From a bacterium (GTDB lineage Bacteria > Patescibacteriota > Saccharimonadia > CAILAD01 > JADZBC01): a DNA stretch of 64,000 nucleotides. The notes under the pieces were generated by a model that searched no databases, was not told the origin of the DNA, and saw only the letters and a program-made list of their open reading frames with translations. The position numbers and the translations under genes are program-made. This document shows positions 1 to 64,000 of the stretch, piece by piece. The stretch is from contig JADZBC010000009.1 of assembly GCA_020852295.1 (NCBI GenBank), positions 7,081 through 71,080 of the forward strand. Direction: 5' to 3'. Positions within the stretch are counted from its first letter, which is position 1; every line of letters starts with the position of its first letter.

Positions 1-1347
1 CGGATCGACGCGACGGAGGATGTCCCGGGCTCGCCGCTCCAGATCCTGCTCGGTCAGGACGTCGCCGTCCTCATCACCGTGCACCTGGACCCGGATCGTG
101 TTCAGCTGACCGTACGTGACGGTGTCGCTGGGCACGAAGCTGATGGCCTGGATGACCTGACTGCGGGTGCCCTTGGCGGTGAGCGGCGTCACGAAGTACA
201 TCCGCCCATCCTCCTGGCTCCGCAGGTTGTAGTCAGCCGGGTTCTCGGCATTGGCATCGATGTCCACCGGCTCGAAGCCGAAGGCATCGTTGTTGTGCCA
301 CTTGCGCCCTGCCGACCAGTTGACCATCTCACGCTGCTTGGTAGCCACGCTGATGGGGTACACCGGGCCGGGGATCTCACCCGATTCGACCGAACGCTTG
401 TACTCGATCACCGGCGAACCGGATTCCGAGCCACGCACCACGATGACACCAGCCGGCATCTCGATGCTGCGCGAACCGTTCCATCGGTCCATCTTGACCG
501 GCATCACGATCACCGGGTTGTCATCGGTGTCGCAGTAGCCGTAGACGTCGCTGAGGCTCCAGTACACGCTCGCGCCAACCTGTTCGCGGATGCGATCCGA
601 GAGGCTGTTGGCGAAGTTGCCGGTGATGGCCGCATCGAGGCGGTTCTTGCCCTCGAAGCGGCACTGGTGCACCTGCTCGGCGTCACCGCTCCACTCGACG
701 ATGCTGTCGATGTGGATCCGCTTGCCGTTGCCATCGCGGATGGCCGTCCACCTGCCGCCGCCCTCTCGGTCCGAGATGTAGGCGTAGGTGTCATCCAGGA
801 TGTCAGCCTTGGACGAGCCAGTGGCCCTCTCGCTCGTGATCCGTTGGGCGCCAGCCAGTGAGGCGGGGCGCTCTTCGAAGCCACTTGCGAGATAGCTGAT
901 GGGTACGCCGGCCACGACTCTGGCAGGACCGACATCGTGCCGCCCTTCGAGCAACCGAGCCAGGATGCGCGGGGGCGCATCCTTATCGGCATACTCGATC
1001 GAGACTGAACGCACGAACGGCGCGGCCTCGAGCTTGGAATCGGTCGTCATGGACGAGACGATCATGCCTATGCACACGACCACGGCGGCAACCGTGATCA
1101 ACACGCCAGGCACGGGGTTCTCATCCTCGTCGTACGACGCGAAAGCCGCAACGCCGTAGCAGATCGCCACCCAAACCAGGCTCAACACCTGGCCCGAGCG
1201 CGACATCGGCGAAACGGCAACCATGTAGGCGCGCCATGCGGAGAAGCCCGCCTGGTCCCACATGAGACCCGCGATGGCAGCGATGAGCCACCACACCAGG
1301 GCGAGGGCGGCCAAGCCGCCAAGCGCGATGAGGGTCGCGTAGCCCAT
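1..1347 (-). CDS. Partial CDS whose 3' end runs off the window start. Polytopic membrane protein with three N-terminal TM helices and a large soluble domain. GC is about 63-68%, far above the rest of the window.
   Basis: Manual minus-strand translation from the ATG at 1345-1347 (MGYATLIALGGLAALALVWWLIAAIAGLMW...) stays open to position 1, more than 445 aa, and reads like protein. Plus-strand ORF 79..861 is its antisense shadow. It is absent from the ORF track because there is no stop inside the window. Confidence 0.55.
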   Translation of the reverse strand, partial: MGYATLIALGGLAALALVWWLIAAIAGLMWDQAGFSAWRAYMVAVSPMSRSGQVLSLVWVAICYGVAAFASYDEDENPVPGVLITVAAVVVCIGMIVSSMTTDSKLEAAPFVRSVSIEYADKDAPPRILARLLEGRHDVGPARVVAGVPISYLASGFEERPASLAGAQRITSERATGSSKADILDDTYAYISDREGGGRWTAIRDGNGKRIHIDSIVEWSGDAEQVHQCRFEGKNRLDAAITGNFANSLSDRIREQVGASVYWSLSDVYGYCDTDDNPVIVMPVKMDRWNGSRSIEMPAGVIVVRGSESGSPVIEYKRSVESGEIPGPVYPISVATKQREMVNWSAGRKWHNNDAFGFEPVDIDANAENPADYNLRSQEDGRMYFVTPLTAKGTRSQVIQAISFVPSDTVTYGQLNTIRVQVHGDEDGDVLTEQDLERRARDILRRVDP

Positions 1348-1670
1348 CTTCTTCAACACGAAGTTCTCCTCTTGGGAAGGTTCTCGCAACGAGTCAGTCG
1401 TTGCCACTGTTTGAGATAGATCCTTGCAGACCACCTCACCCTCACTACCCTTTGCAAAGGTGATGTAACCTGATCAAAAATGATAATTACAATATCATTT
1501 TTTGTATATCTTGTCAATACTCTTTTGGTTGTGACAGACAGGCGGTGAAACCTGCTGTCACTCTTTTGAGCGGTCCCGTTTTCCGCTCATCACTCTGTTC
1601 GTTATATCACTCGTGTACAGCGCTTGATGAGAGGAAGACACTTCTGTGTCAGGACCTGTGCTTTTTTGGT

Positions 1671-1693
1671 AAAAAAAATCCGCTGGCCGCGGA
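1671..1693 (-). terminator. Candidate rho-independent terminator on the minus strand, downstream of the nucleotidyltransferase-domain gene.
   Basis: Plus-strand A8 run at 1671-1678 followed by hairpin tccgc-tggcc-gcgga at 1679-1693. Read on the minus strand this is a hairpin followed by a T8 run. Confidence 0.4.
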
Positions 1694-1784
1694 CCTCGTA
1701 GGCTTGGTCTTTGGCGAAACGGGAATTTCGATACCTATAGCTTATTAAATTGTGAGAACATTATAGGGCAATGTAGCAGACTTG

Positions 1785-2654
1785 TCAAGCCCCCTGCTCT
1801 GATCTGATTTTTTTGTATCGCTCGGCTATCTCGGTGGTACGATCGAGGGCATGAAGATTGATGATATCAGGGCGAATCCGAACAAACGCGCGCTCAGTAT
1901 GATTCTTTGGCTGGCGAGAAGTATGCTTGAGATGACGACGGTAGCCAATGTCATCAAGCCAATCAAACACTCGCCAACCACCGCGAAAGATTCGCAATGG
2001 GTGATGCGGCCACGGATAGTTTGGTAGCTTCTCCTGATAATAGCCGCTCTTTCGCAGCAGGCCATGCCACACATCGGCGCCATATACCGGCTTGGCTAGT
2101 GCATAACGCCAGAGCAGATCGGGCTCATTGGTTTTCATGATGTCACGCTCCCACTTCACACCAACCGTCGTCAGGAACATACCGAGGCTAAAGCGCGCGG
2201 CTTTGTCCTTCTGGGTCTCGAGCTGCTTGAGAAGCTTGAGGCCATACATGAGAATACCCTTACTCAAAAAGATACGGCGCGGCGTCGTCACGACCAACAG
2301 ATCGATATCGCTGTTTTTGTTGGGGTTACCGATGCTCACACTGTTGACCACCACGATCGCCTTCACCGCCGGGATGAGCCGCATCAGATAACTCCAGCGC
2401 TGCGCCTTGACCAGGAGCCGGTCAACGATAGTATTTTGGCGCTTCATGTTGTGGTACTTGATCCCTGGCAAACCCCAGTATTCTTTCTGGATACGCACCA
2501 CATGGCCCTTGGCGACGAGCTTCTGTAATTCATCCTTAACCGCCAGATGGCTGGTGCGCACACGGATATACTCGAGGAGCTGCTCCTCGGTCACAGGCAG
2601 CTGCATGACAGCCATGTAGCTCAAAAAGTCCAGGATAGCAGCTCGTAGCCGCAT
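1785..2654 (-). CDS. Nucleotidyltransferase-fold (Pol-beta superfamily) domain protein, co-oriented and adjacent to the phosphohexomutase gene.
   Basis: Complete 289-aa ORF. It carries the motif VVVNSVSIGNPNKNSDIDLLVVT, which resembles the G[SG]...D.D nucleotidyltransferase signature. There is a 4-nt gap to the upstream gene. Confidence 0.55.
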   Translation of the reverse strand: MRLRAAILDFLSYMAVMQLPVTEEQLLEYIRVRTSHLAVKDELQKLVAKGHVVRIQKEYWGLPGIKYHNMKRQNTIVDRLLVKAQRWSYLMRLIPAVKAIVVVNSVSIGNPNKNSDIDLLVVTTPRRIFLSKGILMYGLKLLKQLETQKDKAARFSLGMFLTTVGVKWERDIMKTNEPDLLWRYALAKPVYGADVWHGLLRKSGYYQEKLPNYPWPHHPLRIFRGGWRVFDWLDDIGYRRHLKHTSRQPKNHTERAFVRIRPDIINLHALDRTTEIAERYKKIRSEQGA

Positions 2655-2657
2655 GGC

Positions 2658-3995
2658 TTAGCCCCGAATGAGTTTGAGTAGTTCTTCGGTTTTTTGCTTC
2701 ACGACAGAAGCATCTTCGCTCTCGACATTGAGCCGGATAACCGGCTCAGTGTTGCTGGCACGCACGTTGAACCACCAGTCTTTGTACTCAACCGTAAGGC
2801 CGTCGAGTTCATCTTGCTGGCCATCCAAGTACTTGGCCTTGAGTGCCTCGAGCACTTTTTGGGCGTCCGCCACCTCTGAGTTGATCTCACCCGACTGGGT
2901 ATAGCGACGACGAAAAGGCGTAAATTGCTCGGAGGCCGGCAGGTCTTTTTGGCCCAAGATATGAAAAGCCTTGAGTGCGGCCACCAGGCCACTGTCGGCT
3001 CGGTAGTTGTCTGCGAAGTAAAAATGCCCTGAGTGCTCAGCGGCAAACACCGCTCCCGTCTCTTTCATCTTAGCCTTGATAAAGCTGTGGCCCACCTTGG
3101 TTTTGATCGCCGTTCCACCCAGTGCCGAGATCGTATCAGGTACGATGTGTGAGCAGATCGCGTTGTAGAGTATGGTTGCGCCCGGGTGCAGCTCGAGCAT
3201 CTCGCGAGCGATCAGCGCCCCGAGTACGCTGCCCGTAACCACTTCACCCTTTTCATCAACCAAGAATGCTCGATCGCCATCGCCATCAAAGGCCACGCCG
3301 ATCTGGAGGCCTTTGCCCTGAACCAATTTCTGCAAGTCGGCCAAATTTTCTTCCACGAGCGGATTGGCTGGGTGATTCGGGAAATTGCCATCTGGGTCCA
3401 GGTAGAGGCCTTCGATCTCTAGCGGCGATTCGGCCACGAGCCGTTCAATGACTGGGCCCGCCATGCCATTGCCCGCATCGGCGCCCACCTTGAGTGGCTT
3501 GAGCTCACCAGCAAGCTCCAGCGTGTGCTGCACCCACTCATCCATGATGTCTTTGCTGGTGACACCCCCCTGCTCACTCGAGGGCTTGAAGGTGTCGCCC
3601 GCAACATTATCGCGAATTTGAGCAAGGCCCGACTCAATACCAATCGGTGCCACTCCCTGGCCAGTCAGCTTGATGCCGTTGTATTCCCCTGGGTTATGAC
3701 TTGCCGTGATCATGGCTCCGCCGGCCAGATCGTACTTACCGACTGCGTAATAAATCATGTCACTAGCTACCTGTCCGATATCCATCACTTCCCTGCCCTG
3801 CTTGGTCAGCCCGGCTATCATCGCGGCCGCCAGCTGTGAGCTGTCATTGCGCATGTCATGACCAACGGCGACAACTCCTTTAGGTAGATAGTCGGCCAAT
3901 GCTCGACCAACTGCTTCGACCACTTCTGGTGTGAGCTCAGTCCCTACTTTGCCGCGGATATCGTAGGCTTTAAATATGTCTGTAGCGAACTTCAT
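2658..3995 (-). CDS. Phosphomannomutase/phosphoglucomutase (alpha-D-phosphohexomutase family).
   Basis: 445 aa. Active-site TASHNP(GEYNG) motif, metal-binding loop GVAFDGDGDR, and a sugar-binding region with GHSFIK/EHSGHF. Confidence 0.9.
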   Translation of the reverse strand: MKFATDIFKAYDIRGKVGTELTPEVVEAVGRALADYLPKGVVAVGHDMRNDSSQLAAAMIAGLTKQGREVMDIGQVASDMIYYAVGKYDLAGGAMITASHNPGEYNGIKLTGQGVAPIGIESGLAQIRDNVAGDTFKPSSEQGGVTSKDIMDEWVQHTLELAGELKPLKVGADAGNGMAGPVIERLVAESPLEIEGLYLDPDGNFPNHPANPLVEENLADLQKLVQGKGLQIGVAFDGDGDRAFLVDEKGEVVTGSVLGALIAREMLELHPGATILYNAICSHIVPDTISALGGTAIKTKVGHSFIKAKMKETGAVFAAEHSGHFYFADNYRADSGLVAALKAFHILGQKDLPASEQFTPFRRRYTQSGEINSEVADAQKVLEALKAKYLDGQQDELDGLTVEYKDWWFNVRASNTEPVIRLNVESEDASVVKQKTEELLKLIRG

Positions 3996-4118
3996 ATATG
4001 TATCGTAATACAGTTAGCTATCCATGAGAACACAAACCGGCACAAAATATTACTATATAGCCAAGTTGACGCACCCAACCCTATTGGCCATAATTTTAAG
4101 CATAATCGAGGTATCAAT

Positions 4119-5087
4119 ATGCCAGAACCAATCCCTGGACAATCGCCAGAGCAGTCACCAAGTGAGTTTGTTGATCCTGTTTTGCCCGAACAGACAGATC
4201 AAGTCGAAGCAATCTCACCCGAAGAACTCGCAGTCCTTAAGCAGTACGAAAGCTATACCGGTGTCTGCGATGTAATTAGCGCAGACGAAGCCAGGGCGAT
4301 GGCCGACGAGCTTCGTGAGCACCGCAAAAACCCAAATAGAAAAGTGATGATTGGCGTAATGACACACCCGATAGTTTTAGACCTAGACAAGCCTGTGCCT
4401 GAAGCAGTACGAAAAGGGATCAGCGAAGTCTTCCCTACTCGAGAACAGATAGCCCTTGGTTTTACTGATGACCCGGATGTCCTCAATACAATCCACTACG
4501 CTGACCTATACGGACCCGAGGGGCCCTGGAAGAGTGGGCAATCCCCAGATATCCTCAGGCATCTAGAAATGTGCGTCGAGTACGGTGGAGAAAACCTGCA
4601 CGCAATACAGCTTGATGTTACCTGGCCAAACGTCGAGGACATTAAGGCATTTAAGCAAAAGCACCCCGATATTCTCATAGTACTTCAGGTTGGAGTGTTC
4701 TCTTTTCGGGAAGCCAACAATGACCCTCAGCAAGTGCTAGATAATATTCGCCAATACGGAGACTCTATCGACTATGCGCTCCTCGACACCAGTATGGGCA
4801 AGGGTAAGGGCATGGATAGCGAGAGCCTACTCGAAATGCTGCGCCTACTCCAGTCAGAAATGCCAGATCTGGGCTTGGCGGTAGCTGGCGGTCTAGGGCC
4901 AGACTCACTCGACATTCTCCAGCCAATTGCCGATGAATTTCCGGACATTGCCATCGACGCCCAGGGCAGATTAAAACCCGAAGACAGCCCGAGAGACTCA
5001 GAAGGTCACCTGGTTGCAACAATTCCGGCCGACCTCAATCGCGCCAAGGAGTACATTAGCAAGAGCTGCGAGATGCTCGACCACTAA
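4119..5087 (+). CDS. Hypothetical protein with an acidic, proline-rich N-terminus and a C-terminal region resembling a phosphoribosylanthranilate-isomerase (TrpF)-like TIM barrel.
   Basis: 322 aa. ALLDTSMGKGKGMD ... LGLAVAGGLGPDSL parallels the TrpF pattern (V)LD..GGSG..FDW ... LAGGLGADN. This is fold-level resemblance only. Confidence 0.4.
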   Translation: MPEPIPGQSPEQSPSEFVDPVLPEQTDQVEAISPEELAVLKQYESYTGVCDVISADEARAMADELREHRKNPNRKVMIGVMTHPIVLDLDKPVPEAVRKGISEVFPTREQIALGFTDDPDVLNTIHYADLYGPEGPWKSGQSPDILRHLEMCVEYGGENLHAIQLDVTWPNVEDIKAFKQKHPDILIVLQVGVFSFREANNDPQQVLDNIRQYGDSIDYALLDTSMGKGKGMDSESLLEMLRLLQSEMPDLGLAVAGGLGPDSLDILQPIADEFPDIAIDAQGRLKPEDSPRDSEGHLVATIPADLNRAKEYISKSCEMLDH

Positions 5088-5128
5088 CGTTAACTAGAAC
5101 ATTATTCAATTAATCATTAAGGAAACCT

Positions 5129-5308
5129 ATGCAAGACCAGCAAAACAACACTCAGGCAGACGATCAGGCTGTCACAAATGAACCAACCACCACATCACCA
5201 GCGCCCGACGCACCCGTAAGTGACGACACTACCTCGACCAAACCAGAAACTCCAGTCGTTGCGGGCACTGAGCAGAAACCGAAACCACCAAAAATCACCT
5301 GGATCTAG
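5129..5308 (+). CDS. Small acidic, Thr/Pro-rich ORF of 59 aa. It falls below the ORF-track length cutoff.
   Basis: ATG preceded by AAGGAAACCT. The ORF MQDQQNNTQADDQAVTNEPTTTSPAPDAPVSDDTTSTKPETPVVAGTEQKPKPPKITWI is low-complexity and weakly supported. Confidence 0.25.
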   Translation: MQDQQNNTQADDQAVTNEPTTTSPAPDAPVSDDTTSTKPETPVVAGTEQKPKPPKITWI

Positions 5309-5323
5309 ACGGCTCTAGTTCTG

Positions 5324-6820
5324 CTATGATTCTATTTGTGCAACCATGACGAGCACTGCAAGCTCTATGGCAGCACGACGCTGCTGTTCGTAATTTCCCA
5401 TTGTGACCGTAAGTTTGGCCGACTCTAAGCTATTGTCTTTGTATTGGTATAGCTCGTTGCTTCGCTTGAGAAGCTGTACACGATTGAGCATCGGAAAATA
5501 ATCGCCGTCATAGCGCTCACCGAACAGTTTCATCGACCACTGAGCACCGATTGCGATTTTTACATCTGTACTAATGCCCTTTTCTGCGGCAATTTGCGTA
5601 TCGATAATATATTTGACGAGAAGCGCAATAGAGCCCTGAAAGCCTATGTCAAAGACCACGACTTTTTTCTTGTCTGTCTTCAGGTGGGCTCGAACATATT
5701 CGGCAAGGCCATCGATCACACCCGCAAATTTTGGGTTTACATGCCCAAATAAATCCATTAGCCTCGAAAACTCAGCATAAAATTCGGCAAAATCATCCGG
5801 ATATCGTAAGTGTGCATTGTAAAGCGCATCGAGCATCCCAGAATAATATCCCCAAGCGCCAGGCATATGGCTGAGTAATTTTCGACCGATTAATACCTGG
5901 TCGCTCGATGTCGTTTTGCCGCTGAGCATATCAAGGGTTTTTTGTGCCTCATGAAAGATAATGCAGTCGCGGAGCAGATATAGAGTATAACTATCGTCTT
6001 GCCGTCGCTTCTTGACGGTATCCAAGACAAATGAGGCGATCTTGATGACATCCTCTATATCGATAATAGGGCTGCCATTCCAGCGTTCGAGCTCGTCAAT
6101 CGAAATAGGGTTCTTGAGCAGCCAGTCAATCTGCTTGAGCGAATAGTTCAGATACTCATCTGGATCGGTTTCTTGCAGGGGATATTCGAAAAAATCGTCG
6201 TTTAGTTTGCCTACATAGTCCTTGTGTGTCCATCTCGACAGAATATTGTCATGCCAAGTATCCTGGTATGATCCGTTTAGTTGCTGAGTTAGATTGGCAT
6301 CCTGGATGGGCTGTTTGTTTGGCAGAAGATCAAAGGCAGTGGCTTTATCAACTTCAAACCACTGCTCGAAGCGATTGCGATAATATAGCTTATCGTCTAG
6401 AACGGTGTAAATATTGATACCAATTTCATACTGGCCACCCTTGCCTTTAAGCCATTTTGCAAAGCTCTGATCATAAAGGTGCTGCAAAATATGCTTATCT
6501 TCAAAGTGCTCCGCAAAAAAAGCCTCCCAGGTTGTGCCAAAAGTCGGAAATCCAGCGTCCTCTACAATAAGTTTGATCCAGTCCTGGATATTAAAGATGT
6601 GGCGGCAGACGTAGTACAAGTAATCGTCGTCACAACTTCTAAGCTTGTTCTGAATATCTTGGATATCGCGTAATAGATACTGACTAAAAAGCTTAAAATC
6701 CGTAGTGGTGGTCCAGTCCATATTGACCTTGTCCCCAGTCATGAGCTTCTCGAGGTTTTCGAAAAGATAAATCAGATCCGAATCGTCGTGCTGTGTGCTT
6801 GCTTGATGAGACATAAGCAT
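5324..6820 (-). CDS. Large hypothetical cytoplasmic protein (498 aa), AT-rich relative to its neighbours, located upstream of two FemAB genes.
   Basis: Long complete ORF with no TM helices. The KKVVVFDIGFQGSIALL segment is the only motif-like element, and no family could be assigned. Confidence 0.55.
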   Translation of the reverse strand: MLMSHQASTQHDDSDLIYLFENLEKLMTGDKVNMDWTTTTDFKLFSQYLLRDIQDIQNKLRSCDDDYLYYVCRHIFNIQDWIKLIVEDAGFPTFGTTWEAFFAEHFEDKHILQHLYDQSFAKWLKGKGGQYEIGINIYTVLDDKLYYRNRFEQWFEVDKATAFDLLPNKQPIQDANLTQQLNGSYQDTWHDNILSRWTHKDYVGKLNDDFFEYPLQETDPDEYLNYSLKQIDWLLKNPISIDELERWNGSPIIDIEDVIKIASFVLDTVKKRRQDDSYTLYLLRDCIIFHEAQKTLDMLSGKTTSSDQVLIGRKLLSHMPGAWGYYSGMLDALYNAHLRYPDDFAEFYAEFSRLMDLFGHVNPKFAGVIDGLAEYVRAHLKTDKKKVVVFDIGFQGSIALLVKYIIDTQIAAEKGISTDVKIAIGAQWSMKLFGERYDGDYFPMLNRVQLLKRSNELYQYKDNSLESAKLTVTMGNYEQQRRAAIELAVLVMVAQIES

Positions 6821-6895
6821 ATTGTGAAGGATATGTTAGGATTCAGCAATCCCGTTGCATCCTAGAATGAATTGAGCTACAAAGTCACGTAGCCA

Positions 6896-7939
6896 TTAGT
6901 ACCAAAGATTGTGCTTGCGACGAGTATTGACCGCCAACGTTGCTCGCTCGAGCCCTCCGGTCCAAAGCTGATACTTACGATCATTGAGCGGCACATCGAG
7001 TGTGCCGGCAAACTCGGTAATATGCTCATTGAAGCCCGATTTGAACTGATACAGGCTATGTAGCGGATGACTGCCATCGAGCGCATCGCGCGTCGGTGAG
7101 CCAAGTAAGTCGTAGCTCTCTGCCCCACGCTCCTTGGCCCAGCGCATAATCTCCCACTGCATCAGGTGTGGCGCCATGAGTTCGCGCTTATTTCGAGTCG
7201 AACCGCCATCCTTGTACCAGGCGTGCTTGCCCATCTGGATGATAAATGCAGCAGCAATTGGCTCACCCTCGTGCTCGGCTACAAAAAACTGACCGTGTCC
7301 TGAATCCGTCAGAATCCGCCAATACTCCTCAAAGTAACTGCGCGCCGGAAAAAAGAAATGTGCTCGTTCGTGTACCGAAGTAATCAGGTTGTACACGATA
7401 TCAATATTTTGCGGGGTTGGGTCAACTGGCTTAACCGCCACACCCTTGCGCGCCGAAAGACGAATATTATAGCGCGCCTTTTGCTTAAATCCCGCCAGGA
7501 TCTCCTCCTCGCTCGGGCGCAGATCTACCATGATTGTGGCTTTGAGCTGCACATTGCGCGCTGGTTTGACTATCTTGTGTGTAGCAGCTCGCTTCAAATC
7601 AACATCATCAACATCAAGTTCTGGCTCTACCTTGAGCAAAAATGCCTTGGGCTTGCTCGCTACCAGCGCATCGACCACCTCATACAGGTCGTGTTGGCTC
7701 GTTACCCCTGGTCCTTTGCTGATATACCAGATTGTGCCAAGGCCGCGCACTGAGCGCTGGTACACAAGTATCGCCACCTTGAGGCCTTTGTGTTCGTACA
7801 CCTTGTAGAGTGGCTTCCAGCCGAGTGAGAGCTTAAACTCAGCCCACTCACGACTCTGCAAAAAATGCCCGCCGTCGGGATTAGCCTCAATCAGTTTGTC
7901 CCATTGAGCAATCTCTTGGTCGGTGGCTTCTCGTATCAT
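6896..7939 (-). CDS. FemAB-family peptidoglycan interpeptide-bridge aminoacyltransferase, paralog 1.
   Basis: 347 aa. N-terminal ...GHFLQSREWAEFK... and C-terminal ...LMQWEIMRWAKERGAESYDLLG... are characteristic of FemX/FemAB acyltransferases. It overlaps the next fem gene by 4 nt. Confidence 0.8.
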   Translation of the reverse strand: MIREATDQEIAQWDKLIEANPDGGHFLQSREWAEFKLSLGWKPLYKVYEHKGLKVAILVYQRSVRGLGTIWYISKGPGVTSQHDLYEVVDALVASKPKAFLLKVEPELDVDDVDLKRAATHKIVKPARNVQLKATIMVDLRPSEEEILAGFKQKARYNIRLSARKGVAVKPVDPTPQNIDIVYNLITSVHERAHFFFPARSYFEEYWRILTDSGHGQFFVAEHEGEPIAAAFIIQMGKHAWYKDGGSTRNKRELMAPHLMQWEIMRWAKERGAESYDLLGSPTRDALDGSHPLHSLYQFKSGFNEHITEFAGTLDVPLNDRKYQLWTGGLERATLAVNTRRKHNLWY

Positions 7940-8898
7940 ACGCGTCGAATCCTTTTAGCTAGTTTATACAATCGATAGCTACTTTGGCGAACTGGCACCT
8001 CCCATGTCCCTACCCGCGTGAGCATCTTGCCACCAAAGGCTTTCTTAAACTTCGTAAAGCCCGCCCAGGGGTGTGCCGGGTCATCACTGGGTGTAACTCC
8101 CCAGAAGTCAAACCGGGTAAAGCCCTGCGCCTTAGCGTCGAGTATCATATGCCAGACGAGCGGCATGGCGGCGCTAAGCTTGCGGTTTTGTGCCTGAAAT
8201 GCTCCGGCGTGAGCGTAATAGCGTGTTTTGTTCCAGTCAAAGACGAGTGCCGAAGCAATCGGCTCACCCTCGTGCTTGGCGATAAATAGCTTGGCAGCAT
8301 CACGCTTACCGAGCACTTTAAGCATAGTGCGATAGTAGTCATCCTCGTGGGCACTAAATCGACCCTTAGTTGTGTCGTGCATCATCTTGAGAAATAGCTC
8401 CACGTCGCTGTCTTTCTTGGATTCCGCAAAGCGTAAACCCTTGCGACTGGCCGAATTGACACCATAACGATGCCCAGCGCTCAATCCACTACGCAGCACT
8501 TCCTCGCTTGGACTTATGTCTAGCACCCAAGGGTACTTTGGCTCCACTGGCGCAACTTCTCGCGCGCCAAGCTCCATAAGATCTTGCTCCGACACATCAC
8601 CCAGTGGCTCGATCCGCACAAAAGTGCAGCCCAATTCATCGGCCTTTGTATACAAACTTTGTAGCGCCTGAGTAAGATTTTTTGGCTCGGCAATGGTCGG
8701 CCCGCACTGAACAAATAGGTACTTCAGCCGACGCACATTGCGCACACTGGCAAGATAGCTCCAACCTGGACCAGCGTCAAAAACCACTTCATTGCCAACC
8801 GATTGCTGAAATGCCGCCCAGTGCGAGCTCTGCAAAAAGTGCCCATTTTGATCAATGAGCCGCTCATCCCAATCTTTTGGCAACGTGGAGTTTGGCAT
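7936..8898 (-). CDS. FemAB-family peptidoglycan interpeptide-bridge aminoacyltransferase, paralog 2.
   Basis: 320 aa, with the same GHFLQSSHWAAFQ and LVWHMILDAKAQGFTRFDFWG motifs. It lies in tandem with paralog 1. Confidence 0.8.
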   Translation of the reverse strand: MPNSTLPKDWDERLIDQNGHFLQSSHWAAFQQSVGNEVVFDAGPGWSYLASVRNVRRLKYLFVQCGPTIAEPKNLTQALQSLYTKADELGCTFVRIEPLGDVSEQDLMELGAREVAPVEPKYPWVLDISPSEEVLRSGLSAGHRYGVNSASRKGLRFAESKKDSDVELFLKMMHDTTKGRFSAHEDDYYRTMLKVLGKRDAAKLFIAKHEGEPIASALVFDWNKTRYYAHAGAFQAQNRKLSAAMPLVWHMILDAKAQGFTRFDFWGVTPSDDPAHPWAGFTKFKKAFGGKMLTRVGTWEVPVRQSSYRLYKLAKRIRRV

Positions 8899-8953
8899 AT
8901 CTTTATTCTACCAAGGTTTGAGCTTGATCGCGCCTATCTATATACTAGAGGCC

Positions 8954-9982
8954 ATGAAAATTCTCGCTATCGAAAGTAGCTGTGACGAAACAGCAGCGGC
9001 CGTCATTGCCGACGGACGCAAAGTCTTAAGCAGTGTCATTGCCAGTCAAATAGATATTCACGCCCAGTTTGGTGGCGTTGTGCCTGAAGTGGCGGCGCGC
9101 AGCCACATTGAAGTCGTGATACCAGTGATCGAGCAGGCTCTCCGAGAAGCGAGCACCGACTGGAATGACATTGATGCTATTGCAGTCACGCGTGGCCCGG
9201 GACTCATCGGTTCACTCCTCATCGGTACCCTCACCGCCCAGACTCTCGCAGAGCTTAAGCACAAGCCCCTGATTGGGGTCAATCATATCGTGGCGCACGC
9301 TTTCGCTGCCAACCTGACCGATACGCCACCGAGCTTTCCGATGCTCGCGCTCACCGTCTCGGGCGGACACACCGCACTGACACTCTACCAAGACGACCTT
9401 TCCGCTGAAATCGTCGGTGAAACCCAAGATGATGCTGCTGGCGAAGCTTTCGACAAGGTGGCCAAGCTGCTCGGCCTGCCCTACCCTGGCGGTCCAGCCG
9501 TCAGTAAAGTAGCGGCCGATGGCAACGACACGGCCTACCCATTTCCTCACGCCAAGCTCCGTAATCCGCTCGACTTTAGTTTTTCTGGGCTCAAAACAGC
9601 GGTACTGCGACAAGTGCAGCAGATCACCGGCGTCAACCCGGGCGATCTCACCATCCCAAAGAGCTATGAGCTCGAGCCTCAAGTACTCGCCGATATTGCA
9701 GCTTCATTTGAGAAAACAGTCGTTGATACACTCGTGAAAAATACCAAGCTAGCCATCGAACAATACCAGCCAGCCAGTGTCGTGGTGGGTGGTGGCGTCG
9801 CGGCCAACAAACGCCTGCGCGAAGAGCTCAGCCAAGCTGTACCTGGCGCCATCTTCGTTCCTCCAGTGCTCTGTACCGACAACGCTGCCATGATTGGCGC
9901 ATTGGCCTACCAAATGCAAAAACGAGGCCGCGTGACCTCGCCTTTTGAACTAAAAGCTGACTCTAGCCTCGAAGTGCTCTAA
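8954..9982 (+). CDS. tsaD: tRNA N6-adenosine threonylcarbamoyltransferase TsaD (Kae1/Gcp family).
   Basis: MKILAIESSCDETAAAV... with Fe-binding HxxAH (NHIVAHAF). Start was chosen at ATG 8954 rather than the longer track ORF at 8855, because the longer form overlaps the divergent fem gene. Confidence 0.9.
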   Translation: MKILAIESSCDETAAAVIADGRKVLSSVIASQIDIHAQFGGVVPEVAARSHIEVVIPVIEQALREASTDWNDIDAIAVTRGPGLIGSLLIGTLTAQTLAELKHKPLIGVNHIVAHAFAANLTDTPPSFPMLALTVSGGHTALTLYQDDLSAEIVGETQDDAAGEAFDKVAKLLGLPYPGGPAVSKVAADGNDTAYPFPHAKLRNPLDFSFSGLKTAVLRQVQQITGVNPGDLTIPKSYELEPQVLADIAASFEKTVVDTLVKNTKLAIEQYQPASVVVGGGVAANKRLREELSQAVPGAIFVPPVLCTDNAAMIGALAYQMQKRGRVTSPFELKADSSLEVL

Positions 9983-11037
9983 ATTTCACCAACCGTACTG
10001 ATACGCATCTGAGCGATCGAACCATCACTCGCCAAGCTAACCCACTCTTTAAGCTGGACGCCAATGTCCGTTTCACGTGTTGCAGTCGCTACCTTGTTGC
10101 CATTTTCGTCAGGCTCTGACTCCTGGAGGTCATTTGGCTCTTTGGCACCAACAAGCTGGTAGACCGCTCGCGCAGTCTCAAGTGCCATGTCGGCATTTGG
10201 AAACTCAGCCACATTACTCTGTGAGGCGGTTGCAGGGTCAAATTCATAAAGAACTTGCTCGGTTACCTTTTGTCCCGCCGAGCGAGTCTGAAGTATCTCC
10301 GAAACCACTGTAGCAGCCTTGCTGAGGCGTTCGCTCTTGAGTTTGTCGTTACGAGCAAAGTCTTCGCGAGCCTTCTGCGTGAGGGCCTCTTTTTGCTTCT
10401 GAAGAAGTGCTACGAGCTCCCTATTGTCCATCGATTGCGCATTTGCAATCATGGTGTCTACCGGTGCAGTTACCTTATCGATATGTTCTTTGAGACGAGG
10501 ATTGTCGGACGATACAGACGGCGCAGCTGGCTTTTTGGCCTCTGCCTTCTTGTCTGTCTTCGGTGCGTCCATTTTTGGTGGCTCTGGTGGAGCTACTGGC
10601 GGTTTCGCATCGGCTACTGCGTCATCAGCTTTGGCAGCTCCTAGCTTTGCGACAGCATCGTCAATCGCGGCAGCGTCATCTGGCTGAGCAGCTGGCGCAG
10701 GGGAGGCAGGGTTTGGATTGAGTGGCGGAGCCGGTGGTGTGCTAACCTCGGGCTTTTCATCGAGATCTGGTGGCATCGGGATTGGATTTGGCATAGTGGC
10801 GCTATCCTCAGCGGGCGCCTCAGGAGGAGTAAATGGCGATGCCGGAGGCGTGCTATCAGTGCTTTCGGCGGTTACCAGCACACTCACTGCCTGAGTAGGC
10901 ATAGCTGCAGCATCATCGCCCGCGACTGCAGTCGGTGGGGTGCCAAGCGCATTAGCTTCGGCCATTGGCGTAAATGGTGATGCGTCGGTTGATACTGTAG
11001 GGGCCGGCGGTGTTACCACCGAAGTGTCGTCTGCCAC
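9979..11037 (-). CDS. Pro/Ala/Thr-rich hypothetical protein with a disordered N-terminal half and a coiled-coil-like C-terminal half.
   Basis: 352 aa. About 180 aa are low-complexity P/A/T/D-rich, followed by KQKEALTQKAREDFARNDKLKSERL. Codon bias in the intended frame holds despite the low complexity. Confidence 0.55.
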   Translation of the reverse strand: MADDTSVVTPPAPTVSTDASPFTPMAEANALGTPPTAVAGDDAAAMPTQAVSVLVTAESTDSTPPASPFTPPEAPAEDSATMPNPIPMPPDLDEKPEVSTPPAPPLNPNPASPAPAAQPDDAAAIDDAVAKLGAAKADDAVADAKPPVAPPEPPKMDAPKTDKKAEAKKPAAPSVSSDNPRLKEHIDKVTAPVDTMIANAQSMDNRELVALLQKQKEALTQKAREDFARNDKLKSERLSKAATVVSEILQTRSAGQKVTEQVLYEFDPATASQSNVAEFPNADMALETARAVYQLVGAKEPNDLQESEPDENGNKVATATRETDIGVQLKEWVSLASDGSIAQMRISTVGEI

Positions 11038-11142
11038 AATTACCTCGATATTATACTTATGTTTAGTTTATCGCTTGTGCTTTATCCGGTCAAATGCTGT
11101 ACTCACTGGTGAAGTGAGTCAAATTTTAGTACTCTATTACCT

Positions 11143-13524
11143 ATGGAGAAGGCTTACCAGCCACAAAAATACGAGGCGGAGATCTATGCTCAATGGGAAA
11201 AGTCTGGTGCATTTGCGCCAACCGATGACCCAAATGCTGAGCCGTTTACTATCCTTATGCCGCCACCCAACGCAAACGCAGACCTACACATTGGTCATAC
11301 ACTGACAACTGCGCTGGAAGATATCATGGTGCGCTACGCCAGGATGCAAGGAAAAGCTACCCTCTTTCTGCCAGGGGCCGATCATGCCGGGTTTGAAACC
11401 CAGGTAGTTTACGAACGCCGCCTCGAGGCCGAAGGCAAGAGTCGGTTTGACTTCGATCGCAAGGAGCTCTACCAGCAAATCTGGGACTACGTCCAAGCCA
11501 ATAAGTCTAAGATGGAAGACCAGCAGCGTCGTATCGGGGCGAGCGTAGACTGGAGCCGCAACACCTTTACTATGGATCCGCATGTTGTCGCTCAGGTGTA
11601 CCGCACATTCAAGCAGCTCCATGATGACGACCTGCTGTACCGCGGTCAGCGAATTGTAAACTACTGCACAAAGCACGGTACATCCTTTTCAGAGCTCGAA
11701 GTTGAGTACAAAGAAGATGCTGGCCAGATATGGCGGGTTCGCTACCCGCTGACAGATAGGGCTGACGAGTATATTGAAGTCGCCACTACTCGCCCGGAAA
11801 CGATGCTTGGCGACAGCGCCATTGCAGTGCACCCCAACGATGAGCGATACGTCCACCTGATTGGAAAAACCGCTACCCTCCCCCTCGTTGGCCGAGAGAT
11901 TCCTATTGTTGCCGACGAGCTGGTCGATCCAAAATTCGGGACCGGTGCAGTCAAGGTTACTCCGGCGCACGACCCGAATGACTTCGAGATTGGCCAACGT
12001 CACAACCTGCCCTCTTACCAAGTGATTGGTTTTGACGGCCTTATGACCGACTGCCCCAAGCCATACATCGGCCTGGACATAGATGCCGCCCGCACAGCAG
12101 TGATCAGTGACCTCCAAAAGCAAGAGTTCCTCGTTGACGTTAAGCCCCATCAGCACTCGGTTGGCCACTGCTACAAGTGTGATACCCCCATACAGCCACT
12201 CGTCATGGATCAGTGGCTCGTACGTATGCAGCCATTGGCACAGCGAGCAATCGCAGCTCTTGAAGCGGGTAAGATCAAGATAGTTCCTCATCGCATGCTC
12301 AAAATACTTTTCCAGTGGCTCGAAAATATTCGCGACTGGAATATATCCCGTCAGATCGTTTGGGGCATTCCGATCCCCGCCTTTATTGCTGAAGATGGCG
12401 AGATCATCGTCGACATCGACGAAAAAGGCGATCAGATCGAGCGCGGCGGCAAGGTATTTCAGCGCGATCCAGATACGTTCGACACCTGGTTTTCATCCGG
12501 TCAGTGGCCGTTCACCACGCTTCACTTCCCTGACGGCAATGACTTCAAGCGCTTCTACCCCACTTCTGTCATGGAGACAGCCGGCGAGATCATTTTCTTC
12601 TGGGTTGCACGCATGATCATGCTCGGTCTCTATGTGACAGGAGAGGTACCCTTTAAGACTGTCTATCTCCACGGCCTTGTGCTCGATGCCCATGGCAAAA
12701 AAATGAGCAAATCACGCGGAAACGTTATCGCGCCAATGGTGTTACTTGATAAATTTGGTGCCGATGCAACCCGAATGGGTTTAGTCGCGGGACGCAGCGC
12801 CGGTCTTAACCAGGGTTTTGACGAAAAGCGCGTTGAGGGCTACCGCAATTTCTGCAATAAGCTCTGGAATGTCGCGCGCTTTTCACTCATGAAGCTCGGT
12901 GACAACTACAAGCCATCGGATATCGCCCTCACCTCCCCGGCCGATCACTGGATCGCCATCGAGACAAATCATGCTATCAAGCAAATCAGCGATGCGCTCA
13001 ATGCATACCGCTTTTCGGAAGCCGTTGAGCTCACCTACCACTTCATCTGGCACACTGTCGCCGACACTTACATCGAGCACACCAAAAATGAACTCAACGC
13101 CCCCCTCCTCGCCCACCTGATTGAGACCTGCCTTCGACTCATTCATCCATTTGCGCCTTTCGTATCTGAGGCGATTTGGCAACAGCTGCCGTGGACCGAT
13201 TCTATGCTTATATCAGAACACTGGCCGAACATGATTGAGGGTACTAAAAAAGACCAGGCTAAGCTGTTTGAGAAGAGTATTTTGGCCGTGAAAGCTAAGG
13301 CCGACTCCGAAAAGGCTCTCGCCGCAGCCAAGAGGGAGCTGGAGCTCAAGAAAAACCACCAGCAGATTTTGCAAAATAAGCTCGCCAACAAGGCCTTCGT
13401 GGAGAATGCTCCGGCGGCTCTGGTCGAGGCAGAACAGGCCAAGCTTGAGAGTGTTACAATGGAGCTACAGGAGCTAGCAAAAACCATTGATACACTCCAA
13501 GATTCGTCATCATCTCAAAACTAA
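11143..13524 (+). CDS. valS: Valine--tRNA ligase, in a compact form with a C-terminal coiled-coil tRNA-binding arm.
   Basis: Class I HIGH motif PPPNANADLHIGH, a KMSKS motif (KMSKSRGN), editing-domain-like central region, and a coiled-coil tail (EQAKLESVTMELQELAKTIDTLQ). Confidence 0.8.
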   Translation: MEKAYQPQKYEAEIYAQWEKSGAFAPTDDPNAEPFTILMPPPNANADLHIGHTLTTALEDIMVRYARMQGKATLFLPGADHAGFETQVVYERRLEAEGKSRFDFDRKELYQQIWDYVQANKSKMEDQQRRIGASVDWSRNTFTMDPHVVAQVYRTFKQLHDDDLLYRGQRIVNYCTKHGTSFSELEVEYKEDAGQIWRVRYPLTDRADEYIEVATTRPETMLGDSAIAVHPNDERYVHLIGKTATLPLVGREIPIVADELVDPKFGTGAVKVTPAHDPNDFEIGQRHNLPSYQVIGFDGLMTDCPKPYIGLDIDAARTAVISDLQKQEFLVDVKPHQHSVGHCYKCDTPIQPLVMDQWLVRMQPLAQRAIAALEAGKIKIVPHRMLKILFQWLENIRDWNISRQIVWGIPIPAFIAEDGEIIVDIDEKGDQIERGGKVFQRDPDTFDTWFSSGQWPFTTLHFPDGNDFKRFYPTSVMETAGEIIFFWVARMIMLGLYVTGEVPFKTVYLHGLVLDAHGKKMSKSRGNVIAPMVLLDKFGADATRMGLVAGRSAGLNQGFDEKRVEGYRNFCNKLWNVARFSLMKLGDNYKPSDIALTSPADHWIAIETNHAIKQISDALNAYRFSEAVELTYHFIWHTVADTYIEHTKNELNAPLLAHLIETCLRLIHPFAPFVSEAIWQQLPWTDSMLISEHWPNMIEGTKKDQAKLFEKSILAVKAKADSEKALAAAKRELELKKNHQQILQNKLANKAFVENAPAALVEAEQAKLESVTMELQELAKTIDTLQDSSSSQN

Positions 13525-14350
13525 TTTTCTCAGCCTCGGCGTTCTAATATTTCTCATCGGGGGACTGACTTGGGCACTTGCTTGGCCACGACTACTGAGC
13601 TGGCGAGACTCCCAACTCAAAACCTTCGTGTCGTCAGCTCAGCAAAGCCTAGAGCGTGGCGACATCGCTGCAGCACAGATCGAACTACAGAAGGCAAGTG
13701 TGCTTGGTATCTATAGCCGCATACCAGCAGACGGCTGGACCGATCTGTACGTTAAGCTTGGCCGCTACGACAAGGCAGCAGAGCAGCTCAGCGCCTGGCC
13801 ACTCAAGGTGGATAACAAGAGGGTGGGGAGCTATTACCTACTCGGCCAGCGCTACGACCAGGCTGAGCAGCTGCTTGAGCAGGCAATCAAGCAAGATCCC
13901 GTCGCTGAAAACTATGCACTGCTTGCCACCTCCCAGCTCAACCAGGGAAAGCTAGGCCCGGGTTGCGAATCCGTTGCCAAGATCAGCAAGAATGATCTTA
14001 ATAATCTTCAAGGGGAGCGCCTCACTAGCGCCTGTCAAATTCTCAAAGCCGGCATCAGCCAGCGCAAAGAAGCATACGATTTATTACAGCTCAACATTTT
14101 ACCCCAAGCAGAGCAATTTTTGACTGCGCAGCAGCAGCTCAGCCCGAGTGACTGGGCAACACTGGCAAACTTGTCGGCCAGCAGGGGAGACTACGCCAAA
14201 GCCATTGAGCGCAGCGAGGCCGGCGCAAAGCTCGACCCCACCAATGTAGAGCTTCAAGCGCAGCTTGCTCGCTATTATCAAATCCAGAACAACCAGGAAC
14301 AATCCACAGTTCATCAACAGCTGCTCAAGTTACTACGCTTCCCTTATTAA
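13487..14350 (+). CDS. Membrane-anchored TPR-like repeat protein.
   Basis: 287 aa. One N-terminal TM (FLSLGVLIFLIGGLTWALAW) is followed by helical repeats of the pattern A..Y..LG.Y.KA. The start overlaps the valS end by 38 nt, so the true start may be a later GTG/TTG. Confidence 0.5.
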   Translation: MIHSKIRHHLKTNFLSLGVLIFLIGGLTWALAWPRLLSWRDSQLKTFVSSAQQSLERGDIAAAQIELQKASVLGIYSRIPADGWTDLYVKLGRYDKAAEQLSAWPLKVDNKRVGSYYLLGQRYDQAEQLLEQAIKQDPVAENYALLATSQLNQGKLGPGCESVAKISKNDLNNLQGERLTSACQILKAGISQRKEAYDLLQLNILPQAEQFLTAQQQLSPSDWATLANLSASRGDYAKAIERSEAGAKLDPTNVELQAQLARYYQIQNNQEQSTVHQQLLKLLRFPY

Positions 14351-14526
14351 AGCCTTTCATTTTCATATGGATAAAAAGCCTTTATTTAAAGGATATTTTT
14401 ACATCTTGTATACTATGTTTGTTCGTTTTATATGGTGTGGATAGTCTGTGTATAAGCCAAGCGTCGCCCCTCAGACTTGGCCTCAGACCCGTGAAAAGGT
14501 ATAATAGCGTGGTCAAATTCAGATAC

Positions 14527-14619
14527 GGAGAGGTACCCAAGAGGCTGAAGGGGCTGGTTTGCTAAACCGGTAGGGCGGGGTAACTTGCCGCGAGGGTTCG
14601 AATCCCTCCCTCTCCGCCA
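14527..14619 (+). tRNA. tRNA-Ser(GCT), type II, CCA encoded.
   Basis: Acceptor ggagagg/cctctcc, anticodon loop tTGCTAa, long variable arm, T-arm gaggg-ttcgaat-ccctc, discriminator G followed by CCA. Confidence 0.85.
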
Positions 14620-14633
14620 AGTTTTTTTTATTT

Positions 14634-14725
<92 letters not shown>

Positions 14726-14740
14726 ATAATGCAACGTTTG

Positions 14741-14773
14741 AACCCCGGTCTCGGATGAGAGTGGGGTTTTTTG
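14741..14773 (+). terminator. Candidate rho-independent terminator after the tRNA-Ser pair.
   Basis: aacccc-(16 nt)-ggggtt followed by tttttgc. Confidence 0.45.
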
Positions 14774-14870
14774 CATCTCGGGGCATCCGACAGGACTTGC
14801 CGCGCATCCTCTGTAGTCATTCCTGACATGCGCCGGGTGCCAAGCTACATAGTTGTATAATGAAGTTGTT

Positions 14871-15443
14871 ATGCTAACTCAAAAAAGAAGAAAGGGTAGG
14901 GGTTGGTTTTGGCGATATAGCAACACGCTACTGTTGGCCGGCAGTTTAGTGTTGCTTGGTGTGCTTGCACAGACGCCAGCTCTTGATCAGTTCGTCCAGA
15001 CGGTGGGCTCGTTGGGCTACGTAGGTGCTTTCATAGCGGGCATATTCTTTGTGTCGACCTTTACGGTTGCGCCCGCTGCACTCGTCTTGATCCACTTTGC
15101 GCAGAGCCTTGATCCAGTCGAAGTAGCTTTATTAGGTGGTGCTGGTGCTGTAGTCGGCGACCTGATTGTCTTCAGTTTGCTCCGTGACCATGTGTTTGAT
15201 GAGCTCAAGCCGCTCTTTCGCAGGCACCGGCCAAAACGTTTGCTTGGTCTCATGCGCAGCCCCTATTTCGCCTGGATATTACCAATCATTGGTGCTGCGA
15301 TCGTTGCCTCTCCTTTACCAGACGAAGCTGGCGTTGGTCTACTAGGCGCGTCAAAGATGCGTCGGTGGCATTTTGTTGCACTCACCTTCTTGCTGAATTC
15401 GATAGGCATTTACATAATCGCAACCAGCGTGCGCTTGAATTAA
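14871..15443 (+). CDS. Small polytopic membrane protein, hypothetical.
   Basis: About 190 aa with four or more hydrophobic helices. The track start at 14853 is TTG. ATG 14871 (MLTQKRRKGRGWF...) was preferred. A perfect TATAAT sits at 14856-14861, which would make the mRNA leaderless. Confidence 0.55.
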   Translation: MLTQKRRKGRGWFWRYSNTLLLAGSLVLLGVLAQTPALDQFVQTVGSLGYVGAFIAGIFFVSTFTVAPAALVLIHFAQSLDPVEVALLGGAGAVVGDLIVFSLLRDHVFDELKPLFRRHRPKRLLGLMRSPYFAWILPIIGAAIVASPLPDEAGVGLLGASKMRRWHFVALTFLLNSIGIYIIATSVRLN

Positions 15444-15581
15444 CGCCGCAAGGTCATCCCAAAAAACCTGGTTCAACCCCTGTTCTAGGAGAGCCGCCAA
15501 TAGTAAATCCCGAATCAGCTTCGGCTGATTTTTATTTTCATTGATTACGCCTGTCGACAAGCGTACACTGAGCTCATCACC

Positions 15582-15983
15582 ATGAAAACAGCTGGTTTTG
15601 CAGTCATAGAGCACAAGGGGAGTTATCTACTCGTACTCGAAAAAATCCCTACTGAATACGGCCTCTGGGGCCTACCTGGTGGCAAAACTGACCCAGGAGA
15701 AACAGTCGAGCAGGCAGCCGTTCGGGAAGTGTTCGAAGAAGTCGCATTATCTGTTTCACTTGAACGTGAACTTTTCGCCGCCATAGATCACGATATACAA
15801 AAGCACTTATTTTTGGCGCGCGGAAAACATAGACAAGCCCGAGCAACTGACGATGTCTTGTGCCACCACTGGTTTTCTTTTGACCAGATCAAAAAGCTGC
15901 ACGCAGCAGGGCGACTACGGGGCGACTGGGTCATGGCGGCAATCGCTGCCGCCGAAAGGGCCCGCACTCGCTTGCCAGCATAA
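15582..15983 (+). CDS. NUDIX hydrolase.
   Basis: Nudix box GLPGGKTDPGETVEQAAVREVFEEVAL (GX5EX7REVXEEXG). Confidence 0.85.
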   Translation: MKTAGFAVIEHKGSYLLVLEKIPTEYGLWGLPGGKTDPGETVEQAAVREVFEEVALSVSLERELFAAIDHDIQKHLFLARGKHRQARATDDVLCHHWFSFDQIKKLHAAGRLRGDWVMAAIAAAERARTRLPA

Positions 15984-16018
15984 GCAGTCTGCATCATAAT
16001 AAGGCCAAAGGTGAGGGT

Positions 16019-16633
16019 ATGAACGACGAACAGCAACCAGTAAAGGGGCCGCGACAGCAGCCCGTCCAGCAGCCAGAGAAAAAACAGGGGAGGTTTGCCG
16101 CAGCTTTTGGGGCGCTCGTTGGGCCCGACAAGGAACAGGTTATTTCGCACCCAGACGAAGAGCCGGCCGAACCCGAGGTGTCACTTCTTCAGTGGCGCGC
16201 ACCCGAGTTTGCCTACACCAAGAAGCCCGTTGGTTGGTTTGTGGCACTCGGCGTGCTTTTTGCTGGCCTAGTTGCGCTCGCCATCTACACACAACAGTGG
16301 CTGACGATCGGTCTACTGGCCGTTATGGCTATCGCGGTCGCCGTATATGCCAACCGGGAGCCCCGTGAGCTCGACTACGAAATAACCAACTACGGCATCA
16401 AGATTAACGACAAAGACTACGACTTCGACAAATTCCGCTCGTACTATGAGATGGACGACTACGGTCACAAATACATCGACTTTGTGCCGGTAAAGCGGTT
16501 TGACCTGCTTGTTTCTATACCAGTACCGCCAGAACTCGAGGACGACATCGAAGACCTCATGAGTCAGGTGCTGCCCAAGACCGAGACGCGCAATGACGCT
16601 ATCGACAAACTCTTTCGCTTCCTCCGCTTCTAG
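16019..16633 (+). CDS. Hypothetical membrane protein with two TM helices.
   Basis: 204 aa. Q/P-rich N-terminus, two adjacent TM helices (WFVALGVLFAGLVALAIY / LTIGLLAVMAIAVAVYA), acidic C-terminus. Confidence 0.55.
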   Translation: MNDEQQPVKGPRQQPVQQPEKKQGRFAAAFGALVGPDKEQVISHPDEEPAEPEVSLLQWRAPEFAYTKKPVGWFVALGVLFAGLVALAIYTQQWLTIGLLAVMAIAVAVYANREPRELDYEITNYGIKINDKDYDFDKFRSYYEMDDYGHKYIDFVPVKRFDLLVSIPVPPELEDDIEDLMSQVLPKTETRNDAIDKLFRFLRF

Positions 16634-16680
16634 CCTTCCAATTATTGCTCGTTTAAGGTAAAATAAGCCGGTTCTAACGC

Positions 16681-16757
16681 GCGCTCGTAGCTCAGTTGGA
16701 TAGAGCGTCGGTTTGCGGTACCGGAGGTCGCAGGTTCGAATCCTGCCGAGCGCACCA
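16681..16757 (+). tRNA. tRNA-Arg (anticodon read as GCG), CCA encoded.
   Basis: Canonical cloverleaf. Acceptor gcgctcg/cgagcgc, D-arm gctc-agttggata-gagc, anticodon stem tcggt/accgg with loop ttGCGgt, T-arm gcagg-ttcgaat-cctgc, discriminator A followed by CCA. Confidence 0.8.
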
Positions 16758-16800
16758 GAGGCCCATAAATCAGCAATGGTTTGTGGGCCTCTGGTTTTCT
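16757..16800 (+). terminator. Hairpin with T-tract after tRNA-Arg, a possible terminator.
   Basis: agaggccca-(loop)-tgggcctct followed by ggttttct. Confidence 0.4.
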
Positions 16801-16849
16801 GGTTGACTCTATTGGATTTTCAGGTTAGAATTTCTTTTGCTTTTACAGC

Positions 16850-16925
16850 GAGGGCGGAGCTCGGCCTGGCTGAGCGCTCCCTCAACCCGAGGGAGAGGTC
16901 GGAGGTTCAAATCCCCCCGCCTTCA
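16850..16925 (+). ncRNA. tRNA-like element A. Acceptor, D and T arms are intact, but the anticodon arm is replaced by a 7-bp stem with a 5-nt loop. Possibly a pseudo-tRNA.
   Basis: Acceptor gagggcg/cgccttc (all paired, one G.U), D-arm gctc-ggcctggct-gagc, T-arm ggagg-ttcaaat-ccccc (one mismatch), central hairpin ctccctc-aaccc-gagggag. No U33 or purine-37 context, and no CCA. Confidence 0.35.
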
Positions 16926-16968
16926 CTGGGTCTCGAGACGCTGCCATGTGCCGTCTCGGGACTCGCTT

Positions 16969-17063
16969 GCGAGTAAACGCTGGGTGATGGCACCCCAGCT
17001 CCTGTTGCCGCAGGAATAGGTTTCGTGATCTCGCCTATCGTGGGTTCGGGTCCCACTACTCGC
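16969..17063 (+). ncRNA. tRNA-like element B. Type-II-like with 5 arms and a perfect 7-bp acceptor, but the anticodon-position loop is 6 nt.
   Basis: Acceptor gcgagta/tactcgc; hairpins gctggg-tgatggcac-cccagc, tcctg-ttgccg-cagga, atagg-(13 nt)-cctat; T-arm gtggg-ttcgggt-cccac; no CCA. Confidence 0.3.
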
Positions 17064-17090
17064 TCGAGGCAGGCATGCCACAAAATGCCG

Positions 17091-17172
17091 CGGGCTGTAG
17101 CGCAAAGTGCCTTCGGGCCGGTAGCGCGCTGCCTTCGGGCAGAGGTTGCTGGTTCAAGTCCAGCCAGCCCGA
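17091..17172 (+). ncRNA. tRNA-like element C. Acceptor and T arm are intact. The anticodon arm is replaced by a UUCG-tetraloop hairpin, and a second UUCG hairpin is inserted in the D-loop. There is no anticodon.
   Basis: Acceptor cgggctg/cagcccg perfect; D stem gcgc/gcgc with inserted gcc-ttcg-ggc; ctgcc-ttcg-ggcag in the anticodon position; T-arm gctgg-ttcaagt-ccagc; discriminator A. Confidence 0.35.
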
Positions 17173-17280
17173 CGAGAGGGAGCCCACAAAGCACGGCAAG
17201 CCGAGTAGGCAACTCCCTCTGGTGGGTGGATCGATGAATGTACGCATGACACGCGTAAACTGTCGATCCACCCACCCCAC

Positions 17281-17355
17281 GCCCCTGTAGTTCGCGGTAA
17301 GAACACTGGGGAATCCACGCCCCAGAGGTTGGCTGTTCGAATCAGCCCAGGGGCT
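17281..17355 (+). ncRNA. tRNA-like element D. Canonical acceptor, D and T arms, but the anticodon loop is 9 nt (or 8 nt with a 6-bp stem).
   Basis: Acceptor gcccctg/caggggc perfect; D-arm gttc-gcggtaa-gaac; stem ctggg/cccag around loop gaatccacg; T-arm ggctg-ttcgaat-cagcc. Confidence 0.35.
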
Positions 17356-17383
17356 CAAAGGCTCGATCAGCCTCAATGATCAC

Positions 17384-17454
17384 GCGCCCGTAGCTTAAGC
17401 GGCAAAGCTCTGTCTCTTAAACAGGAGTTGAGGGTTCGAATCCCTCCGGACGCA
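17384..17454 (+). tRNA. Probable tRNA-Lys(CTT). Slightly atypical, with one acceptor mismatch and no nucleotide at position 26.
   Basis: Acceptor gcgcccg/cggacgc (C4-A69 mismatch), D-arm gctt-aagcggca-aagc, anticodon stem tctgt/acagg with loop cTCTTaa (U33, A37), T-arm gaggg-ttcgaat-ccctc, discriminator A, no CCA. Confidence 0.5.
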
Positions 17455-17488
17455 CAAATTGTTACCTTGGATTGGTCCAGGGTAACCA

Positions 17489-17515
17489 CCCCGGCTCTAT
17501 GCCGGGGTTTGCTAT
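17489..17515 (+). terminator. Rho-independent terminator closing the tRNA / tRNA-like array.
   Basis: ccccggc-tctat-gccgggg followed by tttgctattt. Confidence 0.6.
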
Positions 17516-18328
17516 TTACGATAATTTTTGAAAAACGCCGTGCAGAGTGTGTTCGAGACCGAAATATCGTTCGTCAGATTGTTTTTGAATAGCCTCGTAA
17601 ATCCGTGTCTCGACCACCAACTTAACCGGCCTGAAGCCAAGCTTTTCAATGAGATCATAATCTTGCTGTGTTCCACCATCCCAAACCAAATATCCACCTG
17701 GCTTTATGACCCTGGCGGCCTCTTGTAGGGCCGCATCACGGAGATCAGATTCATGGTCTGGTTCGAACTCTCGCAGAGCCCCATTGAGGGCACTAATATG
17801 AACCGAGCCAGCCGAATTATGCGCTAGTGGCATCTGCCGCACGTCAGCAATCGCATCCAGCTTCGCGCCTGGCATCCCCAGCGGCGAGTGTGTAACGTTT
17901 GTCACGAAATCAGGTTTGGCATCTGGCAGAATGTGCGAATCAGCCCTGCGCTCGGTTGGCCCGGCAAACTCAACTGCAGTGCCCGCGCCGTGCACAGTTG
18001 GCCAATCTATATCTCCCCAACGAAAAGTTTGGGTTATGGAGCGGTATTCATCGTCTGTTGTTTCTTCCCCGCGCGGTGGATCTATTTCGTAGTCATAGTC
18101 TATCTTGGCATCAGGTCCGAGTTTTGCCGGCAACCAAGAGTCGACATGGCGTAATATCTTCTCGGCCTCTTCTCTCTTAAAAAATGTCGTGTCTGATAGA
18201 TCAAACTCGCGCCCCACTAGGTGCAATAAGTCTTGGTGGAGGTTTTCGTGGGAGGGAAGTGGTGTTTCGCCAGGCATAGCTCGATTATAGTCTAAACCGC
18301 TCGAGCCTGGTACAATATTGCAGATCAA
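17516..18328 (-). CDS. Hypothetical protein, possibly with a SAM-methyltransferase-like C-terminal segment.
   Basis: 270-aa complete ORF. RVIKPGGYLVWDGG resembles the post-motif-II region of class I methyltransferases. Support is weak. Confidence 0.5.
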   Translation of the reverse strand: MICNIVPGSSGLDYNRAMPGETPLPSHENLHQDLLHLVGREFDLSDTTFFKREEAEKILRHVDSWLPAKLGPDAKIDYDYEIDPPRGEETTDDEYRSITQTFRWGDIDWPTVHGAGTAVEFAGPTERRADSHILPDAKPDFVTNVTHSPLGMPGAKLDAIADVRQMPLAHNSAGSVHISALNGALREFEPDHESDLRDAALQEAARVIKPGGYLVWDGGTQQDYDLIEKLGFRPVKLVVETRIYEAIQKQSDERYFGLEHTLHGVFQKLS

Positions 18329-18332
18329 CTAA

Positions 18333-18424
18333 GGAGAGATGGCCGAGTGGTTGAAGGCGCTGCTCTCGAAAAGCAGTATGCGGGGTTACTCGCATCGTGG
18401 GTTCGAATCCCACTCTCTCCGCCA
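18333..18424 (+). tRNA. tRNA-Ser(CGA), type II, CCA encoded.
   Basis: Acceptor ggagaga/tctctcc, anticodon stem ctgct/agcag with loop cTCGAaa, long variable arm, T-arm gtggg-ttcgaat-cccac, G followed by CCA. Confidence 0.85.
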
Positions 18425-18446
18425 ATAGCCTATGGGAGGTGTGCAC

Positions 18447-19151
18447 ATGAATATTTTAGATTTTATTCTTCACATCGATAAATATCTCGCCGCAATCATT
18501 ACTTATTTCGGTAGCTGGACGTATGTCATACTATTTGCAATTATCTTCGCCGAAACGGGCCTAGTCGTGGCGCCATTTTTGCCTGGCGACTCACTAATTT
18601 TTGCAGTGGGTACACTGGCTGGCGGTGGCCTGCTCAATATCTGGGTGGTATACGTGACCGTGTTGGTCGCAGCTATTCTTGGCGACACGGTCAACTACCG
18701 GATCGGGCAATATGTTGGACCGAAGGTCTTCAAAAAAGAAAATTCCCGGATATTCAAACAGAAGTATCTCGATAAAACCGAGGCCTTCTACGAAAAATAC
18801 GGCGTCAAGACGATTGTCCTCGCACGGTTCTTGCCTATCGTGCGCACTTTTGCGCCTTTCGTGGCCGGTATCGGCAACATGAATTACGGTACGTTCTTTC
18901 TGTACAATGTGATCGGTGCATTTATCTGGGTAACATCTTTGACCTTCGCTGGCTACTTCCTGGGTGCACTGCCATTTGTGAAAGAAAACTTTGAGTATGC
19001 CGTTCTCGCCATTGTCATCTTCTCTGTAGTGCCTATGATCCTGGAGTATCTCAAGCACCGACGCAGCGAAGACTCATCGTCAAAAGCAACCAAACATACC
19101 TCATACGGACAAATCCGCAATTTCTTCAAAAAGAAATCGTCCGACAAGTAG
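18447..19151 (+). CDS. DedA-family (VTT/SNARE-associated domain) membrane protein.
   Basis: Conserved DedA motifs: FAETGLVVAPFLPGDSLIF, GD.VNY.IG...G, and TIVLARFLPIVRTFAPFVAGIG. RBS GGGAGGTG lies 5 nt upstream of ATG 18447. The track start at 18432 is disfavoured. Confidence 0.8.
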   Translation: MNILDFILHIDKYLAAIITYFGSWTYVILFAIIFAETGLVVAPFLPGDSLIFAVGTLAGGGLLNIWVVYVTVLVAAILGDTVNYRIGQYVGPKVFKKENSRIFKQKYLDKTEAFYEKYGVKTIVLARFLPIVRTFAPFVAGIGNMNYGTFFLYNVIGAFIWVTSLTFAGYFLGALPFVKENFEYAVLAIVIFSVVPMILEYLKHRRSEDSSSKATKHTSYGQIRNFFKKKSSDK

Positions 19152-19221
19152 CCCACTGCCCCTGCTCAGGCGTTCACTACCATCTCGCAATGGTAGCCAA
19201 TCCCTGCTAGCATAAGTTTAT

Positions 19222-21153
19222 ATGTTTGGGTGGTTTTTTATCTCGCTGTCCATTTTGTTGGGCTGGTCGCTCGTACGCCAGTTCGATATGACGTTGCGCC
19301 GACTCGAAGCGCTCGCTATGTCTGTGGCGGTCGGCATGTCATTGAGCGCCTGGATTGTGTTTATCGCAGCGCTAGGGCTCGGATTTTCGCTTGGCCTACC
19401 GCTCGCCATTTGCTTGATCGCGGTGCTCGCCTTCGGTGGGCAGCTTATCCCAGGCCGGTACAGATGGGAGACGCGGCCGTACTCTAAAAAATGGCGCTGG
19501 CTACTGGCAATAACCGCGCTAGGCACTGCCTACGTTGTCGTTCAGCTCATCGTATTGAGCTATCAGTTTCCGAACGCCCAGGGCGCCTGGGTCTCTAATG
19601 GGAATGCTTGGGGCGATGGGCCGCTGCACGTTGCCTATGTCAACCAATTTGCGCAAGGCAACACCGTAGACATGGTCTCGCCATCATATATGAAGGTGCC
19701 GCTGACGTATCCGGTGATTGCTGACTTCTACTCAGCCGTGCTCAAGCGGCTTGGTGGCGACTGGAGTTTTGTCTTGATGGTTCCGTCTGCTGCTATGGTG
19801 TTGGCGCTGATGTATTTAGCCTTCAGCTTTGGGTACCGCATCCTCAAAAGCGCGCGAGCGGCTTGGCTGCAGTATCTGTTTTTTGTTTTTTCTGGTTCAC
19901 TCCAGGGGGCGGTCAAATTCACTGATGTACTCATCAAGAAGGGCGTCCAGGGATATCATGACTTTGTCGGAGTGTCAGTCGCGCTAGCAGCAGGGGACAA
20001 CTACCTCAACTTCATCCACTCCCACCCAATTCCACAACGTGCCTACCTCTTTGGTATGCCACTATTTATCACGATCGCTACCGTACTGCTCGAAAAATAC
20101 CGCCATAATAAGTCGAAGTCGATCAGCCTACCCTCCGTCTTGGCTCAACTCCGCCAGGTTGATGTTATTCTGGTGGGCCTACTGATCGGCATGATGCCGC
20201 TCGTACATATTCACAGTTTTTTAGTTTTGGTCGGGCTGCTTGTGCTCGCGATGGGGATCCTCGCTATCAGGCGTGAGCCGATACCGGTACCCTGGATTGC
20301 CAGCCTTGGCACCGGTCTTGTACTCGCGGCACCTCAACTAGCCTGGCAGTTTAGTAATAGCTACAACAGTCGCTTTACCAAGTGGATTGCCGGCTGGACA
20401 CTGAAAGGTTTTGGCCATGACCCCAATATCAACTTTGTTGGTTTCTGGCTCGGCACACTTGGTTTCCTGTTTGTCGTCATGGTATTTGGCGGACTTTGGC
20501 TCAAGGACAAGAAAGCCAGCATGGAAATCTGGCTACTCTACATCGCCGGGCTTGCCATATTTGCGATCTGCAATGTCTATGTCTTCCAGCCCAATATCTG
20601 GGATAACATGAAGTTCTTCGAGTATGGCTTCTGGTTCATAATGATGGTAGCAGCCTATATTTTGGCCTACTGGTGGAGGCGGCCTCTTTTCCGCCCAGTT
20701 GTTGCCGGAGTGTCAGCAACCCTTGTACTAATGGGCTTCTATACCCTTGTGCTGTCGGGCCCCAAGCTGTCATTTGAGCTCTTAAGCCAAACCGAAGTGG
20801 CGTTTGGCGAACAGATGCAGCAAAGTCTTCCAAAAGATGCATTTATCCTGGTTGGGGATCGACACAACCATCCGATCACCATGCTCGCCGGCCGTAAGGT
20901 ATTGATGACTTACGGTGGTTGGTACAACCTGTATGACGATAAATGGGAAACGGTTTGGGCCGACAGGACTACTATGCTGCGAGGTGGACCACAGGCGAAA
21001 AACCTAATTGAAAAGTATAGCCTCACTCACGCCGTGATCAGTGACGCAGAAGTGGCAAATGGTGAAGCGAGCCTGACGTTTTTTGAACAGAACTACTCTG
21101 AGCTGCCGAGCGTGAGGGGCTGGCACGTTTACGACCTGAGGCAGCCACTATGA
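19222..21153 (+). CDS. Large polytopic GT-C-fold membrane glycosyltransferase-like protein (ArnT/PMT/YfhO-like), about 14 TM helices.
   Basis: 643 aa, many TM helices, periplasmic-type loops, and a soluble C-terminal domain. It overlaps a downstream Dpm1-like GT2 gene by 4 nt, the classic pairing of a polyprenyl-phosphate-sugar synthase with a GT-C transferase. Confidence 0.55.
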   Translation: MFGWFFISLSILLGWSLVRQFDMTLRRLEALAMSVAVGMSLSAWIVFIAALGLGFSLGLPLAICLIAVLAFGGQLIPGRYRWETRPYSKKWRWLLAITALGTAYVVVQLIVLSYQFPNAQGAWVSNGNAWGDGPLHVAYVNQFAQGNTVDMVSPSYMKVPLTYPVIADFYSAVLKRLGGDWSFVLMVPSAAMVLALMYLAFSFGYRILKSARAAWLQYLFFVFSGSLQGAVKFTDVLIKKGVQGYHDFVGVSVALAAGDNYLNFIHSHPIPQRAYLFGMPLFITIATVLLEKYRHNKSKSISLPSVLAQLRQVDVILVGLLIGMMPLVHIHSFLVLVGLLVLAMGILAIRREPIPVPWIASLGTGLVLAAPQLAWQFSNSYNSRFTKWIAGWTLKGFGHDPNINFVGFWLGTLGFLFVVMVFGGLWLKDKKASMEIWLLYIAGLAIFAICNVYVFQPNIWDNMKFFEYGFWFIMMVAAYILAYWWRRPLFRPVVAGVSATLVLMGFYTLVLSGPKLSFELLSQTEVAFGEQMQQSLPKDAFILVGDRHNHPITMLAGRKVLMTYGGWYNLYDDKWETVWADRTTMLRGGPQAKNLIEKYSLTHAVISDAEVANGEASLTFFEQNYSELPSVRGWHVYDLRQPL

Positions 21154-21875
21154 ACAAGTCGATCCTCTGTGTGGTGCCCGTCTACAACGAGCAGGAAATT
21201 CTCGCCGAGGCAATCAAGCTCCTTCATGAGCAGCTCACGAAACTTACTGCAGGAAACTTCAGAATTGTTGTCGCCAACAATGGCTCAACCGATAACACCG
21301 GGAAGGTTGCCGATGAGCTTGCGCAAACCTATCAAGACACCGTCATACATGAGTTCATCAAGCAAAAGGGCAGAGGCAATGCCTTTCGCGCCGTCTTTGC
21401 AAAGTATAAATGCAAGATTGGCATGTACATCGATGTAGATCTACCATGTGAACTGTCTGATCTGAGAAGACATATCTCGGCCATTAAGAAAGGAGTCGAC
21501 CTGGTCGTGTCGCACCGGGTTGGCAGTCGACCACTTGGTCGTCGCGCCATGACCCTCTCCCTGCGAACACTGAATCGGCTCGCCTTTGGCCTCCGAGTAT
21601 CGGACTCGCAGTGCGCCATCAAGGCCATGTCGCCAGATGCCATCAATATACTTGTAAACAGCTGCTGTGAAAACGGCTGGTTTCTCGACACCGAACTTGT
21701 AGTAATGGTGCATCGTGCCGGCCTTTCTATCCATGAAGTGCCGATACACTGGATCGAGGAGCGCTTCACCGGAAGAGCTAGCAAGGTGTCGCCGCTTCAT
21801 GATATGGCCGAGGGCGCGAAGGCAATTGGTCGGATCTGGAAACGGGCGCGATCTGTGGTCGGCAAGCATCAATGA
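21150..21875 (+). CDS. GT2-family polyprenyl-phosphate glycosyltransferase (Dpm1/ArnC-like).
   Basis: CVVPVYNEQEIL, NNGSTDNT, a DVDLP variant of the DxD motif, and a C-terminal QCAIKAM acceptor loop. Confidence 0.8.
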   Translation: MNKSILCVVPVYNEQEILAEAIKLLHEQLTKLTAGNFRIVVANNGSTDNTGKVADELAQTYQDTVIHEFIKQKGRGNAFRAVFAKYKCKIGMYIDVDLPCELSDLRRHISAIKKGVDLVVSHRVGSRPLGRRAMTLSLRTLNRLAFGLRVSDSQCAIKAMSPDAINILVNSCCENGWFLDTELVVMVHRAGLSIHEVPIHWIEERFTGRASKVSPLHDMAEGAKAIGRIWKRARSVVGKHQ

Positions 21876-22429
21876 TCGTCGCTGCACTCTGGATCTTCAT
21901 TCTCTGCTCGGCCTTTATTACGTTTGGCCTTTACTTCATCCGTCTGATCGACCTAATACAGGTGCGCGATGCGCCCTATGTGCCACTGGATAGTAATGCT
22001 ATTCAGGCACTACTAAAAAACCTTCCAGACCTGCGCAACAAGACTGTTTATGAGCTCGGGAGCGGAGATGGGCGGGTCGCCCTGGAGGTGGCCCACCGAC
22101 TTCGACCCAAACGCTACCTCGCTATTGAGAAGGGGAGGTGGCCAATGCTAATGGCACACCTGAAGAGATTGCGAGCTGGCAACCCACCGGGGCTCGAGTT
22201 TGTGTCTAATGACATACGCAACACCAATCTGAGCCCAGCCAATATCGTGTTTGTTTACCTAATGGATGATTTTGTATCCCAACTCAAAGATAAGTTCAAA
22301 AAAGAACTAAAGCCGGGTACAATCCTGATAAGTTGTCAGTTTCCACTAAAAGGTAAGCGCCCCTTCAAGACCATCGAGGTCGAGAATGGCCCGATAATTG
22401 CGAGCCAATTCTATTTCTATCGATACTAA
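21872..22429 (+). CDS. Membrane-anchored class I SAM-dependent methyltransferase-like protein.
   Basis: N-terminal TM, motif I VYELGSGDGRVALEVA, acidic motif II region. It overlaps the upstream gene by 4 nt. Confidence 0.55.
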   Translation: MIVAALWIFILCSAFITFGLYFIRLIDLIQVRDAPYVPLDSNAIQALLKNLPDLRNKTVYELGSGDGRVALEVAHRLRPKRYLAIEKGRWPMLMAHLKRLRAGNPPGLEFVSNDIRNTNLSPANIVFVYLMDDFVSQLKDKFKKELKPGTILISCQFPLKGKRPFKTIEVENGPIIASQFYFYRY

Positions 22430-23086
22430 CTACTTTCGAGCCAGCGTGGCGGCACTCACCGAACGGACTCCTGCCGCCCTCAGAACCCGAGCACACTCAC
22501 CTAGTGTGGCGCCAGTAGTCACAACATCGTCGATAATGCAGATCCGCCGACCAGCCAAGGCGCCACCTCCTATCATAAAGTTGCCCTTGGTCTGCTCTAT
22601 GCGGCGCTGTCGGCTTTGACCAACCTGCGGCGTGTGACGCAGACGCAATAAGGTTGGTCGAATCGGTACACCGAGCTCATCACTCACTGTCCGGGCGATA
22701 AGCTCGGCCTGATTGTAGCCACGACGACGCAAAGCCGGTCCATCGCTCGGCACAAACGTGATCAGCTCAACGTCATCTGGTATTTCCTGGGCCAATCGCC
22801 GCCCGAGTAGTGCGGCAATCTCTCGATTACCATGATACTTGAGCGCATAGATCAGCCGCTCTGACGCTTCATCGAGCCGCAATAGAGTAGTAAGGCGTAA
22901 AAGCGGTGTATGTCGTCGGCAAGATCGGCATGTTCTCCCGGTGTCATCGAGTCGATTACACCATACGCAAGCCTGCGTGCGAGGGGTAATATGCTGCGAA
23001 AAACAGCCATCACAAACCGTCCTACCTTCGGTGTTGCAAAAAATACAACTGTGCGGTGCAATGATTTTACTGATTAGACTGAGCAT
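22430..23086 (-). CDS. comF: ComF-family protein (phosphoribosyltransferase domain; ComFC/GntX).
   Basis: N-terminal Cys-rich Zn-finger (CIFCN...CDGC...CVWC...CRSC) and C-terminal PRTase motif ICIIDDVVTTGATL. Start trimmed to internal ATG 23084-23086 (MLSLISKII...), because the track ORF start at 23233 would overlap the divergent hsp20 gene. Confidence 0.75.
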   Translation of the reverse strand: MLSLISKIIAPHSCIFCNTEGRTVCDGCFSQHITPRTQACVWCNRLDDTGRTCRSCRRHTPLLRLTTLLRLDEASERLIYALKYHGNREIAALLGRRLAQEIPDDVELITFVPSDGPALRRRGYNQAELIARTVSDELGVPIRPTLLRLRHTPQVGQSRQRRIEQTKGNFMIGGGALAGRRICIIDDVVTTGATLGECARVLRAAGVRSVSAATLARK

Positions 23087-23093
23087 TTCTTCC

Positions 23094-23121
23094 TTGCAAA
23101 CTTTTTGATTGTGGATATAAT
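23094..23121 (+). promoter_or_regulatory. Sigma-70-like promoter for hsp20.
   Basis: TTGCAA followed by 16 nt and then TATAAT. The SD sequence AAGGAG lies 7 nt before ATG 23163. Confidence 0.45.
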
Positions 23122-23162
23122 AGGGAGAAATAAGCCAGTGAGGCAAGTATAAGGAGTAAGCT

Positions 23163-23594
23163 ATGGCCCGAAAAGACAAGAATGCTGAAAACGAGATCCT
23201 AGAAGAGGAATTTCTAGACACCGAAGCTACCAACTCTGAAGACTGGATGAACGAAGAAGAGTTTGAAGGTCAGCTGGCGGTTGATGTTTACCAGACCAAA
23301 GAGACAGTAGTGATCAAGGCACCAATCGCCGGTGTTCGTCCACAAGATATTGACGTTGCCATCTCTGAAGACGTTGTAACGATCCGTGGTGACCGCAAAG
23401 ACGAAAAGGCAGTTGAGAAGGAGCACTACTATGTCCAGGAGTGTTTCTGGGGCTCATTTAGCCGATCAGTGATCTTGCCAACCAGCACGATCGCAGATGA
23501 AGCAGTTGCCACCCTCAAGGACGGCGTACTTACCATCGAGATTCCTAAGGTTGCCCAAAACAAGATCAAGAAGATCAAGGTCAGCCCAGTTTAA
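23163..23594 (+). CDS. Hsp20/alpha-crystallin-family small heat-shock protein.
   Basis: Alpha-crystallin domain (AVDVYQTKETVVIKAPIAGVRPQDIDVAISEDVVTIRGDR ... GVLTIEIPK). Confidence 0.9.
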   Translation: MARKDKNAENEILEEEFLDTEATNSEDWMNEEEFEGQLAVDVYQTKETVVIKAPIAGVRPQDIDVAISEDVVTIRGDRKDEKAVEKEHYYVQECFWGSFSRSVILPTSTIADEAVATLKDGVLTIEIPKVAQNKIKKIKVSPV

Positions 23595-23614
23595 AAAGAT
23601 TTATGTGTGCAGTC

Positions 23615-23645
23615 GACAGACCACCTTCAGGTGGTCTGTTTTTGT
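23615..23645 (+). terminator. Rho-independent terminator after hsp20.
   Basis: acagaccacc-ttca-ggtggtctgt followed by ttttg. Confidence 0.7.
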
Positions 23646-24982
23646 TATTGACGAGAGCGCGCGATCTCTTGTGTGACGCGCGTGGCTGCCGCCTTGGTAG
23701 AGACCGCCGCATCGAGACCACCTCGAGCGCCGTTGATCAGGTCGGCGAAGATACCTTCGACATTATAATTGTTACCCTGATACCAGGTACGTGATGTATT
23801 AACTTGCCCAGCAAATACACCGATAGATCGATCGTCGCGCTGCTTGTCCACCATGTCGCGGCGACTGGCGGGGCGGTAACTTGCCAGGGAATACTTGTTA
23901 AGCTCCTCGCGAGAGCTAATAAAACGTAGGAGGTCCCAGGCTAGTTCGGTGTGTTTGGAGTTTTTATTGACCAGCTCATCCCAGTGGCTCGCGTAGTTGA
24001 TCTGGTCACGCCCAGGTAACTGGGGCAGGCTTGCCACCTTGTAGTTGAGCGCCGGATTTTGACGCTCAAGTAGGGGCGCGCGATACCCGTAGTCGATAAG
24101 CATCGCTAGCTTACCCTGCGCAAAGGCATCGACTGGATTGCCGAGCGCGTCATTCCAGGCGTAGACCGACTTGTTGGGATTGCTAAAGCTATTGAAGTAG
24201 TCAACCGCTCGCGCTGCAGGGTAGTAGTTGTTTGCATCCGGCAAACCAAAGGTCGCCTTAGTGGGTGGCGAGTCGGTCATCTGAGCGCCGTTCTGCATCA
24301 TGAGCACCGAAAGAATATCGACATAGTTGGTCACACCCGGGGTGCCGAGAGCCACACCGGCTCGACTAATCGATTGGCCGTTCTTGGTGGTTAGTTTTTT
24401 AGCCACATCAGCGAACTCTTGCCAATTCTTTGGGGGCTGAGCAATTTTCGCGGCTTCAAAGATATCAGCGTTGTAATACAGCCCAAGCGTAGATATTCCA
24501 AAGGTCAGTCCATTGATGGTGTCGCCGGTAGTAAGATCACGCTGCGCGACATCGACAAATGTATCGCGATACTCCTGGGGCGTAAAGACAGTCGTCGGTG
24601 CCGGCACAAGAGACTTCTGGTAGCGCGGCAGCCAGTCGTTGCGCACCGTGAATATATCTGGCAGTGTGCCTTTTGCTTGATTGTCCGACAGCAGCTTATC
24701 GTATGAAGCAGCCGGCTGATTGACTAGCTTCACGGTGATATTTGGGTGGAGCGCCTTGTAGTCGGCCAGGATTGCGTCAAGCGCTTTCGGATCAACGTCG
24801 GGACGCCAATACGTCAAGGTGATCGGCTCCGTCGGATAGGTCACACGTGACTGATAGGTGGGGGGTGAGAAAAAGGGGATCGTGCGTTCGCGTACAGCTT
24901 TGTAAATAAAATACACTACCAGACCAAAGGCCAGTAGCAACAAAAGAGCGCGCCAGTTGAGTTTTGTTAGACTTCTTTGCAC
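23645..24982 (-). CDS. Membrane-anchored ABC-transporter substrate-binding protein (family 1, carbohydrate-type).
   Basis: 445 aa. N-terminal signal/anchor (ALLLLLAFGLVVYFIY), then an SBP_bac_1-like fold with the conserved ...MLIDYGYRAP... region. No permease is adjacent. Confidence 0.65.
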   Translation of the reverse strand: MQRSLTKLNWRALLLLLAFGLVVYFIYKAVRERTIPFFSPPTYQSRVTYPTEPITLTYWRPDVDPKALDAILADYKALHPNITVKLVNQPAASYDKLLSDNQAKGTLPDIFTVRNDWLPRYQKSLVPAPTTVFTPQEYRDTFVDVAQRDLTTGDTINGLTFGISTLGLYYNADIFEAAKIAQPPKNWQEFADVAKKLTTKNGQSISRAGVALGTPGVTNYVDILSVLMMQNGAQMTDSPPTKATFGLPDANNYYPAARAVDYFNSFSNPNKSVYAWNDALGNPVDAFAQGKLAMLIDYGYRAPLLERQNPALNYKVASLPQLPGRDQINYASHWDELVNKNSKHTELAWDLLRFISSREELNKYSLASYRPASRRDMVDKQRDDRSIGVFAGQVNTSRTWYQGNNYNVEGIFADLINGARGGLDAAVSTKAAATRVTQEIARSRQ

Positions 24983-25013
24983 GCTCTTATTTTAGCACGA
25001 GAGGTTTGCTCTA

Positions 25014-25397
25014 TTACTTGAATTGCCCCAGAGTAAAGTTGACGATTGCGTAGGCCAGTATAGCAATAATAAGCCCTATTACCGCGTAGACGATCGTGTC
25101 TTTGGCGCCGGTGGTAGCCTTTTCGTTGCCAGCCGATAATACATATCGCAGAGCGCCAATGATGATCATGATAACCGATGCAACCCCCACTACAATAAGC
25201 AGGGTGTTGGTGATGGTGCGAATACTATCGAGCAAATTACTCGTGGCACCAGTGCCAGCAGCGCAGTCTGCACCACCCTGAATCGTATTGTCAGTGCAGG
25301 CAGCCGACGCTGGACTAGGTAATAAGCCAGGTAACAGCAAAGCTAGCTGGATTGATCCAGCTAGCAGTTGGTTACTTACTTTTTGCTTTGCAGCCAC
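25014..25397 (-). CDS. VirB2/TrbC-like pilin-family protein, paralog 6 of 6.
   Basis: Signal peptide, Cys-containing variable segment, and shared C-terminal module TNTLLIVVGVASVIMIIIGALRYVLSAGNEKATTGAKDTIVYAVIGLIIAILAYAIVNF (TM, short polar loop, TM). Confidence 0.6.
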   Translation of the reverse strand: MAAKQKVSNQLLAGSIQLALLLPGLLPSPASAACTDNTIQGGADCAAGTGATSNLLDSIRTITNTLLIVVGVASVIMIIIGALRYVLSAGNEKATTGAKDTIVYAVIGLIIAILAYAIVNFTLGQFK

Positions 25398-25399
25398 CC

Positions 25400-25816
25400 C
25401 TACACCGCCGGCGTTTGGGTAAACTGCCCAAGGACAAAGTTAACAGCAGCGTAAGCTACGAGACACACGATAATACCGATGATGGCATATACGATAGTGT
25501 CCTTCGCGCCCGTAACGGCCTTTTCGTTACCTTGAGAGAACACATAGCGGAATCCTCCGATGATCAACATCAGAACCGCAACAATACCGACACCCAAAAT
25601 AAGAGTGTTTGTGATTACACGAATATTGAGCAGCAAATCTGTGGATGCACCAGTCGGCTTAATTTTGTTCAGTCCGCCCGGGTCATCTGGATTTAGGGCA
25701 CTTGGTACTGTTACATTTGGTTGCGTCCCGGGGGCGTCAACTGCCAAAGCGCGACTAGCAGCCATCGTGAAGTAGGCTCCGGCAACTGCTGGCACACTTT
25801 TTAATACGTTTCTCAT
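25400..25816 (-). CDS. VirB2/TrbC-like pilin-family protein, paralog 5 of 6.
   Basis: Same C-terminal module (VITNTLILGVGIVAVLMLIIGGFRYVFSQGNEKAVTGAKDTIVYAIIGIIVCLVAYAAVNF). Confidence 0.6.
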   Translation of the reverse strand: MRNVLKSVPAVAGAYFTMAASRALAVDAPGTQPNVTVPSALNPDDPGGLNKIKPTGASTDLLLNIRVITNTLILGVGIVAVLMLIIGGFRYVFSQGNEKAVTGAKDTIVYAIIGIIVCLVAYAAVNFVLGQFTQTPAV

Positions 25817-25899
25817 CTGATAATTTCTCCTTGGTATTGTGATATTAATATAATTCTTGACCTGATTGTAGACTATTTTTTTGAGCGTGACAATTATAT

Positions 25900-26187
25900 C
25901 TAGAGGCGGCCAATGATAAAGGTGACGATGGCATAGCCAAGTACTGCCAACACTACACCGACAACCGCATAGAGGATAGTATCCTTCGCTCGAGCCAGTT
26001 TGTTTTGATCACCCGCCGAGACCACATACATAAGGGCACCTACGATGATCATGATGACCGAGCCACTGCCAATGACAAAGATGATCGTATTAATGATAGT
26101 GGTAGCGAGATTACCTTGGGTCGTGAACGATTTGGCCGCTACGTCGGGTGGTACACTAACCACGATGTCTGAAAATATTTTTCCCAT
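25900..26187 (-). CDS. VirB2/TrbC-like pilin-family protein, paralog 4 of 6 (shortest, 95 aa).
   Basis: Module IINTIIFVIGSGSVIMIIVGALMYVVSAGDQNKLARAKDTILYAVVGVVLAVLGYAIVTF. Confidence 0.6.
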   Translation of the reverse strand: MGKIFSDIVVSVPPDVAAKSFTTQGNLATTIINTIIFVIGSGSVIMIIVGALMYVVSAGDQNKLARAKDTILYAVVGVVLAVLGYAIVTFIIGRL

Positions 26188-26192
26188 CGAAT

Positions 26193-26678
26193 TTAGTTGG
26201 CCTTTCCGATAACAAATGTGACGATAGAGTAGGCGAGAATGGCAACGATAAGACCGACAATCGAGTAAACAATTGCATCCTTGGCGACTCGCGTTCTGTT
26301 GGGATCACCCGCCGAGAACACATACAGCGCCGCGCCTATTAGTACGCCGATGACTGACACAACCCCGACGATCCAGCCAAGGAAGGTTATGACTCTTGAG
26401 ACAAGCTGGTTGACTGTAGAAGGAGTGGCACTACCCCCAAGCGATGAGGGTACCTTGGCGCCCGAGGCATTTGTTGGAGCTGGAGTAGGGGCGGGAGTAC
26501 GAGGAACCCCAACTACACATCTACCGTCTGGCTGAGCAGTCTTTCCGGTGCTTCCGTCGGGCAAGGTGCAAGGCAGGCCAATATCTTCAGGTGGCAATGC
26601 CGCCGATGCCATTCCCACGAAAGACAACGCTAGGCCCAATATGAGTATCGCCGATGTAAATAAATACTTTGGTTTCAC
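26193..26678 (-). CDS. VirB2/TrbC-like pilin-family protein, paralog 3 of 6, with a Pro/Thr-rich variable region.
   Basis: Signal peptide, Cys pair, PTPAPTNAS linker, then module VITFLGWIVGVVSVIGVLIGAALYVFSAGDPNRTRVAKDAIVYSIVGLIVAILAYSIVTF. Confidence 0.6.
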   Translation of the reverse strand: MKPKYLFTSAILILGLALSFVGMASAALPPEDIGLPCTLPDGSTGKTAQPDGRCVVGVPRTPAPTPAPTNASGAKVPSSLGGSATPSTVNQLVSRVITFLGWIVGVVSVIGVLIGAALYVFSAGDPNRTRVAKDAIVYSIVGLIVAILAYSIVTFVIGKAN

Positions 26679-26686
26679 ATCTTTAC

Positions 26687-26950
26687 CTATTTAAACTGCG
26701 TTACTACTACATTAACTATGAGATAGGCAGACATTGCGATTACAAGACCAGCAATAGACCAGGTAATCGCATTTTTCGCTTGGCGCAGCCTATCAGGTTG
26801 ACCAAATGAGGATGCGTACATAATGCCGCCAATAATAAGAAAAATTACCGATAGTACACCCACGAACCAAAAGGCGATAATCATAGCATTTGCAAGTATC
26901 TGCTTCGGCCCATCGAGCGAGAACAGGTCCACACCATTAAAGAGATTCAT
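26687..26950 (-). CDS. VirB2/TrbC-like pilin-family protein, paralog 2 of 6.
   Basis: Module ANAMIIAFWFVGVLSVIFLIIGGIMYASSFGQPDRLRQAKNAITWSIAGLVIAMSAYLIVNV. It overlaps the next gene by 1 nt. Confidence 0.55.
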   Translation of the reverse strand: MNLFNGVDLFSLDGPKQILANAMIIAFWFVGVLSVIFLIIGGIMYASSFGQPDRLRQAKNAITWSIAGLVIAMSAYLIVNVVVTQFK

Positions 26951-27339
26951 TAAAAGTTACCTCCGGCGATTATCAAGTTAAGAATAACCCTCATAGATAC
27001 AAGAACAAACAATCCTGTTATCGAGGTTACTATTCGTTTTTTCGCCGCCTTAATTCCGTCCGGTTGACCCGCAGAAGTAATGAGTTGGATTGAGCTGATA
27101 ATAATAACCAGGACAGCCACCCCGCCGATAAGCCCAGTTACCCAGTTGGCAATCCCGTTAATTAGCATGATTGTTGCGTTTTCGCCGCCCGCACCGCATA
27201 TCGCACTAAGCCCAGGTGTACCTACCGTCACGTTGCCGCATTGTGCCGCATGAGCCGGTGTGCCACTCATAGCAACGAGTAGTGCGCCAATCAGTGTTTG
27301 TAATATTCTACCTTTGAGATTTTCCTGTTGCGCATCCAT
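26950..27339 (-). CDS. VirB2/TrbC-like pilin-family protein, paralog 1 of 6, closest to the divergent VirB6-like operon.
   Basis: Signal peptide ...AMSGTPAHAAQC, Cys pair, then module MLINGIANWVTGLIGGVAVLVIIISSIQLITSAGQPDGIKAAKKRIVTSITGLFVLVSMRVILNL. Confidence 0.55.
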   Translation of the reverse strand: MDAQQENLKGRILQTLIGALLVAMSGTPAHAAQCGNVTVGTPGLSAICGAGGENATIMLINGIANWVTGLIGGVAVLVIIISSIQLITSAGQPDGIKAAKKRIVTSITGLFVLVSMRVILNLIIAGGNF

Positions 27340-27429
27340 ATAGGTATATTCTACGATTGTAAATCGGGCGAGTCAAAGTGAAGAGTTTCGATTGCCCGAA
27401 CACCATAAAAAGTTTATGATGAGTCTAAT

Positions 27430-30400
27430 ATGAGAGTGCGAGGGACAAAATATAGCAGGGCGCTATCGAGGATGCTTGGTCTGGCTGTATTTGTCATCGC
27501 CCTAACTGCTGTTTTCGGTATATTCAGCGCTCCCCGCGCCGAAGCTGCGATCAATAAGGACTGGGTCCAGCCAGCCTGGAGGGATGGGATTGGTGATAAT
27601 GGAACCGACGACGAAAGCAGGATACACTGTGGCTTCTTGTCCTCAGCACGCATCGTGTGCGAACAAAAGATTGGTGGGGTTTCGGGTGCGGATGACACGT
27701 TTGATTTTTGGTATGACCCAATAAACAGCAAGAAGTATGCATCTCTAGATGTTTTCCGATCAGATTCTGGACAGAACGCCGGAGATGGCGACCAGGGGTG
27801 GATCGTCTGTAGTATACAGGGAGGTTATGCCGAGGACACCTGCTACGCCCTCAAGGACCTGACTGATACAACCGCCCAAGGCTACACCTCTGGAAGACCC
27901 GTGACCGGGTGGAGCTACAAGGGTATTGACTTAGCCCCTTCAAAAGACTGGTCGATAGATAATGTCGGCGAGTTCGATAAAGATCCGGACTGGAAGGGGA
28001 TAGATACGGACGCCGATCGGGATAAGATATGTAACATAAAAATGTTTAGTGGCGATGCGCCGCCGCCAAGTACGTGCATTACGGGCTTCAATGGCACTAG
28101 GGACGTAGATATATCAGCACTGAGTAGTTTTGTTAGTGGATATCCTCAGTGGCGTGATGCCGATGCCCTCAAACGCGCCTGCGACAACGCCGTTGGGATA
28201 CTTAGTTTTATAATCTGCCCGATCATTGGCTATATGAACAACACGATAGTTGCCATGATTGGGAAAGAGAATCTACCTTCGGGAAGGCTAAATGGTAGTT
28301 TTCCGGCAGAAGGGCAAACGCCGTCTGAACCCAAGGGCTTACTCATTTCTCTTTTAGAAGTGCGTCCCCTACTAGCAAAGGTGAGTAGTGGAGGGGGTTC
28401 TTTCGGTGACGCCACTCCTGCCTCGGGATCTGCTGTTACCTCTGGTATCTGTGACGACGCAAGCGATCCAGGGGGCGCAGACACAGCCTACACCTGCTCC
28501 ATAAAAGTCATGTGGAACAACATGAAGAACATCACGCTCACGATCTTTATATTGATATTCTTAGTAATTATATTTGCTAACGTGGCTACGATAGGCATTG
28601 ACAATTACACAATTAAAAAGATGCTGCCCAGACTTGTTGCGGCGGCTATACTGATACAGTTTTCGCTACTTATAGTAAGCCTACTGGTAGATATCTTTAA
28701 TATCTTTGGTAAAACCGTATCGGGTCTTATCCTATCACTGGCGCCTGCGACATCTGTATGCTCGACTGTAGCTACTGGTCCCAGCGGCACAGGGGCCGGT
28801 AAGGTTGTGCTTGGAGCAGGATTGGGCGTTGGTGTAACAGCCCTTCTCGCTAGTCCTGTTGGAGGACCTATAGCGCTCGTTGGAGTCGTTGTGATAATCG
28901 TCCTTGTGGTTATGATCGCTATAGCCGCCATCGGTGCATTTATCGCCCTGCTTGCGAGACAGCTCATAATCTTCGCTCTCGTTCTTACGGCGCCTTTGGC
29001 TTTCGCTGCATGGATCCTACCGGGAACTGAAAAATACTTCAAGCTCTGGCGTGATAACCTTATTAAGTCACTCGCCATGTTCCCAATCGCAGTTTCTATG
29101 CTTGCTGCGGCAGTACTGTTTAGTACTACCGTTATTCAGGTAAGCGCTTGCGAGCAAGAATTTAGCCTGTCCACAATCATGGCTGCGCTCGTACCAATGG
29201 TAGCGCTGCTGATGCTGCCGAAGACTTTCAAATGGGGCGGCAACCTAACCTCGGCCATCGCGGGCGGCATCATGGGTGCAGCCGTAGCTCGATCAAAAGG
29301 GGTCGGTAGCGCTGCCTCCCGCTACGGCAAAAATCAAGTTAAGAAGGGTGCTTCGGGTCTAAAAAATGCAGCGCAAGACCGACTGAGCCAAACTGGTTTT
29401 GGTCAAAACACCAAGACCGGCCGCTTCTTGTCGGGCGGCGGACTGTTCGCTTCATATGCAGGCACTACCGGAAGCCGGCAGGCTGTAGCAGCGCGTAAAA
29501 ATGCCGCCCAGTCTGCGGCAGATAGAGAGGCAGCAAACCTACTTCGCCAAGCAAATAGTTTAGATGCCGATGCACGCAATACCAACCTCTCTGGAAGACG
29601 GCGAGCGGCGGCTGCAAGAGAACGAGACAGAATCCGCGAAAAGCTCTACGGCAGTAGCGCCACTCCTGCTATGCGGGCTGCTGCCCTAAACGCAGCGGCA
29701 AATGCAGGCGACCACCAAACATTAACAGCAATACATGGCGAATACAGTAGGCGGCGCAACGGCGCGCAGGAGTGGCAGGAAGCACTTAACTCTACCGGCT
29801 CACATGATGCAGTAGCGGCCACCATGCATGCCCATGCACAGACACTTGCACCCGGTAGTGCTGAGCGAAATAGCATCAACCAAATGCTTACCGGCGCGGG
29901 TGCTACACCTAAGCTGCGCGCAGCCGCGGTAAAGACCATGGCAGCAGCGGGCGATGGCGCTGGACTGGTTGCTGCGCATGAGAACACAGTACGTGCCGGC
30001 GGCCAACAGGCGTGGCTGGACGCTATTAATGCCAACCCTGGTTCAATGAAAGCTGTCGCTGATGCAGTATCTACCCACGCTTCTGGCATGACTGGGTCAA
30101 TTTATGCCGGCGCACCTGACTATAACCATGATAAAGCAGCCGCCCTGTCAGTCATAACAGGACAACAGGCAAGTCCGGCACTTCGTTCTGCAGCGTTAGG
30201 TACCCTTGCGAAGTCTGGCAATGAGGAAGGTATTGAGGCTGTTCGCCAAAGCATCCGCGCCGCGCACACAGACCGCACTACGGGCGTAGTAGACGAGGTT
30301 GCTGCTGGTCAAGAATGGGCGCGTGCGGTACAAGCAAATTATGGGGACTTCGACAAGGTTCCACACTTGCGACCATTTGCCGACGCCGAGCGCGCCGGTG

Positions 30401-31728
30401 AAGCAGCCAAGCTGACCGCCGGATCTTTTGCCGATGTGGCAGGGGGCGTAAAAAAGACACTTACTCGCCCAGAATTCTTAGAATCAACACTCTCGCCAAA
30501 AGTGATTACTGAGGCTACCGATGTGCAGCGCACCTCAATTCCGCAGGCAGCGAGGGAGAATATTGGACTTTGGGCTCACGGCGCAGCTAATGAAGTAGAC
30601 GCAAGCGGTCAGCCCGTAATGACGGCAGCTCGTCGGGCAGCTGAACTTAGGGCAGCCGGCCACCGAACTGAAGCGGATGCTGTTGAAGCCAGGGCGAATG
30701 AGTATAAGACTGTGCTAGACCGAAATGGCAACTGGACCGCACCAGCAGCCGGCGCACCCGCCGGCTCAGGCGGATCCTCATCCACAGGGACTGGCTCGTC
30801 TGGAGGCTCCACCACAATGCCACGCGGTGCTGCTGGTGGCCACACAGGAACCGTCAACGCAAGTGGGCTCTGGGTGCCTAATAGCACAGGAGGCTCTGCA
30901 CGATCAGGGTCTGGCCCATCTACGGGACCTACACCGCCTCCTGGAGGAGCACCACCGCCACCTCCTCCACCGACTGGCGGCCCCGGACCAAGCACACCGC
31001 CACCTACGGGACCTACACCGCCTCCTGGAGGAGCACCGCCGCCTCCTCCTCCAACCGCAAGCTTTGACCCACTTGGCTCAGACCTTGACCCGGGCTATGG
31101 GGCAAATAGGGAAGCTCAGTCTCGTATCTTGGCGGATATGGCGGCAGGCAAGAGCGCGAGCGAAGCAGCTGCAACACACCTAGATTCTGGCTCATCGCCA
31201 TTTGATATCGGCGAACTCCCTGGCTCCTCATTGCCAGCAGGTGAGAGAAGTGCCTGGACTCCTCCATCTGAGCGAGCAGCCGACTGGACCCCACCGACTC
31301 CACTGCCAGCCGAAACTCCAGCACCAACTAGTCCGATTGATGATTCCGTGCGATCCACCGCATCCTCAAGCAATACAACCACAGGCACAACTGTCCAGGG
31401 CTCCTCATCCGATGAATCTAGTGCGAGCAGCGGCAAGTCAGTCCCTACATCGTCAACTTCTGGTCGAGCAACTGGCAGCCGCGTCGACGCAGGCTCAAGT
31501 GTAGCAAGCGACTTGGCGCGCTATGATGCCGAAACACGAGCTCGTCAAGCGGCCGATCGTGCGAAAGAATCCGCCCGTGAAAGCTCTAAAGAAACTCGAA
31601 AGCTCATCGAGCGCACCGAAAAAAATAGACGTGAGGACATGAGAAGACTCGGCAACAGAATTGAGGGGGGCGGCGATACAGGTACAGAGGCAGAGGCTCC
31701 GCAAAACGACACAAGTAACGAAGAATAG
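27430..31728 (+). CDS. Giant VirB6/TrbL-like T4SS inner-membrane channel protein with an N-terminal secreted Cys-rich domain and a long Ala/Pro-rich disordered C-terminal tail.
   Basis: 1432 aa. Signal peptide, about 350 aa extracellular domain with many Cys, then 6-7 TM helices with a VirB6-like pattern (...ILIQFSLLIVSLLVDIFNIFG..., ...LLARQLIIFALVLTAPLAFAAWILPG...). After that come Ala-rich RAAAL repeats and PPPGGAPPPPPP tracts ending in a basic/acidic tail. Confidence 0.6.
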   Translation: MRVRGTKYSRALSRMLGLAVFVIALTAVFGIFSAPRAEAAINKDWVQPAWRDGIGDNGTDDESRIHCGFLSSARIVCEQKIGGVSGADDTFDFWYDPINSKKYASLDVFRSDSGQNAGDGDQGWIVCSIQGGYAEDTCYALKDLTDTTAQGYTSGRPVTGWSYKGIDLAPSKDWSIDNVGEFDKDPDWKGIDTDADRDKICNIKMFSGDAPPPSTCITGFNGTRDVDISALSSFVSGYPQWRDADALKRACDNAVGILSFIICPIIGYMNNTIVAMIGKENLPSGRLNGSFPAEGQTPSEPKGLLISLLEVRPLLAKVSSGGGSFGDATPASGSAVTSGICDDASDPGGADTAYTCSIKVMWNNMKNITLTIFILIFLVIIFANVATIGIDNYTIKKMLPRLVAAAILIQFSLLIVSLLVDIFNIFGKTVSGLILSLAPATSVCSTVATGPSGTGAGKVVLGAGLGVGVTALLASPVGGPIALVGVVVIIVLVVMIAIAAIGAFIALLARQLIIFALVLTAPLAFAAWILPGTEKYFKLWRDNLIKSLAMFPIAVSMLAAAVLFSTTVIQVSACEQEFSLSTIMAALVPMVALLMLPKTFKWGGNLTSAIAGGIMGAAVARSKGVGSAASRYGKNQVKKGASGLKNAAQDRLSQTGFGQNTKTGRFLSGGGLFASYAGTTGSRQAVAARKNAAQSAADREAANLLRQANSLDADARNTNLSGRRRAAAARERDRIREKLYGSSATPAMRAAALNAAANAGDHQTLTAIHGEYSRRRNGAQEWQEALNSTGSHDAVAATMHAHAQTLAPGSAERNSINQMLTGAGATPKLRAAAVKTMAAAGDGAGLVAAHENTVRAGGQQAWLDAINANPGSMKAVADAVSTHASGMTGSIYAGAPDYNHDKAAALSVITGQQASPALRSAALGTLAKSGNEEGIEAVRQSIRAAHTDRTTGVVDEVAAGQEWARAVQANYGDFDKVPHLRPFADAERAGEAAKLTAGSFADVAGGVKKTLTRPEFLESTLSPKVITEATDVQRTSIPQAARENIGLWAHGAANEVDASGQPVMTAARRAAELRAAGHRTEADAVEARANEYKTVLDRNGNWTAPAAGAPAGSGGSSSTGTGSSGGSTTMPRGAAGGHTGTVNASGLWVPNSTGGSARSGSGPSTGPTPPPGGAPPPPPPPTGGPGPSTPPPTGPTPPPGGAPPPPPPTASFDPLGSDLDPGYGANREAQSRILADMAAGKSASEAAATHLDSGSSPFDIGELPGSSLPAGERSAWTPPSERAADWTPPTPLPAETPAPTSPIDDSVRSTASSSNTTTGTTVQGSSSDESSASSGKSVPTSSTSGRATGSRVDAGSSVASDLARYDAETRARQAADRAKESARESSKETRKLIERTEKNRREDMRRLGNRIEGGGDTGTEAEAPQNDTSNEE
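30922..31051 (+). repeat. Imperfect direct repeat inside the VirB6-like gene: two 47-nt units with an 83-nt period, encoding GPTPPPGGAPPPPPP.
   Basis: acgggacctacaccgcctcctggaggagcaccRccgccRcctcctcc occurs at 30922-30968 and at 31005-31051. Confidence 0.7.
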
Positions 31729-31733
31729 TCACT

Positions 31734-32573
31734 ATGGGACAATATAAAGTACCACAAAACGTAGAAACCGAAGATAAGATCTTGGGTCCGCTGACGATCA
31801 AGCAGTTCATCTATGTGATCATTGCTCTAGCCTGGGGATTCATCATGTGGCGAATCTTCTCGGCGGCTATACCGATCGCAGTGCTTACCATTTTGCCGGT
31901 TAGTGGAGTGTTTTTAGCGCTCGGTCTCATCCAGCGAGAAGGACAAAGTTTTGAGAACTATTTTGTGGCAATGGTTCGTTACTTTTTCGTGCCGCGCATG
32001 CTGGTTTGGACCAAGGAGCCAGAAATGGTTCAGGCCATCAAGGCGCCAAAGAAGAAGGTCGACACCGGTCCAACTTATCGCCGTAGCCCTGACGAGATAC
32101 GTGGTGCACTCAAAAAACTAGCCACCGTTATCGATACACATGGCCAGTTTCAAAAAGGGGAGACGCTCCAGCTGGCGGATGACCAAAACGAAGCAGCCGA
32201 GATCAGTAAGCGCATCGCCGGGCCACAAAACCAGTCGCTTGAGCAGCATATCAACAACATGGCACAAGCAAGTGACGATATCCTTGATCCGAACAGCGCT
32301 CGCGCCGGCTCGGTCGGCAATTTGCTTCAAAATGTCGAACAAGACGTCCGTGCTCAAGCCAGGGCAACTATGGAAAAAGACCTCCTAAAGTCTGACCGAA
32401 AAACTGCCGACCTCATACCAACGAACGTGCAAGCTACTTCTCACACCCACGCCCAAGATGCTATACTCAAAATGGCTATGCAGAGCGGCGGCATATCTGT
32501 TTCACAGCTCGCCCAGCAAGCCAATCGCCACCTAACCCTTGAGGAGGGTAAGGCGGTCAAGATAGAGCAATAG
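31734..32573 (+). CDS. T4SS VirB3/PrgI-like small membrane protein (two TM helices) with a C-terminal soluble extension.
   Basis: Sits immediately upstream of VirB4. N-terminus ...EDKILGPLTIKQFIYVIIALAWGFIMW... followed by a second TM, the topology typical of VirB3/PrgI. The assignment rests on position and topology, not on a family match. Confidence 0.4.
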   Translation: MGQYKVPQNVETEDKILGPLTIKQFIYVIIALAWGFIMWRIFSAAIPIAVLTILPVSGVFLALGLIQREGQSFENYFVAMVRYFFVPRMLVWTKEPEMVQAIKAPKKKVDTGPTYRRSPDEIRGALKKLATVIDTHGQFQKGETLQLADDQNEAAEISKRIAGPQNQSLEQHINNMAQASDDILDPNSARAGSVGNLLQNVEQDVRAQARATMEKDLLKSDRKTADLIPTNVQATSHTHAQDAILKMAMQSGGISVSQLAQQANRHLTLEEGKAVKIEQ

Positions 32574-32613
32574 CCCTATCTAACCCGTGTGAATTATCAA
32601 GGAGAGTGGAGTT

Positions 32614-33531
32614 TTGCAGCCACAGGCCAATGCAAATCAAAATCCAGCTGCACCAGTCGCAGCTAATGCTGATCCTTCGGCAACACCGCCGAAAAAAGCA
32701 AAGGACCTGCGACAAAGTACGCAGAATCACTTACTGTTATCAGAAATACGTGATGGCATAGTGGTGATGCGCGATGGTAGCCTTCGCATGGTTATCATGG
32801 CTTCTGCGCTCAATTTCGACCTCAAAAGTCCCCAAGAACAAGATGCGATCGAAAGCTCGTATCAAGGATTTCTTAACGGTCTTCATTTCCCAATCCAAAT
32901 CCTAGTACGGTCTCGTCGAATGAACCTCGACAACTATCTGGCCGAGCTGGAGAGACTCCAAGGTGAACAAGAAAACCAACTCCTCGCTGGTCTCATGGAA
33001 GACTATATCTACAACATTCGCGGCCTCATTCAGGACATCAACATCATGGATAAGGAGTTTTACATCGTCGTACCTTATTACACGCTAGCGGTCACCAAGG
33101 AAGGTTTGGCCAGCAAGGTTCGTAAGGTATTTGAGGGTAATCGCGAGGTGAGCCAAACTGCTGAGACATTTGAGGCACACAAGCGAGATCTTATACAGCG
33201 CACCAACCTCGTTGCCCAGGGACTTGCACAAATGGGTGTTCGTGCGGCAGTACTGAATACCCAGGAGCTGATTGAGCTCTTTTACTCCGTCTACAACGAA
33301 GACGAATCACAGAGCCAGTCGCTCGTCGAAGTGGATGAACTTACGACCCCTATTGTAGAGCGAGGCAACGCAGCCCCAATGCCGGCCGGCCCGCCGCCGC
33401 CAGCACCGATCGAGCCAGATGACATGTATACTGCAGCTCAGCGTGAGGGTATTGGGGCACAAGCAACGGCTGCGCCACAAGCGGCCGATCCAAATGCCTA
33501 CCAGCAGCCACCACAAGGGGGGCAGCAGTAA
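32614..33531 (+). CDS. VirB4/TrbE-family N-terminal domain encoded as a separate ORF, with Q/P-rich termini.
   Basis: RMVIMASALNFDLKSPQEQDAIESSYQGFLNGLHFPIQILVRSRRMNLDNYL matches the conserved N-terminal region of VirB4/CagE/TrbE. It ends in a TAATG overlap with the next ORF. Confidence 0.6.
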   Translation: MQPQANANQNPAAPVAANADPSATPPKKAKDLRQSTQNHLLLSEIRDGIVVMRDGSLRMVIMASALNFDLKSPQEQDAIESSYQGFLNGLHFPIQILVRSRRMNLDNYLAELERLQGEQENQLLAGLMEDYIYNIRGLIQDINIMDKEFYIVVPYYTLAVTKEGLASKVRKVFEGNREVSQTAETFEAHKRDLIQRTNLVAQGLAQMGVRAAVLNTQELIELFYSVYNEDESQSQSLVEVDELTTPIVERGNAAPMPAGPPPPAPIEPDDMYTAAQREGIGAQATAAPQAADPNAYQQPPQGGQQ

Positions 33532-35426
33532 TGGGTCTCTTTGGCAACAAGCAACCTCAACAGCCCCAAGTCGATCCGCAGGCAGCCGCTCAAGCTGCGC
33601 AAAATGCGCAGGCAGAGGCCGTCTATCGACAAGGTGTGGTGACGCTTCGTGACACCATCGCTCCGTCATCCTTCGAGATAGAAAGTAACTTCATTAAGAT
33701 CGGCAAGCGCTATGCACGAACGCTGTTTGTCTATGGATACCCTCGTACGCTCTTTACTGGCTGGCTCAGCCCGCTCATCAACCTAGACGAGGTTATCGAC
33801 ATCAGTATGTTTATCGAGCCAGTCGAAAGCCGAGTGGTACTCGAAAACCTTCGCAAAAAAGTAGGGCAACTTGAAGCTAGCATCACTATCAACCAAGAAA
33901 AGGGCATGGTGCGTGATCCGGGCCTGGAAGCGGCAGTCCAAGATGCCGAGGAACTCCGTGACGCCCTACAGGTTGGAGAAGAACGCTTCTTCCGCTTTGG
34001 ACTGTACTTCACAATCTACGGCAAAGACCTCGAGGAGCTCGACCTCGTTCAGCGCAAAGTCGAGAGTATGCTTGGTAGTAGCCTGATCTATACCAAACCA
34101 GCCACTATTCAGATGGAGCAAGGCTTCAACTCCTCGGTACCAATTGCGACCGACCTACTTGGCATCAGCCGCAATATGAACACAGGCTCACTCTCAACAA
34201 GCTTTCCTTTTACGACTGCGGAGCTTAGTCAGGATAAGGGAATTATGTATGGCGTTAATCGGCACAATAACAGCCTGGTTATCTTTGACCGGTTTAGCTT
34301 AGAAAACGCCAATATGGCCGTCTTTGCTAAATCTGGTGGTGGTAAGAGTTTTGCGGTCAAGCTTGAATGCCTGCGCTCGCTCATGATGGGTACCGAAATC
34401 ATCATTATCGACCCAGAAAACGAATATAAGACCCTGTGTGACGCAGTCGGGGGTGGCTTTTTACGCCTCTCGCTGGCCAGTGACACCCGCATCAATCCAT
34501 TTGACCTGCCTCAGACAGTAGACCCAGAAGAAGCCGACAATGCGCTTCGAGCCAATATTATTATGCTCACTGGACTCATCCGACTGATGTGTGGCGACCT
34601 TTCGCAAACCGAGCTGGCCGACCTCGATGTGGCGCTCATCAATACTTACGCCGAAAAGGGGATTACCAATGACCCTCTCACGCATACTGCCGTGCCGCCA
34701 ACCATGACCGACCTGTACAACACCCTCATCAGCATGGGCGGGACCGGCCCATCAATTGCTGCTCGTTTGCGCCGCTACGTTGAAGGTACCTTCTCTGGAA
34801 TCTTCTCACAGCAGTCCAATGTCGACCTGAACTCAAAGTTCGTCGTGTTCAATATTCGTGACCTGGAAGACGAAATGCGACCGATCGGCATGTACATCAC
34901 ACTTAACTATATCTGGAATCGCGTGAAGAGCGAGAAGAAAAAGCGCATTCTCGTGGTGGATGAAGCCTGGCAACTTATGCAATATCAAGAATCGGCTCAG
35001 TTTATGTTCTCGATCGCCAAGCGTGCCCGTAAGTATTACCTTGGACTTACTACGATCTCGCAGGACGTCGAGGATTTCTTAAGTACCCGCCTTGGACGTG
35101 CAGTCGTCAGCAACTCATCACTCCAGCTCCTGCTTAAGCAATCACCATCGGCTGTCGATATTGTAGCTGATACCTTCAAATTAACTTCCGAGGAGCGCAA
35201 CCGCCTCACACAGTTCCCAGTCGGTGAAGGGCTATTCTTTGCTGGACTGTCGCACGTGATTCTGCGTATTCTTGCTTCTCCTACAGAAGAACAACTCATC
35301 ACCACCAACCCACAACAATTGCTCGACCGCGAAGCTGCCACACAGGCACAAACCCTGACTGACGAACTAACCGCTGGGCCCGTTGAGCTGGCGCAGCAGA
35401 CAGATGCTGGAGTAGCAAATGGCTAG
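33531..35426 (+). CDS. VirB4/TrbE-family T4SS ATPase, C-terminal ATPase portion.
   Basis: Walker A AVFAKSGGGKSF, Walker B ILVVDEAWQLM, and VirB4-type motifs (IIIDPENEY, RKYYLGLTTISQDVEDF). Confidence 0.85.
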   Translation: MGLFGNKQPQQPQVDPQAAAQAAQNAQAEAVYRQGVVTLRDTIAPSSFEIESNFIKIGKRYARTLFVYGYPRTLFTGWLSPLINLDEVIDISMFIEPVESRVVLENLRKKVGQLEASITINQEKGMVRDPGLEAAVQDAEELRDALQVGEERFFRFGLYFTIYGKDLEELDLVQRKVESMLGSSLIYTKPATIQMEQGFNSSVPIATDLLGISRNMNTGSLSTSFPFTTAELSQDKGIMYGVNRHNNSLVIFDRFSLENANMAVFAKSGGGKSFAVKLECLRSLMMGTEIIIIDPENEYKTLCDAVGGGFLRLSLASDTRINPFDLPQTVDPEEADNALRANIIMLTGLIRLMCGDLSQTELADLDVALINTYAEKGITNDPLTHTAVPPTMTDLYNTLISMGGTGPSIAARLRRYVEGTFSGIFSQQSNVDLNSKFVVFNIRDLEDEMRPIGMYITLNYIWNRVKSEKKKRILVVDEAWQLMQYQESAQFMFSIAKRARKYYLGLTTISQDVEDFLSTRLGRAVVSNSSLQLLLKQSPSAVDIVADTFKLTSEERNRLTQFPVGEGLFFAGLSHVILRILASPTEEQLITTNPQQLLDREAATQAQTLTDELTAGPVELAQQTDAGVANG

Positions 35427-38400
35427 CCCTACGATGCCCAAGCCAACTGGCGGAAATAGGCCCAAACCAAACCCGCGACCCCAAGGTCAAACTGGTGGAA
35501 GCCAAAGTAGCGGATTTCGGCCAATGCAGAGTGAGCGTATGGGCCCGACAAAAAATGCCGCCAGGCAAGCCGGTGCACCGGTAGTAGACAAGGATCTAAA
35601 GGAGGGACTCCATGCCGAAACAAGGGCTGAGCGAGCTCAAGCTCGACAGGACCTTACAAAACGCGTTGAGCATGCTCGAGGTGGTGCTGCGGGTAAAGTA
35701 GCAGCAGCTAGGCAGGGTGGCACAAAAGAGGCTGCCGTTGAAGCTGGCAGGCAGGCGGCCGTAAAGGGATTTGAGAAGGGCGCCCAGTACGCGGCCGACG
35801 CCGCAACTGGTGGCGCAGCCGAAGCTGTAAGGCCAGTAATCAAGGCGGCCGCTAAGGCACTGGAATGGCTTTCGCGCAACAAGCGCTGGCTCAAGATCGG
35901 TGCGGTCCTGATATCGCCACTCATTTTCGTATTTCTATTAATCATATGGATTATTAGCGACCCTTTTGGATCAATTTCAAAAATTGGCTACACCGCGTTT
36001 AATGCCTTCAAAACTGCAGCTGGAGCAGCAATATCTGGTGCAGGATTTAGTGCCGAACTGACCATCAATGACCTCAATGAACAAATGAAGTCAGTGGCAG
36101 CAACCAATAGTGCAGGAATTATGCCGGAAGAGGGTACGATAGCATACAAACTCCTACAGATAGACGCAGAAAAAATTCAGACTAGCTCATACAATCCTGG
36201 AATACCCTTTAAGATTGAAACCAAAAAAATCAATGGTCCTGACGGAAGGTCGTATACCGTCATGGATAAGGTCGTAAATACAAACAGCGGATCGTCGATT
36301 AGCATTAAAGACGCCGCTAGCCCGACAGGCCCAATCGGCCAGAAAAACATTGTGGCCGCAGTATTGTCTCAGAAAATCCCAATCATGCAGTTTATGATCC
36401 GCCAGCCAGCGACGAGAAAATTAAACAAAGCACCAGACCTTGGGCTTGCGCTAAACTATGGCGAGAACAAAGATAATCAAAATGCAAATCTTAATCGGCC
36501 ATACGAAGAGCTTCAAAAGTTCCTAAAGGAAAAAACGTATAAACGCGTGCGTGGCTCCAGCATTACTCTGCCGACAGTAGGTGTTGTAGGTTCAGATGAG
36601 TCAAAATTAGTCACTCAAAAAATCGTCGATTCGATTAAAAAGGTTCAAGATGACATCGTAAAGGATTACGAGCCTTCGAAACTACAAATAGAGCTGCCAT
36701 ATGATCAATTTGGTCAAGAGCGCTTATCGCCAAAGCGAATAAGCAATACATTGTGTGCGTTCCAGGAAATTCTGCTGGATCCAAAGAATATTGCTAGTGC
36801 AGTAGAGAGTCGAGCAAATGCTGCTAGGCGTGATGGTGCAAAATTTATGACACTGAAAGACACTCATAATAAGGCAGCACTAGACACTAATGAGCTGAAG
36901 TTTAGTATTCAACAGATGGCTGACTACACAAAAAGTATGTCCTACCAGAGAATTGTATATGGCCGACTTTCGGGCGAGGCAGTTGATCCTGATGGGATTG
37001 GTCAGGCTGCTATGTCTATCACGCGAGAAAAGTATGACGCTAGCGCACAAACAATACTCCAAAATATGTCTGACACCTGCGGAACATTGCGCTACCTCGA
37101 CCAGCGAAGGGCCGATGAGGCTGCGGACGCGAGTGTCTGGTCGGATGAAAGTCCTAACAACTTTATCCGTACATACTATCGGGAAATCCGCACCGCAAAT
37201 GTTACTGTGCAGGATATACAGAGCTATTATGTTGAATATAGAGACAGTCCAACCTGCGATCCCCTGCGACCAAATAGTGACAGTAGTGATAAGGTTCGTT
37301 GTGCTGTTTATTCCTTTAGAATCGCAATCCTACGAAACTACTTCAACAAATTTCAGCAAGAGATATATCGTGGAAGCCAAAAATACTACACTAGCCCCGA
37401 GAAGGTAACACCCGAAGACATTACTACTCGACTTATTAAGATTGGCGCTGGGGTATCTACTACCGGCCTCGAGGATGGCAATCAAAATTTTTCACGAGCT
37501 ATACAGGGATTAAACCAGTTAAACTACGACTACAGTATGGTATACGGTGGTAGATTTTTGACAGATGCAGAAAATGACCAGAATGCAAAAGAGCTTGCCG
37601 AATTACGTGACTGGCAAACCAAAAACTACGGCATAGCATACCGGGTCTTTAATACCGATAATGTCAGTTCTATAGCTAGCCGGTTGATGCAGCACACCCC
37701 ACCTGAACCAAAACGCGCAATAGCCTGGATGTTCGGAAGTATATTGAAAGCGATAATTAACCCCATACGTACTTTTGCCACGATAGATGGTGCTGCCAAC
37801 TATGTGCTCAAAGGGGAACAAAATATTGCGATGGCCGCAGACCAAGCGGTTTACAATGATGCCCGATACAATAAAGCCAGTCCTGTCGGCTTCACTAAGC
37901 AGGAAACCTCAATCGACTGGAAAAACAATGCAAAGTTTATTGAGGCACTGAAGAAAAATAAAACGCAAGTAGTTGATCCTGACCCACTCGTAAATGGCGC
38001 AAAGGTTGACGCCAATACACTCTTTAGTAAATGGGACAACTGTTTCACCTCGAAGATTACATCGGAAATATATTTTGACGACAATTACCTAGCGGCGCTA
38101 AATTTTGGTGCCAATCTTCCCGAGATTCCTCAGCAAGAGAGAGATGAGTTTAAGCGTAAGTATGAACTCTTTAGTGGCTGTAAACCACTGCTGAGTAGTG
38201 CATCAAATAATATTAACTCGCTCCAAGTACAGTATCGCGTTTACCGTTTTCGATCTCTAGTATTGGACAGCCTAGTAACCCTGAGTAACGACGAGGAAGA
38301 TAAAAATCTCGACGCAAATGGCGACCAGGGTGCGACGCCCTCAACAAGCGCCGGGCCAGGGGGTCCAAGTGGTGTTAATGGACTTCAGAGCCCACCAAAC

Positions 38401-38904
38401 CTAGGAGCAGCAGATAGTCAGGGCTATTATCGTTTACCTCCATCCGCTGATGGCTCATACAGAACATATAGTACGCCTGGTGAGCAATGTGGTAGCCTTG
38501 CACTCATCCAAACACTCTATACAGTCTCGCAGGCCTGGAAGGCAAGATTTGGAGGCAATCTCTACATCGGAGACCTCAACGCCTCCGGCCACAAAAGTCA
38601 CCGCAACGGCGTAGATGTTGACCTTATTGCAATAGCGGGTGACGGCAGCCGGGCAGCCGACTACTCTCGCGGTGGTTATTCTAGAGATAAGACGATCGAA
38701 CTAGGAAAGATGTTCGTAGATACTGGTATCGTCACGGATATCGGATACCAAGATGGGCAGGCAGGGTCGGCTATTGATGCTTACTATAGGGAGAAGGGAC
38801 AGGGTAGTAGTGTGGTAAGGCCTTGGTCAGGGCACGATGACCACTTCCATGTGCGAATAAAGGATGAATTTAGAGGACCAAGGAGTGAGCGCTGTGCAAA
38901 CTAA
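35419..38904 (+). CDS. Giant membrane-anchored protein with a C-terminal LAS-type zinc peptidase domain similar to penicillin-insensitive murein endopeptidase MepA.
   Basis: 1161 aa. Basic disordered N-terminus, one TM (KIGAVLISPLIFVFLLIIWIISDPF), a long extracellular region, and a C-terminal NASGHKSHRNGVDVDL ... SGHDDHFHVRI (H..D ... HxH metal ligands as in MepA HQTGLDVDI / DDHFHVR). ATG overlaps the VirB4 stop (ATGGCTAG). Confidence 0.7.
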   Translation: MASPTMPKPTGGNRPKPNPRPQGQTGGSQSSGFRPMQSERMGPTKNAARQAGAPVVDKDLKEGLHAETRAERAQARQDLTKRVEHARGGAAGKVAAARQGGTKEAAVEAGRQAAVKGFEKGAQYAADAATGGAAEAVRPVIKAAAKALEWLSRNKRWLKIGAVLISPLIFVFLLIIWIISDPFGSISKIGYTAFNAFKTAAGAAISGAGFSAELTINDLNEQMKSVAATNSAGIMPEEGTIAYKLLQIDAEKIQTSSYNPGIPFKIETKKINGPDGRSYTVMDKVVNTNSGSSISIKDAASPTGPIGQKNIVAAVLSQKIPIMQFMIRQPATRKLNKAPDLGLALNYGENKDNQNANLNRPYEELQKFLKEKTYKRVRGSSITLPTVGVVGSDESKLVTQKIVDSIKKVQDDIVKDYEPSKLQIELPYDQFGQERLSPKRISNTLCAFQEILLDPKNIASAVESRANAARRDGAKFMTLKDTHNKAALDTNELKFSIQQMADYTKSMSYQRIVYGRLSGEAVDPDGIGQAAMSITREKYDASAQTILQNMSDTCGTLRYLDQRRADEAADASVWSDESPNNFIRTYYREIRTANVTVQDIQSYYVEYRDSPTCDPLRPNSDSSDKVRCAVYSFRIAILRNYFNKFQQEIYRGSQKYYTSPEKVTPEDITTRLIKIGAGVSTTGLEDGNQNFSRAIQGLNQLNYDYSMVYGGRFLTDAENDQNAKELAELRDWQTKNYGIAYRVFNTDNVSSIASRLMQHTPPEPKRAIAWMFGSILKAIINPIRTFATIDGAANYVLKGEQNIAMAADQAVYNDARYNKASPVGFTKQETSIDWKNNAKFIEALKKNKTQVVDPDPLVNGAKVDANTLFSKWDNCFTSKITSEIYFDDNYLAALNFGANLPEIPQQERDEFKRKYELFSGCKPLLSSASNNINSLQVQYRVYRFRSLVLDSLVTLSNDEEDKNLDANGDQGATPSTSAGPGGPSGVNGLQSPPNLGAADSQGYYRLPPSADGSYRTYSTPGEQCGSLALIQTLYTVSQAWKARFGGNLYIGDLNASGHKSHRNGVDVDLIAIAGDGSRAADYSRGGYSRDKTIELGKMFVDTGIVTDIGYQDGQAGSAIDAYYREKGQGSSVVRPWSGHDDHFHVRIKDEFRGPRSERCAN

Positions 38905-40906
38905 AAGTAAACTATTTTCTACCGCCAGTATTGCTGTTTTCATAATTTCTTTACTCCTGCAGCCCCTAAACACACTCGCCGCAAGTCCAGAACAGCGCAT
39001 TAATATCGAGCGTCGGCCCTGGTTTGACCCTACAGACATCGCCTGCACAAATACAACCGCTCCAGGCACAAACCAGTCTACAGTACAGCCGGGTCCAATA
39101 TATATCGTCGGCGACTCAGTGATGGATGGTGCAAAATCTAAGGTCGAGCCAACTATTACAGCAGCGGGTTGGCAGCCTAAATTCAACACTCTTGTATCGA
39201 GAAAGCTTAGCGGAACACCACCAAATCCTGATGGTTTTGGCGCTATTGCGCTTGATGGTGATTTTATAAAAACTGCAAAAGCTGTTGTGATCGAGCTTGG
39301 CACTAACCCTTCATCGGAATTCAGTAAAAAAGTACCTGAGTTTGTACAAGCAATAAAACAGCTAAATTCAGCCGTAACTATCTACTGGATTGATACGGCG
39401 AGCCCCGGTAGATCGGATTTTCAAAACCACATCAAAAACGCCAATACCGCTATCTATAACAACTCGACATCTTCGGGTTATAAAGTAATATCTTGGTTTA
39501 AGAAAGTGTTTGGAGATTCTTCTGATCCTCTCAACCCATCATCCACCGCACCAGACACCGGTAAGCTTATTTCGACAGCCGATGGGCTCAACGTTCACCC
39601 TACTGACGCAGGGAAGCAAGCAATGGCTGATATTGTGTTGCAGAATATCGGAGGACAAACTCCGGCACAAGCCGCCATTGCAATGAACACTCGAACCAAG
39701 GCGATTATCGACAGTCAGCTAAAAATACTAGCTGCTGACACCGGTCAGGCCAACACAGCACCAATTGCAGTCCCAGAACCATACGCCTCAATTTTCCCAA
39801 AGGCCGCTGCTCGACACGGCACAGACCCGATATTTCTCGCTACAATTTTTCTCGCTGAGCACGGCGGAGGATTCCCTAATCCGCCACCGCCATACGGTAC
39901 AGGTGGCCGCTGGGCAACGTCAAACAAGGGTGCTAATGGTCCATTTCAGTTTCTCGTGAGTACTTGGGCGGGTAAAAAACAAGATGCCGACAGAATGACT
40001 GTCAAGAAATTCAACTCGAACGAAACAATCGAGGTTGGTGGAGATGGTACAACAGACATTCAGGATCTAGCCGACGCCGCCTTTGGTGCAGCGCAATACC
40101 TTGCCGAGGCAGGTGGAAAAGTGGGGACCCCACTTGGTGATACCGTTAACCCTATGGCCGAGAACACACTTACCTCCGCTATGGTTGCATACAATGCAGG
40201 TGGTGGAAATCTTAACAAATGGAGGAGATGCGGAACCTCGCTGTCCTGTATCGGTGCAGCCGAGACTAGGAAATATGTAACAAATGGAGTGAACTACTAC
40301 CAGCGTCTTGGTGGACAGCTAAACGTTGATCCGGGTGCCACCACTACAAATCAAACCTGTAGCGATGGCTCGAGCACAACTCCTGGCGGCGGGCTCGGTG
40401 TATCTGCTGATGGCTTTGTATTTCCATTGAAAACCACTAAAGCAGTTATCCGGCAAGGAGCAGATGGCGCCGTATGGTGTATACAGGCCCAGAATAATTG
40501 CCACCATGATTACAATGCGGCGGACATTCATGCGCCAACCGGAACGATTGTAGTTGCTGCGAGAGGTGGGACTGTCTTAAGTACGAGAACTGAGGTTAAT
40601 TATGAAAACGGCAATACGCTCCGCATACAGGGTGATGATGGACTTTGGTATTATTACGCACATATGGGGGATGGGACACTGAAGGTGAAAAAGGGCGATA
40701 AGGTGACTGCAGGCCAAGAACTAGGAGCAGTAGGAACTTCAGCAGATGCTCAGGGAACGGCACCACACCTACACTTCGATATTGCAGACCACGAAAATGG
40801 CTTCTCCCGAGGACGTGGCGGTGCATGCGGATTCGAGTGCCAAAACTACCTCATCAATCCACAGCCTGTATTAATTGCAGCATTTGCTAAGTTACCGGAG
40901 AACTAG
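38894..40906 (+). CDS. Secreted tri-domain peptidoglycan hydrolase: SGNH/GDSL esterase, lytic transglycosylase (SLT) and M23 (LytM) endopeptidase.
   Basis: Signal peptide; IYIVGDSVMDG (GDS motif block I); SLT motifs AEHGGG...GANGPFQF...AYNAGGGN; M23 motifs HHDYNAADIHAPTGT...HLHFD. Start set to GTG 38894, which lies 8 nt after AGGAG. The track ATG at 38864 lies inside the upstream gene. Confidence 0.75.
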   Translation: MQTKSKLFSTASIAVFIISLLLQPLNTLAASPEQRINIERRPWFDPTDIACTNTTAPGTNQSTVQPGPIYIVGDSVMDGAKSKVEPTITAAGWQPKFNTLVSRKLSGTPPNPDGFGAIALDGDFIKTAKAVVIELGTNPSSEFSKKVPEFVQAIKQLNSAVTIYWIDTASPGRSDFQNHIKNANTAIYNNSTSSGYKVISWFKKVFGDSSDPLNPSSTAPDTGKLISTADGLNVHPTDAGKQAMADIVLQNIGGQTPAQAAIAMNTRTKAIIDSQLKILAADTGQANTAPIAVPEPYASIFPKAAARHGTDPIFLATIFLAEHGGGFPNPPPPYGTGGRWATSNKGANGPFQFLVSTWAGKKQDADRMTVKKFNSNETIEVGGDGTTDIQDLADAAFGAAQYLAEAGGKVGTPLGDTVNPMAENTLTSAMVAYNAGGGNLNKWRRCGTSLSCIGAAETRKYVTNGVNYYQRLGGQLNVDPGATTTNQTCSDGSSTTPGGGLGVSADGFVFPLKTTKAVIRQGADGAVWCIQAQNNCHHDYNAADIHAPTGTIVVAARGGTVLSTRTEVNYENGNTLRIQGDDGLWYYYAHMGDGTLKVKKGDKVTAGQELGAVGTSADAQGTAPHLHFDIADHENGFSRGRGGACGFECQNYLINPQPVLIAAFAKLPEN

Positions 40907-40907
40907 T

Positions 40908-42188
40908 ATGAACCAACAACAAGAACGCAGGAAGCTAATCATTTATACCGTCCTTACAGTCGCTGCGATCCTCGCGATTTACTGGATTATCCAATTTCTT
41001 ACAACTGGTGAACTTAAAGTCACAACAAGCAATAAATCAGCGGAAATAAACATCATTGACCCCGCCACCGGCAAAGTAAGTCAATTTGTGGGCAAAGGCA
41101 GCGGGAGTATCCGCCTCAAGCCTGGTACCTATACAGTTGAGGCAAAACTAGATGACCGGATAACGCGAACTGGATTCGAAATAGTGACATCTAAGACAAC
41201 AAGTAAGAATTTACAGATTACAGACATTAAGTCTCCTAATCAGTTTTTGTACTACTCAGCAAGTCATCTTCATGCTAAAGATAACATACTCTATTTTAGA
41301 AACGATTCTACCAGGGAGTTTAATAAATTCAACTCTTCTGAATCAGAGCCAACCGTAGTCGAGGAGAGTTTACCAGAGATAAGCACAATCCACTGGGCTA
41401 CTGGGGGCAACCTCGCGCTGCTTGAGACATCAGATAATATTTTTTATTACTTCGAGGATGGAAAAATCCGAGTAGTAGATATAAGTGCACCTAATGGCTT
41501 GCTCTATCCGGACAGCAGCAAACCAGACGAAGCCGAAGAAAGTGACGTTAATAGCCAGATTCTACATGCACAGGTGAATGAACTTGGGGCATTTGCCTTC
41601 ATTGAAGAAGGAAAAGTTTTTTACAAACCAAGCCTGGCGGAGAAGGCTAAGCTTGTTACGAATAGGCAGCTACTGAGCGATTCTATACTCGAACTTTCTA
41701 ACAAAGGGTTAATAGCTTTAGTAACATACGAATCACTGGGGCAGGAAAATATCACTTCTAAGGACATCTCAAAGCGAGCAATAGAAATATACAATTCTAA
41801 GAACAACGAAAAAACAACCTTGTCGACAAAGGAAATTCCTGGATTTATGAGTTGGTCACCTGGCGGCGATAAGTTGGTCTATTCAGACGGACAAAACATC
41901 ATGCTTTACAACGATAACGATAAGTCAACCAAAATTGCCTTAGGTAATCGTGGGGAGCTCTCTACATTCATAAGTTGGATCAACGATGATACTATGATTT
42001 TTCCAGACAAAACTAGCCTATGGAAGTACGAGGTTGCTAGCAACACAACAACTAAGATAGCAAATATCCCTGCCGGTATGCTTGTTCAATCTCTCGGTGT
42101 CGATAGCAACGAAAAAACAGTTTTTCTTAGCACTAAGCCAAACTCTCGGTTCGACGCCTTCGGCAATGTCTACCGACTCGATCTCTAG
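40908..42188 (+). CDS. Membrane-anchored beta-propeller-like protein (TolB/WD40-like repeats). It is AT-rich.
   Basis: N-terminal TM (LIIYTVLTVAAILAIYWIIQF) and repeated motifs IHWATGGNLALLETSDN, WSPGGDKLVYSDGQNIMLYN, TFISWINDDTMIF typical of propeller blades. ATG 40908 chosen 1 nt after the upstream stop. Confidence 0.5.
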   Translation: MNQQQERRKLIIYTVLTVAAILAIYWIIQFLTTGELKVTTSNKSAEINIIDPATGKVSQFVGKGSGSIRLKPGTYTVEAKLDDRITRTGFEIVTSKTTSKNLQITDIKSPNQFLYYSASHLHAKDNILYFRNDSTREFNKFNSSESEPTVVEESLPEISTIHWATGGNLALLETSDNIFYYFEDGKIRVVDISAPNGLLYPDSSKPDEAEESDVNSQILHAQVNELGAFAFIEEGKVFYKPSLAEKAKLVTNRQLLSDSILELSNKGLIALVTYESLGQENITSKDISKRAIEIYNSKNNEKTTLSTKEIPGFMSWSPGGDKLVYSDGQNIMLYNDNDKSTKIALGNRGELSTFISWINDDTMIFPDKTSLWKYEVASNTTTKIANIPAGMLVQSLGVDSNEKTVFLSTKPNSRFDAFGNVYRLDL

Positions 42189-42457
42189 CGCACACTCACG
42201 GCGATAAAGCGTACACCTTCGACACCGCGTTTTGTAATCTCTTTAAGGATATCCTGCGCGGCATGCCGCAGTTCACTCGCAGCCGCGGCGTCCTCGGTCG
42301 CAATCTTAATGACCCCATTCTTGTAGCTAACTACTCGTACCTCAATGCGAAGCATATCAACAATCGCAAGTTTTACCTCGGTCATGACGTCAAGCTTCTG
42401 CATGCCAAGACTATCGGCACGCCGACTCAGTATGTCCTTGATGTCATCCATGGCCAA
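42185..42457 (-). CDS. DUF721-like small protein, as in the conserved recF-associated position.
   Basis: 90 aa, located immediately downstream of recF with a 14-nt overlap, matching the common dnaA-dnaN-recF-DUF721 arrangement. Confidence 0.55.
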   Translation of the reverse strand: MAMDDIKDILSRRADSLGMQKLDVMTEVKLAIVDMLRIEVRVVSYKNGVIKIATEDAAAASELRHAAQDILKEITKRGVEGVRFIAVSVR

Positions 42458-43517
42458 CCCCGCTCAAATCGATCACCTGAATATCCATATTGCTCATCCC
42501 ATCAAGCTCGGTTGCAGTGATGAATGTTTGTTGTTGCCCAACGATAGCTATGAGATGCTGTCGGCGGCGCTCATCGAGCTCGCTAAATACATCATCCAGA
42601 AGAAGGGTAGGGCGCTGTAAAGTCTTCGCCTGCATATATTCAATCTCAGAGAGCTTCATTGCCAAAATAAGCGTTCTCATTTCGCCGCGTGACACGATTT
42701 CGACAACCGGCCGATTGTCGCGCAGAATACTAAAATCATCACGATGTGGTCCCAAAGTACTAAAACCGGCCGCCACGTCGCGTACATGGGCCCTGCGCAG
42801 CTCTGAGAGGTATTCATTGTCCATGCTTACACTCGGCCGATACTCCAAAACAAACTCATGGGTAAGGTTTGCGATGCGACCATACTCGCCATTGAGCTGG
42901 TCGGCCATAGTCTTAAGGAAGTCAGCTCGAGTAACCATAAGGTGTTGTGCTGGTTCAGCCAGCTGCACATCAAAAACAAAAAGCTGATCTGACAGACTCG
43001 CATCGTCTGCTCGACCATATTTTTTAGCTTGATGGAGGAGACTGTTGCGCTGCTTAAGTATGCGCCGATAGAGCGATAACTGCTTCATATAGGCGCGATC
43101 GACTTGCGATAATATCGTATCCAAATAGCGTCGGCGCTGACTTGGCCCATCATAGAGAAGCGACAGATCCCTGGGCTCAAAAAGAACTACCGGATGACGG
43201 CCAACTAAGTATGAAAGAGGTTTTTTAACATCACCCAGTAGAGCTGTCTTGTGGTGACTGTCGCCAGTAACAACATACCGAACCTCTGTCATTTCATCTT
43301 CATGCTGACAGCGAACCTTATAAAAATCAGCCTCAAAATTTACGAGTTCGGGATCGTGCGCTCGAAATGACTTTGTCGTAGCGCTTACATAGATCGATTC
43401 GAGTAGGTTAGTCTTGCCGACGGCATTTGGGCCAATAATCGCGACGATAGAGGATGTAAAATCAATACCAAAATCTTTGTAGGATCGAAAGTTGGTTAGC
43501 GCCAGATGCTTGATCAT
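42444..43517 (-). CDS. recF: DNA replication and repair protein RecF.
   Basis: Walker A GPNAVGKTNLLESI, SMC-like signature and Walker B LLLDDVFSELD. Confidence 0.9.
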   Translation of the reverse strand: MIKHLALTNFRSYKDFGIDFTSSIVAIIGPNAVGKTNLLESIYVSATTKSFRAHDPELVNFEADFYKVRCQHEDEMTEVRYVVTGDSHHKTALLGDVKKPLSYLVGRHPVVLFEPRDLSLLYDGPSQRRRYLDTILSQVDRAYMKQLSLYRRILKQRNSLLHQAKKYGRADDASLSDQLFVFDVQLAEPAQHLMVTRADFLKTMADQLNGEYGRIANLTHEFVLEYRPSVSMDNEYLSELRRAHVRDVAAGFSTLGPHRDDFSILRDNRPVVEIVSRGEMRTLILAMKLSEIEYMQAKTLQRPTLLLDDVFSELDERRRQHLIAIVGQQQTFITATELDGMSNMDIQVIDLSGVGHG

Positions 43518-43523
43518 ACATGC

Positions 43524-44630
43524 CTAGCTACGTAGTGGCATAATAATGTGTCGATACGAGGTATCCTGTTCACCTTTGACAGGCGTGACAAGACAGGGGT
43601 TGAGCTTGCCTGAAATACCAAGTTTAACGGTCGGGGTTTTGACGACTGTCAATACATCAAGTAGGTATTTAGCATTGAGCGAGATTTCACCAGGATCACC
43701 AACGAGCTTGGTCTCGAGTGAAGATTGGTTTTCGCCAACCTGGGCGGCACTACTCGAAATTGACAGCTTGCCAGCCTCAAACGTCAGCTTGATCGTATTG
43801 GCAGTTTCTCGAGCAAAAAGACCTGCTACCTTAATCGTTGAGAGTAGTTCGGCCGTATCAACTACCGCTTCCGTCTCATTCTTATCAGGAATTATTTTTT
43901 TGTAATCAGGGAATTTACCCTCAATCAATCGAGAAACAAGCCGAATGTCGCCCATATTAAACTCTATCTCTGTCTCGGTTGCGCCAACTTCAACATCACC
44001 CTCGTACTGAGAGAGGATTCGAATGAGTTCGTTGACCGTCTTCGCCGGCACGATAAAATCAGCATCCGCCTTTTGCTCTTGCGTAAGGGCAACAACTGAT
44101 TCAGCGAGTCGATAGCTATCGGTCGCAGCTAATAGCAACTCTTTTCCGCGAACAGAGAAGACCACACCAGAAAGAACCGGTCGAGACTCATCAACAGCCG
44201 CCGCAAACCCCACCTGACTGAGCGCGGTGACGAGTGTTGCCGCTGGAAATGAAAGCGATGTGGTTGGCTTGATGACCGGCACATTCGGAAACTCTTCACT
44301 CGCAATCCCATTAATGGTTGACTCGAAGTTAGTCGTCTTGATGTGGAGGTTTTGTGCCGCCGCGTTGAGCAGTAGCTTGTCGCTGGGGAGGGAATTGATG
44401 AGCTCGGTCAGAAGGCGAGCAGGCACACTGAGGCTGCCATCAGTTTCAACCTTGGCACCTACCTGATAAACGATAGCTATTTCTAGATTTGTACCAATTA
44501 CTTCGAGTCGTCCCAAGTTTGCCTTGAGTAATACGTTAGAGAGTACGGCTAGGCTCGATCGATTACCTACTACACGACTCACCACGTTTAAGGCTTTACT
44601 TAAATTTTCTTGAATTACTGATACTTTCAT
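43524..44630 (-). CDS. dnaN: DNA polymerase III beta sliding clamp.
   Basis: 368 aa with a three-domain clamp pattern (MKVSVIQENLSKALNVVSRVV... ; ...LNPCLV...), positioned between dnaA and recF. Confidence 0.9.
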   Translation of the reverse strand: MKVSVIQENLSKALNVVSRVVGNRSSLAVLSNVLLKANLGRLEVIGTNLEIAIVYQVGAKVETDGSLSVPARLLTELINSLPSDKLLLNAAAQNLHIKTTNFESTINGIASEEFPNVPVIKPTTSLSFPAATLVTALSQVGFAAAVDESRPVLSGVVFSVRGKELLLAATDSYRLAESVVALTQEQKADADFIVPAKTVNELIRILSQYEGDVEVGATETEIEFNMGDIRLVSRLIEGKFPDYKKIIPDKNETEAVVDTAELLSTIKVAGLFARETANTIKLTFEAGKLSISSSAAQVGENQSSLETKLVGDPGEISLNAKYLLDVLTVVKTPTVKLGISGKLNPCLVTPVKGEQDTSYRHIIMPLRS

Positions 44631-44928
44631 ATTTATCCCCTCAAGCTATTGCTTATTATAAGTTAATTAATAAATAGTAGTGATAGTAATAGTGTCTGTG
44701 GATAGCTTGGAAAAGTCGAAAAAACACTATGTTTATCGTTTGTTTTTGTTTTCTACACTGTGTACAAGCACTGCATACGAATATGTGTGTAAATGTATAA
44801 CTTGTGCATGTTTTGTGTTTTCATAATCTAGTGAGTCTGTCAATTGTGTTTATCTAGTGGAAAAACACACGGTTTTAAACAACTATTACACAACTTATCC
44901 ACCACTTAACCACAGGGCCTGTGTATAA
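44631..44928. promoter_or_regulatory. AT-rich dnaA-dnaN intergenic region with DnaA-box-like 9-mers, a candidate oriC half.
   Basis: TGTGGATAG at 44697-44705 and TTATCCACC at 44895-44903, plus AT-rich tracts. Confidence 0.45.
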
Positions 44929-46314
44929 CTATCCATTGAGGATTTTTTGTTTCAGGGTTTTTATTTCATGACTAACTGAATCATTCTTTGTGAGTTCGGC
45001 ATTGATTTTGCGTACCCCGTGCATGATGGTCGTATGGTCCCGACCACCAAGAGAACTAGCGATACGTGGAAAACTAATGCCAAGCTCTTCACGCATGATA
45101 TACATCGCTACCTGACGGGGCACCACAATCTCCTTGTCGCGGCGGGGGCCGATGAGATCGGCAGTCGTTAGATCGTAAAAAGCGGCAGTCTTTTCGATAA
45201 CTATCTTTGGACTCAAGGTGGTCCGCGATGGTCGCGCTGTCGCCCCGCCGCCGATCACCTGGTCGACTATTTCGGTTGTGATTGGGGTGGCATTAGCTTG
45301 GCAATGGGCGATCAGTCGAGTGAGGGCACCCTCAAGTTCTCGAATATTGGTCTGTAGTAGCTCAGCCAAGTGACTCGCTACATTGTCTGGGAGGTCGAAC
45401 TGACGACTGCTAGCCTTACTCTGTAAGATCGCGACCCGTGTCTCGAAGTCTGGCAGCTGAATATCGGCGACCATACCCCACTCAAAGCGGCTCCTTAAGC
45501 GGTCCTCAAGGGTGGCGATAGCTTTTGGTGGTCGGTCGGAACAGAGCACAATCTGCTTGTTGGCCTGGTGGAGTGCATTGAAAGTATGAAAAAACTCTTC
45601 CTGGGTTTTCTCTTTGCCGGCAATAAACTGCAGATCATCAACCAGTAGGACATCAACCGTTCTATACGTATCGGCAAACTTTTCACCTTTTCGAATGGCG
45701 TTAATGAAATTATTCGTAAAGTCCTCACTCGTAACATATAAGATCTTAAAGTCCGGGTGACTACGAGCGATCTCAAAGCTGATCGCCCACATCAGGTGAG
45801 TCTTACCGACACCAGCTGGCCCATACAGAAAGAGGGGGTTGTACGATTCACCGGGGTTTTCAGTAACCTGGCGAGCTGCCGTAAAAGCGAGCCGATTGCC
45901 GGACCCAACGATAAAGTTGGTGAAGTTGTACTTTGCTTCGAGATTCTTCGGCAGGCTGATTTGCGACTGACGATTATTGGCGGACTGCTTTGTTTTCTGT
46001 GGGGTAGTTGGCTTTTCGGTTGGCCGATCGAGCCGAATATCTTCTTCCGCGGCCGTGCTCGCGGTCTTTATCTGGTAGGTAATTGATTCAATCGAGGGCT
46101 CTTGCTTCTGTAGGGCCGACAATATTTCACCATTATAGTTATGCTCAAGTCGATCTCGTGCAAAGATATTAGGAGCTGCAACGACAGCCTGAGTGTCGCC
46201 GAGCTCGAGCAGGTGAGTGTTCTTCACCCATGTTTTAAAGTTTGCACCGCTCATAGAGACCTCTAGCTCACCAAGAACGGCTCGCCAGATCCTATCGAGA
46301 TCCTTTTGTGACAT
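44929..46314 (-). CDS. dnaA: Chromosomal replication initiator DnaA.
   Basis: AAA+ Walker A GPAGVGKTHL, Walker B LLVDDLQF, and C-terminal DnaA-box-binding HTH (...RQVAMYIMREELGISFPRIASSLGGRDHTTIMHG...). Confidence 0.95.
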   Translation of the reverse strand: MSQKDLDRIWRAVLGELEVSMSGANFKTWVKNTHLLELGDTQAVVAAPNIFARDRLEHNYNGEILSALQKQEPSIESITYQIKTASTAAEEDIRLDRPTEKPTTPQKTKQSANNRQSQISLPKNLEAKYNFTNFIVGSGNRLAFTAARQVTENPGESYNPLFLYGPAGVGKTHLMWAISFEIARSHPDFKILYVTSEDFTNNFINAIRKGEKFADTYRTVDVLLVDDLQFIAGKEKTQEEFFHTFNALHQANKQIVLCSDRPPKAIATLEDRLRSRFEWGMVADIQLPDFETRVAILQSKASSRQFDLPDNVASHLAELLQTNIRELEGALTRLIAHCQANATPITTEIVDQVIGGGATARPSRTTLSPKIVIEKTAAFYDLTTADLIGPRRDKEIVVPRQVAMYIMREELGISFPRIASSLGGRDHTTIMHGVRKINAELTKNDSVSHEIKTLKQKILNG

Positions 46315-46439
46315 AACTACCTCACCCCCTGTGAATATATCTCTATACTAGCGATTTTGTGAGTTTTCCACAACTGTAAAAGACCACAAAAGTAATCCAC
46401 AGAAATTGTGGGTTATGTGGAAAACTTTATAATGGCTCA
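46315..46439. promoter_or_regulatory. Region upstream of dnaA with a cluster of DnaA boxes, a candidate oriC with dnaA autoregulation.
   Basis: TTTTCCACA at 46365-46373, TAATCCACA at 46393-46401, TGTGGGTTA at 46407-46415, TGTGGAAAA at 46417-46425, in alternating orientation. Confidence 0.5.
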
Positions 46440-46468
46440 TTGACGTTTAAGGTGATTTAGGCTAAAAT
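46440..46468 (+). promoter_or_regulatory. Sigma-70-like promoter for the rpmH-rnpA operon.
   Basis: TTGACG, 17 nt, then TAAAAT, ending 12 nt before the rpmH ATG. Confidence 0.45.
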
Positions 46469-46479
46469 ATTACGGAATT

Positions 46480-46614
46480 ATGAAACGAACTTATCAACCG
46501 AAAAAACGACGACGTCAGCGAGTACACGGGTTTATGGCTCGTATGTCCACACGCGTAGGACAGGCTGTATTGAAGCGCCGCCAGGCAAAAGGCCGTAAGC
46601 GGGTAGCTATTTAA
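46480..46614 (+). CDS. rpmH: 50S ribosomal protein L34.
   Basis: [44 protein letters not shown], 44 aa. It is below the ORF-track cutoff. TAATG overlaps rnpA. Confidence 0.9.
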
Positions 46615-46955
46615 TGCTCAAGCAGAGCTTCCGACTCCGTAGCTCAACTGATTTCAATAAGACCTACAAATTCGGCCGCAGCACCAATGCGGCTACTTTG
46701 TATATAAAAGCACTTCAGACCCGTCAGCCGATTAGTCGATGTGCAGTGGTCGTCTCAAAAAAAGTCGCAAAGAAGGCTACGGATCGAAACAAGATCAAGC
46801 GTCGCGTTGCAGAAATAGTCCGAGTTAACTGGGATAAGGTTACTCCTGGCTACAATCTCATCATCTCTCTCAAGCAGGATATTGCAACGCTCGATCAGTC
46901 AAAATTAGAGCACGAGGTACTGGAGTGTCTGAAGCGCGCCGGAGTGGTTCGGTGA
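46614..46955 (+). CDS. rnpA: Ribonuclease P protein component.
   Basis: 113 aa, basic. It has RLRSSTDF and KKVAKKATDRNKIKRR motifs and sits immediately after rpmH. Confidence 0.9.
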   Translation: MLKQSFRLRSSTDFNKTYKFGRSTNAATLYIKALQTRQPISRCAVVVSKKVAKKATDRNKIKRRVAEIVRVNWDKVTPGYNLIISLKQDIATLDQSKLEHEVLECLKRAGVVR

Positions 46956-47227
46956 ACCGAGCGCAAAAACACCTCATAAGACTGATAAAGATCTACCAAA
47001 AGACACTTTCGCCAGATCACGGACCACGCAAAGTGCGATATCCAGCTGGTTATTGTCGACATTACCCAACTTGTAGCGACTACACGATGTTGGCGATTGA
47101 GCAAAAAGGGGCGATTAAAGGAGTTGGACTCGGGCTGTGGCGAGTGTTAAGATGTAACCCATGGGCAAAGCCAGCGGTGGATTTTTCTCATCTTGATCAG
47201 AAAAAATTTTCAGCCAAGGAGCAGTAG
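46925..47227 (+). CDS. yidD: Membrane protein insertion efficiency factor YidD.
   Basis: Signature CRHYPTCSDY. GTG start with alternatives at 46925 and 46952. It overlaps the rnpA end. Confidence 0.8.
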   Translation: MSEARRSGSVNRAQKHLIRLIKIYQKTLSPDHGPRKVRYPAGYCRHYPTCSDYTMLAIEQKGAIKGVGLGLWRVLRCNPWAKPAVDFSHLDQKKFSAKEQ

Positions 47228-47230
47228 TTT

Positions 47231-48055
47231 ATGTTTGACGCATTATTAATACATCCATTCTTAAATCTCCTAATGGCGATTTACGGAATTATACCAGGGC
47301 ATGACTTTGGCATAGCTGTCATTATTATGACGCTCATTATTCGGTTTGCACTGTGGCCGCTCACTGGTAAGCAGCTTCATTCGCAAAAGAAACTACAGGC
47401 CTTACAGCCTGAGATCTCAAAAATTCGCGCCTCGGCCGGCGGCGACCGTCAGAAGGAGAGTCAGATGCTTATGGAGCTCTATAAGGAGCGGGAGATTAAT
47501 CCATTTTCTGCCTGTCTGCCGGCGCTCTTTCAGTTCCCATTCTTGATCGCCCTGTTTTTTGTTTTTCAGCAGAGCATTCACGGTGTAGAGAAGTTTGGGC
47601 CAAGTCTCTATAGTTTTGTGGCAAATATTCCATACATTAAGGAAGTATTGGCTAATCCTGCCCTGTTCTCACCAAAGCTTCTTGGTGTGGTTAGTATGGC
47701 GCAGCCGAGTATTGCACTCGCCATCATTGCTGGTCTTACGCAGTACATACAGGTCAAGATGATCACTCCAAAGGTTACCGATGGTGACGCGCAAGCCAAG
47801 GCGAATGCCAGCATGACACTCATCTTTCCAGCACTTACTATCTTCATTGCCTGGAGCCTACCGGCTGCATTACCCCTCTACTGGACAGCGGCTAACTTGG
47901 TTGCTATCTTCCAGCAGAAGTTGATCATGTCGCAGGAGACCGAGAAGATGGAAGAGGTCGCCGAGGCGGTCGTAGTAGCCAAAAAGAAATCAACAAAGAC
48001 CGCTGCGAAGAAGTCAGTCAAAACCAAGAAGAGGACAAAACGGGGGAATAAATGA
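47231..48055 (+). CDS. yidC: Membrane protein insertase YidC/Oxa1 (short Gram-positive type).
   Basis: Five-TM core with conserved ...PLTGKQLHSQKKLQALQPEI... and C-terminal KK-rich tail. Confidence 0.9.
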   Translation: MFDALLIHPFLNLLMAIYGIIPGHDFGIAVIIMTLIIRFALWPLTGKQLHSQKKLQALQPEISKIRASAGGDRQKESQMLMELYKEREINPFSACLPALFQFPFLIALFFVFQQSIHGVEKFGPSLYSFVANIPYIKEVLANPALFSPKLLGVVSMAQPSIALAIIAGLTQYIQVKMITPKVTDGDAQAKANASMTLIFPALTIFIAWSLPAALPLYWTAANLVAIFQQKLIMSQETEKMEEVAEAVVVAKKKSTKTAAKKSVKTKKRTKRGNK

Positions 48056-48501
48056 GTGTTGAAGACATCAAGCTTGAGCTCAAAGAGTTACTCGAAAAAC
48101 TAACGATCGACGATGCGCAGATCACCGAATCAAATCTAGGGGATGCGCTGACGTTCAATATCGATACGGAACACCACGCCATTCTTATTGGACGGCACGG
48201 CGAAAACCTTCGATCACTACAGCACTTACTCAATACGCTCGTGAGGAAGCGCGATAAATTGGCACCATTTGTGGCGGTTGATGTCGCTGATTACAAGAAA
48301 TCACGCCAAGAAAAACTCATGAAGATCGCGCAAGAGGCTGCCAATCGGGCTCGCGATGAACATGCCGAGGTACGACTTAAGCCAATGAATGCGTTTGAGC
48401 GTCGGCAGGTCCACATGGTTTTAGCCGATGAAGCCGATATCGTAACCGAAAGTGTAGGCGAGGAGCCATATCGCACGATCGTAGTGCGCCCACGTGACTG
48501 A
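48052..48501 (+). CDS. Jag/KhpB-family RNA-binding protein (KH and R3H domains).
   Basis: R3H region ...MNAFERRQVHMVLAD..., in the conserved position after yidC. Confidence 0.8.
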   Translation: MSVEDIKLELKELLEKLTIDDAQITESNLGDALTFNIDTEHHAILIGRHGENLRSLQHLLNTLVRKRDKLAPFVAVDVADYKKSRQEKLMKIAQEAANRARDEHAEVRLKPMNAFERRQVHMVLADEADIVTESVGEEPYRTIVVRPRD

Positions 48502-49876
48502 TATGCGAGACAACGACACGATAGTAGCAATCGCCACGCCAGTTGGGGTGGGATCGGTTGGGGTTGTGCGGCTCAGCGGTACTGAATCGCTAACGATAGC
48601 ACAGAAGCTTTGGCGACCGGTCACCAAAGATGAGAAGCGGCATAGTCACCGGGTATCACTTGGCTGGGTGGTGCGGAAAGGCATTAAGATCGATCAGGCT
48701 CTCTTGATCTATATGAAGGGGCCGCATTCCTATACTGGTGAGGACGTCATTGAGATTCAGGCGCATGGCTCGCAGGTTGTCCTTAACCAGATTGTTGATT
48801 TAGCGATTGCTGCCGGTGCGCGATTGGCTGAGCCTGGCGAGTTTACGAAACGGGCCTATCTCAACGGGAAGATTGATCTTGTCCAGGCTGAAGCGGTCGG
48901 GGAACTCATTTCTAGTACGAATCAGAAAATGACCGAGCTTGCATCCCAACAGTTAGCAGGCTCGGTCAGTACGAAAACCGACCAGCTTGCTCAGGAAATT
49001 GCACGCATTGCGGCCCGCGAGTCCGCGAATCTTGATTTTTCGGAGGAAGATCTCGGTGGTACGGATCCCGAGCAACTAAAGCGTGAGCTTAGTGAGATCA
49101 AGCATGATATCCAGAGATTGCTAGAAGGCGAGGATCAGCTGAGCGTTATTCGCGACGGCTTCAAGGTGGCGCTAGTTGGTCTACCAAATGCCGGCAAATC
49201 ATCACTCCTCAACTACTTACTAGGCCACGATCGATCAATTGTTACTTCCCAAGCAGGAACAACCAGAGACACGATCGAGGAGGCCATTACTATTCAAGGC
49301 CTGCTCGTGCGCTTGGTTGATACAGCTGGGCTACGGAGTGGTGCCGGAAAAGTCGAGGCCATAGGAGTTGAGCGCGCTATCAAAGAACTCGAGACGGCTG
49401 GACTTATCCTGCTACTCGTCGAGCCGGGAAAGTTGGCCGCTACCGATAAACTGATGCGTGATATGGGCATGTCGAGCAAAGCCCTTCGCGGTAAGGTTGT
49501 GCTTGTGCATACGAAATCTGACAAGCATCACTCATCCGAGAAATTGCAGAAATCAATCGACGACCTCCCGTCTCTTACGATATCGACAAAAACAGGCGAG
49601 GGCGTAGAGCAACTAAAAGAAACGATCTATAGGCAAGGGGTGCATCAGACGAGTGAAATAGGCACACAGCTAACGACGAAAAGACAGTATGAGGTGTTGC
49701 ACCGCGCCCTAGACGGAGTAGAGGATGCGGCGCAGGCAGCAGAGTCGGCAATGCCAACCGACATCATTGTGGCAGCACTCCAGCAGTCGCTCGATGACCT
49801 ACTGAGCTTGAGCGGCAAACAGGCGAGCGAAGAAACAATCTCGGCAATATTCTCTGGCTTTTGTATTGGTAAGTGA
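48494..49876 (+). CDS. mnmE: tRNA modification GTPase MnmE (TrmE).
   Basis: G1 GLPNAGKSSLLN, G3 DTAGLR, G4 HTKSD, and C-terminal CIGK. Confidence 0.9.
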   Translation: MTDMRDNDTIVAIATPVGVGSVGVVRLSGTESLTIAQKLWRPVTKDEKRHSHRVSLGWVVRKGIKIDQALLIYMKGPHSYTGEDVIEIQAHGSQVVLNQIVDLAIAAGARLAEPGEFTKRAYLNGKIDLVQAEAVGELISSTNQKMTELASQQLAGSVSTKTDQLAQEIARIAARESANLDFSEEDLGGTDPEQLKRELSEIKHDIQRLLEGEDQLSVIRDGFKVALVGLPNAGKSSLLNYLLGHDRSIVTSQAGTTRDTIEEAITIQGLLVRLVDTAGLRSGAGKVEAIGVERAIKELETAGLILLLVEPGKLAATDKLMRDMGMSSKALRGKVVLVHTKSDKHHSSEKLQKSIDDLPSLTISTKTGEGVEQLKETIYRQGVHQTSEIGTQLTTKRQYEVLHRALDGVEDAAQAAESAMPTDIIVAALQQSLDDLLSLSGKQASEETISAIFSGFCIGK

Positions 49877-49882
49877 ATCCGG

Positions 49883-51685
49883 TTATTGGATAGCAGGAAA
49901 ATCGAGTGAGGAGCGGTACCAAGTATTGATAGTGTCGGTTTTTACGACTTTTCCATCGACCACAACATCGCGCCAAAACACAGTCTGCGATGGAATCTTA
50001 GGGTCTAAGTTGCCACTTATAAACTGTGGCCCACGGATGACGCCAGATTTTGTTTTTGTGCCGTAATAGCGAAATGTTAGGGTACTGCCTTTCATCTCCG
50101 TCTGAATAAAGAGGTAGTGACCAGAATCATTCCTAAACTTCATATCAACACCAGGGTAGTTGACTGCAGCATCGACACCAGGCACACCATACGGCTCAGT
50201 ATAGTATTCGACCGCAAATGAGTGGCTGACGCGTTCAAGGATTGGGAAGCCGGCCAGTAGCGCAGCGCGATACGCCGTGGTGCTGACTTGGCACATGCCA
50301 CCACCATATTCATTATTGACCCTGCCTTCGCCGATTACTTTACTCGGCAGATATCCCTGTTCTGGTCCAATTTCACCCATGCGCTCGCCAAAGGAGAATA
50401 CTTCACCTGGCTTCACTACGGTGTTATTGAACTGCGCCGACCCAACACGAATATTGGTGAGTCGAGCAAAGCTAGACCCAGGAAAGGTCGTCGTTGCTTC
50501 AGCAACGAGCTCTTTGATACCAAGACTATCAAGGGTTTCGGTACGAATTTCTGGCTTTGTGGTCTCGACCACGAGCGCAATGCGGCGGTCGGCCGCACTA
50601 TCCTTGAGTGCCGAAAAGATACTATTGGCGCTTGCTTCCACATCGAGTTTTCGTCCGTTTGTACCCTCTTTGGTGACCACTACCTTACCTTCAGCAAGCC
50701 CAAGTGTGGCATTTACTGGGCTACCATCAACTTGTTTGGCGAGACTAGCGACGTAGTCACTAACGGCCTTTTTATCAAATGAGAAATCAGCTGACTTCTC
50801 CCCAAGACGATAGTAGTCATTAAGCAGGCGACTACTTGCCACAGTCGGTGGATTGGACTGAGTTGGCAAGCTAAACCAGCTGAGCAAATTGTCGGTCGTG
50901 ATTTTCCATTCTTGCTGACCATCCACTAAAATGAGTGGGTTTGTAGCAAGATTTTCAAGCTCAGTCTGATGACTGGCGAGCGCCTCTTCGCTAATGGCGG
51001 GCTTTATATTTGCAATCGGCAGGTCGACTGGGCCGTGTGACAGCGTCGATATCGAATTGAGTAGTGCGTAGTTCAGGCCACCCAGATCAAGTCGCTTACC
51101 AACGGCTCCGGGTTCAACCGAAACAATCCCGTTGTCACTACGAAAAAGCGCATTAGTAGTAGGGGAGGATATTTTTTCGATTGGCTCAGATAGTGTCTCG
51201 GCCAACTTCTCTTGGTTGAGACTATAAGTTGCTTCGAGGGGTTGGGTTTGACCGATGAGGAGCCGCAACGTCTCTACGCCCTGAGTTAAGAAGTCTCCAC
51301 TACGGCCGATCGAGAAGAGTCGTTGTATGTCCTGCTCAATATCAAACTTTAGCTCGATTTTAGCCGGCTTGATTCGCCAAACCGCTGAGTTGGTGCTCAG
51401 CAGAATCGGACTTTGACCGTAAGCGGTAGTCTCGGCCTTGAGCTTATCGACCGCTTCAGACTTCGTCATGCCACCAATACTTACGCCATACAGAGAGCTT
51501 CCAGGATAAAAGCGGTCAGCACTGAGTAGTCGTACTGCAAGAAGCAATAAGGCTACCGCGAGTAACGTAGCCATGCTAGCAATGACTACCTTAAAGTACC
51601 AAGGGCGCCGATGGATTGTTGGCAGCACAATTACACCTTCGGTTTTTGGCTTCAAATTATGACTTGACGACTTACTTATTTTCAT
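49883..51685 (-). CDS. VanW-family protein with an N-terminal membrane anchor.
   Basis: VanW signature ...YGGGMCQVSTTAYRAALLAGFPILERVSHSF... plus upstream peptidoglycan-binding-like repeats. Confidence 0.8.
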   Translation of the reverse strand: MKISKSSSHNLKPKTEGVIVLPTIHRRPWYFKVVIASMATLLAVALLLLAVRLLSADRFYPGSSLYGVSIGGMTKSEAVDKLKAETTAYGQSPILLSTNSAVWRIKPAKIELKFDIEQDIQRLFSIGRSGDFLTQGVETLRLLIGQTQPLEATYSLNQEKLAETLSEPIEKISSPTTNALFRSDNGIVSVEPGAVGKRLDLGGLNYALLNSISTLSHGPVDLPIANIKPAISEEALASHQTELENLATNPLILVDGQQEWKITTDNLLSWFSLPTQSNPPTVASSRLLNDYYRLGEKSADFSFDKKAVSDYVASLAKQVDGSPVNATLGLAEGKVVVTKEGTNGRKLDVEASANSIFSALKDSAADRRIALVVETTKPEIRTETLDSLGIKELVAEATTTFPGSSFARLTNIRVGSAQFNNTVVKPGEVFSFGERMGEIGPEQGYLPSKVIGEGRVNNEYGGGMCQVSTTAYRAALLAGFPILERVSHSFAVEYYTEPYGVPGVDAAVNYPGVDMKFRNDSGHYLFIQTEMKGSTLTFRYYGTKTKSGVIRGPQFISGNLDPKIPSQTVFWRDVVVDGKVVKTDTINTWYRSSLDFPAIQ

Positions 51686-51738
51686 GCCTACATTATATAC
51701 AACAGTCGTACAAAACGCGAAAAAGGCTCAACGTGGAC

Positions 51739-52794
51739 TTAGTCTGTCAGTTTTTTGAGTGCTTCCACGCCGTCTTTTACATTTTGGGCGCGATCCTTTG
51801 GGCAGATCAGTATGCCGTTGTCGGTATTGACGACAATGAAGCCCTCCAGGCCTATAGCGACAACCGGCTGCTCTGTCTCCGAGATAATGAGTGTATCTTC
51901 GCAGTCAATCTGCACTGCTTTACCGCGCATGACTACACTATTGTCGTCTCGCAGTATTTCATGAAGGTCGCGGAAGCTACCGATATCAGCCCAGTCAAAA
52001 TTACCCGGCACAACCTGTACGCGATCGAGCTTCTCGATCAGGGCGGTGTCGATCGGTTCATTGGCAAACTCTAGATAGCAACGCTCAGCTTTATTTGATT
52101 CATCAATACAGTCAATGAGTGAGCGGTAGCTCGCATCGAGTTCCTTGTTATGTGCACTGAAGGCCTTTTCGTAGATGGAGATTGGTGCCGCAAATAGGCC
52201 AAGGTTCCACAGGTATTGGTTTGATTTGAGATACTTTCTAGCCGTCACCTCATCCGGTTTTTCTACAAACTTCTCAACTGAAAATACGGGAGTATTGCTG
52301 ATCAAATGGAGCTCCTTGCCCATCTTGATATAACCAAAGCCGGTGGCTGGGTAGTGCGGGGTTAGCCCGATAAGAGTAATGGCCCTACCTTCTTCCGCGG
52401 CTTGTGCAGCAACGGTCGCGGTTTTGCAGAAACTGTCGGCATCAGCGATGTGGTGATCGGCGTGCAGAAAGACGACCGTTTCGTCGGTGGTAATGTGCTG
52501 CTTGATAGTTGCTAGAGCAAGCGCGATGCATGATGCGGTACCGCGTCGAGCTGGCTCGATGATGACGTGGTCATCGGGAATGTGAGGAAGCTGAGCTTTT
52601 ACTTCATCGGCGTGTGAGGCCTCGGTAACGAGGTAGATATCTCTACTCAAGCACTCGGTGCGCTTAATAGTATTTTGCAGGAGTGAATTTTCATCGATCA
52701 GGCGAAGCAGATGTTTGGGGTATTCTGGCTTTGAGATTGGCCAGAGGCGAGTGCCTTGGCCACCACAGATGATCACTACTATCATGTACGGCAT
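51739..52794 (-). CDS. Mannose-1-phosphate guanylyltransferase (NDP-sugar pyrophosphorylase, short form).
   Basis: N-terminal IICGGQGTRLWPIS...P.HLL nucleotide-binding loop typical of ManC/GMPP. There is no C-terminal cupin. Confidence 0.7.
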   Translation of the reverse strand: MPYMIVVIICGGQGTRLWPISKPEYPKHLLRLIDENSLLQNTIKRTECLSRDIYLVTEASHADEVKAQLPHIPDDHVIIEPARRGTASCIALALATIKQHITTDETVVFLHADHHIADADSFCKTATVAAQAAEEGRAITLIGLTPHYPATGFGYIKMGKELHLISNTPVFSVEKFVEKPDEVTARKYLKSNQYLWNLGLFAAPISIYEKAFSAHNKELDASYRSLIDCIDESNKAERCYLEFANEPIDTALIEKLDRVQVVPGNFDWADIGSFRDLHEILRDDNSVVMRGKAVQIDCEDTLIISETEQPVVAIGLEGFIVVNTDNGILICPKDRAQNVKDGVEALKKLTD

Positions 52795-52874
52795 TATAGC
52801 ACTAACCGCAATTTGTCTTGCAATAATAATGAAGCTTTTATGCTATAATGTAGGCCAAGAACGGGGGTGCGCAT

Positions 52875-53408
52875 ATGCCACGAAAAACACAAATCAACAA
52901 AAAAAGAACTCGCATAATCATCATCGGCTCAGTGGTCGTTATTTTGGCCGCACTGAGCTTCCTCGTGTATCGCAAGTATGGCGACACAAAGGTGTCCGTT
53001 TCTCCGTCTCCTGCACCCACCACTCAGACGACCTCATCGCCAGGTAGTGCTTCAGCCCAAGAAAACCCCAAAGATGCTACGCCGACCCCAGTGCCAACTA
53101 CTCAGCCGGGTGGCGGCAAGCAAAGTTTGGTGCCGAACATTAGCAACTACAATGGTGGCGATCCAGTAACGGTCAATGCGGTACTCGGTAAGTCTGGCGC
53201 GGGTACTTGCACCATCACATTTTCTCGCGCCGGGCAGAGTGATGTTGTGCGCAGCGCGCAAGCCGGATTGGTGGTAAACTATTACGGCTGCGGTTTTTCA
53301 GTGCCACGCTCAGCATTTCCGGCTGGTGGCAATTGGAGCTTCAAGGTTAAGTTTGAAAATAGTACATACGCCGGCGAATCGACGCCAATGACGATCGACA
53401 TCAAATAG
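52875..53408 (+). CDS. Membrane-anchored hypothetical secreted protein with a Pro/Thr-rich linker and small beta-rich domain.
   Basis: N-terminal basic stretch plus TM (IIIIGSVVVILAALSFLVY), a PT linker, and a Cys pair in the C-terminal domain. Confidence 0.5.
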   Translation: MPRKTQINKKRTRIIIIGSVVVILAALSFLVYRKYGDTKVSVSPSPAPTTQTTSSPGSASAQENPKDATPTPVPTTQPGGGKQSLVPNISNYNGGDPVTVNAVLGKSGAGTCTITFSRAGQSDVVRSAQAGLVVNYYGCGFSVPRSAFPAGGNWSFKVKFENSTYAGESTPMTIDIK

Positions 53409-53471
53409 GTTTTAGAGGAGGGTGACATAAAACTAGTAAGACACATACCACAAATATTACTCGGCACACTT

Positions 53472-55286
53472 TTGGCAGTGGTGCTTTTTGGTGCCCAGCC
53501 AAGTCACGCGGCCAATGCAGGCGACTTTCAGGCCGGTCGCATCATCGATGATGCTGTATTTACCAATAAGTCAGCTATGTCGGTTAGCGACATCCAGAAC
53601 TTTCTCAATAGTAAGGTGCCGGTATGTGACACCTATCATCCAGCTGGTCCGAGCGCTCAAGGGGCTCAGCCGCCATGGATTTGTCTCAAGAACTACAGCG
53701 AAGGCGGTCGTTCGGCGGCACAAATTATCTATGACGCCGCACAGACATATTCGATCAATCCTCGTGTAATTCTTGTAACGCTCCAAAAAGAAAATGGCCT
53801 CATCACCGATACTTGGCCATACCCGTGGCAGTACCGCACGGCGATGGGATTTGGTTGTCCCGACGGTGCGCCGTGTGATGCGCAGTGGTATGGCTTTACA
53901 AATCAGGTCAATCAGGGCGCTCGACACTTCCGCGGCTTCTTTGACAACAGCCTGAGCTTTGTGCCGTATCGCCCGGGTAATAATTTTATTCAATATAACC
54001 CAAATTCAGGTTGTGGTGGCACTACTCTCAATATCCAAAACAAAGCTACGGCGGCACTTTACAGTTACACTCCGTACCAACCAAATGCCGCTGCACTCAA
54101 TAACCTCTATGGATCTGGCGACGGCTGCAGTGCGTACGGCAATCGCAACTTCTGGCGCGACTACACCGATTGGTTTGGCTCCACCTTACAGCCGAGCTAT
54201 GCCTGGCAATATGTGGGTCAGACGAGCTCAGTAGGCGGCAACTTTGTTGCAACCCAAAAAGCCACCTGGACTTTAACCGCAAAAAACACTGGTACTGCCA
54301 CCTGGACTAATTCTGGAGCAAATCCAATCCGTCTTGGCACAAATAGTCCACGAGATCGCGCAAGCGTCTTTTGTGGGTGTCAACGCGCCGCAACACTCAA
54401 TGAGGCCTCGGTTGCTCCGGGCCAAAATGGGACCTTTACTTTTGAAGTGCAGGCGCCAACTGCAACCGGTAGCTACAAAGAGTACTTTAATCTCGTTGCC
54501 GAAGGAGTTACCTGGCTAAATGACCCAGGCTTATTCTGGGGGGTGACTGTGGTGGCGGCCAACTATTCAGGCACAAAACTGTCAGACTCGTTGCCTTCTT
54601 CTCTCGCAGTAGGCGTAAGTGGTTCGGGGAGCTTAGTAATCCGAAACGACAGCAATGTAGCTTGGTATAACAATGGACGCAATCCGATACTGTTGGGTAC
54701 GAGCAACCCGACCGATCGTTCGAGTGCATTTATCGCTGCAGGGTGGCTAGGCCCTAATAGGCCGACCCGTATGGCGGAAGCAGTCGTAGCTCCAGGTCAA
54801 AACGCCACGTTTAGCTTCGCCCTCAAGGCACCCTCACAGCCAGGTGGCTACAATGAGAACTTTCAGTTACTCGCAGAAGGATACCGATGGTTTGGTCAAA
54901 ATATATCACATCCAATTACAGTAACCGGCCAACAGAACACGCCAGTTGGCACAATGTCCTCCAGTCAAAGTCTAGGTGCGAACCAGGCACTAGTCTCACA
55001 AGACGGGAGATACAGATTGATAATGCAGGGCGACGGAAACTTGGTTCTCTATTCGCCGAGCAGGGCGATTTGGTCAACGCGAACAAGCGGTAAGCCATCA
55101 ACCAGACTAGACATCCAGGGTGATGGGAACCTTGTCCTTTATGGCAACGATGGTCGCTACTACTGGGCATCTTGGACACAGGGTCGTCAGCTTGGCTTTC
55201 TGAATATGCAAAACGACGGCAACCTGGTGCTTTATGACTCTCAGGGACGCCCAATATGGAGTACTGGAACTAGTGGAAGAATTTAG
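53472..55286 (+). CDS. Secreted protein whose C-terminal region carries bulb-type (B-)lectin repeats, downstream of a Cys-rich domain. The true start is probably upstream of the TTG.
   Basis: The three C-terminal repeats LIMQGDGNLVLY / LDIQGDGNLVLY / LNMQNDGNLVLY match the QxDxNxVxY mannose-binding bulb-lectin motif. The frame is open back to 53409, where RBS GAGGAGGG lies at 53415, and the signal peptide reads ...ILLGTLLAVVLFGAQPSHAANA. Confidence 0.7.
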   Translation: MAVVLFGAQPSHAANAGDFQAGRIIDDAVFTNKSAMSVSDIQNFLNSKVPVCDTYHPAGPSAQGAQPPWICLKNYSEGGRSAAQIIYDAAQTYSINPRVILVTLQKENGLITDTWPYPWQYRTAMGFGCPDGAPCDAQWYGFTNQVNQGARHFRGFFDNSLSFVPYRPGNNFIQYNPNSGCGGTTLNIQNKATAALYSYTPYQPNAAALNNLYGSGDGCSAYGNRNFWRDYTDWFGSTLQPSYAWQYVGQTSSVGGNFVATQKATWTLTAKNTGTATWTNSGANPIRLGTNSPRDRASVFCGCQRAATLNEASVAPGQNGTFTFEVQAPTATGSYKEYFNLVAEGVTWLNDPGLFWGVTVVAANYSGTKLSDSLPSSLAVGVSGSGSLVIRNDSNVAWYNNGRNPILLGTSNPTDRSSAFIAAGWLGPNRPTRMAEAVVAPGQNATFSFALKAPSQPGGYNENFQLLAEGYRWFGQNISHPITVTGQQNTPVGTMSSSQSLGANQALVSQDGRYRLIMQGDGNLVLYSPSRAIWSTRTSGKPSTRLDIQGDGNLVLYGNDGRYYWASWTQGRQLGFLNMQNDGNLVLYDSQGRPIWSTGTSGRI

Positions 55287-55334
55287 CAACATTGCACTCA
55301 TCTGGTAAACTAGGAAATCACAGGTGAGGTAAGT

Positions 55335-56399
55335 ATGCAAAAAAACAGTAAGATTTACATCGCGGGTCATCGCGGGCTAGTTGGAAGTGCCATATGGCGG
55401 CACCTAGAAGAAAACGGCTATACGAATCTTGTTGGTCGAACTCATGCCGAGCTTGAGTTGACCGATCAGCAGGCTGTTGACGAATTTTTCGAAACAGAAA
55501 AACCGGAGTTTGTTTTTTTGGCGGCGGCTAAGGTTGGCGGTATTAATGCTAACAATATCTACCGGGCGGAGTTCATCTACTCAAACCTTGCCATTCAAGA
55601 CAATATCGTTAGTGCTTCATACAAACATGGTGTCAAGAAGATGGTCTTTCTCGGGAGTGTTTGTATATATCCAAAGCACGCGGCACTGCCAGTTCGTGAG
55701 GACTGTCTGCTCACCGGTGAGCTGGAATATACAAACGAGCCATATGCACTCGCCAAGATTGCTGGCATTAAGCTAACCGAGAGCTACAATCTTCAGTATG
55801 GCACCAATTATGTTTCTGTGATGCCCGCCAACCTATATGGCGAGAATGACAACTTTGACCTTGAAAAATCGCATGTTATCCCGGCGCTAATTCGCAAGAT
55901 GATACTGTGCAAGCACATCGAAAATGCCGATTTTGCCGAGGCGGCCAAAAACCTTGGGCTGACGGACGACGATGAGGCGGCCGTGCTGGCAGAAGTTGCA
56001 AAATATGGTATTGAGAAGCGGAATAACGAGGTGGTGCTCAAGGTCTGGGGGAGCGGCAAGCCATATCGAGAGTTTATGCACTCCGATGACATGGCCGAAG
56101 CTTGTGTGTATATCATGAATAATGTAGATTTTCCAGATCTAGCCGAGGGGCTTAAAGAGGTTCGCAATACACACATCAACCTCGGCACGGGCAAGGATAT
56201 CTCCATTCGGGATTTAGTAGGTCTCATCAAAGACATCGTCGGCACGAGTGCCGTGATCGAGTTTGACACGAGCAAGCCAGACGGCACCTTCCGTCGCTAC
56301 ATGGATGTAGAAAAAGTTCACGAGCTCGGCTGGCATCACAAGATTGAACTCGAAGACGGACTTCGAAAAACCATCGAGTGGTACCAACACAATAGCTAA
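55335..56399 (+). CDS. fcl: GDP-L-fucose synthase (GDP-4-keto-6-deoxy-D-mannose 3,5-epimerase/4-reductase).
   Basis: IYIAGHRGLVGSAI Rossmann fold, catalytic YALAKIAG (Y..K), SHVIPALIRK. It is collinear with E. coli Fcl apart from a roughly 40-aa insertion. Confidence 0.9.
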   Translation: MQKNSKIYIAGHRGLVGSAIWRHLEENGYTNLVGRTHAELELTDQQAVDEFFETEKPEFVFLAAAKVGGINANNIYRAEFIYSNLAIQDNIVSASYKHGVKKMVFLGSVCIYPKHAALPVREDCLLTGELEYTNEPYALAKIAGIKLTESYNLQYGTNYVSVMPANLYGENDNFDLEKSHVIPALIRKMILCKHIENADFAEAAKNLGLTDDDEAAVLAEVAKYGIEKRNNEVVLKVWGSGKPYREFMHSDDMAEACVYIMNNVDFPDLAEGLKEVRNTHINLGTGKDISIRDLVGLIKDIVGTSAVIEFDTSKPDGTFRRYMDVEKVHELGWHHKIELEDGLRKTIEWYQHNS

Positions 56400-56422
56400 C
56401 AGATATAGTATAATTACTACAT

Positions 56423-57250
56423 ATGGAACAGACGATCGTTATCCGTCCCAAGAAACGCTTGTCCATCGACTGGAAAGAGCTCAGAGAATATCGCGAGCTC
56501 TTCTTCTACTTCGCATGGCGAGATGTAAAGGTTCGCTATAAGCAGACAGCTATCGGCATTGTCTGGGCGGTTCTCCAGCCGTTTATCCAAATGGTCGTAT
56601 TCACGCTATTCTTCAATAAAGTCGCCGGCATTCAGGCTGGTACTCGCCAGGTGCCATATGCGATTTTTTCGTTTATAGGATTGCTTTTCTGGAACTATTT
56701 TTCACAAGCCCTCCAGCGCTCAGCCAATAGCCTGGTCGACAACCAGTCGGTAGTCACCAAGGTTTATTTCCCGCGTATTATTCCGCCGATATCTTCGACC
56801 GTTGTCAGTCTTATCGACTTTGCTTTTGCAGCACTTGTTTTTGTGGGGCTTATGTTTTTCTTCCAGTTCCCGCCGACGGCTTTAGGCCTTTTACTAACTG
56901 TCCCAGCGATTCTCGTCACATTTGTCGCAGCATCCGGCATCGGACTGTTTTTGGCGGCAGTCAATGTGAAGTATCGTGATGTAAAACAGGCACTGCCATT
57001 TTTGGTTCAAACTGGTCTATTCTTGACCCCGGTTATTTATCCTGTTGCTTCGATCCCTCAGCAGTATCAGTGGCTTTTATACCTTAATCCTATGACGGGG
57101 GTCATCAACGCAATGCGCTCGAGCTACCTCAATGACAATCCGATCGACTGGGGTCTGACGCTACTTTCCATTGTGGTTTCAGTTCTGTTGTTTGTAGGCG
57201 GCCTGTATTACTTTAAGGGTCGAGAAAAGGAATTTGCGGATATCATATGA
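56423..57250 (+). CDS. ABC-2-type polysaccharide export permease (Wzm/TagG-like).
   Basis: Six TM helices with ABC-2 signature organization. It overlaps the downstream ATPase gene by 4 nt. Confidence 0.85.
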   Translation: MEQTIVIRPKKRLSIDWKELREYRELFFYFAWRDVKVRYKQTAIGIVWAVLQPFIQMVVFTLFFNKVAGIQAGTRQVPYAIFSFIGLLFWNYFSQALQRSANSLVDNQSVVTKVYFPRIIPPISSTVVSLIDFAFAALVFVGLMFFFQFPPTALGLLLTVPAILVTFVAASGIGLFLAAVNVKYRDVKQALPFLVQTGLFLTPVIYPVASIPQQYQWLLYLNPMTGVINAMRSSYLNDNPIDWGLTLLSIVVSVLLFVGGLYYFKGREKEFADII

Positions 57251-58431
57251 GCAACCCAGTAATACAGATTAAGAATCTTTCTAAGGCCTACATGATTGGG
57301 CACGAGCAGCAGGCAGCTGTGGGCACGATGACGTTCCGGGATACGCTTACCAACATTGCCCGCAAACCGATCGAGCTCATCACGGGCCACCAGCTCAAGA
57401 AGGAAAAATTTTGGGCGCTCAAAGACGTTAATCTCGACATCGAAAAAGGTGATGTGGTCGGCATTATTGGCCGCAACGGCTCTGGTAAATCCACCTTACT
57501 GAAAGTCCTGTCGCGAATTGTCGAGCCAACCGAAGGGGAGATTACGATGCACGGTAGAGTGGCTAGCCTGCTAGAGGTTGGGACGGGTTTTCACCCTGAG
57601 CTAACTGGCCGAGAGAATATTTATTTCAATGGCGCTATCCTGGGCATGACTCGCAAAGAGATAAAGGCTAAGTTCGATGAAATCGTGGCGTTTTCAGAGG
57701 TAGAGAAGTTTCTTGATACCCCAGTGAAGTTTTATTCGAGTGGCATGTATGTGCGATTGGCCTTTGCTGTCGCGGCGCACCTAGACCCTGACATTCTGAT
57801 TGTGGATGAGGTGCTGGCGGTTGGCGACGCGGCATTTCAGAAAAAATGTCTCGGCAAGATGAAGGATGTCGCCGGCGAGGGTCGTACGGTGCTTTTTGTG
57901 AGCCACAATATGGCTGCGGTGCAATCGCTGTGCAACAAGGGGGTTGTTATGCAGAGCGGGAAGATGAAGTATACTGGATCGATTGTTGGGGCTATAGAGA
58001 AGTATAATATTCAAGAAGATTTTTCTAGTGCACTTAAGTCAGCTAAGAATCTGGACTCAAAGGCTGCGGTGAAATCTGTGGAGTTTGGGGGGAATATTGC
58101 CCATAAGTACGGGTCGAAGTCAGAGATTTTGGTAAATCTCAATATAAGAAAAATCCAGAAAATTAGGTTGGTGATAAACTTACTGAACTCTAGTGGGCAA
58201 GTCGTATTGAGCTTTGGGAAAATCTTTCAGGTGGAGGATGGGGATAATCGACTCACACTACAGACACCAAGCCTCCGACTTAACGGAGGTAGCTACCGCG
58301 CCAACCTAGTAGTGTTTGATGAGCAGAGGTCGTCCGTGGAGAACTTTCTGGAAGAGATAGGCGTTGTAAGGGTAGAAAAAAGTGTAATTATCCCAAGTGG
58401 ACTAGAGGAAACCATATATCATGAAGTATAA
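57247..58431 (+). CDS. ABC polysaccharide export ATP-binding protein (Wzt/TagH-like) with a C-terminal substrate-recognition extension.
   Basis: Walker A GIIGRNGSGKSTLLK, signature YSSGMYVRLAFA, Walker B ILIVDEVLAVGD, plus about 140 extra C-terminal residues. Confidence 0.85.
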   Translation: MSNPVIQIKNLSKAYMIGHEQQAAVGTMTFRDTLTNIARKPIELITGHQLKKEKFWALKDVNLDIEKGDVVGIIGRNGSGKSTLLKVLSRIVEPTEGEITMHGRVASLLEVGTGFHPELTGRENIYFNGAILGMTRKEIKAKFDEIVAFSEVEKFLDTPVKFYSSGMYVRLAFAVAAHLDPDILIVDEVLAVGDAAFQKKCLGKMKDVAGEGRTVLFVSHNMAAVQSLCNKGVVMQSGKMKYTGSIVGAIEKYNIQEDFSSALKSAKNLDSKAAVKSVEFGGNIAHKYGSKSEILVNLNIRKIQKIRLVINLLNSSGQVVLSFGKIFQVEDGDNRLTLQTPSLRLNGGSYRANLVVFDEQRSSVENFLEEIGVVRVEKSVIIPSGLEETIYHEV

Positions 58432-59146
58432 ATTACTAAACTACATCAGTCACTATAAGGAGGCGATGCACAATCTTGAAAGCATCATAAAAGACAAATC
58501 TAATAGTGTTTTTGTGCACAACGTGGGCGAGCCCCCTAGGCATATCCGTGAAGATTTTATCTTGAATAGTTGCAAAGGAAAATCGGTATTACATTTTGGC
58601 TTTGCAGACGCACCATTCACTAAAAACAGGCTTAAGTCGAATGAGATTTTACATATTCGTATTAAGAAAGTAGCAAAAAGTGTTTTCGGTGCAGATATTA
58701 ATAGTGCTGCGATCGATGAATACAGGAAGGCTACCAAGGATCTTAATAATGCTGAAATAGATATCACAAAGAAGATTGACACTGGATTATTCAAAAATCA
58801 GAAGTTTGACGTAATTCTGCTCGGTGAAATCGTGGAGCATTTAGATAACCCCGTACAAGCACTACAAAACCTAAAGGAAATATCTGCGAAGGTGTGCACC
58901 CGGGGTTCGTATTTATTAATAACCGTACCCAGTGCATTTAGTTTTGATGGTCAAGTCGCGGCGTACCACGGCTATGAGATTGTGCACCCCGACCATTTAT
59001 ACTATTTTTCACCAGTCACCATAAAAACACTCTTAAGGCGCGCTGGCTTCAGGAGCAGTAAAATCTTTCTATATAGAAGTCCTGTAGATAAAAAGAGCCG
59101 TGGAATATCATCTGCGGGCGTGATTGCAAAATCAGAGATTAAATGA
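58421..59146 (+). CDS. Class I SAM-dependent methyltransferase-like protein (FkbM/Methyltransf_23-like).
   Basis: FDVILLGEIVEHLDNP motif block and overall length. It is AT-rich and overlaps both flanking genes. Confidence 0.5.
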   Translation: MKYKLLNYISHYKEAMHNLESIIKDKSNSVFVHNVGEPPRHIREDFILNSCKGKSVLHFGFADAPFTKNRLKSNEILHIRIKKVAKSVFGADINSAAIDEYRKATKDLNNAEIDITKKIDTGLFKNQKFDVILLGEIVEHLDNPVQALQNLKEISAKVCTRGSYLLITVPSAFSFDGQVAAYHGYEIVHPDHLYYFSPVTIKTLLRRAGFRSSKIFLYRSPVDKKSRGISSAGVIAKSEIK

Positions 59147-60309
59147 AGATACTCCATACAGTCGAGTTTTATGCTCCCTCGATTGGAGGTTCTCAAGAAG
59201 TGGTGCGCCAGATTTCTGAAAGGATGGCGGCAATGGGGCATGACGTAACAGTTGCAACCTCTTTCTTGCCAGAAAGAGAATTCAGCACTCTTAACCGGGT
59301 AAAAATAAAGCAGTTTAAAATCTCTGGAAATGAAGTAAGAGGATATAAGGGCGATGTAAAAGAATACCAGGATTTCATTTTGACTTCAAAGTTCGATGTA
59401 GTAATGAACTATGCCGCGCAAGAGTGGACGGCAGACCTTATTTTTCCATTGCTTGACAAAATAAAATGTCGAAAAATATTTGTGCCATGTGGGTATTCAG
59501 CGTTGAGCGATCCACTGTATTCCGAATACTTCAAAAAAATGCCAAATGTATTGCGCCAGTATGATGCCACCATATATCTGGCCAATAAATATCGGGATAT
59601 TGATTTTGCTAGGCAGCACAAAATAAAAAACATTCACATTGTTCCCAATGGAGCCGATGAACGTGAGTTTTTAAATGACTACGATGGAGATATTCGAAGC
59701 GAACTACGCATACCTCAAGAGTCAAAAATGATTATGCACCTAGGAAGCTTTACCGGACTAAAGGGACAGTCGGAGGCTATTGAAATATATAGACGAACTA
59801 AATCAAGCAACACGGTACTTTTGATGGTGGGGAATGTTTTTAATCAAAGTCTTTACCGCAAACTTAGGATGATGGCGACACGATTTAATCTCACCCCAGC
59901 AAATATCCGAAGCAAGAAGAGAATACTCATAAAACAGCTTGATAGGAGGCGCACCGTCGCCTCACTGAAAGCAGCCGATGTATTTCTTTTTCCTTCAAAT
60001 ATCGAGGCCTCTCCACTTGTGTTATTTGAAGCGTGTGCCGCTAAGACACCCTTTTTGACGACTGACGTTGGTAATGCTCAGGAAATCGTGAAATGGACAC
60101 AAGGGGGCCGGGTGCTTCCAACGAGCTTTGACGGCAATGGTTACGCGCACCCAGAGGTACGTGGGTCGGCAAAAATGCTTGATGATTTACTCTCTAATGA
60201 GAGTGAATGCTCAGCGCTTGCGGGCAAAGGCTACTCGGCTTGGAGTAAAAAATTTAGATGGGATAAGATTGCTTCGCAATACCTCACGCTCTACAAGGGT
60301 GGACTATGA
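59143..60309 (+). CDS. GT4-type (GT1-fold) glycosyltransferase.
   Basis: C-terminal E..EASPLVLFEACAAKTPFLTTDVG, an EX7E-like retaining-GT motif. Confidence 0.8.
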   Translation: MKILHTVEFYAPSIGGSQEVVRQISERMAAMGHDVTVATSFLPEREFSTLNRVKIKQFKISGNEVRGYKGDVKEYQDFILTSKFDVVMNYAAQEWTADLIFPLLDKIKCRKIFVPCGYSALSDPLYSEYFKKMPNVLRQYDATIYLANKYRDIDFARQHKIKNIHIVPNGADEREFLNDYDGDIRSELRIPQESKMIMHLGSFTGLKGQSEAIEIYRRTKSSNTVLLMVGNVFNQSLYRKLRMMATRFNLTPANIRSKKRILIKQLDRRRTVASLKAADVFLFPSNIEASPLVLFEACAAKTPFLTTDVGNAQEIVKWTQGGRVLPTSFDGNGYAHPEVRGSAKMLDDLLSNESECSALAGKGYSAWSKKFRWDKIASQYLTLYKGGL

Positions 60310-61142
60310 TTACTATCAAACTACAGGGTGGACTTGGCAATCAAATGTTTCAGTATGCTGCAGCAAGGTCCCTGGCTCTGCGTAATCACACAGTACCAAC
60401 ACTAGACTTATCTTGGTTTGGTCAAGATTTTGACGACTCGACAACTCCACGACACTATGAGCTCTCCTGCTTTGTGTTAGACTCTAGCACTTCAAGATAC
60501 AAAGGAACTGTGCTGGAAAAGCTGCAGCGTCGGTTTGCGATGCAATATAAGGAACCGCATTTTCACTTTGACAAAGCATTCAAAGCCTTGCCAAAAAACA
60601 CTACTCTAGAAGGTTATTTTCAGTCTGAAAAATATTTTAGTGATATACGAGATGAACTACTGAGTGATTTTTCTTGGGTAAAAGAGGCGAAAGGAACAAA
60701 TAGGGAGCTACTAGGGCGTATCAAGAAGGATGAATCGAGCGTATCGGTGCACGTAAGACGCGGCGATTATGTCTCAAACGAGAATGCTGCAAAATTTCAT
60801 GGGCTAACGGGCCTTGAATACTATAATGCTGCCTACCAGAGAATAAAGAAACAAATCAAAAAACCAAGATTATACATATTCTCAGACGAGCCAGATTGGT
60901 GCAAAAAGAGTTTAAAATTCGATGCTCCAACCATCTATGTATCTCACAATAGCGATGGCTCCGAAGATATGCGACTCATGAAGGCGTGTCAGCATAACAT
61001 AATTGCAAACTCTAGTTTTTCTTGGTGGGCTGCATGGCTCAATGAAAACCCTGATAAAATTGTAATAGCACCGAAGCAGTGGTTTAGCCACTCTGAGAGT
61101 AATACTAAAGATATAATCCCACCGTCATGGCACAAACTATAA
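60306..61142 (+). CDS. GT11-family alpha-1,2-fucosyltransferase.
   Basis: GGLGNQMFQYA, HVRRGDY, and SSFSWWAAWL, the three hallmark GT11 motifs. Confidence 0.85.
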   Translation: MITIKLQGGLGNQMFQYAAARSLALRNHTVPTLDLSWFGQDFDDSTTPRHYELSCFVLDSSTSRYKGTVLEKLQRRFAMQYKEPHFHFDKAFKALPKNTTLEGYFQSEKYFSDIRDELLSDFSWVKEAKGTNRELLGRIKKDESSVSVHVRRGDYVSNENAAKFHGLTGLEYYNAAYQRIKKQIKKPRLYIFSDEPDWCKKSLKFDAPTIYVSHNSDGSEDMRLMKACQHNIIANSSFSWWAAWLNENPDKIVIAPKQWFSHSESNTKDIIPPSWHKL

Positions 61143-62050
61143 AAAAGAAGTCAAAGAAGGGATCCGGTACGCCCCTTGTTTCTGTTGTAATGAGCGTTTA
61201 CAACGGTGAAAAATATTTGAGGGAAGCGATTGATTCCATACTCAATCAAACGTTTATGGATTTTGAGTTTGTCATAATAGACGATGGTTCGACAGATAAT
61301 ACGTTAGAGATCCTAAAGAGCTATAGTGATCCACGTATTCTACTCATTAGCAGGGAAAATAAAGGACTTGTAGCCTCCTTAAACGAAGGGATCGAGATGG
61401 CGCGAGGCAAATATATCGCACGCATGGACGCGGATGATATAAGTCACAAGAAGAGATTAGAATACCAACTGCAAATGATCGAATCCAGTTTCGTGCCAAC
61501 GGTCGTAGCTACTCTTGGACTACTAATCGACGACCAAGGCACAAAAAGAGGCACCTATCTCGTGCCCTATTTGCAGCCAGACTTGGCACGGAGATTTTAT
61601 ATCGGTAATTCTATATTGCATGGATCGGCCATGTATCCAAGGGATGCCGTTCTTCAAAATGGACTGTATTCTGATAGTGTCGGGCCGGTTGAGGATTACG
61701 ATCTTTGGACTAGACTTGATTTACTATCTTTTTCTGTGGTGCCCAAGATGCTTTATTCGTATAGAGTAAATGAGGAAGGTGTCTCTATCCAAAGAAGTAC
61801 CCAACAGTTAAGAGGCGCTAAAATAGTAAGAGATGAGCTTTGGCGCAATAACAACCTTCCGGGGTTACGGCTGTTTGGGCTATGGTCGCGCATAAAAACA
61901 TATAAAACCGTCAATGCACAGATTGTATTCGACCTTTTGAGTGATCAAAAAATGCTCATAAAACAGGCCCTAAAGAGAAACCGGTTCTTCCTGGCCTTTA
62001 AGAATCTCCTCAATTACTTAACCGTAAAGCTATTGAATAAGTTAATATAA
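61127..62050 (+). CDS. GT2-family glycosyltransferase.
   Basis: VSVVMSVYNGEKYL, IIDDGSTDNT, and DADD (DxD). Confidence 0.85.
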   Translation: MAQTIKKKSKKGSGTPLVSVVMSVYNGEKYLREAIDSILNQTFMDFEFVIIDDGSTDNTLEILKSYSDPRILLISRENKGLVASLNEGIEMARGKYIARMDADDISHKKRLEYQLQMIESSFVPTVVATLGLLIDDQGTKRGTYLVPYLQPDLARRFYIGNSILHGSAMYPRDAVLQNGLYSDSVGPVEDYDLWTRLDLLSFSVVPKMLYSYRVNEEGVSIQRSTQQLRGAKIVRDELWRNNNLPGLRLFGLWSRIKTYKTVNAQIVFDLLSDQKMLIKQALKRNRFFLAFKNLLNYLTVKLLNKLI

Positions 62051-62054
62051 GAAG

Positions 62055-62891
62055 ATGAAGAAGAATCGTGAAAAGATAACAGTGTTAATTAACACACTTA
62101 ACGAACAGGACAATATTGTGGACTGCATCAGGTCGGTCGAGTGGGCTGATGAGATACTGGTGGTGGATATGCACTCAGATGATGATACCGTAAAACTAGC
62201 ACAAAAGTTTGGGGCAAAAGTCTTAAACTTTGAAAGGGTGGGCTATGTGGAACCCGCAAGAAACTTTGGCATTGAAAAAGCGCTTAATGACTGGATTTTT
62301 GTAGTGGACGCCGATGAAAGAATTCCAGGTCAATTGGCTCAAAAAGTACGAGATTTAGTTGATGGTAATGAGTATGATGTTTGTTGGGTTCCCGAAAAGA
62401 ATATGGTATTTGGTGAATGGATTCAACATGGGCTATTGTGGCCAGACTATCACCCCCGGTTGTTTAGAAAAGGGTTTATCCAGTGGTCAAGCAATGTACA
62501 TGACATCCCAAAACCAATCGGTAGAGAAACATATCTCGCCGCGGAGCAAGATTTAGCTATTGAGCATTTGTCAAAATCATATGCAACGGTTTCGGGATTT
62601 GTTGATAGTTACAATAGGTATAGCACATTCGAGGCTGATACCCTCAAGCGGCAAGGATATAAATTTCGAAGCAGGCACTATATACTTGTTCCCGTCAGGG
62701 AGTTTCGCAGCAGGTTCTTTAAGCACAAGGGCTACAGGGATGGGCACCACGGCCTAAGACTGGCCCTTCTCTTTGCATTCTATAAATTTCTGGTAATTGC
62801 GAAATATGTGGAGAAATATAATCCCACAATTAATAACGATAAAGGGCTTAAGAAGTGGCAATATCTATATAGACTGCTTCGTGATCGTTAA
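62055..62891 (+). CDS. GT2-family glycosyltransferase.
   Basis: ITVLINTLNEQDNI, LVVDMHSDDDT, and VVDADE (DxD). Confidence 0.8.
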   Translation: MKKNREKITVLINTLNEQDNIVDCIRSVEWADEILVVDMHSDDDTVKLAQKFGAKVLNFERVGYVEPARNFGIEKALNDWIFVVDADERIPGQLAQKVRDLVDGNEYDVCWVPEKNMVFGEWIQHGLLWPDYHPRLFRKGFIQWSSNVHDIPKPIGRETYLAAEQDLAIEHLSKSYATVSGFVDSYNRYSTFEADTLKRQGYKFRSRHYILVPVREFRSRFFKHKGYRDGHHGLRLALLFAFYKFLVIAKYVEKYNPTINNDKGLKKWQYLYRLLRDR

Positions 62892-62911
62892 ATTGTAAAG
62901 GGAGAAGCTAA

Positions 62912-64000
62912 ATGAAAATACTTTTTGAAGGCTCACCAATATTTCGCAATCGATCCGGTGTTGGGCAGTATGTCTATCGCCTACTAGACAAGTTGCTCGC
63001 AATCGACAGGGACAACAGTTACTACATTTTTGGTTTTTTATTTGCAGGTAAAAAATTTCAGGAGCCCTATAAAAAACTACCAAGAAATGCTCGGTATAGA
63101 TTGATACGGCTACTGCCATCAAAGGTGCACAATGTTTTGTCTCGACGACTTTTTGTCCCGCCAATAGATGTGTTGACTGGCATGAAAGCCGATCTTACAA
63201 TTTTCACTAACTTCGTTAGGACACCTCTGCCGCTCGGCAGTAAATCAATTACTTTTATCTATGACCTGTCTTTTATCACTTTTCGGAAATTTTCAAATGA
63301 TAAAAATGCCCAACTACTCACAAAACAAGCAGATATAGCCGCGCGCAAGTCAGATAAGATTGTCACAATTTCTGAAAATTCCAAGAGGGAGATTGTCGAA
63401 GAATACGGCATCAACCCGGCTAAAATCGAGATTGTGCATCCGGCATTGGACCACTCAGTTTACTATCGGCGCCCAGCGAACGAACAAAAAAGTGTCGCAA
63501 AGAAATTTCAGATCGACGGCGAATATATTTTGTATACAGGCACCATCGAGCCAAGGAAAAACATCGTCGGTATTATTGAGGCTTACACAAAACTCCCGGC
63601 TGACTTAAAGAGAAAGTATATGCTCGTCTTGGCCGGGGGGAAGGGCTGGAAGGATGAGGAGATTCGGCAGAGCCTGGCGAAGCACAATGGCGAGCGGATA
63701 ATTTTGACTGGCTATGTTGCCGATGAGGATTTGCCAGCATTATACTCAGGCGCATCTCTATTCGTTTTTCCTACCTTCTACGAGGGCTGGGGAATGCCGC
63801 CGCTCGAGGCTATGGCGTGTGGGGTGCCGGTGGTGTGCTCTGATAATTCGTCACTACCCGAAGTGGTAGGCAGTGCTGCCCTAACCATCTCCGCGAATGA
63901 TACCAAGGCGCTAACGCGCGAAATGACAAGAGTGTTAACCGACAAGAAGCTGGCGGCGAAACTGGTGAAGGCGGTCTACCTGCAGGCCAAGAAGTTTGAC
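62912..64000 (+). CDS. GT4-type (GT1-fold) glycosyltransferase. Partial: the 3' end lies beyond the window.
   Basis: RBS AAGGGAGAAG precedes ATG 62912. GYVADEDLPALYSGASLFVFPTFYEGWGMPPLEAMACGVPVV gives the EX7E motif. It is absent from the ORF track because there is no stop in the window. Confidence 0.8.
   Translation, partial: MKILFEGSPIFRNRSGVGQYVYRLLDKLLAIDRDNSYYIFGFLFAGKKFQEPYKKLPRNARYRLIRLLPSKVHNVLSRRLFVPPIDVLTGMKADLTIFTNFVRTPLPLGSKSITFIYDLSFITFRKFSNDKNAQLLTKQADIAARKSDKIVTISENSKREIVEEYGINPAKIEIVHPALDHSVYYRRPANEQKSVAKKFQIDGEYILYTGTIEPRKNIVGIIEAYTKLPADLKRKYMLVLAGGKGWKDEEIRQSLAKHNGERIILTGYVADEDLPALYSGASLFVFPTFYEGWGMPPLEAMACGVPVVCSDNSSLPEVVGSAALTISANDTKALTREMTRVLTDKKLAAKLVKAVYLQAKKFD

Follow-up and report, generated by a model that had tools for sequence, protein, structure and literature searches.

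In naturally transformable bacteria such as Streptococcus and Neisseria, surface and antigen genes are singly replaced by homologous recombination. Compositionally atypical islands, in the concept associated with Lawrence and Ochman, reportedly derive from recent horizontal transfer and are then ameliorated. Saccharibacteria live as obligate epibionts, and their machinery for host contact is still largely uncharted; they are now genetically tractable via natural transformation. Natural competence has been reported for this group (PMC10187176, PMC10633639), and recombining bacterial genes have been reported to have a higher GC content that does not depend on codon selection (Lassalle et al., 2015; PMC4450053).

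We analyzed a 64,000-nucleotide stretch of Saccharibacteria DNA (the window), at the left edge of which lies a GC-rich gene. Our analysis suggests that this is probably a native-locus Saccharibacteria surface-protein gene, persistently GC3-rich and swapped laterally between lineages, and not a fresh actinobacterial import. The gene and its upstream neighbors are as follows:

1-1359, minus strand: GC-rich gene, codons 1-453 of 572, cut by the left window edge (translation, GC3, and homologues P0001-P0003 at 98-100% identity).
1366-1371, minus strand: Shine-Dalgarno sequence GAGGAG, 6 nt upstream of the GTG at 1359-1357 (read from the sequence).
1785-2654, minus strand: nucleotidyltransferase-domain gene, the upstream neighbor (Pfam; ordinary composition, GC3 0.65).
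2658-3995: PGM/PMM gene, which forms the resident flank together with the nucleotidyltransferase gene.

The initial annotation had pointed out a compositional anomaly at this edge, and the measurements bear it out. The part of the coding sequence within the window (1-1359, minus strand) has a GC content of 0.646 (GC1 0.62, GC2 0.47, GC3 0.845), while GC3 in the 45 other large ORFs of the window ranges from 0.39 to 0.67 (mean 0.525, sd 0.067), which places the GC-rich ORF at z = 4.8. Its codon usage is also far from that of the rest of the window, with TTC at 100%, ATC at 97%, and AAG at 100%, A-ending codons nearly missing, and GAC at just 52%. In 200-nt windows, GC content is 0.62-0.66 across 1-1400 and drops to 0.43-0.50 at 1301-1900, the fall lying exactly at the CDS end, as it does at the other end of the gene; no 1350-nt stretch elsewhere in the window has a GC content above 0.598. 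The spacer previously called AT-rich has 43-50% GC, and 1-kb windows over the remaining DNA, thought to stay at 35-55% GC, span 0.41-0.59. GC1 and GC2 are raised as well and arginine is preferred over lysine, a pattern that a protein with high-GC ancestry would show.

The full protein has 572 amino acids, and the 5' three-quarters of its gene lie inside the window. The start codon is most likely the GTG at 1359-1357 and not the ATG at 1347 proposed earlier, as the former gives an N-terminus (MLKKMGY...) that agrees with the full-length homologues P0002-P0005 and is favored by the spacing to GAGGAG. An ORF on the plus strand (79-861) is probably a shadow ORF, of a kind expected in GC-rich coding DNA.

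The call of a membrane protein was correct. The protein has three N-terminal transmembrane helices, together with a beta-rich ectodomain and two invariant cysteines; a C-terminal helix falls outside the window. The AlphaFold model has a pLDDT of 81.7 and a pTM of 0.79. Searches of Pfam, NCBIfam, and PHROGs returned no curated family, a sequence profile search of the PDB gave no match, and Foldseek against the PDB gave weak beta-propeller-like matches alone (probability < 0.2). The closest homologues are 50-100% identical and all approximately 570-590 aa long, and a family profile search recovered 444 cluster representatives. The gene product is anchored in the membrane and probably exposed at the surface, and it belongs to an uncharacterised family; a role in cell-envelope or host-surface interaction would be a guess. 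The dN/dS of the gene is ~0.17-0.25, i.e., it is under purifying selection, because of which we dropped the reading of a hypervariable antigen under diversifying selection.

The gene is embedded in a set of predicted RNA and promoter elements, five upstream of the start codon and one just outside the window in its 3'UTR:

1760-1788, minus strand: sigma-70-type promoter TTGACA-17-TATAAT, a 12/12 consensus match and the predicted driver of the leader and the GC-rich gene.
1671-1753, minus strand: leader module 1, with the invariant GCUAUAGGUAUCGAAA at 1741-1726.
1531-1631, minus strand: leader module 2, a structured RNA with helices CUCAUCA/UGAUGAG and GAGCGG/CCGCUC and a terminal hairpin.
1489-1517, minus strand: second promoter-like site TTGACA-17-TATTGT with extended TG, 10/12 in a consensus scan (consensus match alone).
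1386-1404, minus strand: RBS-proximal hairpin GCAACGA...TCGTTGC, read from the sequences.
4498-4552 of L001: candidate type III hammerhead in the 3'UTR of the GC-rich gene, a full-length match to Rfam RF00008.

The leader RNA (window 1531-1753) is conserved and structured, and the position of the sigma-70-type promoter is kept in 13 of 13 leader copies. In module 1, one hairpin carries a UUCCCG loop and another a conserved AAGCCU loop; a GC hairpin (1692-1680) resembles a terminator, with U8 (1678-1671) after it. Each helix of module 2 shows compensatory changes in other genomes (alignment, RNAalifold), and pair counts gave 97.3% of cells paired, with 8 double-change pairs vs 1-2 in slid controls. 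The stem of the RBS-proximal hairpin also appears to change compensatorily in other loci (CCAGCGA/TCGCTGG, GATAACGA/TCGTTATGC). Rfam contains no family for the leader, its sole match being a sub-threshold isrK-like shape to module 1 (23 bits vs a gathering threshold of 50).

No further leader copies were found in the window with a leader 16-mer allowing up to 3 mismatches or with an nhmmer profile, and when metagenomes were scanned with the 16-mer, 4 of 120 matches were real and the rest mostly chance. In other genomes the same leader also precedes other GC3-rich envelope genes, which encode a 175-aa transmembrane protein with a 200-aa lipoprotein, a pair that is not encoded in the window. Ten other GC3-rich ORFs of related loci were compared with Pfam; one matched an acyltransferase (L009 11814-12716), and the other nine, some of them probably spurious, had no match.

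The 3'UTR element harbors the CUGAUGA and GAAA motifs and a UC cleavage context, with stems I and II closed and stem III open. Its score of 38.7 bits (E = 3.6e-7 in a 291-nt search) is below the gathering threshold of 48.5. The element is found in L001, L003-L006, L145, and L146, and stems II and III show compensatory changes across L001, L003, L004, L005, and L006, which is consistent with a type III hammerhead and hence a predicted ribozyme.

The gene order around the block is PGM/nucleotidyltransferase, leader, GC-rich gene, and groES/groEL, the latter being of ordinary composition too (GC3 0.53-0.62). All 10 genome matches of the gene are Saccharibacteria/Patescibacteria MAGs, and synteny extends upstream (PGM, nucleotidyltransferase) and/or downstream (groES/groEL) in L001-L009. 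The initial annotation had raised the possibility of a chimeric join, in which DNA of a high-GC organism would have been fused to a contig of Saccharibacteria near 1350-1800. Composition does shift abruptly at the CDS boundary, the gene runs off the window edge, and contigs of several assemblies (including L003, L004, L005, and L007) stop in or beside it, although such breaks would be expected if co-occurring strains share the gene but differ in their flanks. Against a chimera, the same junctions recur in three assemblies made independently from different ENA samples, all of which extend past the remainder of the gene into groES/groEL. Identity is 100% for L146 over window 1-1774, 99.4% for L145 over 1-2261, and 97% for L001 over 1-3996. 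The same architecture is repeated in six more distant genomes. Judged from these independent assemblies, the block is real and correctly assembled, and a chimera is exceedingly improbable.

The other origin proposed for the block was that it had recently been acquired from an actinobacterial host of high GC content, as foreign DNA not yet ameliorated. Its atypical composition (GC3 z = 4.8) is what an island of this kind would display, GC2 and amino-acid composition lean toward high-GC usage, and the family has a real actinobacterial branch (Thermomonospora, Actinomadura, Actinocorallia, Streptomyces, and Kitasatospora; chromosomal contexts L013, L017, and L020). However, the nearest actinobacterial proteins are 31-37% identical, vs 50-100% for Saccharibacteria, so a donor homologue closer than the relatives of the recipient was not found among them; actinobacterial and high-GC viral-contig homologues together range from 25 to 38% identity, and an NJ tree sets the actinobacterial sequences apart as a single clade. 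Neither is the gene patchy in its presence or variable in position: it occupies the same locus in L001-L009, even where the Saccharibacteria proteins are no more than 50% identical, and is GC-enriched in all. The supposed resemblance of its codon usage to high-GC Actinobacteria was not seen in the one homologue examined, from Thermomonospora (GC3 0.95 vs 0.845 here, where GAC stands at 52%).

Mobility hallmarks are likewise missing at the gene borders, where we found no integrase, tRNA, or flanking repeats; the neighbors are housekeeping genes, the closest tRNA of the window lies at 14527, and in L001 the gene is not enclosed by repeats, either direct or inverted. A tblastn search of 50,697 phage genomes with three family members found nothing, and a tblastn search of plasmids gave one weak Curtobacterium match (25% identity). 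In addition, the substitution spectrum points to a GC3* of ~0.8 and not to decay. A recent import from an actinobacterial host is very improbable on this evidence, and the part of the proposed horizontal acquisition that stands is lateral movement between Saccharibacteria lineages.

This movement is indicated by the comparison of the gene with its flanks, in which lineage distance was judged from three flanking genes (~10-kb flanks). Between window/L001 and L003-L007, the target protein is 82-88% identical, with a dS of 0.44-0.89 and a same-codon fraction of 0.64-0.78 vs the 0.48-0.55 expected at saturation, whereas PGM, the nucleotidyltransferase, and groEL are 53, 51, and 80% identical, respectively, and their synonymous positions are saturated (pS 0.71-0.79). 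By groEL, L003-L007 (0.80-0.81) and L008/L009 (0.79-0.81) are equally distant from the window, with PGM at 0.48-0.53, yet target identity to the window is 0.82-0.88 for the former and 0.56-0.58 for the latter. Among L004-L006, groEL is 0.95-0.97 identical and the target merely 0.82-0.88. Sharp identity boundaries were located by blastn at L001 2631/2655 and 4534/4552, the upstream one corresponding to the following window feature:

1383-1407, no strand assigned: upstream breakpoint zone of the exchanged segment, where 81-86% nucleotide identity to the L003-L007 clade begins (blastn), continuing through the CDS.

The window has a type-1 leader, in common with L008/L009, while L003-L007 have a different module 2. 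Target alleles are themselves reticulate, as incompatibility affects 47% of informative site pairs and a PHI permutation test gave p = 0.011, a modest signal. The locus therefore combines the marks of allelic replacement, i.e., a conserved syntenic position, gene-vs-flank discordance, and a dS step at the breakpoints. The discordance suggests that a segment of ~1.9 kb, from the RBS to the 3'UTR, was exchanged between distant lineages. This piece would have been replaced by homologous recombination with the resident promoter and leader retained; it would begin ~25-50 nt ahead of the start codon and end ~150 nt beyond the stop, taking in the structured 3'UTR and its hammerhead. The route of exchange was probably natural transformation.

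Without any transfer, the same gene could be a vertically inherited native one for an envelope protein expressed so strongly that normal translational codon bias accounts for the high GC3, and codon constraint for the low dS. Such a reading agrees with the perfect consensus match of the promoter, with the dN/dS of ~0.17-0.25, with the high GC3 of other genes behind the same leader, and with a codon preference that, as in groES/groEL (r = 0.41), favors C-ending two-fold codons and avoids ATA, AGA, GGA, CTA, and TTA. It does not account for protein identities of 0.82-0.88 vs 0.56-0.58 to genomes that are equidistant by groEL and PGM, for a same-codon fraction well over the saturation expectation derived from the gene's own codon usage, or for a leader and a CDS with different nearest relatives. 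Moreover, GC3 is not raised in groES/groEL (0.53-0.62), and preferences differ at Pro (CCA), Gly and Arg (T-ending), and Phe. Expression-driven codon bias without transfer was rejected on the gene-vs-flank discordance, and we hold the vertical reading to be quite unlikely.

Exchange between lineages is accompanied by a GC3 excess that is found throughout the Saccharibacteria members examined. In each of the 10 Saccharibacteria loci compared, from genomes with 43-55% GC, the homologue exceeded its neighbors in GC3, with target vs neighbor values including 0.80 vs 0.58, 0.80 vs 0.52, 0.67 vs 0.51, 0.72 vs 0.57, 0.78 vs 0.56, 0.84 vs 0.49, 0.73 vs 0.56, and 0.585 vs 0.385 (logit offsets 0.6-1.7). 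At synonymous third positions of the L001 branch, W>S changes affect 6 of 19 sites and S>W changes 11 of 201, giving a GC3* of 0.85, a value to be read with the small counts (6 vs 11) and with the bias of parsimony under skewed composition; the L005 and L003+L004 branches give 0.78 and 0.84, respectively. An equilibrium of ~0.8 suggests that the bias is maintained and not decaying, and we infer that a gene-specific force keeps it near this value.

It could be argued instead that the excess is the remnant of an ancient import into early Saccharibacteria from a high-GC source (Actinobacteria or their phages or plasmids), decaying but refreshed by less-ameliorated alleles spreading between lineages. 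The family is indeed common to Actinobacteria and to phage-like or viral contigs of high GC (0.63-0.68; L015, L016, and L141-L144), a viral protein matches the fold over its full length (Foldseek E = 2e-14, TM 0.51), and GC1, GC2, and Arg/Lys usage are shifted along with GC3. Net GC>AT change is seen in the L006 lineage (41 S>W vs 3 W>S, GC3 0.67), and the GC3 of the gene partly follows genome GC, as in L012 (0.585 in a 43% GC genome). On the other side, Saccharibacteria members down to ~31% protein identity, and thus many-fold synonymously saturated, all have a GC3 excess of 0.15-0.35, and GC3* is 0.78-0.85 on three of four informative branches, the L004 branch being too sparse for use. Neither a high-GC Saccharibacteria reservoir nor a close high-GC donor is present among the sequences sampled. 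Judging from these homologues, Actinobacteria and their mobile elements have an old connection to the family; that its decaying trace explains the present excess is unlikely.

For a maintained bias, the candidate forces are GC-biased gene conversion (gBGC) in a frequently recombining gene and codon or mRNA-composition selection tied to the strong promoter and leader, either of which would most likely act alone or with the other. As gBGC should raise GC in adjoining non-coding DNA too, the GC drop exactly at the CDS ends would fit codon-level selection better. It should be noted that the RNA elements flanking the CDS are themselves constrained, which qualifies this argument. The RSCU shift of the gene correlates only moderately with that of groES/groEL (r = 0.41) and departs from it at Pro, Gly, Arg, and Phe, a pattern that ordinary translational selection does not fit cleanly either.

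We also put forward, tentatively and as a possible but doubtful extension, that Saccharibacteria have a class of envelope genes with a shared promoter and ~220-nt non-Rfam leader, high GC3 in genomes of 43-55% GC, a 3' hammerhead in one clade, and cassette exchange between species. This class would include the 572-aa family and the leader-linked 175-aa transmembrane protein and 200-aa lipoprotein. If true, composition, RNA elements, and mobility would form one system that varies or regulates the host-facing surface of the epibiont, and the distant relatives in Actinobacteria and phage-like elements would point to a host-derived surface toolkit.

Apart from this extension, a sharp GC island, the textbook sign of recent HGT or of a chimera, is here in all probability neither, and composition alone can mislead MAG curation and HGT screens. 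The analysis identifies an unannotated, widely conserved Saccharibacteria membrane protein whose gene behaves unlike the rest of its genome, combining a persistent GC3 excess, apparent inter-lineage replacement, a dedicated structured leader, and a 3'UTR with a predicted ribozyme. The gene is thus a concrete candidate for knock-out and localisation, and the locus a natural test bed for telling biased gene conversion from codon selection in bacteria.

Among known systems, the block resembles atypical genomic islands in that local GC and codon usage are far off the genome norm, with abrupt borders. Unlike them, it consists of one gene, lacks the hallmarks of integrase, tRNA, or repeats, and is syntenic across deep divergence, and the anomaly is family-wide, with a substitution spectrum that suggests equilibrium and not decay. 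The protein is of equal length and architecture to an actinobacterial membrane family of ~560-590 aa (hypothetical proteins of Thermomonospora echinospora, Actinomadura spp., Streptomyces odontomachi, and Kitasatospora cineracea), with invariant residues in common that include the two cysteines and a GPVYP motif. Identity to that family is only 25-38%, and unlike the Saccharibacteria gene, the actinobacterial homologue in L013, the single locus computed, matches its neighbors in composition.

As in the cases of gBGC reported for bacterial genes (PMC4450053), the gene bears signs of recombination and is GC3-richer than its own genome, and its bias is not simply that of groES/groEL, the single highly expressed operon compared. 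The effect here differs in being extreme and limited to one CDS (logit offset up to 1.7), and gBGC is a candidate mechanism for it. The 3'UTR element shares the conserved catalytic core and three-stem topology of RF00008 type III hammerheads, and differs from usual hammerheads in its place between a surface-protein gene and groES and in a score under the gathering threshold.

Allelic replacement in Streptococcus and Neisseria differs from the exchange proposed here in three respects: the partners here are very divergent (flanks at ~53% protein identity, dS saturated), the exchanged gene looks foreign by its composition in every genome, and it brings its own structured 3'UTR and hammerhead. The likeness lies in a gene-sized segment at a conserved locus, carrying neither mobile-element genes nor flanking repeats, with sharp breakpoints and a history apart from its flanks. 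It extends to the biology of the recipients, as Saccharibacteria are, like these genera, a group reported to be naturally competent (PMC10633639).

The GC content of the window is 0.62-0.66 in each 200-nt step up to position 1400 and drops to 0.43-0.50 just after; the mean of the full window is 0.499 (0.41 to 0.59 across 1-kb steps), and all other 1350-nt stretches lie at or below 0.598. The GC-rich block is a single minus-strand ORF (1-1359) open at the left edge, with a GC3 of 0.845 versus 0.39-0.67 for the 45 other large ORFs (mean 0.525, sd 0.067; z = 4.8), in agreement with the compositional claim of the initial annotation. Since full-length homologues begin with MLKKMGY, the start codon is GTG at 1359, with GAGGAG located 6 nt upstream, and not the ATG at 1347 previously proposed. 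Codon choice is skewed (TTC 100%, AAG 100%, ATC 97%, AAC 93%) and A-ending codons are almost missing, while four-fold codons ending in T are still present. GC2 is 0.47 versus about 0.39, and the product is enriched in Arg, Ala, Gly and Val and depleted in Lys, Phe, Asn and Leu. The likeness to actinobacterial codon usage suggested earlier is not seen in the one case measured: GAC reaches just 52%, and GC3 is below the 0.95 of the Thermomonospora homologue. A deviation in the opposite direction is seen at 58000-63000, where GC is just 0.41-0.44 (0.50 for the window) and five consecutive same-strand ORFs have GC3 values of 0.39-0.44.

A chimeric join in the assembly, also raised by the initial annotation, is ruled out, as far as assemblies can tell, by contigs from three independent assemblies that carry the same junctions: L146 (ENA ERZ17987536; 100% identity to window 1-1774), L145 (ERZ3756521; 99.4% across 1-2261) and L001 (ERZ27296353; 97% across 1-3996). 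L146 extends leftwards into the final 119 codons of the gene, the 3'UTR, groES and the beginning of groEL. The order in L001 is phosphoglucomutase (PGM), nucleotidyltransferase, the gene (GC3 0.83), groES, groEL, APH and PGI, with ordinary GC on either side of the gene. Contigs L003, L004, L005 and L007 stop inside or beside the gene, and the window itself begins inside it. L004 (1-1361) and L007 (9965-11128), both from MAG_140 (JBPOIL01), stop inside the gene, and their copies differ by 11.4% over 1167 nt; the bin thus combines two alleles or two strains, with assembly breaks at the gene. Such breaks would be expected assembler behaviour when co-occurring strains share one segment.

The 572-aa protein has no match in Pfam, NCBIfam, PHROG or PDB sequences. 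AlphaFold modelling with 44 homologues as input (pLDDT 81.7, pTM 0.79) gives the following organization:

Residues 2-116: N-terminal helical segment with three hydrophobic transmembrane (TM) stretches
Residues 119-512: beta-rich domain
After the beta-rich domain: disordered linker, then a C-terminal helix

The TM stretches support the earlier call of a membrane protein, and the presence of a basic N-terminus ahead of the three TM helices suggests that the large domain is extracellular. Two Cys residues and a GPVYP motif are invariant across the family. A profile search of the family returned 444 cluster representatives, and all 10 matches in the species-representative genome set were Saccharibacteria/Patescibacteria MAGs. 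A search seeded with the Thermomonospora member revealed a solid actinobacterial branch (Thermomonospora, Actinomadura, Actinocorallia, Streptomyces odontomachi and Kitasatospora), chromosomal in the three contexts inspected; at L013, the one actinobacterial locus with composition computed, the gene matches its neighbours. Additional members are carried by high-GC contigs (0.63-0.68; 78-225 kb) that are phage-like or come from IMG/VR (L015, L016 and L141-L144). In L015 (141 kb, GC 0.63) the member adjoins clamp loader, PRPP synthase and NAMPT genes; L141-L144 are IMG/VR contigs (78-225 kb, GC 0.67), and the members in these five contigs are distant ones (25-34% identity). In a neighbour-joining tree with several unlabelled clades, sequences labelled as actinobacterial group in a single clade, distinct from two Saccharibacteria clades. 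The window protein is only 25-38% identical to any non-Saccharibacteria member, so the recent acquisition from an actinobacterial host proposed at first is unsupported.

At each Saccharibacteria locus examined, the homologue stands out from its neighbours by its high GC3, with logit offsets of 0.6-1.7.

GC3 of the homologue and mean GC3 of its neighbours at Saccharibacteria loci
L003: gene 0.80, neighbours 0.58
L005: gene 0.80, neighbours 0.52
L006: gene 0.67, neighbours 0.51
L008: gene 0.72, neighbours 0.57
L009: gene 0.78, neighbours 0.56
L010: gene 0.84, neighbours 0.49
L011: gene 0.73, neighbours 0.56
L012 (43% GC genome): gene 0.585, neighbours 0.385

Because protein identity between these lineages is only 31-57%, synonymous sites have been replaced many times over, and a fading donor signature ought therefore to be gone. 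Synonymous third-position changes were polarised by parsimony among close alleles. On the L001 branch, AT-to-GC changes affected 6 of 19 sites and GC-to-AT changes 11 of 201, a far higher per-site rate for the former; the equilibrium GC3 implied on three branches is 0.85, 0.78 and 0.84, and net GC decay appears on the L006 branch only (GC3 0.67). Although counts are few and parsimony is imperfect, the direction of substitutions argues for maintenance of GC3 and against amelioration. High-GC ancestry would account for the shifted amino-acid usage and for the existence of actinobacterial and phage-like-contig relatives, but it clashes with the persistence of the bias and with this spectrum. Ordinary translational selection fits only partly: shifts in relative synonymous codon usage are correlated between the gene and groES/groEL (r = 0.41), but preferences at Pro, Phe, Gly and Arg are unlike those of groES/groEL, whose GC3 is not elevated. 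GC-biased gene conversion agrees with the association of recombination and GC in bacterial genes described in PMC4450053, but does not obviously explain the drop in GC exactly at the CDS ends. We favour a gene-specific maintaining force, either GC-biased gene conversion or selection for composition at the coding or mRNA level, on a gene whose original source may have been high in GC. Low-to-mid-GC contigs also hold short GC3-rich ORFs lacking a Pfam match in the vicinity of family members (L014 7131-9214, L007 8686-9153, L002 788-1141 and L012 15344-16030); some may be spurious, while the same class of GC3-rich genes may include others.

Upstream of the gene we identified two elements:

1788-1760, minus strand: perfect consensus promoter, TTGACA-17-TATAAT
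1753-1531, minus strand: conserved, structured leader of ~220 nt

The leader occurs in 13 copies among the loci and metagenome contigs examined, and no Rfam family corresponds to it. Its first module combines the invariant GCUAUAGGUAUCGAAA with two hairpins, one with AAGCCU in its loop and the other terminator-like with a U-run after it; the second comprises three helices. Compensatory changes are seen in several of the leader's helices. Across eight type-1 copies, 97.3% of cells are paired and 8 pairs carry double changes, compared to 1-2 in slid controls. The UUCCCG and CGGGA loops, both invariant, could engage in a kissing interaction. The leader cassette precedes another gene pair in four metagenome contigs, encoding a TM protein of ~175 aa and a lipoprotein of ~200 aa, which is also GC3-rich (L140, 0.92/0.91 versus 0.60; L139, 0.75/0.73). 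L008 carries a second leader copy upstream of other ORFs.

The gene and its flanks have different histories. Between window/L001 and L003-L007, the gene shows 82-88% protein and 80-86% DNA identity (dS 0.44-0.89), and the same codon is used at 64-78% of identical amino acids, compared to the 48-55% that its own codon usage would predict under saturation. The flanks are saturated (pS 0.71-0.79), with amino acid identities of 53% for PGM, 51% for the nucleotidyltransferase and 80% for groEL. GroEL from L003-L007 is no closer to the window (0.80-0.81) than that from L008/L009 (0.79-0.81), and likewise for PGM, whereas the gene product is 0.82-0.88 identical in the former and 0.56-0.58 in the latter. 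L004-L006 are closely related to one another by groEL (0.95-0.97), as are L003 and L007 by PGM (0.95), with alleles of the gene just 0.82-0.93 identical, and therefore the window allele falls inside that clade's own diversity range. The high-identity segment ends sharply about 25-50 nt before the start (window 1383-1407) and about 140-155 nt beyond the stop. The window leader is type-1, as in L008/L009, and the second module differs in L003-L007. Allele relationships are reticulate (incompatibility in 47% of pairs of informative sites; PHI p = 0.011), and within the species (window versus L001) dS is 0.04 in the gene versus 0.15-0.25 in the flanks. The simplest reading is that homologous recombination between distant Saccharibacteria replaced a segment of ~1.9 kb. 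The surroundings of the gene lack an integrase, a tRNA and bracketing repeats; the exchange may have relied on the natural competence of Saccharibacteria, reported in PMC10187176 and PMC10633639.

Beyond the window's left edge, the 3'UTR contains conserved hairpins and a candidate type III hammerhead at the downstream end of the exchanged segment:

L001 4498-4552: candidate matching RF00008, in the 3'UTR just before groES
L145 about 2723-2777 and L146 about 2234-2288: same candidate, roughly 0.5 kb beyond the left end of the window

The candidate scores 38.7 bits against RF00008, under the gathering score of 48.5 (E = 3.6e-7), and has a complete core, with compensatory changes in stems II and III across five loci. 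A second hammerhead-like core (CUGAUGAGGCCAAAAGGCCGAAA) lies at an unrelated intergenic position (5438-5460) of L014, a contig of 51% GC on which a family member is also encoded.

Elsewhere, the window contains:

26193-42188: type IV secretion-like cluster with a T4SS pilin, a PrgI-family protein, a VirB4/TraG-type ATPase and M74- and M23-peptidase proteins
27430-31728: 1432-aa protein of the same cluster, with high GC2 (0.56) and no Pfam match
42444-44630: recF and dnaN, after the cluster

The presence of recF and dnaN places the window probably near the replication origin. A tRNA cluster at 14527-18424 encloses three tRNA-like ARAGORN calls (16850-17356), namely Gly(acc), Thr(ggt) and one with a four-base anticodon (tcca), none of which the Rfam tRNA model reports at its gathering score.

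Overall, the block is a genuine gene for an envelope protein, conserved and unannotated, whose composition deviates persistently and for which replacement between lineages is demonstrable. Compositional outliers and horizontal transfer by homologous recombination are known kinds of phenomena; what is unusual here is their combination with a family-wide GC3 excess, a new structured leader common to other GC3-rich envelope genes and a candidate hammerhead.

Follow-up and report, generated by a model that had tools for sequence, protein, structure and literature searches.

Four tRNA-like elements with closed or deformed anticodon arms form a conserved array in a probable Saccharibacteria lineage

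Four tRNA-shaped genes lying side by side, none of which has an ordinary anticodon arm, raise the question of whether they are decaying pseudogenes or RNAs with a role outside decoding. The elements, named A to D, are all located on the forward strand between tRNA-Arg(GCG) and tRNA-Lys(CUU) in the window, which is the whole stretch of 64,000 nucleotides that was analysed. Their positions were given correctly by an initial annotation, which considered anticodon-less tRNA mimics, substrates or decoys of FemAB-type transferases, Y-RNA-like modules and relics of serial integration at tRNA genes.

Layout of the array and anatomy of its members

The tRNA-Arg gene is a conserved anchor upstream of the array and occupies the same place in all related loci, whether the array is present or absent. 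It is followed by its own terminator and by a promoter-like site of which the related locus L008 keeps both hexamers and the spacing, the spacer sequence being different. The terminators that had been noted after tRNA-Arg and after tRNA-Lys are both present, and the array appears to be a unit with its own promoter, kept in L008, and its own terminator (Table 1). CCA is encoded in the four canonical tRNAs of the window (Arg and three Ser), while A to D and the tRNA-Lys of the array have only C74. In addition, this tRNA-Lys contains a C4.A69 mismatch and lacks nucleotide 26. L141 has a conserved 3' half of the gene, with a compensated T stem and likewise no CCA, so that, if tRNA-Lys is functional, the cell must add CCA after transcription.

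Table 1. Features of the array and of the FemX-like genes (window coordinates)
Feature	Position	Strand	Evidence
FemX-like aminoacyl-tRNA-dependent transferase gene, first of tandem	6896-7939	-	Pfam FemAB, E = 2e-35
FemX-like aminoacyl-tRNA-dependent transferase gene, second of tandem	7936-8898	-	Pfam FemAB, E = 3e-30
tRNA-Arg(GCG), canonical, encoded CCA	16681-16757	+	ARAGORN; Rfam tRNA 70.1 bits
Intrinsic terminator of tRNA-Arg	16754-16795	+	19-bp stem then T run; conserved in L008
Promoter-like site TTGACT-17-TAGAAT for the array	16803-16831	+	10 of 12 consensus positions match
Element A, alanine-type acceptor (G3:U70, A73)	16850-16925	+	Rfam tRNA 35.5 bits; fold
Spacer hairpin directly after A	16928-16964	+	Fold of whole unit
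Element B, five-armed class II, apparently tRNA-Ser-derived, discriminator U73	16969-17064	+	Folds; tRNA-Sec model 25.5 bits
Element C, tRNA-Pro-type acceptor (C1:G72, A73)	17091-17172	+	Rfam tRNA 49.1 bits
Long hairpin, conserved tip 17241-17257	17221-17276	+	z-score -7.3
Element D, tRNA-Gly-type acceptor (G1:C72, C2:G71, U73)	17281-17355	+	Rfam tRNA 46.9 bits, oversized loop; fold z-score -4.1
tRNA-Lys(CUU), near-canonical, last gene of the unit	17384-17455	+	ARAGORN; Rfam 56.5 bits
Terminator of the array	17488-17508	+	8-bp GC-rich stem then T-rich tail

ARAGORN recognises A, C and D and assigns an odd anticodon to each, and the Rfam tRNA model scores the same three above its gathering score of 29 bits, with alignments that each require an insertion or deletion in the anticodon loop. 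B matches the tRNA-Sec model only, under the gathering score of 47. At gathering as well as permissive thresholds, Rfam returned tRNA-clan matches only and no specific family that fits; weak matches to microRNA, plastid and riboswitch models were discarded as noise. When folded singly, A, B and D form cloverleaves (z-scores -2.9 to -4.1). For C, the fold of minimum energy (z-score -2.5) is another structure, and the cloverleaf of this element is based on the Rfam alignment and hand-checked pairing.

All four elements have a 7-bp acceptor stem, a D arm with GG and a T arm with UUCRAnY. The canonical T arm (GTTCRAnTC) originally ascribed to all of them needs a small correction for B, whose loop is UUCGGGU with G58 instead of A58. 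By contrast with these arms, the canonical anticodon arm (5 bp, a 7-nt loop with U33 and a 3-nt anticodon) is absent from A to D, and a base-by-base check bears out the earlier statement that every one of the four is altered. On anatomical grounds this shows loops that are closed or deformed and would be unable to pair with a codon; lacking a usable anticodon loop, A to D would be excluded from ribosomal decoding.

The acceptor stem of A is GAGGGCG/CGCCUUC, which includes G3:U70, its T stem contains one A.C mismatch, and its anticodon arm consists of 7 bp with the 5-nt loop AACCC, the stem and loop lengths being those that had been described. B has a D stem of 6 bp, a long extra arm of 5 bp and an anticodon arm that can be drawn with 6 bp and UGCC or with 5 bp and a 6-nt loop; the extra arm was thus rightly noted, while the 6-nt loop holds for the shorter stem and becomes 4 nt on the longer one. 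The T arm of B and the bases preceding it match a tRNA-Ser of the same window, and B appears to be derived from tRNA-Ser. A classification of B as tRNA-Sec or allo-tRNA was rejected. Those tRNAs have a 12- or 13-bp acceptor/T domain (8/5, 9/4, 8/4 or 9/3), and tRNA-Sec also has a UCA anticodon, whereas B and its homologue B' in L008 are 7/5 without UCA and score 25.5 and 33.6 bits with the tRNA-Sec model.

In C, both UUCG-capped hairpins of the initial annotation were found: the anticodon arm is CUGCC-UUCG-GGCAG (5 bp, 4 nt), and the D loop contains an additional GCC-UUCG-GGC hairpin on the 5' side of its GG, which is retained. C appears to be derived from tRNA-Pro, and its acceptor is suggested to be a common, Pro-like tRNA type. 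The corresponding search pattern is not specific, as it gave more than 120 matches of ordinary tRNA length (72-75 nt) in viral contigs. A LeuRS-type identity (A73 with A15:U48) was dropped, being true of the window copy only. The anticodon arm of D has 6 bp and the 8-nt loop AAUCCACG, or 5 bp and 10 nt as read by Rfam, so that an oversized loop had been seen correctly and its length of 9 nt was off by one. The enlarged loop keeps UCC, for which ARAGORN proposes the 4-base anticodon UCCA; it has no U33 and is closed by the sixth pair. D, too, appears to be derived from a tRNA, namely tRNA-Gly.

Conservation in related loci

A-like and C-like elements follow tRNA-Arg(GCG) in five other lineages (L008, L005, L009, L010 and L011), with a short anticodon loop in every case except one. 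The flanking protein of L010 and L011 shares only about 30% identity with that of the window, and across the lineages compared for pairing this value ranges from 30 to 74%, a divergence which rules out a recent horizontal spread of a single sequence to the related loci. The array is absent from relatives with flanking proteins of 47-52% identity and must therefore be dispensable or replaceable. A phage-like contig, L013, carries two capped tRNA-like elements that flank a protein gene.

A pattern of the A type matched one Candidatus Saccharibacteria MAG and seven metagenome contigs, one of which (L015) is the same contig as L008, and had no match in viral contigs. Two matches (L016 and L017) lie in other tRNA arrays, where the matching member is itself irregular, and one (L012) is an ordinary tRNA-Trp and was rejected. 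Searched with a covariance model of A, neither the window nor the loci that lack the array gave additional copies. With the Rfam tmRNA model, the A-like element of L010 scores 30.4 bits (gathering score 47), aligning to the two ends of that model only.

Evidence for selection comes from the A family. Among its eight sequences, 96.6% of cells are paired and 10 of 23 pairs are changed on both sides, including six of the seven pairs of the anticodon stem. None of 500 shuffles reaches the observed values, and slid controls drop to 44-64% paired. G3:U70 and A73 are invariant (8/8). For G3:U70 this is partly an effect of sampling, as the search pattern that yielded four of the eight members (L010, L011, L013 and L014) prescribed the first five pairs of the acceptor stem. 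Covariation is seen at pairs 6:67 and 7:66. The identity of A to its copy in L008 is 88%, as compared with 77% for the neighbouring coding sequence, 44% for the spacer between A and B, and 44-63% for the longer spacers.

In the C family, the four stems are all paired in six lineages with five different anticodon-stem sequences, and the anticodon loops measure 4, 5, 7, 5, 4 and 4 nt, the 7-nt loop being that of the C-like element in L010. B' keeps all five arms of B with different stem sequences, and its anticodon loop is a perfect 7-nt CUCUUAA on a Ser-like body. For D, the only comparison copies are near-identical (L006 and L007), and homologues of the downstream 270-aa ORF yielded one informative short contig, which gives no comparative data for this element. 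Since the stems stay paired through compensatory changes in related genomes, the comparison shows A to D, as a group of predicted transcripts in which D is a presumed case, to be working tRNA-derived RNAs under purifying selection and not decaying pseudogenes. The suspicion that the pattern was non-random is borne out, as the aberrant arms are conserved in relatives and the stems are compensated throughout; "anticodon-less tRNA mimics" is a fair description of elements in which the anticodon arm is kept as a closed helix instead of decaying.

A hairpin directly after A is found in the other units as well, its sequence not being conserved. The tip of the long hairpin upstream of D has a 5-bp stem and the 7-nt loop AUGACAC, and a WUSACAY loop on a stem of 4-6 bp occurs in six of seven array units, as against five such hairpins in 128 kb of window sequence (both strands counted). 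This hairpin is conserved with compensatory changes, the unrelated L014 included, and appears to be a conserved companion of the tRNA-like elements, although L011 has A and C without it. Loop-loop pairing of the WUSACAY hairpin with the loops of A or C, sought by eye, was inconsistent across lineages and was dropped.

Possible roles of the elements

The two FemAB-family genes that had been claimed to lie nearby in duplicate do exist, 8 kb upstream of the array and outside its operon (Table 1). The first matches Weissella FemX over nearly its full length and Staphylococcus aureus FmhB over the N-terminal half, with the lower E-value for FmhB, while the second is similar to the C-terminal part of FemA and to two entries called aminoacyl-tRNA-dependent peptide synthase. 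A tblastn search with the two proteins had no match in the related loci, whose sequences stop short of the corresponding region. Our best guess, offered tentatively, is that A to D may be non-decoding aminoacyl carriers for tRNA-dependent transferases, of which the two FemX-like enzymes would be possible users. The transcript would be cut by tRNA-processing enzymes into individual RNAs, to which CCA would be added. G3:U70 is the main determinant of AlaRS and serine identity is independent of the anticodon; A (G3:U70, A73) could be charged by AlaRS and B, with its long extra arm, by SerRS, both being synthetases that do not need the anticodon. Members whose synthetase needs the anticodon would keep it. 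GlyRS relies on U73, G1-C72, C2-G71, C35 and C36, and D would present UCC to it in the enlarged loop, just as tRNA-Lys would present its intact loop to its own synthetase. Being unable to decode, the RNAs would then donate their amino acids exclusively to a tRNA-dependent transferase that works independently of the ribosome, with the two FemX-like peptidoglycan transferases as candidates.

A link to FemX-like enzymes is in keeping with A, B and D being of Ala, Ser and Gly type. Weissella FemX recognises its donor via the acceptor arm and accepts aminoacylated helices that mimic it (PMC2655667, PMC2175331), and in S. aureus non-proteogenic tRNA-Gly is maintained to supply the Fem enzymes (PMC7826273). 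A more far-reaching version, which we consider doubtful, would have the anticodon loops deleted or disabled for full exclusion from the ribosome and removed only where the synthetase charges without them, the RNAs serving solely as Ala, Ser and Gly donors for the FemX-like peptidoglycan transferases. If true, this would be the first case in which loss of the anticodon divides a cell's aminoacyl-tRNA between translation and the building of the cell wall.

Several observations count against a carrier role. A has A2:U71, while G2-C71 is present in all known tRNA-Ala and Weissella FemX depends on C71 and C72 (PMC2655667, PMC2175331). ProRS relies on G35 and G36 (PMC9976931), so that C, with a Pro acceptor and no anticodon for this enzyme, does not fit; it is one of the two most widely kept members, and its role is left unaccounted for by the carrier scheme. 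The lack of an encoded CCA in A to D, the patchy distribution of the array, and the 7-nt loops of B' and of the C-like element in L010 also weigh against it. The same holds for the distance and separate operon of the Fem genes and for the capped elements in L013, as a phage has no obvious use for a cell-wall donor.

The elements could instead remain uncharged and act as tRNA-shaped decoys or regulators, titrating or protecting against a protein that recognises the tRNA body or the acceptor end. Such a protein might be RNase P, an enzyme of tRNA modification, an editing factor, or a toxin or nuclease that targets tRNA and comes from a phage, a host or a competitor. We regard a decoy role as rather unlikely. 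In its favour, what is conserved is the L-shape together with specific acceptor stems of several tRNA types (Ala, Pro, Ser, Gly) and not of one, charging of C is implausible, CCA is not encoded, similar capped elements occur in the phage-like contig, and a patchy distribution is typical of conflict-related genes. Against decoys, no toxin, nuclease or other partner gene is conserved beside the array, the retention of G3:U70 in A instead of a Watson-Crick pair would be left unexplained, and the missing anticodon loop is the very site that many known tRNA-cleaving toxins cut. The elements could also be processing or stability modules, that is, RNase P and RNase Z cleavage signals ("punctuation") or stabilising scaffolds for co-transcribed hairpin RNAs, the WUSACAY hairpin among them, with these small RNAs as the actual effectors. 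The dense packing of hairpins between the elements, the covariation of the WUSACAY hairpin in most units and the protein gene between two capped elements in L013 are in line with this, as is the closed anticodon arm, which is expected if the acceptor/T half alone matters and decoding must be avoided. We nevertheless judge it unlikely: most spacers are poorly conserved, L011 does without the WUSACAY hairpin, and the conserved D arms, GG/T-loop contacts and specific acceptor sequences exceed the needs of a cleavage signal.

That the elements are unusual working decoders, with D as a quadruplet or frameshift tRNA-Gly and B and B' as class-II tRNAs inserting Ser at Lys codons, is very improbable. 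The 4-base anticodon proposed for D and the perfect loop of B' on its Ser-like body would suit such a role, and allo-tRNAs with mismatched identity and anticodon are known (PMC7609411), but the loops of 3-5 nt on stems of 5-7 bp in A, C and the window's B are unable to present an anticodon, D has the closed loop without U33 described above, and loop sequences are not conserved between lineages. Functionless remains of tRNA genes, either decaying pseudogenes or relics of serial integration, are barely credible. The aberrant anticodon arms, the missing CCA and the absence of the array from some relatives could be read in this way, and "four independent pseudogenes" was the wording of the initial annotation; the covariation already contradicts it, as numerous compensatory changes have preserved pairing in all stems among lineages with such divergent flanking proteins. 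Moreover, A is more conserved than the adjacent coding sequence and the promoter is conserved. An origin by serial integration fares no better, as the elements are complete cloverleaves, no integrase is found among the annotated genes neighbouring the array in the window, and an apparent relic in L138 looks different, consisting of an incomplete 3'-end copy of a tRNA gene.

Relation to known tRNA-like RNAs

To our knowledge, non-decoding tRNA-like RNAs are known only as tmRNA, staphylococcal cell-wall tRNA-Gly, viral 3' ends and Y-RNA modules, and a literature search gave nothing relevant on tRNA-like RNAs in Saccharibacteria or the Candidate Phyla Radiation, or on the term "anticodon-less". 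The array is a conserved chromosomal operon of full cloverleaves that maintain a closed helix as their anticodon arm, and it lies in a host lineage with a very small genome where persistence of useless DNA is unexpected. If A to D are charged, they would represent a new, simple means of setting amino acids aside for uses other than translation and a pointer to the peptidoglycan side chain of Saccharibacteria; if they are uncharged, they would be a new class of tRNA mimic. In either case the family is small, well defined and directly testable.

The tRNA-like domain of tmRNA resembles A in that both lack an anticodon and have a T arm as well as G3:U70 in the acceptor stem, and tmRNA is charged with alanine. 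A differs by the lack of an mRNA-like domain, pseudoknots and a tag reading frame, and ARAGORN found no tmRNA. Furthermore, the D stem of A is complete and its anticodon stem is closed, whereas in tmRNA the protein SmpB takes the place of the anticodon arm. For the Y-RNA-like idea, no Y RNA family matched in Rfam at E-values up to 10 in positions 16600-17600. Each of A to D is a closed cloverleaf without an extra long helix, unlike YrlA, which combines a Ro-binding helix with a tRNA-like module, and no Ro-type Pfam family was found among the window ORFs scanned, several ORFs being without a match or left unscanned.

The non-proteogenic tRNA-Gly of S. aureus, donors for FmhB, FemA and FemB, are likewise extra tRNA genes beside the decoding set, altered such that they are poorly used in translation. 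They are thought to reserve aminoacyl groups for the Fem transferases (PMC7826273), and the window has FemX-like genes. In contrast to the array, which combines canonical D and T arms with a closed anticodon loop, they have a normal anticodon loop and avoid translation through changes in the D and T arms. Co-transcribed irregular tRNA-shaped genes are also found in the polycistrons of allo-tRNA-like and irregular tRNAs (Mukai et al. 2017, reviewed in PMC7609411), whose Ser or Ala identity marks are mismatched to their anticodons and whose function is unknown. Those polycistrons have 8/4 or 9/3 geometry, mostly keep their anticodon loops and occur in Acidobacteria, Clostridia and Proteobacteria, while the array has 7/5 geometry, capped loops and a probable Saccharibacteria lineage as its host.

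Bacterial and phage tRNA arrays with pseudo-tRNAs share with the present array the clustering of tRNA-type genes, some of them non-canonical, and in L016 and L017 the first member even shares the acceptor stem of A. Such arrays consist mostly of ordinary decoders, and their odd members look degenerate, as in L016, where the element has an ill-formed anticodon arm and a fold z-score of -1.0. In the array of the window, on the other hand, four of the five members would be non-decoding and yet are well folded and conserved.

Structure of the elements and their transcription unit

Five tRNA-type genes with hairpins between them lie between a promoter-like site and a closing terminator: four tRNA-like elements (A to D) and a tRNA-Lys(CUU).

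Features of the array and its surroundings
Feature	Position	Strand	Remark
Two tandem FemAB-family genes	6896-8898	-	
Canonical tRNA-Arg(GCG), CCA encoded	16681-16757	+	ARAGORN/sequence
Strong terminator after tRNA-Arg	16754-16795	+	
Promoter-like site	16803-16831	+	TTGACT-17-TAGAAT
Element A	16850-16925	+	
Element B	16969-17064	+	
Element C	17091-17172	+	
Long hairpin	17221-17276 (tip 17241-17257)		z-score -7.3, very stable
Element D	17281-17355	+	
tRNA-Lys(CUU)	17384-17455		
Array terminator, closing the unit	17488-17508	+	

The initial annotation had described A to D as tRNA-like genes with altered anticodon arms, which is borne out, small points excepted, by folds, Rfam alignments and a base-level check. 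A has the acceptor stem GAGGGCG/CGCCUUC, including G3:U70, the discriminator A73 and an anticodon arm in which AACCC closes a 7-bp stem. B has five arms, with an extra arm of 5 bp, a D stem of 6 bp and the anticodon arm UCCUGU-UGCC-GCAGGA. The acceptor of C (CGGGCUG/CAGCCCG, A73) is accompanied by a UUCG-capped anticodon stem and by a second UUCG hairpin that interrupts the D loop on the upstream side of the GG, which is kept. D combines the acceptor GCCCCUG/CAGGGGC and U73 with an 8-nt anticodon loop (AAUCCACG) on a 6-bp stem; this loop had been given as 9 nt and is 8 or 10 nt instead. The T arms are canonical overall, as had been claimed, with the exceptions of G58 in the T loop of B and one A.C mismatch in the T stem of A.

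ARAGORN detects A, C and D, assigning odd anticodons to them, and identifies the last gene of the array as tRNA-Lys(CUU). In a search of the whole window at the gathering threshold, the Rfam hits are confined to the five ordinary tRNAs. In a search limited to the region, the Rfam tRNA model (gathering score 29) gives 35.5 bits for A, 49.1 for C and 46.9 for D, with an insertion or deletion needed exactly in the anticodon loop of each. The only match of B is a weak one to the tRNA-Sec model (25.5 bits; gathering score 47). As single sequences A, B and D fold into cloverleaves (z-scores -2.9 to -4.1). C adopts another structure at minimum energy, and its cloverleaf is based on the Rfam alignment and a pairing check. 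Neither A to D nor the near-canonical tRNA-Lys(CUU) of the array encodes CCA, with only a C following the discriminator; CCA is encoded by all four canonical tRNAs of the window (16681-16757, 14527-14725 and 18333-18424).

The tip of the long hairpin is a stem of 5 bp with AUGACAC as its 7-nt loop, and in the window CCA follows the outer helix of 14 bp. Hairpins with such a WUSACAY loop and a covarying stem are found in six of seven array units, the unrelated contig L014 among them, against a background of only five per 128 kb of window sequence with both strands counted. The hairpin belongs to the array unit, and its loop resembles the anticodon loop of tRNA-Val (U33, C/G-A-C, A37).

The elements resemble different tRNAs. 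The acceptor of C, with C1:G72 and A73, is typical of bacterial tRNA-Pro, and the C copy on the related contig L008 is still tRNA-Pro-like except in its anticodon arm. A and this copy are probably paralogues because they have the variable region and the T arm in common. The T arm of B and the bases preceding it match the tRNA-Ser genes of the window, and the long extra arm is kept. D is of the bacterial glycine type (U73, G1:C72, C2:G71), with UCC retained in the loop.

The window resembles a chromosome of the Saccharibacteria type (Patescibacteria). It contains a type IV secretion cluster, and T4SS-pilin genes are found in the corresponding stretch of syntenic relatives. With related contigs it has the gene order valS, two tRNA-Ser, tRNA-Arg in common. 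Genes for recF-like, dnaN and dnaA products lie at 42444-46314 on the minus strand, where the cumulative GC skew is lowest; the replication origin is probably located here.

Conservation and covariation across related loci

Orthologous contigs were fetched with the 204-aa ORF upstream of tRNA-Arg as the query, and genome and metagenome collections were scanned with a pattern built from A. Two near-identical contigs (L006, L007) carry the same array. In L008, whose flanking protein is 74% identical, the same promoter is followed by A-like, B-like and C-like elements before the contig ends. L005 and L009 (flanking protein about 67% identical) have a C-like element followed by an A-like one, and so, at the same place 3' of tRNA-Arg(GCG), do L010 and L011, whose flanking protein is only about 30% identical. 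Only tRNA-Arg occupies the array position in L001-L004, L138 and L140 (flanking protein 47-52% identical); L139 ends before that position. This patchy presence across close, intermediate and distant relatives points to an array that is old within the group but was lost, or never gained, in some branches.

For the A family, eight sequences were aligned to a covariance model and the pairs counted. Standard pairs fill 96.6% of cells, against 81% after shuffling and 44-64% with partners slid, and both sides are changed in 10 of 23 pairs, values which were reached by none of 500 shuffles and which carry the caveat that the alignment was fitted to its covariance model. Of the pairs changed on both sides, six belong to the anticodon stem (which has seven), two to the T stem and two to the acceptor stem (6:67 and 7:66). 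Half of the sequences (four of eight) were found by a pattern fixing acceptor pairs 1-5, so the invariance of these pairs, G3:U70 included, is partly built in; the covariation in the anticodon stem, the T stem and 6:67/7:66 is unaffected by this. All eight anticodon arms are helices of 6-7 bp closed by 3-5 nt, formed by essentially unrelated stems (CUCCCUC, CUCCUCC, GUUCGAC, CUCGUCC, GUCGCC, UUCGCC, UCCGUC and GCGGGU), and the chance probability of six consecutive pairs is about 0.003.

All stems are likewise fully paired in the six sequences of the C family, with five different anticodon-stem sequences and the loops UUCG, GCUCA, CCUUUGC, CACAA, AAUA and CAAA; three copies have a hairpin at the same place of the D loop, with the GG retained. 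B and its L008 homologue B' (1034-1127) keep all five arms with differing stem sequences. B' combines a perfect CUCUUAA loop (Lys CUU) with a body of class II whose extra arm is 8 bp long, and its shape and anticodon disagree, as in allo-tRNAs.

Identity between the window and L008 is 97% for tRNA-Arg, 88% for A and 70-71% for B and C; neighbouring coding sequence reaches 77% and the longer spacers 44-63%. The differences in B and C lie largely in replaced, still-paired stems. The 3' half of the tRNA-Lys is conserved in a lineage of 71% identity, with a compensated T stem and again without CCA. Pairing and covariation together with these contrasts in identity argue for A, B and C as functional RNAs; the comparative data cover these three, and D is very probably functional too.

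The altered anticodon arms had been said to look non-random, and the covariation, unmatched in 500 shuffles, does exceed chance. The comparison with orthologous loci suggested at the same time reveals closed arms that are kept and compensatory changes in the stems. The labels "pseudogenes" and relics do not hold, as the stems stay paired across lineages. A contrasting case is found in L138 (about 2300-2420), where the 3' end of tRNA-Ser(CGA) is partly duplicated beside the intact gene, in a copy that forms no cloverleaf; this copy appears to be a real tRNA relic and is perhaps an integration scar.

Known RNA classes and possible roles

Among known classes, canonical tRNA is ruled out for A to D by the absent 7-nt anticodon loop, tmRNA by the absent mRNA-like domain, and tRNA-Sec and allo-tRNA by the 7/5 geometry and sub-threshold scores; the elements also fail the defining test of the pseudogene class. 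The proposed Y-RNA-like modules found no match to Y-RNA-like RNAs. In their way of working A to D would be closest to staphylococcal non-proteogenic tRNAs or to the tRNA-like domain of tmRNA, but they belong to neither. The nearest published description is of [quoted passage not shown] of unknown function (PMC7609411), which differ from the array in geometry and host and mostly keep their anticodon loops. The literature searched contained no account of such RNAs from Saccharibacteria or the Candidate Phyla Radiation. The array elements are a tRNA-like non-coding RNA of a new form; judged by sequence, they are real, A to C are conserved and functional, and D is very probably functional too.

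The best-supported reading, still a tentative one, sharpens the first idea of the initial annotation and takes A to D as putative aminoacyl carriers, that is, non-decoding aminoacyl donors. The state of each anticodon loop appears to follow the need of the matching synthetase. The array tRNA-Lys has an intact anticodon loop, and LysRS requires the anticodon. AlaRS reads G3:U70 and needs no anticodon, SerRS reads the long extra arm, and GlyRS requires C35 and C36 (PMC9976931); correspondingly, the anticodon arm is fully capped in all eight copies of A and capped in the window copy of B, and UCC is kept within the oversized loop of D. Alanine, serine and glycine are the commonest peptidoglycan additions from aminoacyl-tRNA, for which S. 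aureus has dedicated tRNAs (PMC9976931, PMC7826273). The product of the first FemAB-family gene can be aligned along almost its entire length with FemX of Weissella viridescens and, with the lower E-value, along its N-terminal half with S. aureus FmhB; that of the second matches the C-terminal portion of FemA as well as two "aminoacyl-tRNA-dependent peptide synthase" entries. Weissella FemX recognises its donor via the acceptor arm (PMC2655667, PMC2175331).

Against a carrier role, C is of the Pro type and its anticodon, which ProRS would require, is lost (PMC9976931), and CCA is not encoded in A to D. All known tRNA-Ala have G2-C71, a pair on which Weissella FemX depends (PMC2655667, PMC2175331, PMC9976931), and A has A2:U71. 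The absence of the array from some relatives, the 7-nt loops kept by B' and by the C-like element of L010, and two capped tRNA-like elements on the phage-like contig L013 count against it as well. Instead of carriers, A to D could be decoys or regulators for tRNA-binding proteins, which is rather unlikely, or processing and stability modules for co-transcribed small RNAs, which is slightly less likely again. That they are unusual decoders is very improbable, and that they are pseudogenes is scarcely credible. The rest of the probability is assigned to some explanation outside these five.

Related elements elsewhere

The groundwater contig L014 carries a lone A-type element (387-465; 7 bp with a 5-nt loop), which has its own promoter (TTGACA/TAATAT) and, unlike the array members, encodes CCA; it is followed by structured RNA including a WUSACAY-type hairpin. 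On L013, which has a DUF551 gene, the two tRNA-like elements (9073-9144 and 9743-9817, minus strand) flank one gene, with anticodon arms of 6 bp capped by GGAA and 7 bp capped by AUGC, and both have GTAGGGCGAAC before and TGTAGT after them. The sediment contigs L016 and L017 contain dense tRNA arrays of 11-17 genes in about 3.3 kb, whose 5'-proximal members (L016 2477-2551, L017 3060-3134 (minus strand)) have the acceptor stem of element A and an ill-formed anticodon arm; in L016 a separate tRNA-His lies further upstream of the array.

Among named genomes, a related element occurs only in an uncultured Candidatus Saccharibacteria MAG. On its contig L010, tRNA-Ser(CGA) and tRNA-Arg(CCG) have terminase and serine-recombinase genes as neighbours (1466-4306); a prophage has probably integrated there, close to the array locus. 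An acceptor-like stem of 7 bp surrounds a hairpin just before the unit terminator in L005 (about 3543-3597) and in the corresponding part of L009, and the hairpin loop, UGCCUCCUU, resembles the anti-Shine-Dalgarno end of 16S rRNA.

Follow-up and report, generated by a model that had tools for sequence, protein, structure and literature searches.

What six different pilin genes lying side by side next to one T4SS might build is the question raised by a 64-kb window of DNA (the whole stretch analyzed here) from an uncultured environmental member of the Saccharimonadia (TM7, Patescibacteria). ORF calling places six back-to-back genes of 87-161 aa on its minus strand, spanning exactly 25014-27339. 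This bears out the original prediction, which had read them from the DNA as six consecutive VirB2/TrbC-like pilin genes and had proposed diversification of a surface filament or a heteropolymeric structure.

The six pilin genes and their neighborhood

The genes are numbered by coordinate, and transcription runs from pil6 to pil1. The first transcribed gene, pil6 (26950..27339, 129 aa), combines a signal-peptide-like N-terminus (AHA before A31) with Cys34/Cys48 and a two-TM hairpin whose loop reads SAGQPDGIKAAKK. Its stop codon overlaps by 1 nt the ATG of pil5 (26687..26950, 87 aa), a short protein without a signal peptide. There follow pil4 (26193..26678, 161 aa, GTG start), in which a signal peptide (ASA before A26) and Cys37/Cys54 precede a Pro/Thr-rich linker and then the hairpin module, and pil3 (25900..26187, 95 aa), again short and without a signal peptide. 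The pil2 protein (25400..25816, 138 aa) has no Cys pair, and its signal peptide (ALA before V25) is weak, with a weaker hydrophobic core; the last gene, pil1 (25014..25397, 127 aa, GTG start), encodes a signal peptide (ASA before A32), Cys34/Cys45 and a hairpin in the AlphaFold2 model. Putative signal-peptidase sites, a proposed check on the original prediction, are accordingly present as clear AxA sites in pil1, pil4 and pil6 only, the three copies with a Cys pair in the N-terminal part; the site is weak in pil2 and absent from pil3 and pil5, which are bare, leaderless two-helix hairpins with N-tails of 20-28 aa. Signal-peptide calls are heuristic, not SignalP output, and TM calls come from a Kyte-Doolittle scan.

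Pfam PF18895 (T4SS_pilin) matches all six proteins at E = 1e-12 to 7e-6. In transcription order the scores are 48.4, 45.4, 38.2, 26.5 (pil3, E 7e-6), 37.3 and 37.8 bits, and five of the six pass the gathering threshold of 26.6 bits, with pil3 falling 0.1 bit below; pil3 is clearly homologous, aligning with the other five and matching an HMM built from the six at E 2e-34. That HMM retrieves only these six genes and no further pilin genes in the 64-kb window. Two TM segments are found in every copy, and alignment of the six reveals a common C-terminal module (TM helix, loop S-x-G-x(7)-A-K-[DNK], TM helix) in which S88, G90, A98, K99 and G108 are invariant and K/R residues of the hairpin loop are conserved, which substantiates the TM-loop-TM module described at the outset. 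The AlphaFold2 model of pil1 is a helix-loop-helix (helices 55-86 and 92-125, pLDDT 90-95), and together with the six PF18895 matches and the T4SS neighbors it upholds the predicted family and topology. Identity between paralogs is 26-65% in the C-module (65% for pil2 versus pil1), and the N-terminal parts are essentially unalignable (8-33% over few aligned columns).

PF18895 also matches all 119 pilins tested from 24 related arrays and the window, and 37 of these 119 reach PF04956 (TrbC/VirB2) at E<1e-3, the best at 8.9e-9. The six proteins of the window score about 15-17 bits on PF04956 (best 16.8 bits, E 0.008, then 14.9 bits) and do not reach its gathering threshold of 27.9 bits; the relationship is therefore one at superfamily level. 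A profile of the six returned only chance matches (E>1) in a PDB sequence search. Foldseek comparison of the pil1 model with the PDB gave generic hairpins (best E 2.2) and no pilin among the 50 matches listed, a result that cannot test a VirB2 fold because a two-helix query has little discriminating power. The nearest Foldseek look-alikes of the model include ATP-synthase subunit c.

Weak, non-significant Pfam matches to Phage_holin_8, DctQ, DUF6112 and others could be taken to mean that these are unrelated small membrane proteins, holins or transporter fragments, resembling pilins only in hydrophobicity. We consider this reading virtually untenable. Phage_holin_8 reaches an E of only 0.07-0.19 against values down to 1e-12 for PF18895 on all six, the genomic context consists of T4SS and housekeeping genes rather than phage genes, the genes are kept beside VirB4 in 45 related loci, and part of the family reaches TrbC/VirB2 (E 8.9e-9). 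The family assignment and the conserved T4SS linkage refute it, and judged by sequence homology the six are real VirB2-like pilin genes.

The array is transcribed divergently from a T4SS operon of the kind typical of single-membrane (Gram-positive-type) bacteria. The region between them (27340..27429) holds promoter-like sites on both strands (minus 27376-27348; plus 27392-27420), both consensus matches only. All operon genes lie on the plus strand. An extended VirB6-like polytopic membrane protein (27430..31728, 1432 aa; weak match to NF045848 MMCAP2_0566, E 0.002) begins with a signal peptide and a Cys-rich N-terminal domain, continues with a TM block and ends in a long C-terminus rich in Pro, Ser and Gly, and its gene is syntenic with SEML1_0013/0011 of Southlakia epibionticum, structure-annotated as TrbL/VirB6 by Wang et al. 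(PMC10633639). It is followed by PrgI (VirB3-like; 31734..32573, 279 aa; PF12666, 52.5 bits) and by a TrsD-like protein resembling the VirB4 N-terminal part (32614..33531, 305 aa; NF041427 TrsD, E 3.8e-6, below cut-off), whose orthologue in L081 carries PF26593 (TraC-like). The VirB4 ATPase (33531..35426, 631 aa) scores 372.5 bits on the CD1110-family model NF045971 (cut-off 325), also matches PF19044 and PF12846, and has its closest relatives, 81% identical, in Saccharibacteria MAGs. Beyond it lie a protein with a C-terminal M74-like endopeptidase motif (35419..38904, 1161 aa), positioned as SEML1_0007, and a multidomain cell-wall hydrolase (38864..40906; domain matches to M23 peptidase, SLT and GDSL-like), which by analogy would be the functional counterpart of VirB1/PrgK. 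The last gene before recF encodes a 437-aa protein without a family match (40875..42188), a presumed T4SS member from its position only.

The pilin genes lie 6.2-8.5 kb upstream of VirB4, the operon lies ~18 kb from dnaA, and recF, dnaN and dnaA occupy 42.4-46.3 kb of the window. No relaxase or VirD4 (T4CP) domains were found among the large ORFs scanned across the 64 kb, and VirB5 and outer-membrane core genes are not present. The system is a chromosomal, origin-proximal, Gram-positive-type (MPF-FATA-like) T4SS. On the other side of the array, a solute-binding-protein gene separates it from Hsp20.

Conservation across relatives and variation between strains

Comparison of copy number across related genomes, which had been suggested as a check, revealed that wherever 4 or more pilin genes were detected, in 29 Saccharimonadia and 16 Microgenomatia loci, they form arrays of 4-6. 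The premise that one pilin is usual fails in this lineage, where essentially every related locus with enough flank carries 4-6. Position within the array is conserved as well. Among reciprocal best hits between equal-length arrays, 757 of 1023 links join genes at the same position (74%, versus 20-25% by chance), and 485 of the 599 links touching a first gene join two first genes. All 35 reciprocal-best-hit partners of pil6 are first genes of their arrays, 11 of them from Microgenomatia. Orthologues pair cleanly by position at the first position and at the last two, and poorly for pil3 and pil4, with 0 and 1 reciprocal partners, respectively. Judged from these comparisons, both the paralog classes and the order in which they stand are older than the split between Saccharimonadia and Microgenomatia.

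Inspection of the 29 Saccharimonadia arrays reveals a signal-peptide-like N-terminus in 28 first genes and at least two Cys in all 29; first-position ectodomains reach 301 aa there and 647 aa in Microgenomatia. Second genes in relatives are short, with a median of 100 aa, and most have no signal peptide, and the last genes of 23 of the 29 arrays encode at least two Cys (exactly two in 22). Pilin orthologues are 40-60% identical, versus about 80% for VirB4. Related single proteins contain 2-17 fused pilin modules, and one of these is encoded inside a pilin array.

The only sizeable gap in the array of the window (25817..25899, minus strand, 83 nt) lies before pil2-pil1, and in 16 of the 29 Saccharimonadia arrays the largest gap likewise precedes the last two genes. 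It is identical (100%) across all strain contigs and contains an AGGAG ribosome-binding site and a sigma-70-like site (TTGTCA-17-TACAAT, 25893-25865, 10/12 consensus match), possibly an internal promoter for pil2-pil1.

Nei-Gojobori dN/dS against a close strain gave an omega of 0-0.10 for each of the six genes, which argues against positive selection, and at most 0.14 for each gene segment other than the pil6 signal peptide, where sites are too few. The dN/dS check first envisaged, which would compare the paralogs, has no meaning here, as their N-terminal parts resist alignment. The description of the regions after the signal peptide as hypervariable holds between paralogs, where they do diverge (pil3 and pil5 being leaderless and the pil2 signal peptide weak), but not between close strains, where three of the six proteins are 99-100% identical; pil3 is 100% identical in the strain contigs.

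Divergence islands between close strains lie over pil2-pil1 (~78% nucleotide identity in 150-nt windows, 82% by BLAST), over pil6 (83-91%) and over the 5' third of the VirB6-like gene (71-81%), with flanks that are 97-100% identical. Within the islands dS exceeds 1, which together with an omega of at most 0.14 indicates old alleles under purifying selection rather than rapid adaptive change. The mature pil1 proteins of two haplotypes differ by only 3 residues, and the allele combinations suggest reshuffling. Between the copies themselves no DNA similarity above 70% was found (direct repeats at most 70% over 61 nt), so there has been no recent duplication or gene conversion, and a search of direct repeats found no silent cassettes or repeats able to drive switching.

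What the six pilins may build

Conserved order with position-specific traits, purifying selection and fused relatives together favor a multi-subunit machine over a repertoire of variants. We therefore lean, with somewhat better than even confidence, toward the six being non-redundant subunits of one T4SS-built structure. Each protein would enter the cytoplasmic membrane with both termini facing outward and the basic loop on the inner side, a step that would depend on Sec and signal peptidase for pil1, pil4, pil6 and probably pil2, and that pil3 and pil5 would take without a leader. The VirB4/VirB6/VirB3 machine would then extract the pilins into one multi-subunit tube or stalk running through the wall towards the host, in which the six would act as specialized subunits rather than interchangeable variants. 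The first-transcribed type, a distinct ancient class often bearing a large ectodomain in relatives, may be an initiator, tip or adaptor, and the last two, near-duplicates with their own promoter-like site, may serve as the bulk subunits; the structure would be decorated on its outside by the variable N-terminal segments, of which some would be clamped by a disulfide. The fusion of 2-17 pilin modules in one chain in family members would speak for co-assembly. The heteropolymeric structure originally offered as a second option is thus the better fit, though unproven, and the antigenic or host-range diversification offered first finds weak support in view of the ancient, ordered paralogs, their position-specific traits, the low omega and the Tn-seq essentiality described below.

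A more specific version is one that we hold only tentatively. Here the six types would be obligate partners that co-assemble in a defined heteromeric, lipid-lined conduit between epibiont and host, in which the first-gene class would serve as initiator or tip while the last two types would supply the bulk. The 2-17-module 'polypilins' would be a covalent version of the same assembly, the host-facing surfaces would be where the islands lie (pil2-pil1, pil6 and the VirB6-like ectodomain), and the conduit itself would be the ~8.6-nm tube of Mycosynbacter. If true, this architecture would differ from that of the VirB2 pili of all characterized T4SSs, which are homopolymers. F-type conjugative pili are reportedly ~8.7 nm wide (Costa et al. 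2016). Cryo-ET of Mycosynbacter amalyticus (Saccharimonadia) has captured a parasite-host tube ~8.6 nm wide and 61 nm long (PMC11880426); its width resembles that of the F-type pilus, and the tube is a possible match, by analogy, for the T4SS-built structure favored above.

Two other readings take the same proteins to different ends. The paralogs could be alternative versions of one pilin, used to change or broaden the presented surface, either to suit different host strains or to avoid being recognized by host or phage, an idea also suggested in PMC12102498 and proposed for the VirB2 paralogs of Bartonella and Anaplasma. The wholly different exposed N-terminal parts, the faster divergence of orthologues relative to VirB4, the sharp strain islands between near-identical flanks and the apparent reshuffling of alleles all speak for it. 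We nevertheless consider it quite unlikely, since the classes and their order are older than the Saccharimonadia/Microgenomatia split, omega stays at or below 0.14 in every segment with enough sites while island dS exceeds 1, the mature pil1 haplotypes scarcely differ, switching repeats and silent cassettes are missing among the direct repeats searched, and the tight or overlapping gene spacing implies co-expression. Furthermore, S. epibionticum ML1 carries six PF18895 genes, SEML1_0014-0019, each scored GD/ES/ES by Tn-seq, that is, a growth defect at the first time point and essential at two later ones (PMC10633639). With six small genes arranged in one or two operons, polar effects could account for part of this essentiality.

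Alternatively, the hairpins could form a membrane-embedded ring of fixed stoichiometry or a short channel of the translocon with no long pilus, much as VirB2 is needed for substrate transfer independently of a pilus, or as the c-subunit hairpins of ATP synthase form rings. Gram-positive-type T4SSs normally lack pili (PMC12102498; PMC12857230), fused modules suit a closed assembly of defined size better than an open-ended polymer, and the nearest structural look-alikes are generic hairpins including subunit c, in agreement with the ECOD assignments in Table S2 of Wang et al. (PMC10633639). This reading also strikes us as unlikely: the N-terminal parts, with their predicted signal peptides, Pro/Thr linkers and Cys pairs able to form disulfides, suggest ectodomains that are extended and exposed, relatives encode first-position ectodomains of up to 301 and 647 aa, and a tube of pilus-like width has been imaged in a related organism (PMC11880426).

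Comparison with known systems

The locus is a further example of a known, published arrangement, not a system of a new type. In 383 Patescibacteria assemblies, Quinonero-Coronel et al. (Microb Genom 2025, PMC12102498) described 441 arrays, each made up of 2-11 pilin genes in tandem close to virB4, most abundant in Saccharimonadia and Microgenomatia, with low within-array identity (mean 25%, maximum 54%), a location near dnaA and no relaxase nearby, and read the variability as possible adaptation to different hosts. The window fits these arrays, with six tandem genes near virB4 on a chromosome near dnaA and no relaxase in large ORFs. What our results add is that array positions represent conserved orthologous classes with traits of their own, that selection between strains is purifying, and that strain-level recombination islands cover pil2-pil1, pil6 and the 5' part of the VirB6-like gene; the promoter-like site before the last two genes and the relatives with 2-17 fused modules are also new.

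Like canonical VirB2/TrbC/TraA (PF04956), these pilins are small, mostly carry a putative leader, consist of two helices with a short basic loop and are encoded beside VirB3, VirB4 and VirB6 homologues, and about a third of the family scores on PF04956. In contrast to the canonical systems, there is a single membrane, six divergent paralogs (two leaderless) take the place of one, and VirB5 and an outer-membrane core are missing. Bartonella, Anaplasma and Rickettsiales also keep tandem divergent VirB2 copies beside T4SSs that serve host interaction rather than conjugation (PMC12102498; PMC3556328). In these bacteria the arrays are expansions specific to their lineages and are tied to evading the immunity of animal hosts, whereas the paralog classes of the window are ancient and ordered, and each is essential in a cultured relative. 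The Mbov_0395 family (NF045849) matches all six proteins at E 2e-8 to 4e-6 (26-34 bits, against a cut-off of 40), and together with the NF045848 match this indicates that the pairing of pilin and VirB6-like protein also occurs in a monoderm MPF-FATA-type branch; the Mycoplasma ICE that encodes the Mbov_0395-family pilin-like protein is conjugative and has a single copy, compared with six here.

The closest counterpart is S. epibionticum, which needs its six-gene array to grow on its host (Wang et al., Cell 2023, PMC10633639; reviewed in PMC12857230). Only a few systems have been shown to be essential to Patescibacteria for their parasitic, surface-attached life, and the T4SS with its pilin array is one of them; the comparative results sharpen the question of which structure the pilins form and what it lets pass. 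Compared by gene order, family and size, both loci adjoin dnaA-dnaN-recF, both arrays diverge from a VirB6-like gene, and the order follows SEML1_0003-0020 (recF, hydrolases, VirB4, a hypothetical gene, PrgI, VirB6-like, pilins, with Hsp20 beyond). In transcription order the pilins measure 132, 185, 103, 126, 127 and 138 aa in S. epibionticum and 129, 87, 161, 95, 138 and 127 aa in the window. The window differs in having one VirB6-like gene rather than two, in the solute-binding-protein gene between array and Hsp20, and in coming from an environmental rather than an oral organism. That is to say, the six-gene layout of a cultured oral species extends to an environmental Saccharimonadia.

Gene content, family and topology of the pilin array

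The six minus-strand ORFs of the original prediction were recovered to the nucleotide: pil1 (25014-25397; 127 aa, GTG start), pil2 (25400-25816; 138 aa, ATG start), pil3 (25900-26187; 95 aa, ATG start), pil4 (26193-26678; 161 aa, GTG start), pil5 (26687-26950; 87 aa, ATG start) and pil6 (26950-27339; 129 aa, ATG start). Read in the direction of transcription, from pil6 to pil1, the genes are spaced by -1, 8, 5, 83 and 2 nt. Exact copies of the pil6 and pil5 products are found at NCBI as IT414_00950 and IT414_00945, respectively, both annotated 'hypothetical protein [bacterium]', on a contig of 383,787 bp. Alignment of the six pilins confirms a shared C-terminal module (C-module) of helix, loop (S-x-G-x(7)-A-K-[DNK]) and helix, where alignment positions S88, G90, A98, K99 and G108 are invariant, and a Kyte-Doolittle scan finds the two expected transmembrane segments in every copy. 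Pairwise C-module identity ranges from 26 to 65%, the highest value being that of the near-duplicates pil2 and pil1, and the segments ahead of the module (N-parts) are effectively unalignable. No similarity above 70% over 61 nt exists between copies at the DNA level, indicating old duplications and an absence of gene conversion.

All six proteins match the pilin family PF18895 (T4SS_pilin; E 1e-12 to 7e-6), in agreement with the predicted family, with five exceeding the gathering score and pil3 falling short by 0.1 bit. PF04956 (TrbC/VirB2) gives sub-threshold scores of 16.8 and 14.9 bits, and NF045849, an NCBIfam model of a Mycoplasma ICE 'pilin-like conjugal transfer protein', is matched by all six below its cut-off (E 2e-8 to 4e-6). 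In a wider scan of 119 proteins from 24 related arrays and the window, PF18895 matches every protein and PF04956 reaches E<1e-3 in 37 (best 8.9e-9), which argues that the family is a divergent branch of the VirB2 superfamily. That these are VirB2-like pilins is, in our judgment, nearly certain. The family is also very large: in a search of 1.84 billion proteins with a six-pilin profile, the matches at E<=1e-3 comprised 72,194 cluster representatives. A PDB sequence search yielded no match above chance. Holins were ruled out in the Pfam scan, where matches to holin families were insignificant. AlphaFold2 modeling of pil1 from 86 aligned sequences predicts helices at residues 55-86 and 92-125 (pLDDT 90-95) behind a low-confidence N-terminus, and Foldseek against the PDB with this two-helix query returned generic hairpins only (best E 2.2), an outcome that does not count against a pilin fold.

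Signal peptides, originally expected ahead of every variable region, are present in part of the array as judged by a heuristic rather than SignalP. In pil1 (ASA before A32), pil4 (ASA before A26) and pil6 (AHA before A31), the N-terminus has a hydrophobic core with an AxA site behind it; the core is weaker in pil2 (ALA before V25), and pil3 and pil5 are leaderless. Exactly two cysteines occur in the exposed N-part of each of pil1, pil4 and pil6. The two best minus-strand sigma-70-like matches (10/12, consensus only) lie ahead of pil6 (27376-27348) and within the 83-nt gap (25893-25865), and the largest gap precedes the last two genes in 16/29 Saccharimonadia arrays. From the sequence we infer that the array may form two transcription units, such that pil2 and pil1 would be expressed separately and perhaps more strongly.

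The neighboring T4SS operon and its chromosomal setting

The array is divergently transcribed from a plus-strand T4SS operon. This operon encodes a 1432-aa VirB6-like protein (27430-31728; weak NF045848 match, E 0.002), PrgI (VirB3-like; 31734-32573; PF12666), a TrsD-like protein (32614-33531; NF041427, E 3.8e-6), VirB4 (33531-35426; NF045971, 372.5 bits vs a cut-off of 325), a 1161-aa protein with an M74-like motif (35419-38904), a cell-wall hydrolase with M23, SLT and GDSL-like domains (38864-40906) and a 437-aa protein with no family match (40875-42188). It is followed by recF, dnaN and dnaA (42444-46314), a region that also contains the minimum of the cumulative GC skew. Neither a relaxase nor a coupling protein was found among the large ORFs scanned in the window. 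The closest relatives of VirB4 belong to uncultured Saccharibacteria MAGs (81% identical), followed by Levybacteria (Microgenomatia, ~48%).

Over its last ~350 aa (30700-31728) the VirB6-like protein is of low complexity and rich in Pro, Ser, Gly and Thr, with poly-proline runs (PPPPPPP); this long tail varies by indels between strains (1432 vs 1416 aa). The weak NF045848 match of this protein (E 0.002) is to the MMCAP2_0566 family, an ICE neighbor of the Mbov_0395 pilin-like family (NF045849). Given the NF045849 and MMCAP2_0566 matches, the pilin-like and VirB6-like pair may be native to monoderm MPF-FATA-type systems, as opposed to the Gram-negative borrowing suggested in PMC12102498.

Elsewhere in the window, a cluster of eight tRNA genes (14527-18424) includes, according to ARAGORN, a tRNA with a four-base anticodon (17281-17356; tcca, 'tRNA-???'), a tRNA-Gly (anticodon acc) and a tRNA-Arg (anticodon gcg). 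Two surface proteins are encoded near the origin region, namely a 600-aa protein with VanW and PG_binding_4 domains (49883-51685) and a 604-aa possible adhesin with Ig-like (N_BRCA1_IG) and B-lectin domains (53472-55286). From 55335 to 64000, GC content drops from ~0.50 to 0.41-0.44 across genes for an epimerase, an ABC transporter ATPase and several glycosyltransferases, which probably make up a cluster for surface polysaccharide and may have been gained by horizontal transfer.

Strain variation and positional conservation

The window was compared with L081, a 19-kb close-strain metagenomic contig that is 93% identical overall and whose six genes have the same lengths. No sign of positive selection emerged: per-gene omega is 0-0.10 for the pilins, and per-segment omega does not exceed 0.14, leaving aside the pil6 leader, where sites are too scarce for an estimate. 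Synonymous divergence varies widely from gene to gene, with dS values of 0.03 (pil3), 0.10 (pil5), 0.18 (pil4), 0.35 (pil6), 1.02 (pil1) and 1.16 (pil2), and of 0.21 and 0.15 for the flanking solute-binding-protein and PrgI genes.

Comparison of the window with L081, L084 and L088-L095 reveals sharply bounded divergence islands, flanked by sequence of 97-100% nucleotide identity between near-identical strains. The pil2-pil1 island (25014-25816) shows ~78% identity in 150-nt windows and 82% by BLAST, and the 83-nt gap between pil3 and pil2 is 100% identical between the window and L081. Codons 1-500 of the VirB6-like gene (~27430-29250) form an island of 71-81% identity, and the pil6 island (26950-27339) has alleles 91% and 83% identical. 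Three haplotypes, from samples such as those of PRJEB19935, can be distinguished among contigs that encode an identical pil3 protein: A, the window type, 100% identical in three other samples; B, the L081 type; and C, with a third pil6 allele (83% identical). Haplotype C is joined to the B allele of pil2-pil1 in contig L084 and to the A allele of pil2 in contig L092, which suggests reshuffling within the array, with the caveat that, in short metagenomic contigs, assembly through identical stretches can create chimeras. Just 3 residues separate the mature pil1 proteins of the two haplotypes compared. The islands resemble old alleles that were imported and have been under purifying selection; with omega <=0.14, they lend no support to rapid adaptive change of the pilins.

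Among loci with at least four detected pilin genes (six-pilin HMM), arrays of 4-6 genes were present in 29/29 Saccharimonadia and 16/16 Microgenomatia loci compared, extending the predicted multicopy arrangement to related genomes. The arrays are divergent from the T4SS operon in Saccharimonadia and co-directional in Microgenomatia. Between equal-length arrays, 757/1023 reciprocal best hits join genes at the same position (74%; chance 20-25%), and Louvain communities in the reciprocal-best-hit graph track array position. All 35 reciprocal partners of pil6 are first-transcribed genes, 11 of them from Microgenomatia; the exceptions to positional matching are pil3 and pil4, with 0 and 1 partners, respectively. 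Inspection of the 29 Saccharimonadia arrays reveals traits specific to position. First genes (111-301 aa) carry a leader in 28/29 and at least two cysteines in 29/29, second genes are short, with a median of 100 aa, and most lack a leader, and last genes have at least two cysteines in 23/29, with exactly two in 22. Long first-position genes of Microgenomatia reach 647 aa.

Possible assembly and comparison with known systems

The top matches of the family-wide profile search were single proteins with 2-17 tandem pilin modules (P0003, P0121, P0126, P0138 and P0144), each a continuous sequence with short linkers between modules. Because the two termini of a hairpin lie on one face of the membrane, fusion retains topology; it also implies that modules are direct neighbors within the assembly. 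The six-module P0121 (contig L096:1777-3435) sits inside a pilin array; its modules are mostly alike, so that fusion speaks to module adjacency in general and not to adjacency of different paralog classes. P0144 (contig L097:8001-13328; 17 modules, 1775 aa) adjoins an L39e ribosomal-protein gene and, judging by that neighbor, is probably archaeal.

In the Tn-seq study of Southlakia epibionticum ML1 by Wang et al. (PMC10633639), an uninterrupted run of six PF18895 genes (SEML1_0014-0019; 103-185 aa) is listed, each scored GD/ES/ES, which denotes a growth defect early on, at the first of three time points, and essentiality at the other two. Conserved order, positional traits and individual essentiality in S. 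epibionticum together argue for specialized, non-redundant subunits. We therefore lean toward a set of six VirB2-like subunits, none of them redundant, from which the T4SS would build a single structure, either spanning the wall or extracellular, for the epibiotic interaction. A ring or channel that stays embedded in the membrane and forms no filament seems to us rather unlikely. Still less likely is a variation repertoire in which the pilins serve as alternative versions of one another: the divergence islands give limited support to exposed parts as diversity hot spots, but the order and traits of the genes are conserved by position and each was scored essential in S. epibionticum. One candidate for a single assembled structure is the tube, ~8.6 nm in width, that runs from Mycosynbacter to its host (PMC11880426).

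The S. epibionticum locus has the layout of the window: its pilins are divergent from the VirB6-like SEML1_0013, and it has PrgI, VirB4, hydrolases and recF, in this order, on one side and Hsp20 on the other (PMC10633639). SEML1_0020 (Hsp20), which adjoins the pilin array, was scored essential (PMC10633639). The Hsp20 gene of the window (23163-23594) lies near the array but, unlike in S. epibionticum, is separated from it by a solute-binding-protein gene (23645-24982). Quinonero-Coronel et al. (PMC12102498) surveyed 441 such arrays, each of 2-11 pilin genes, from 383 assemblies; within-array identity averaged 25%, and the authors proposed host-range versatility as the function. In light of SEML1_0014-0019 and this survey, the window array is a further instance of a published feature, ordinary for its lineage and already in the literature, for which the original prediction was correct in both observation and family.
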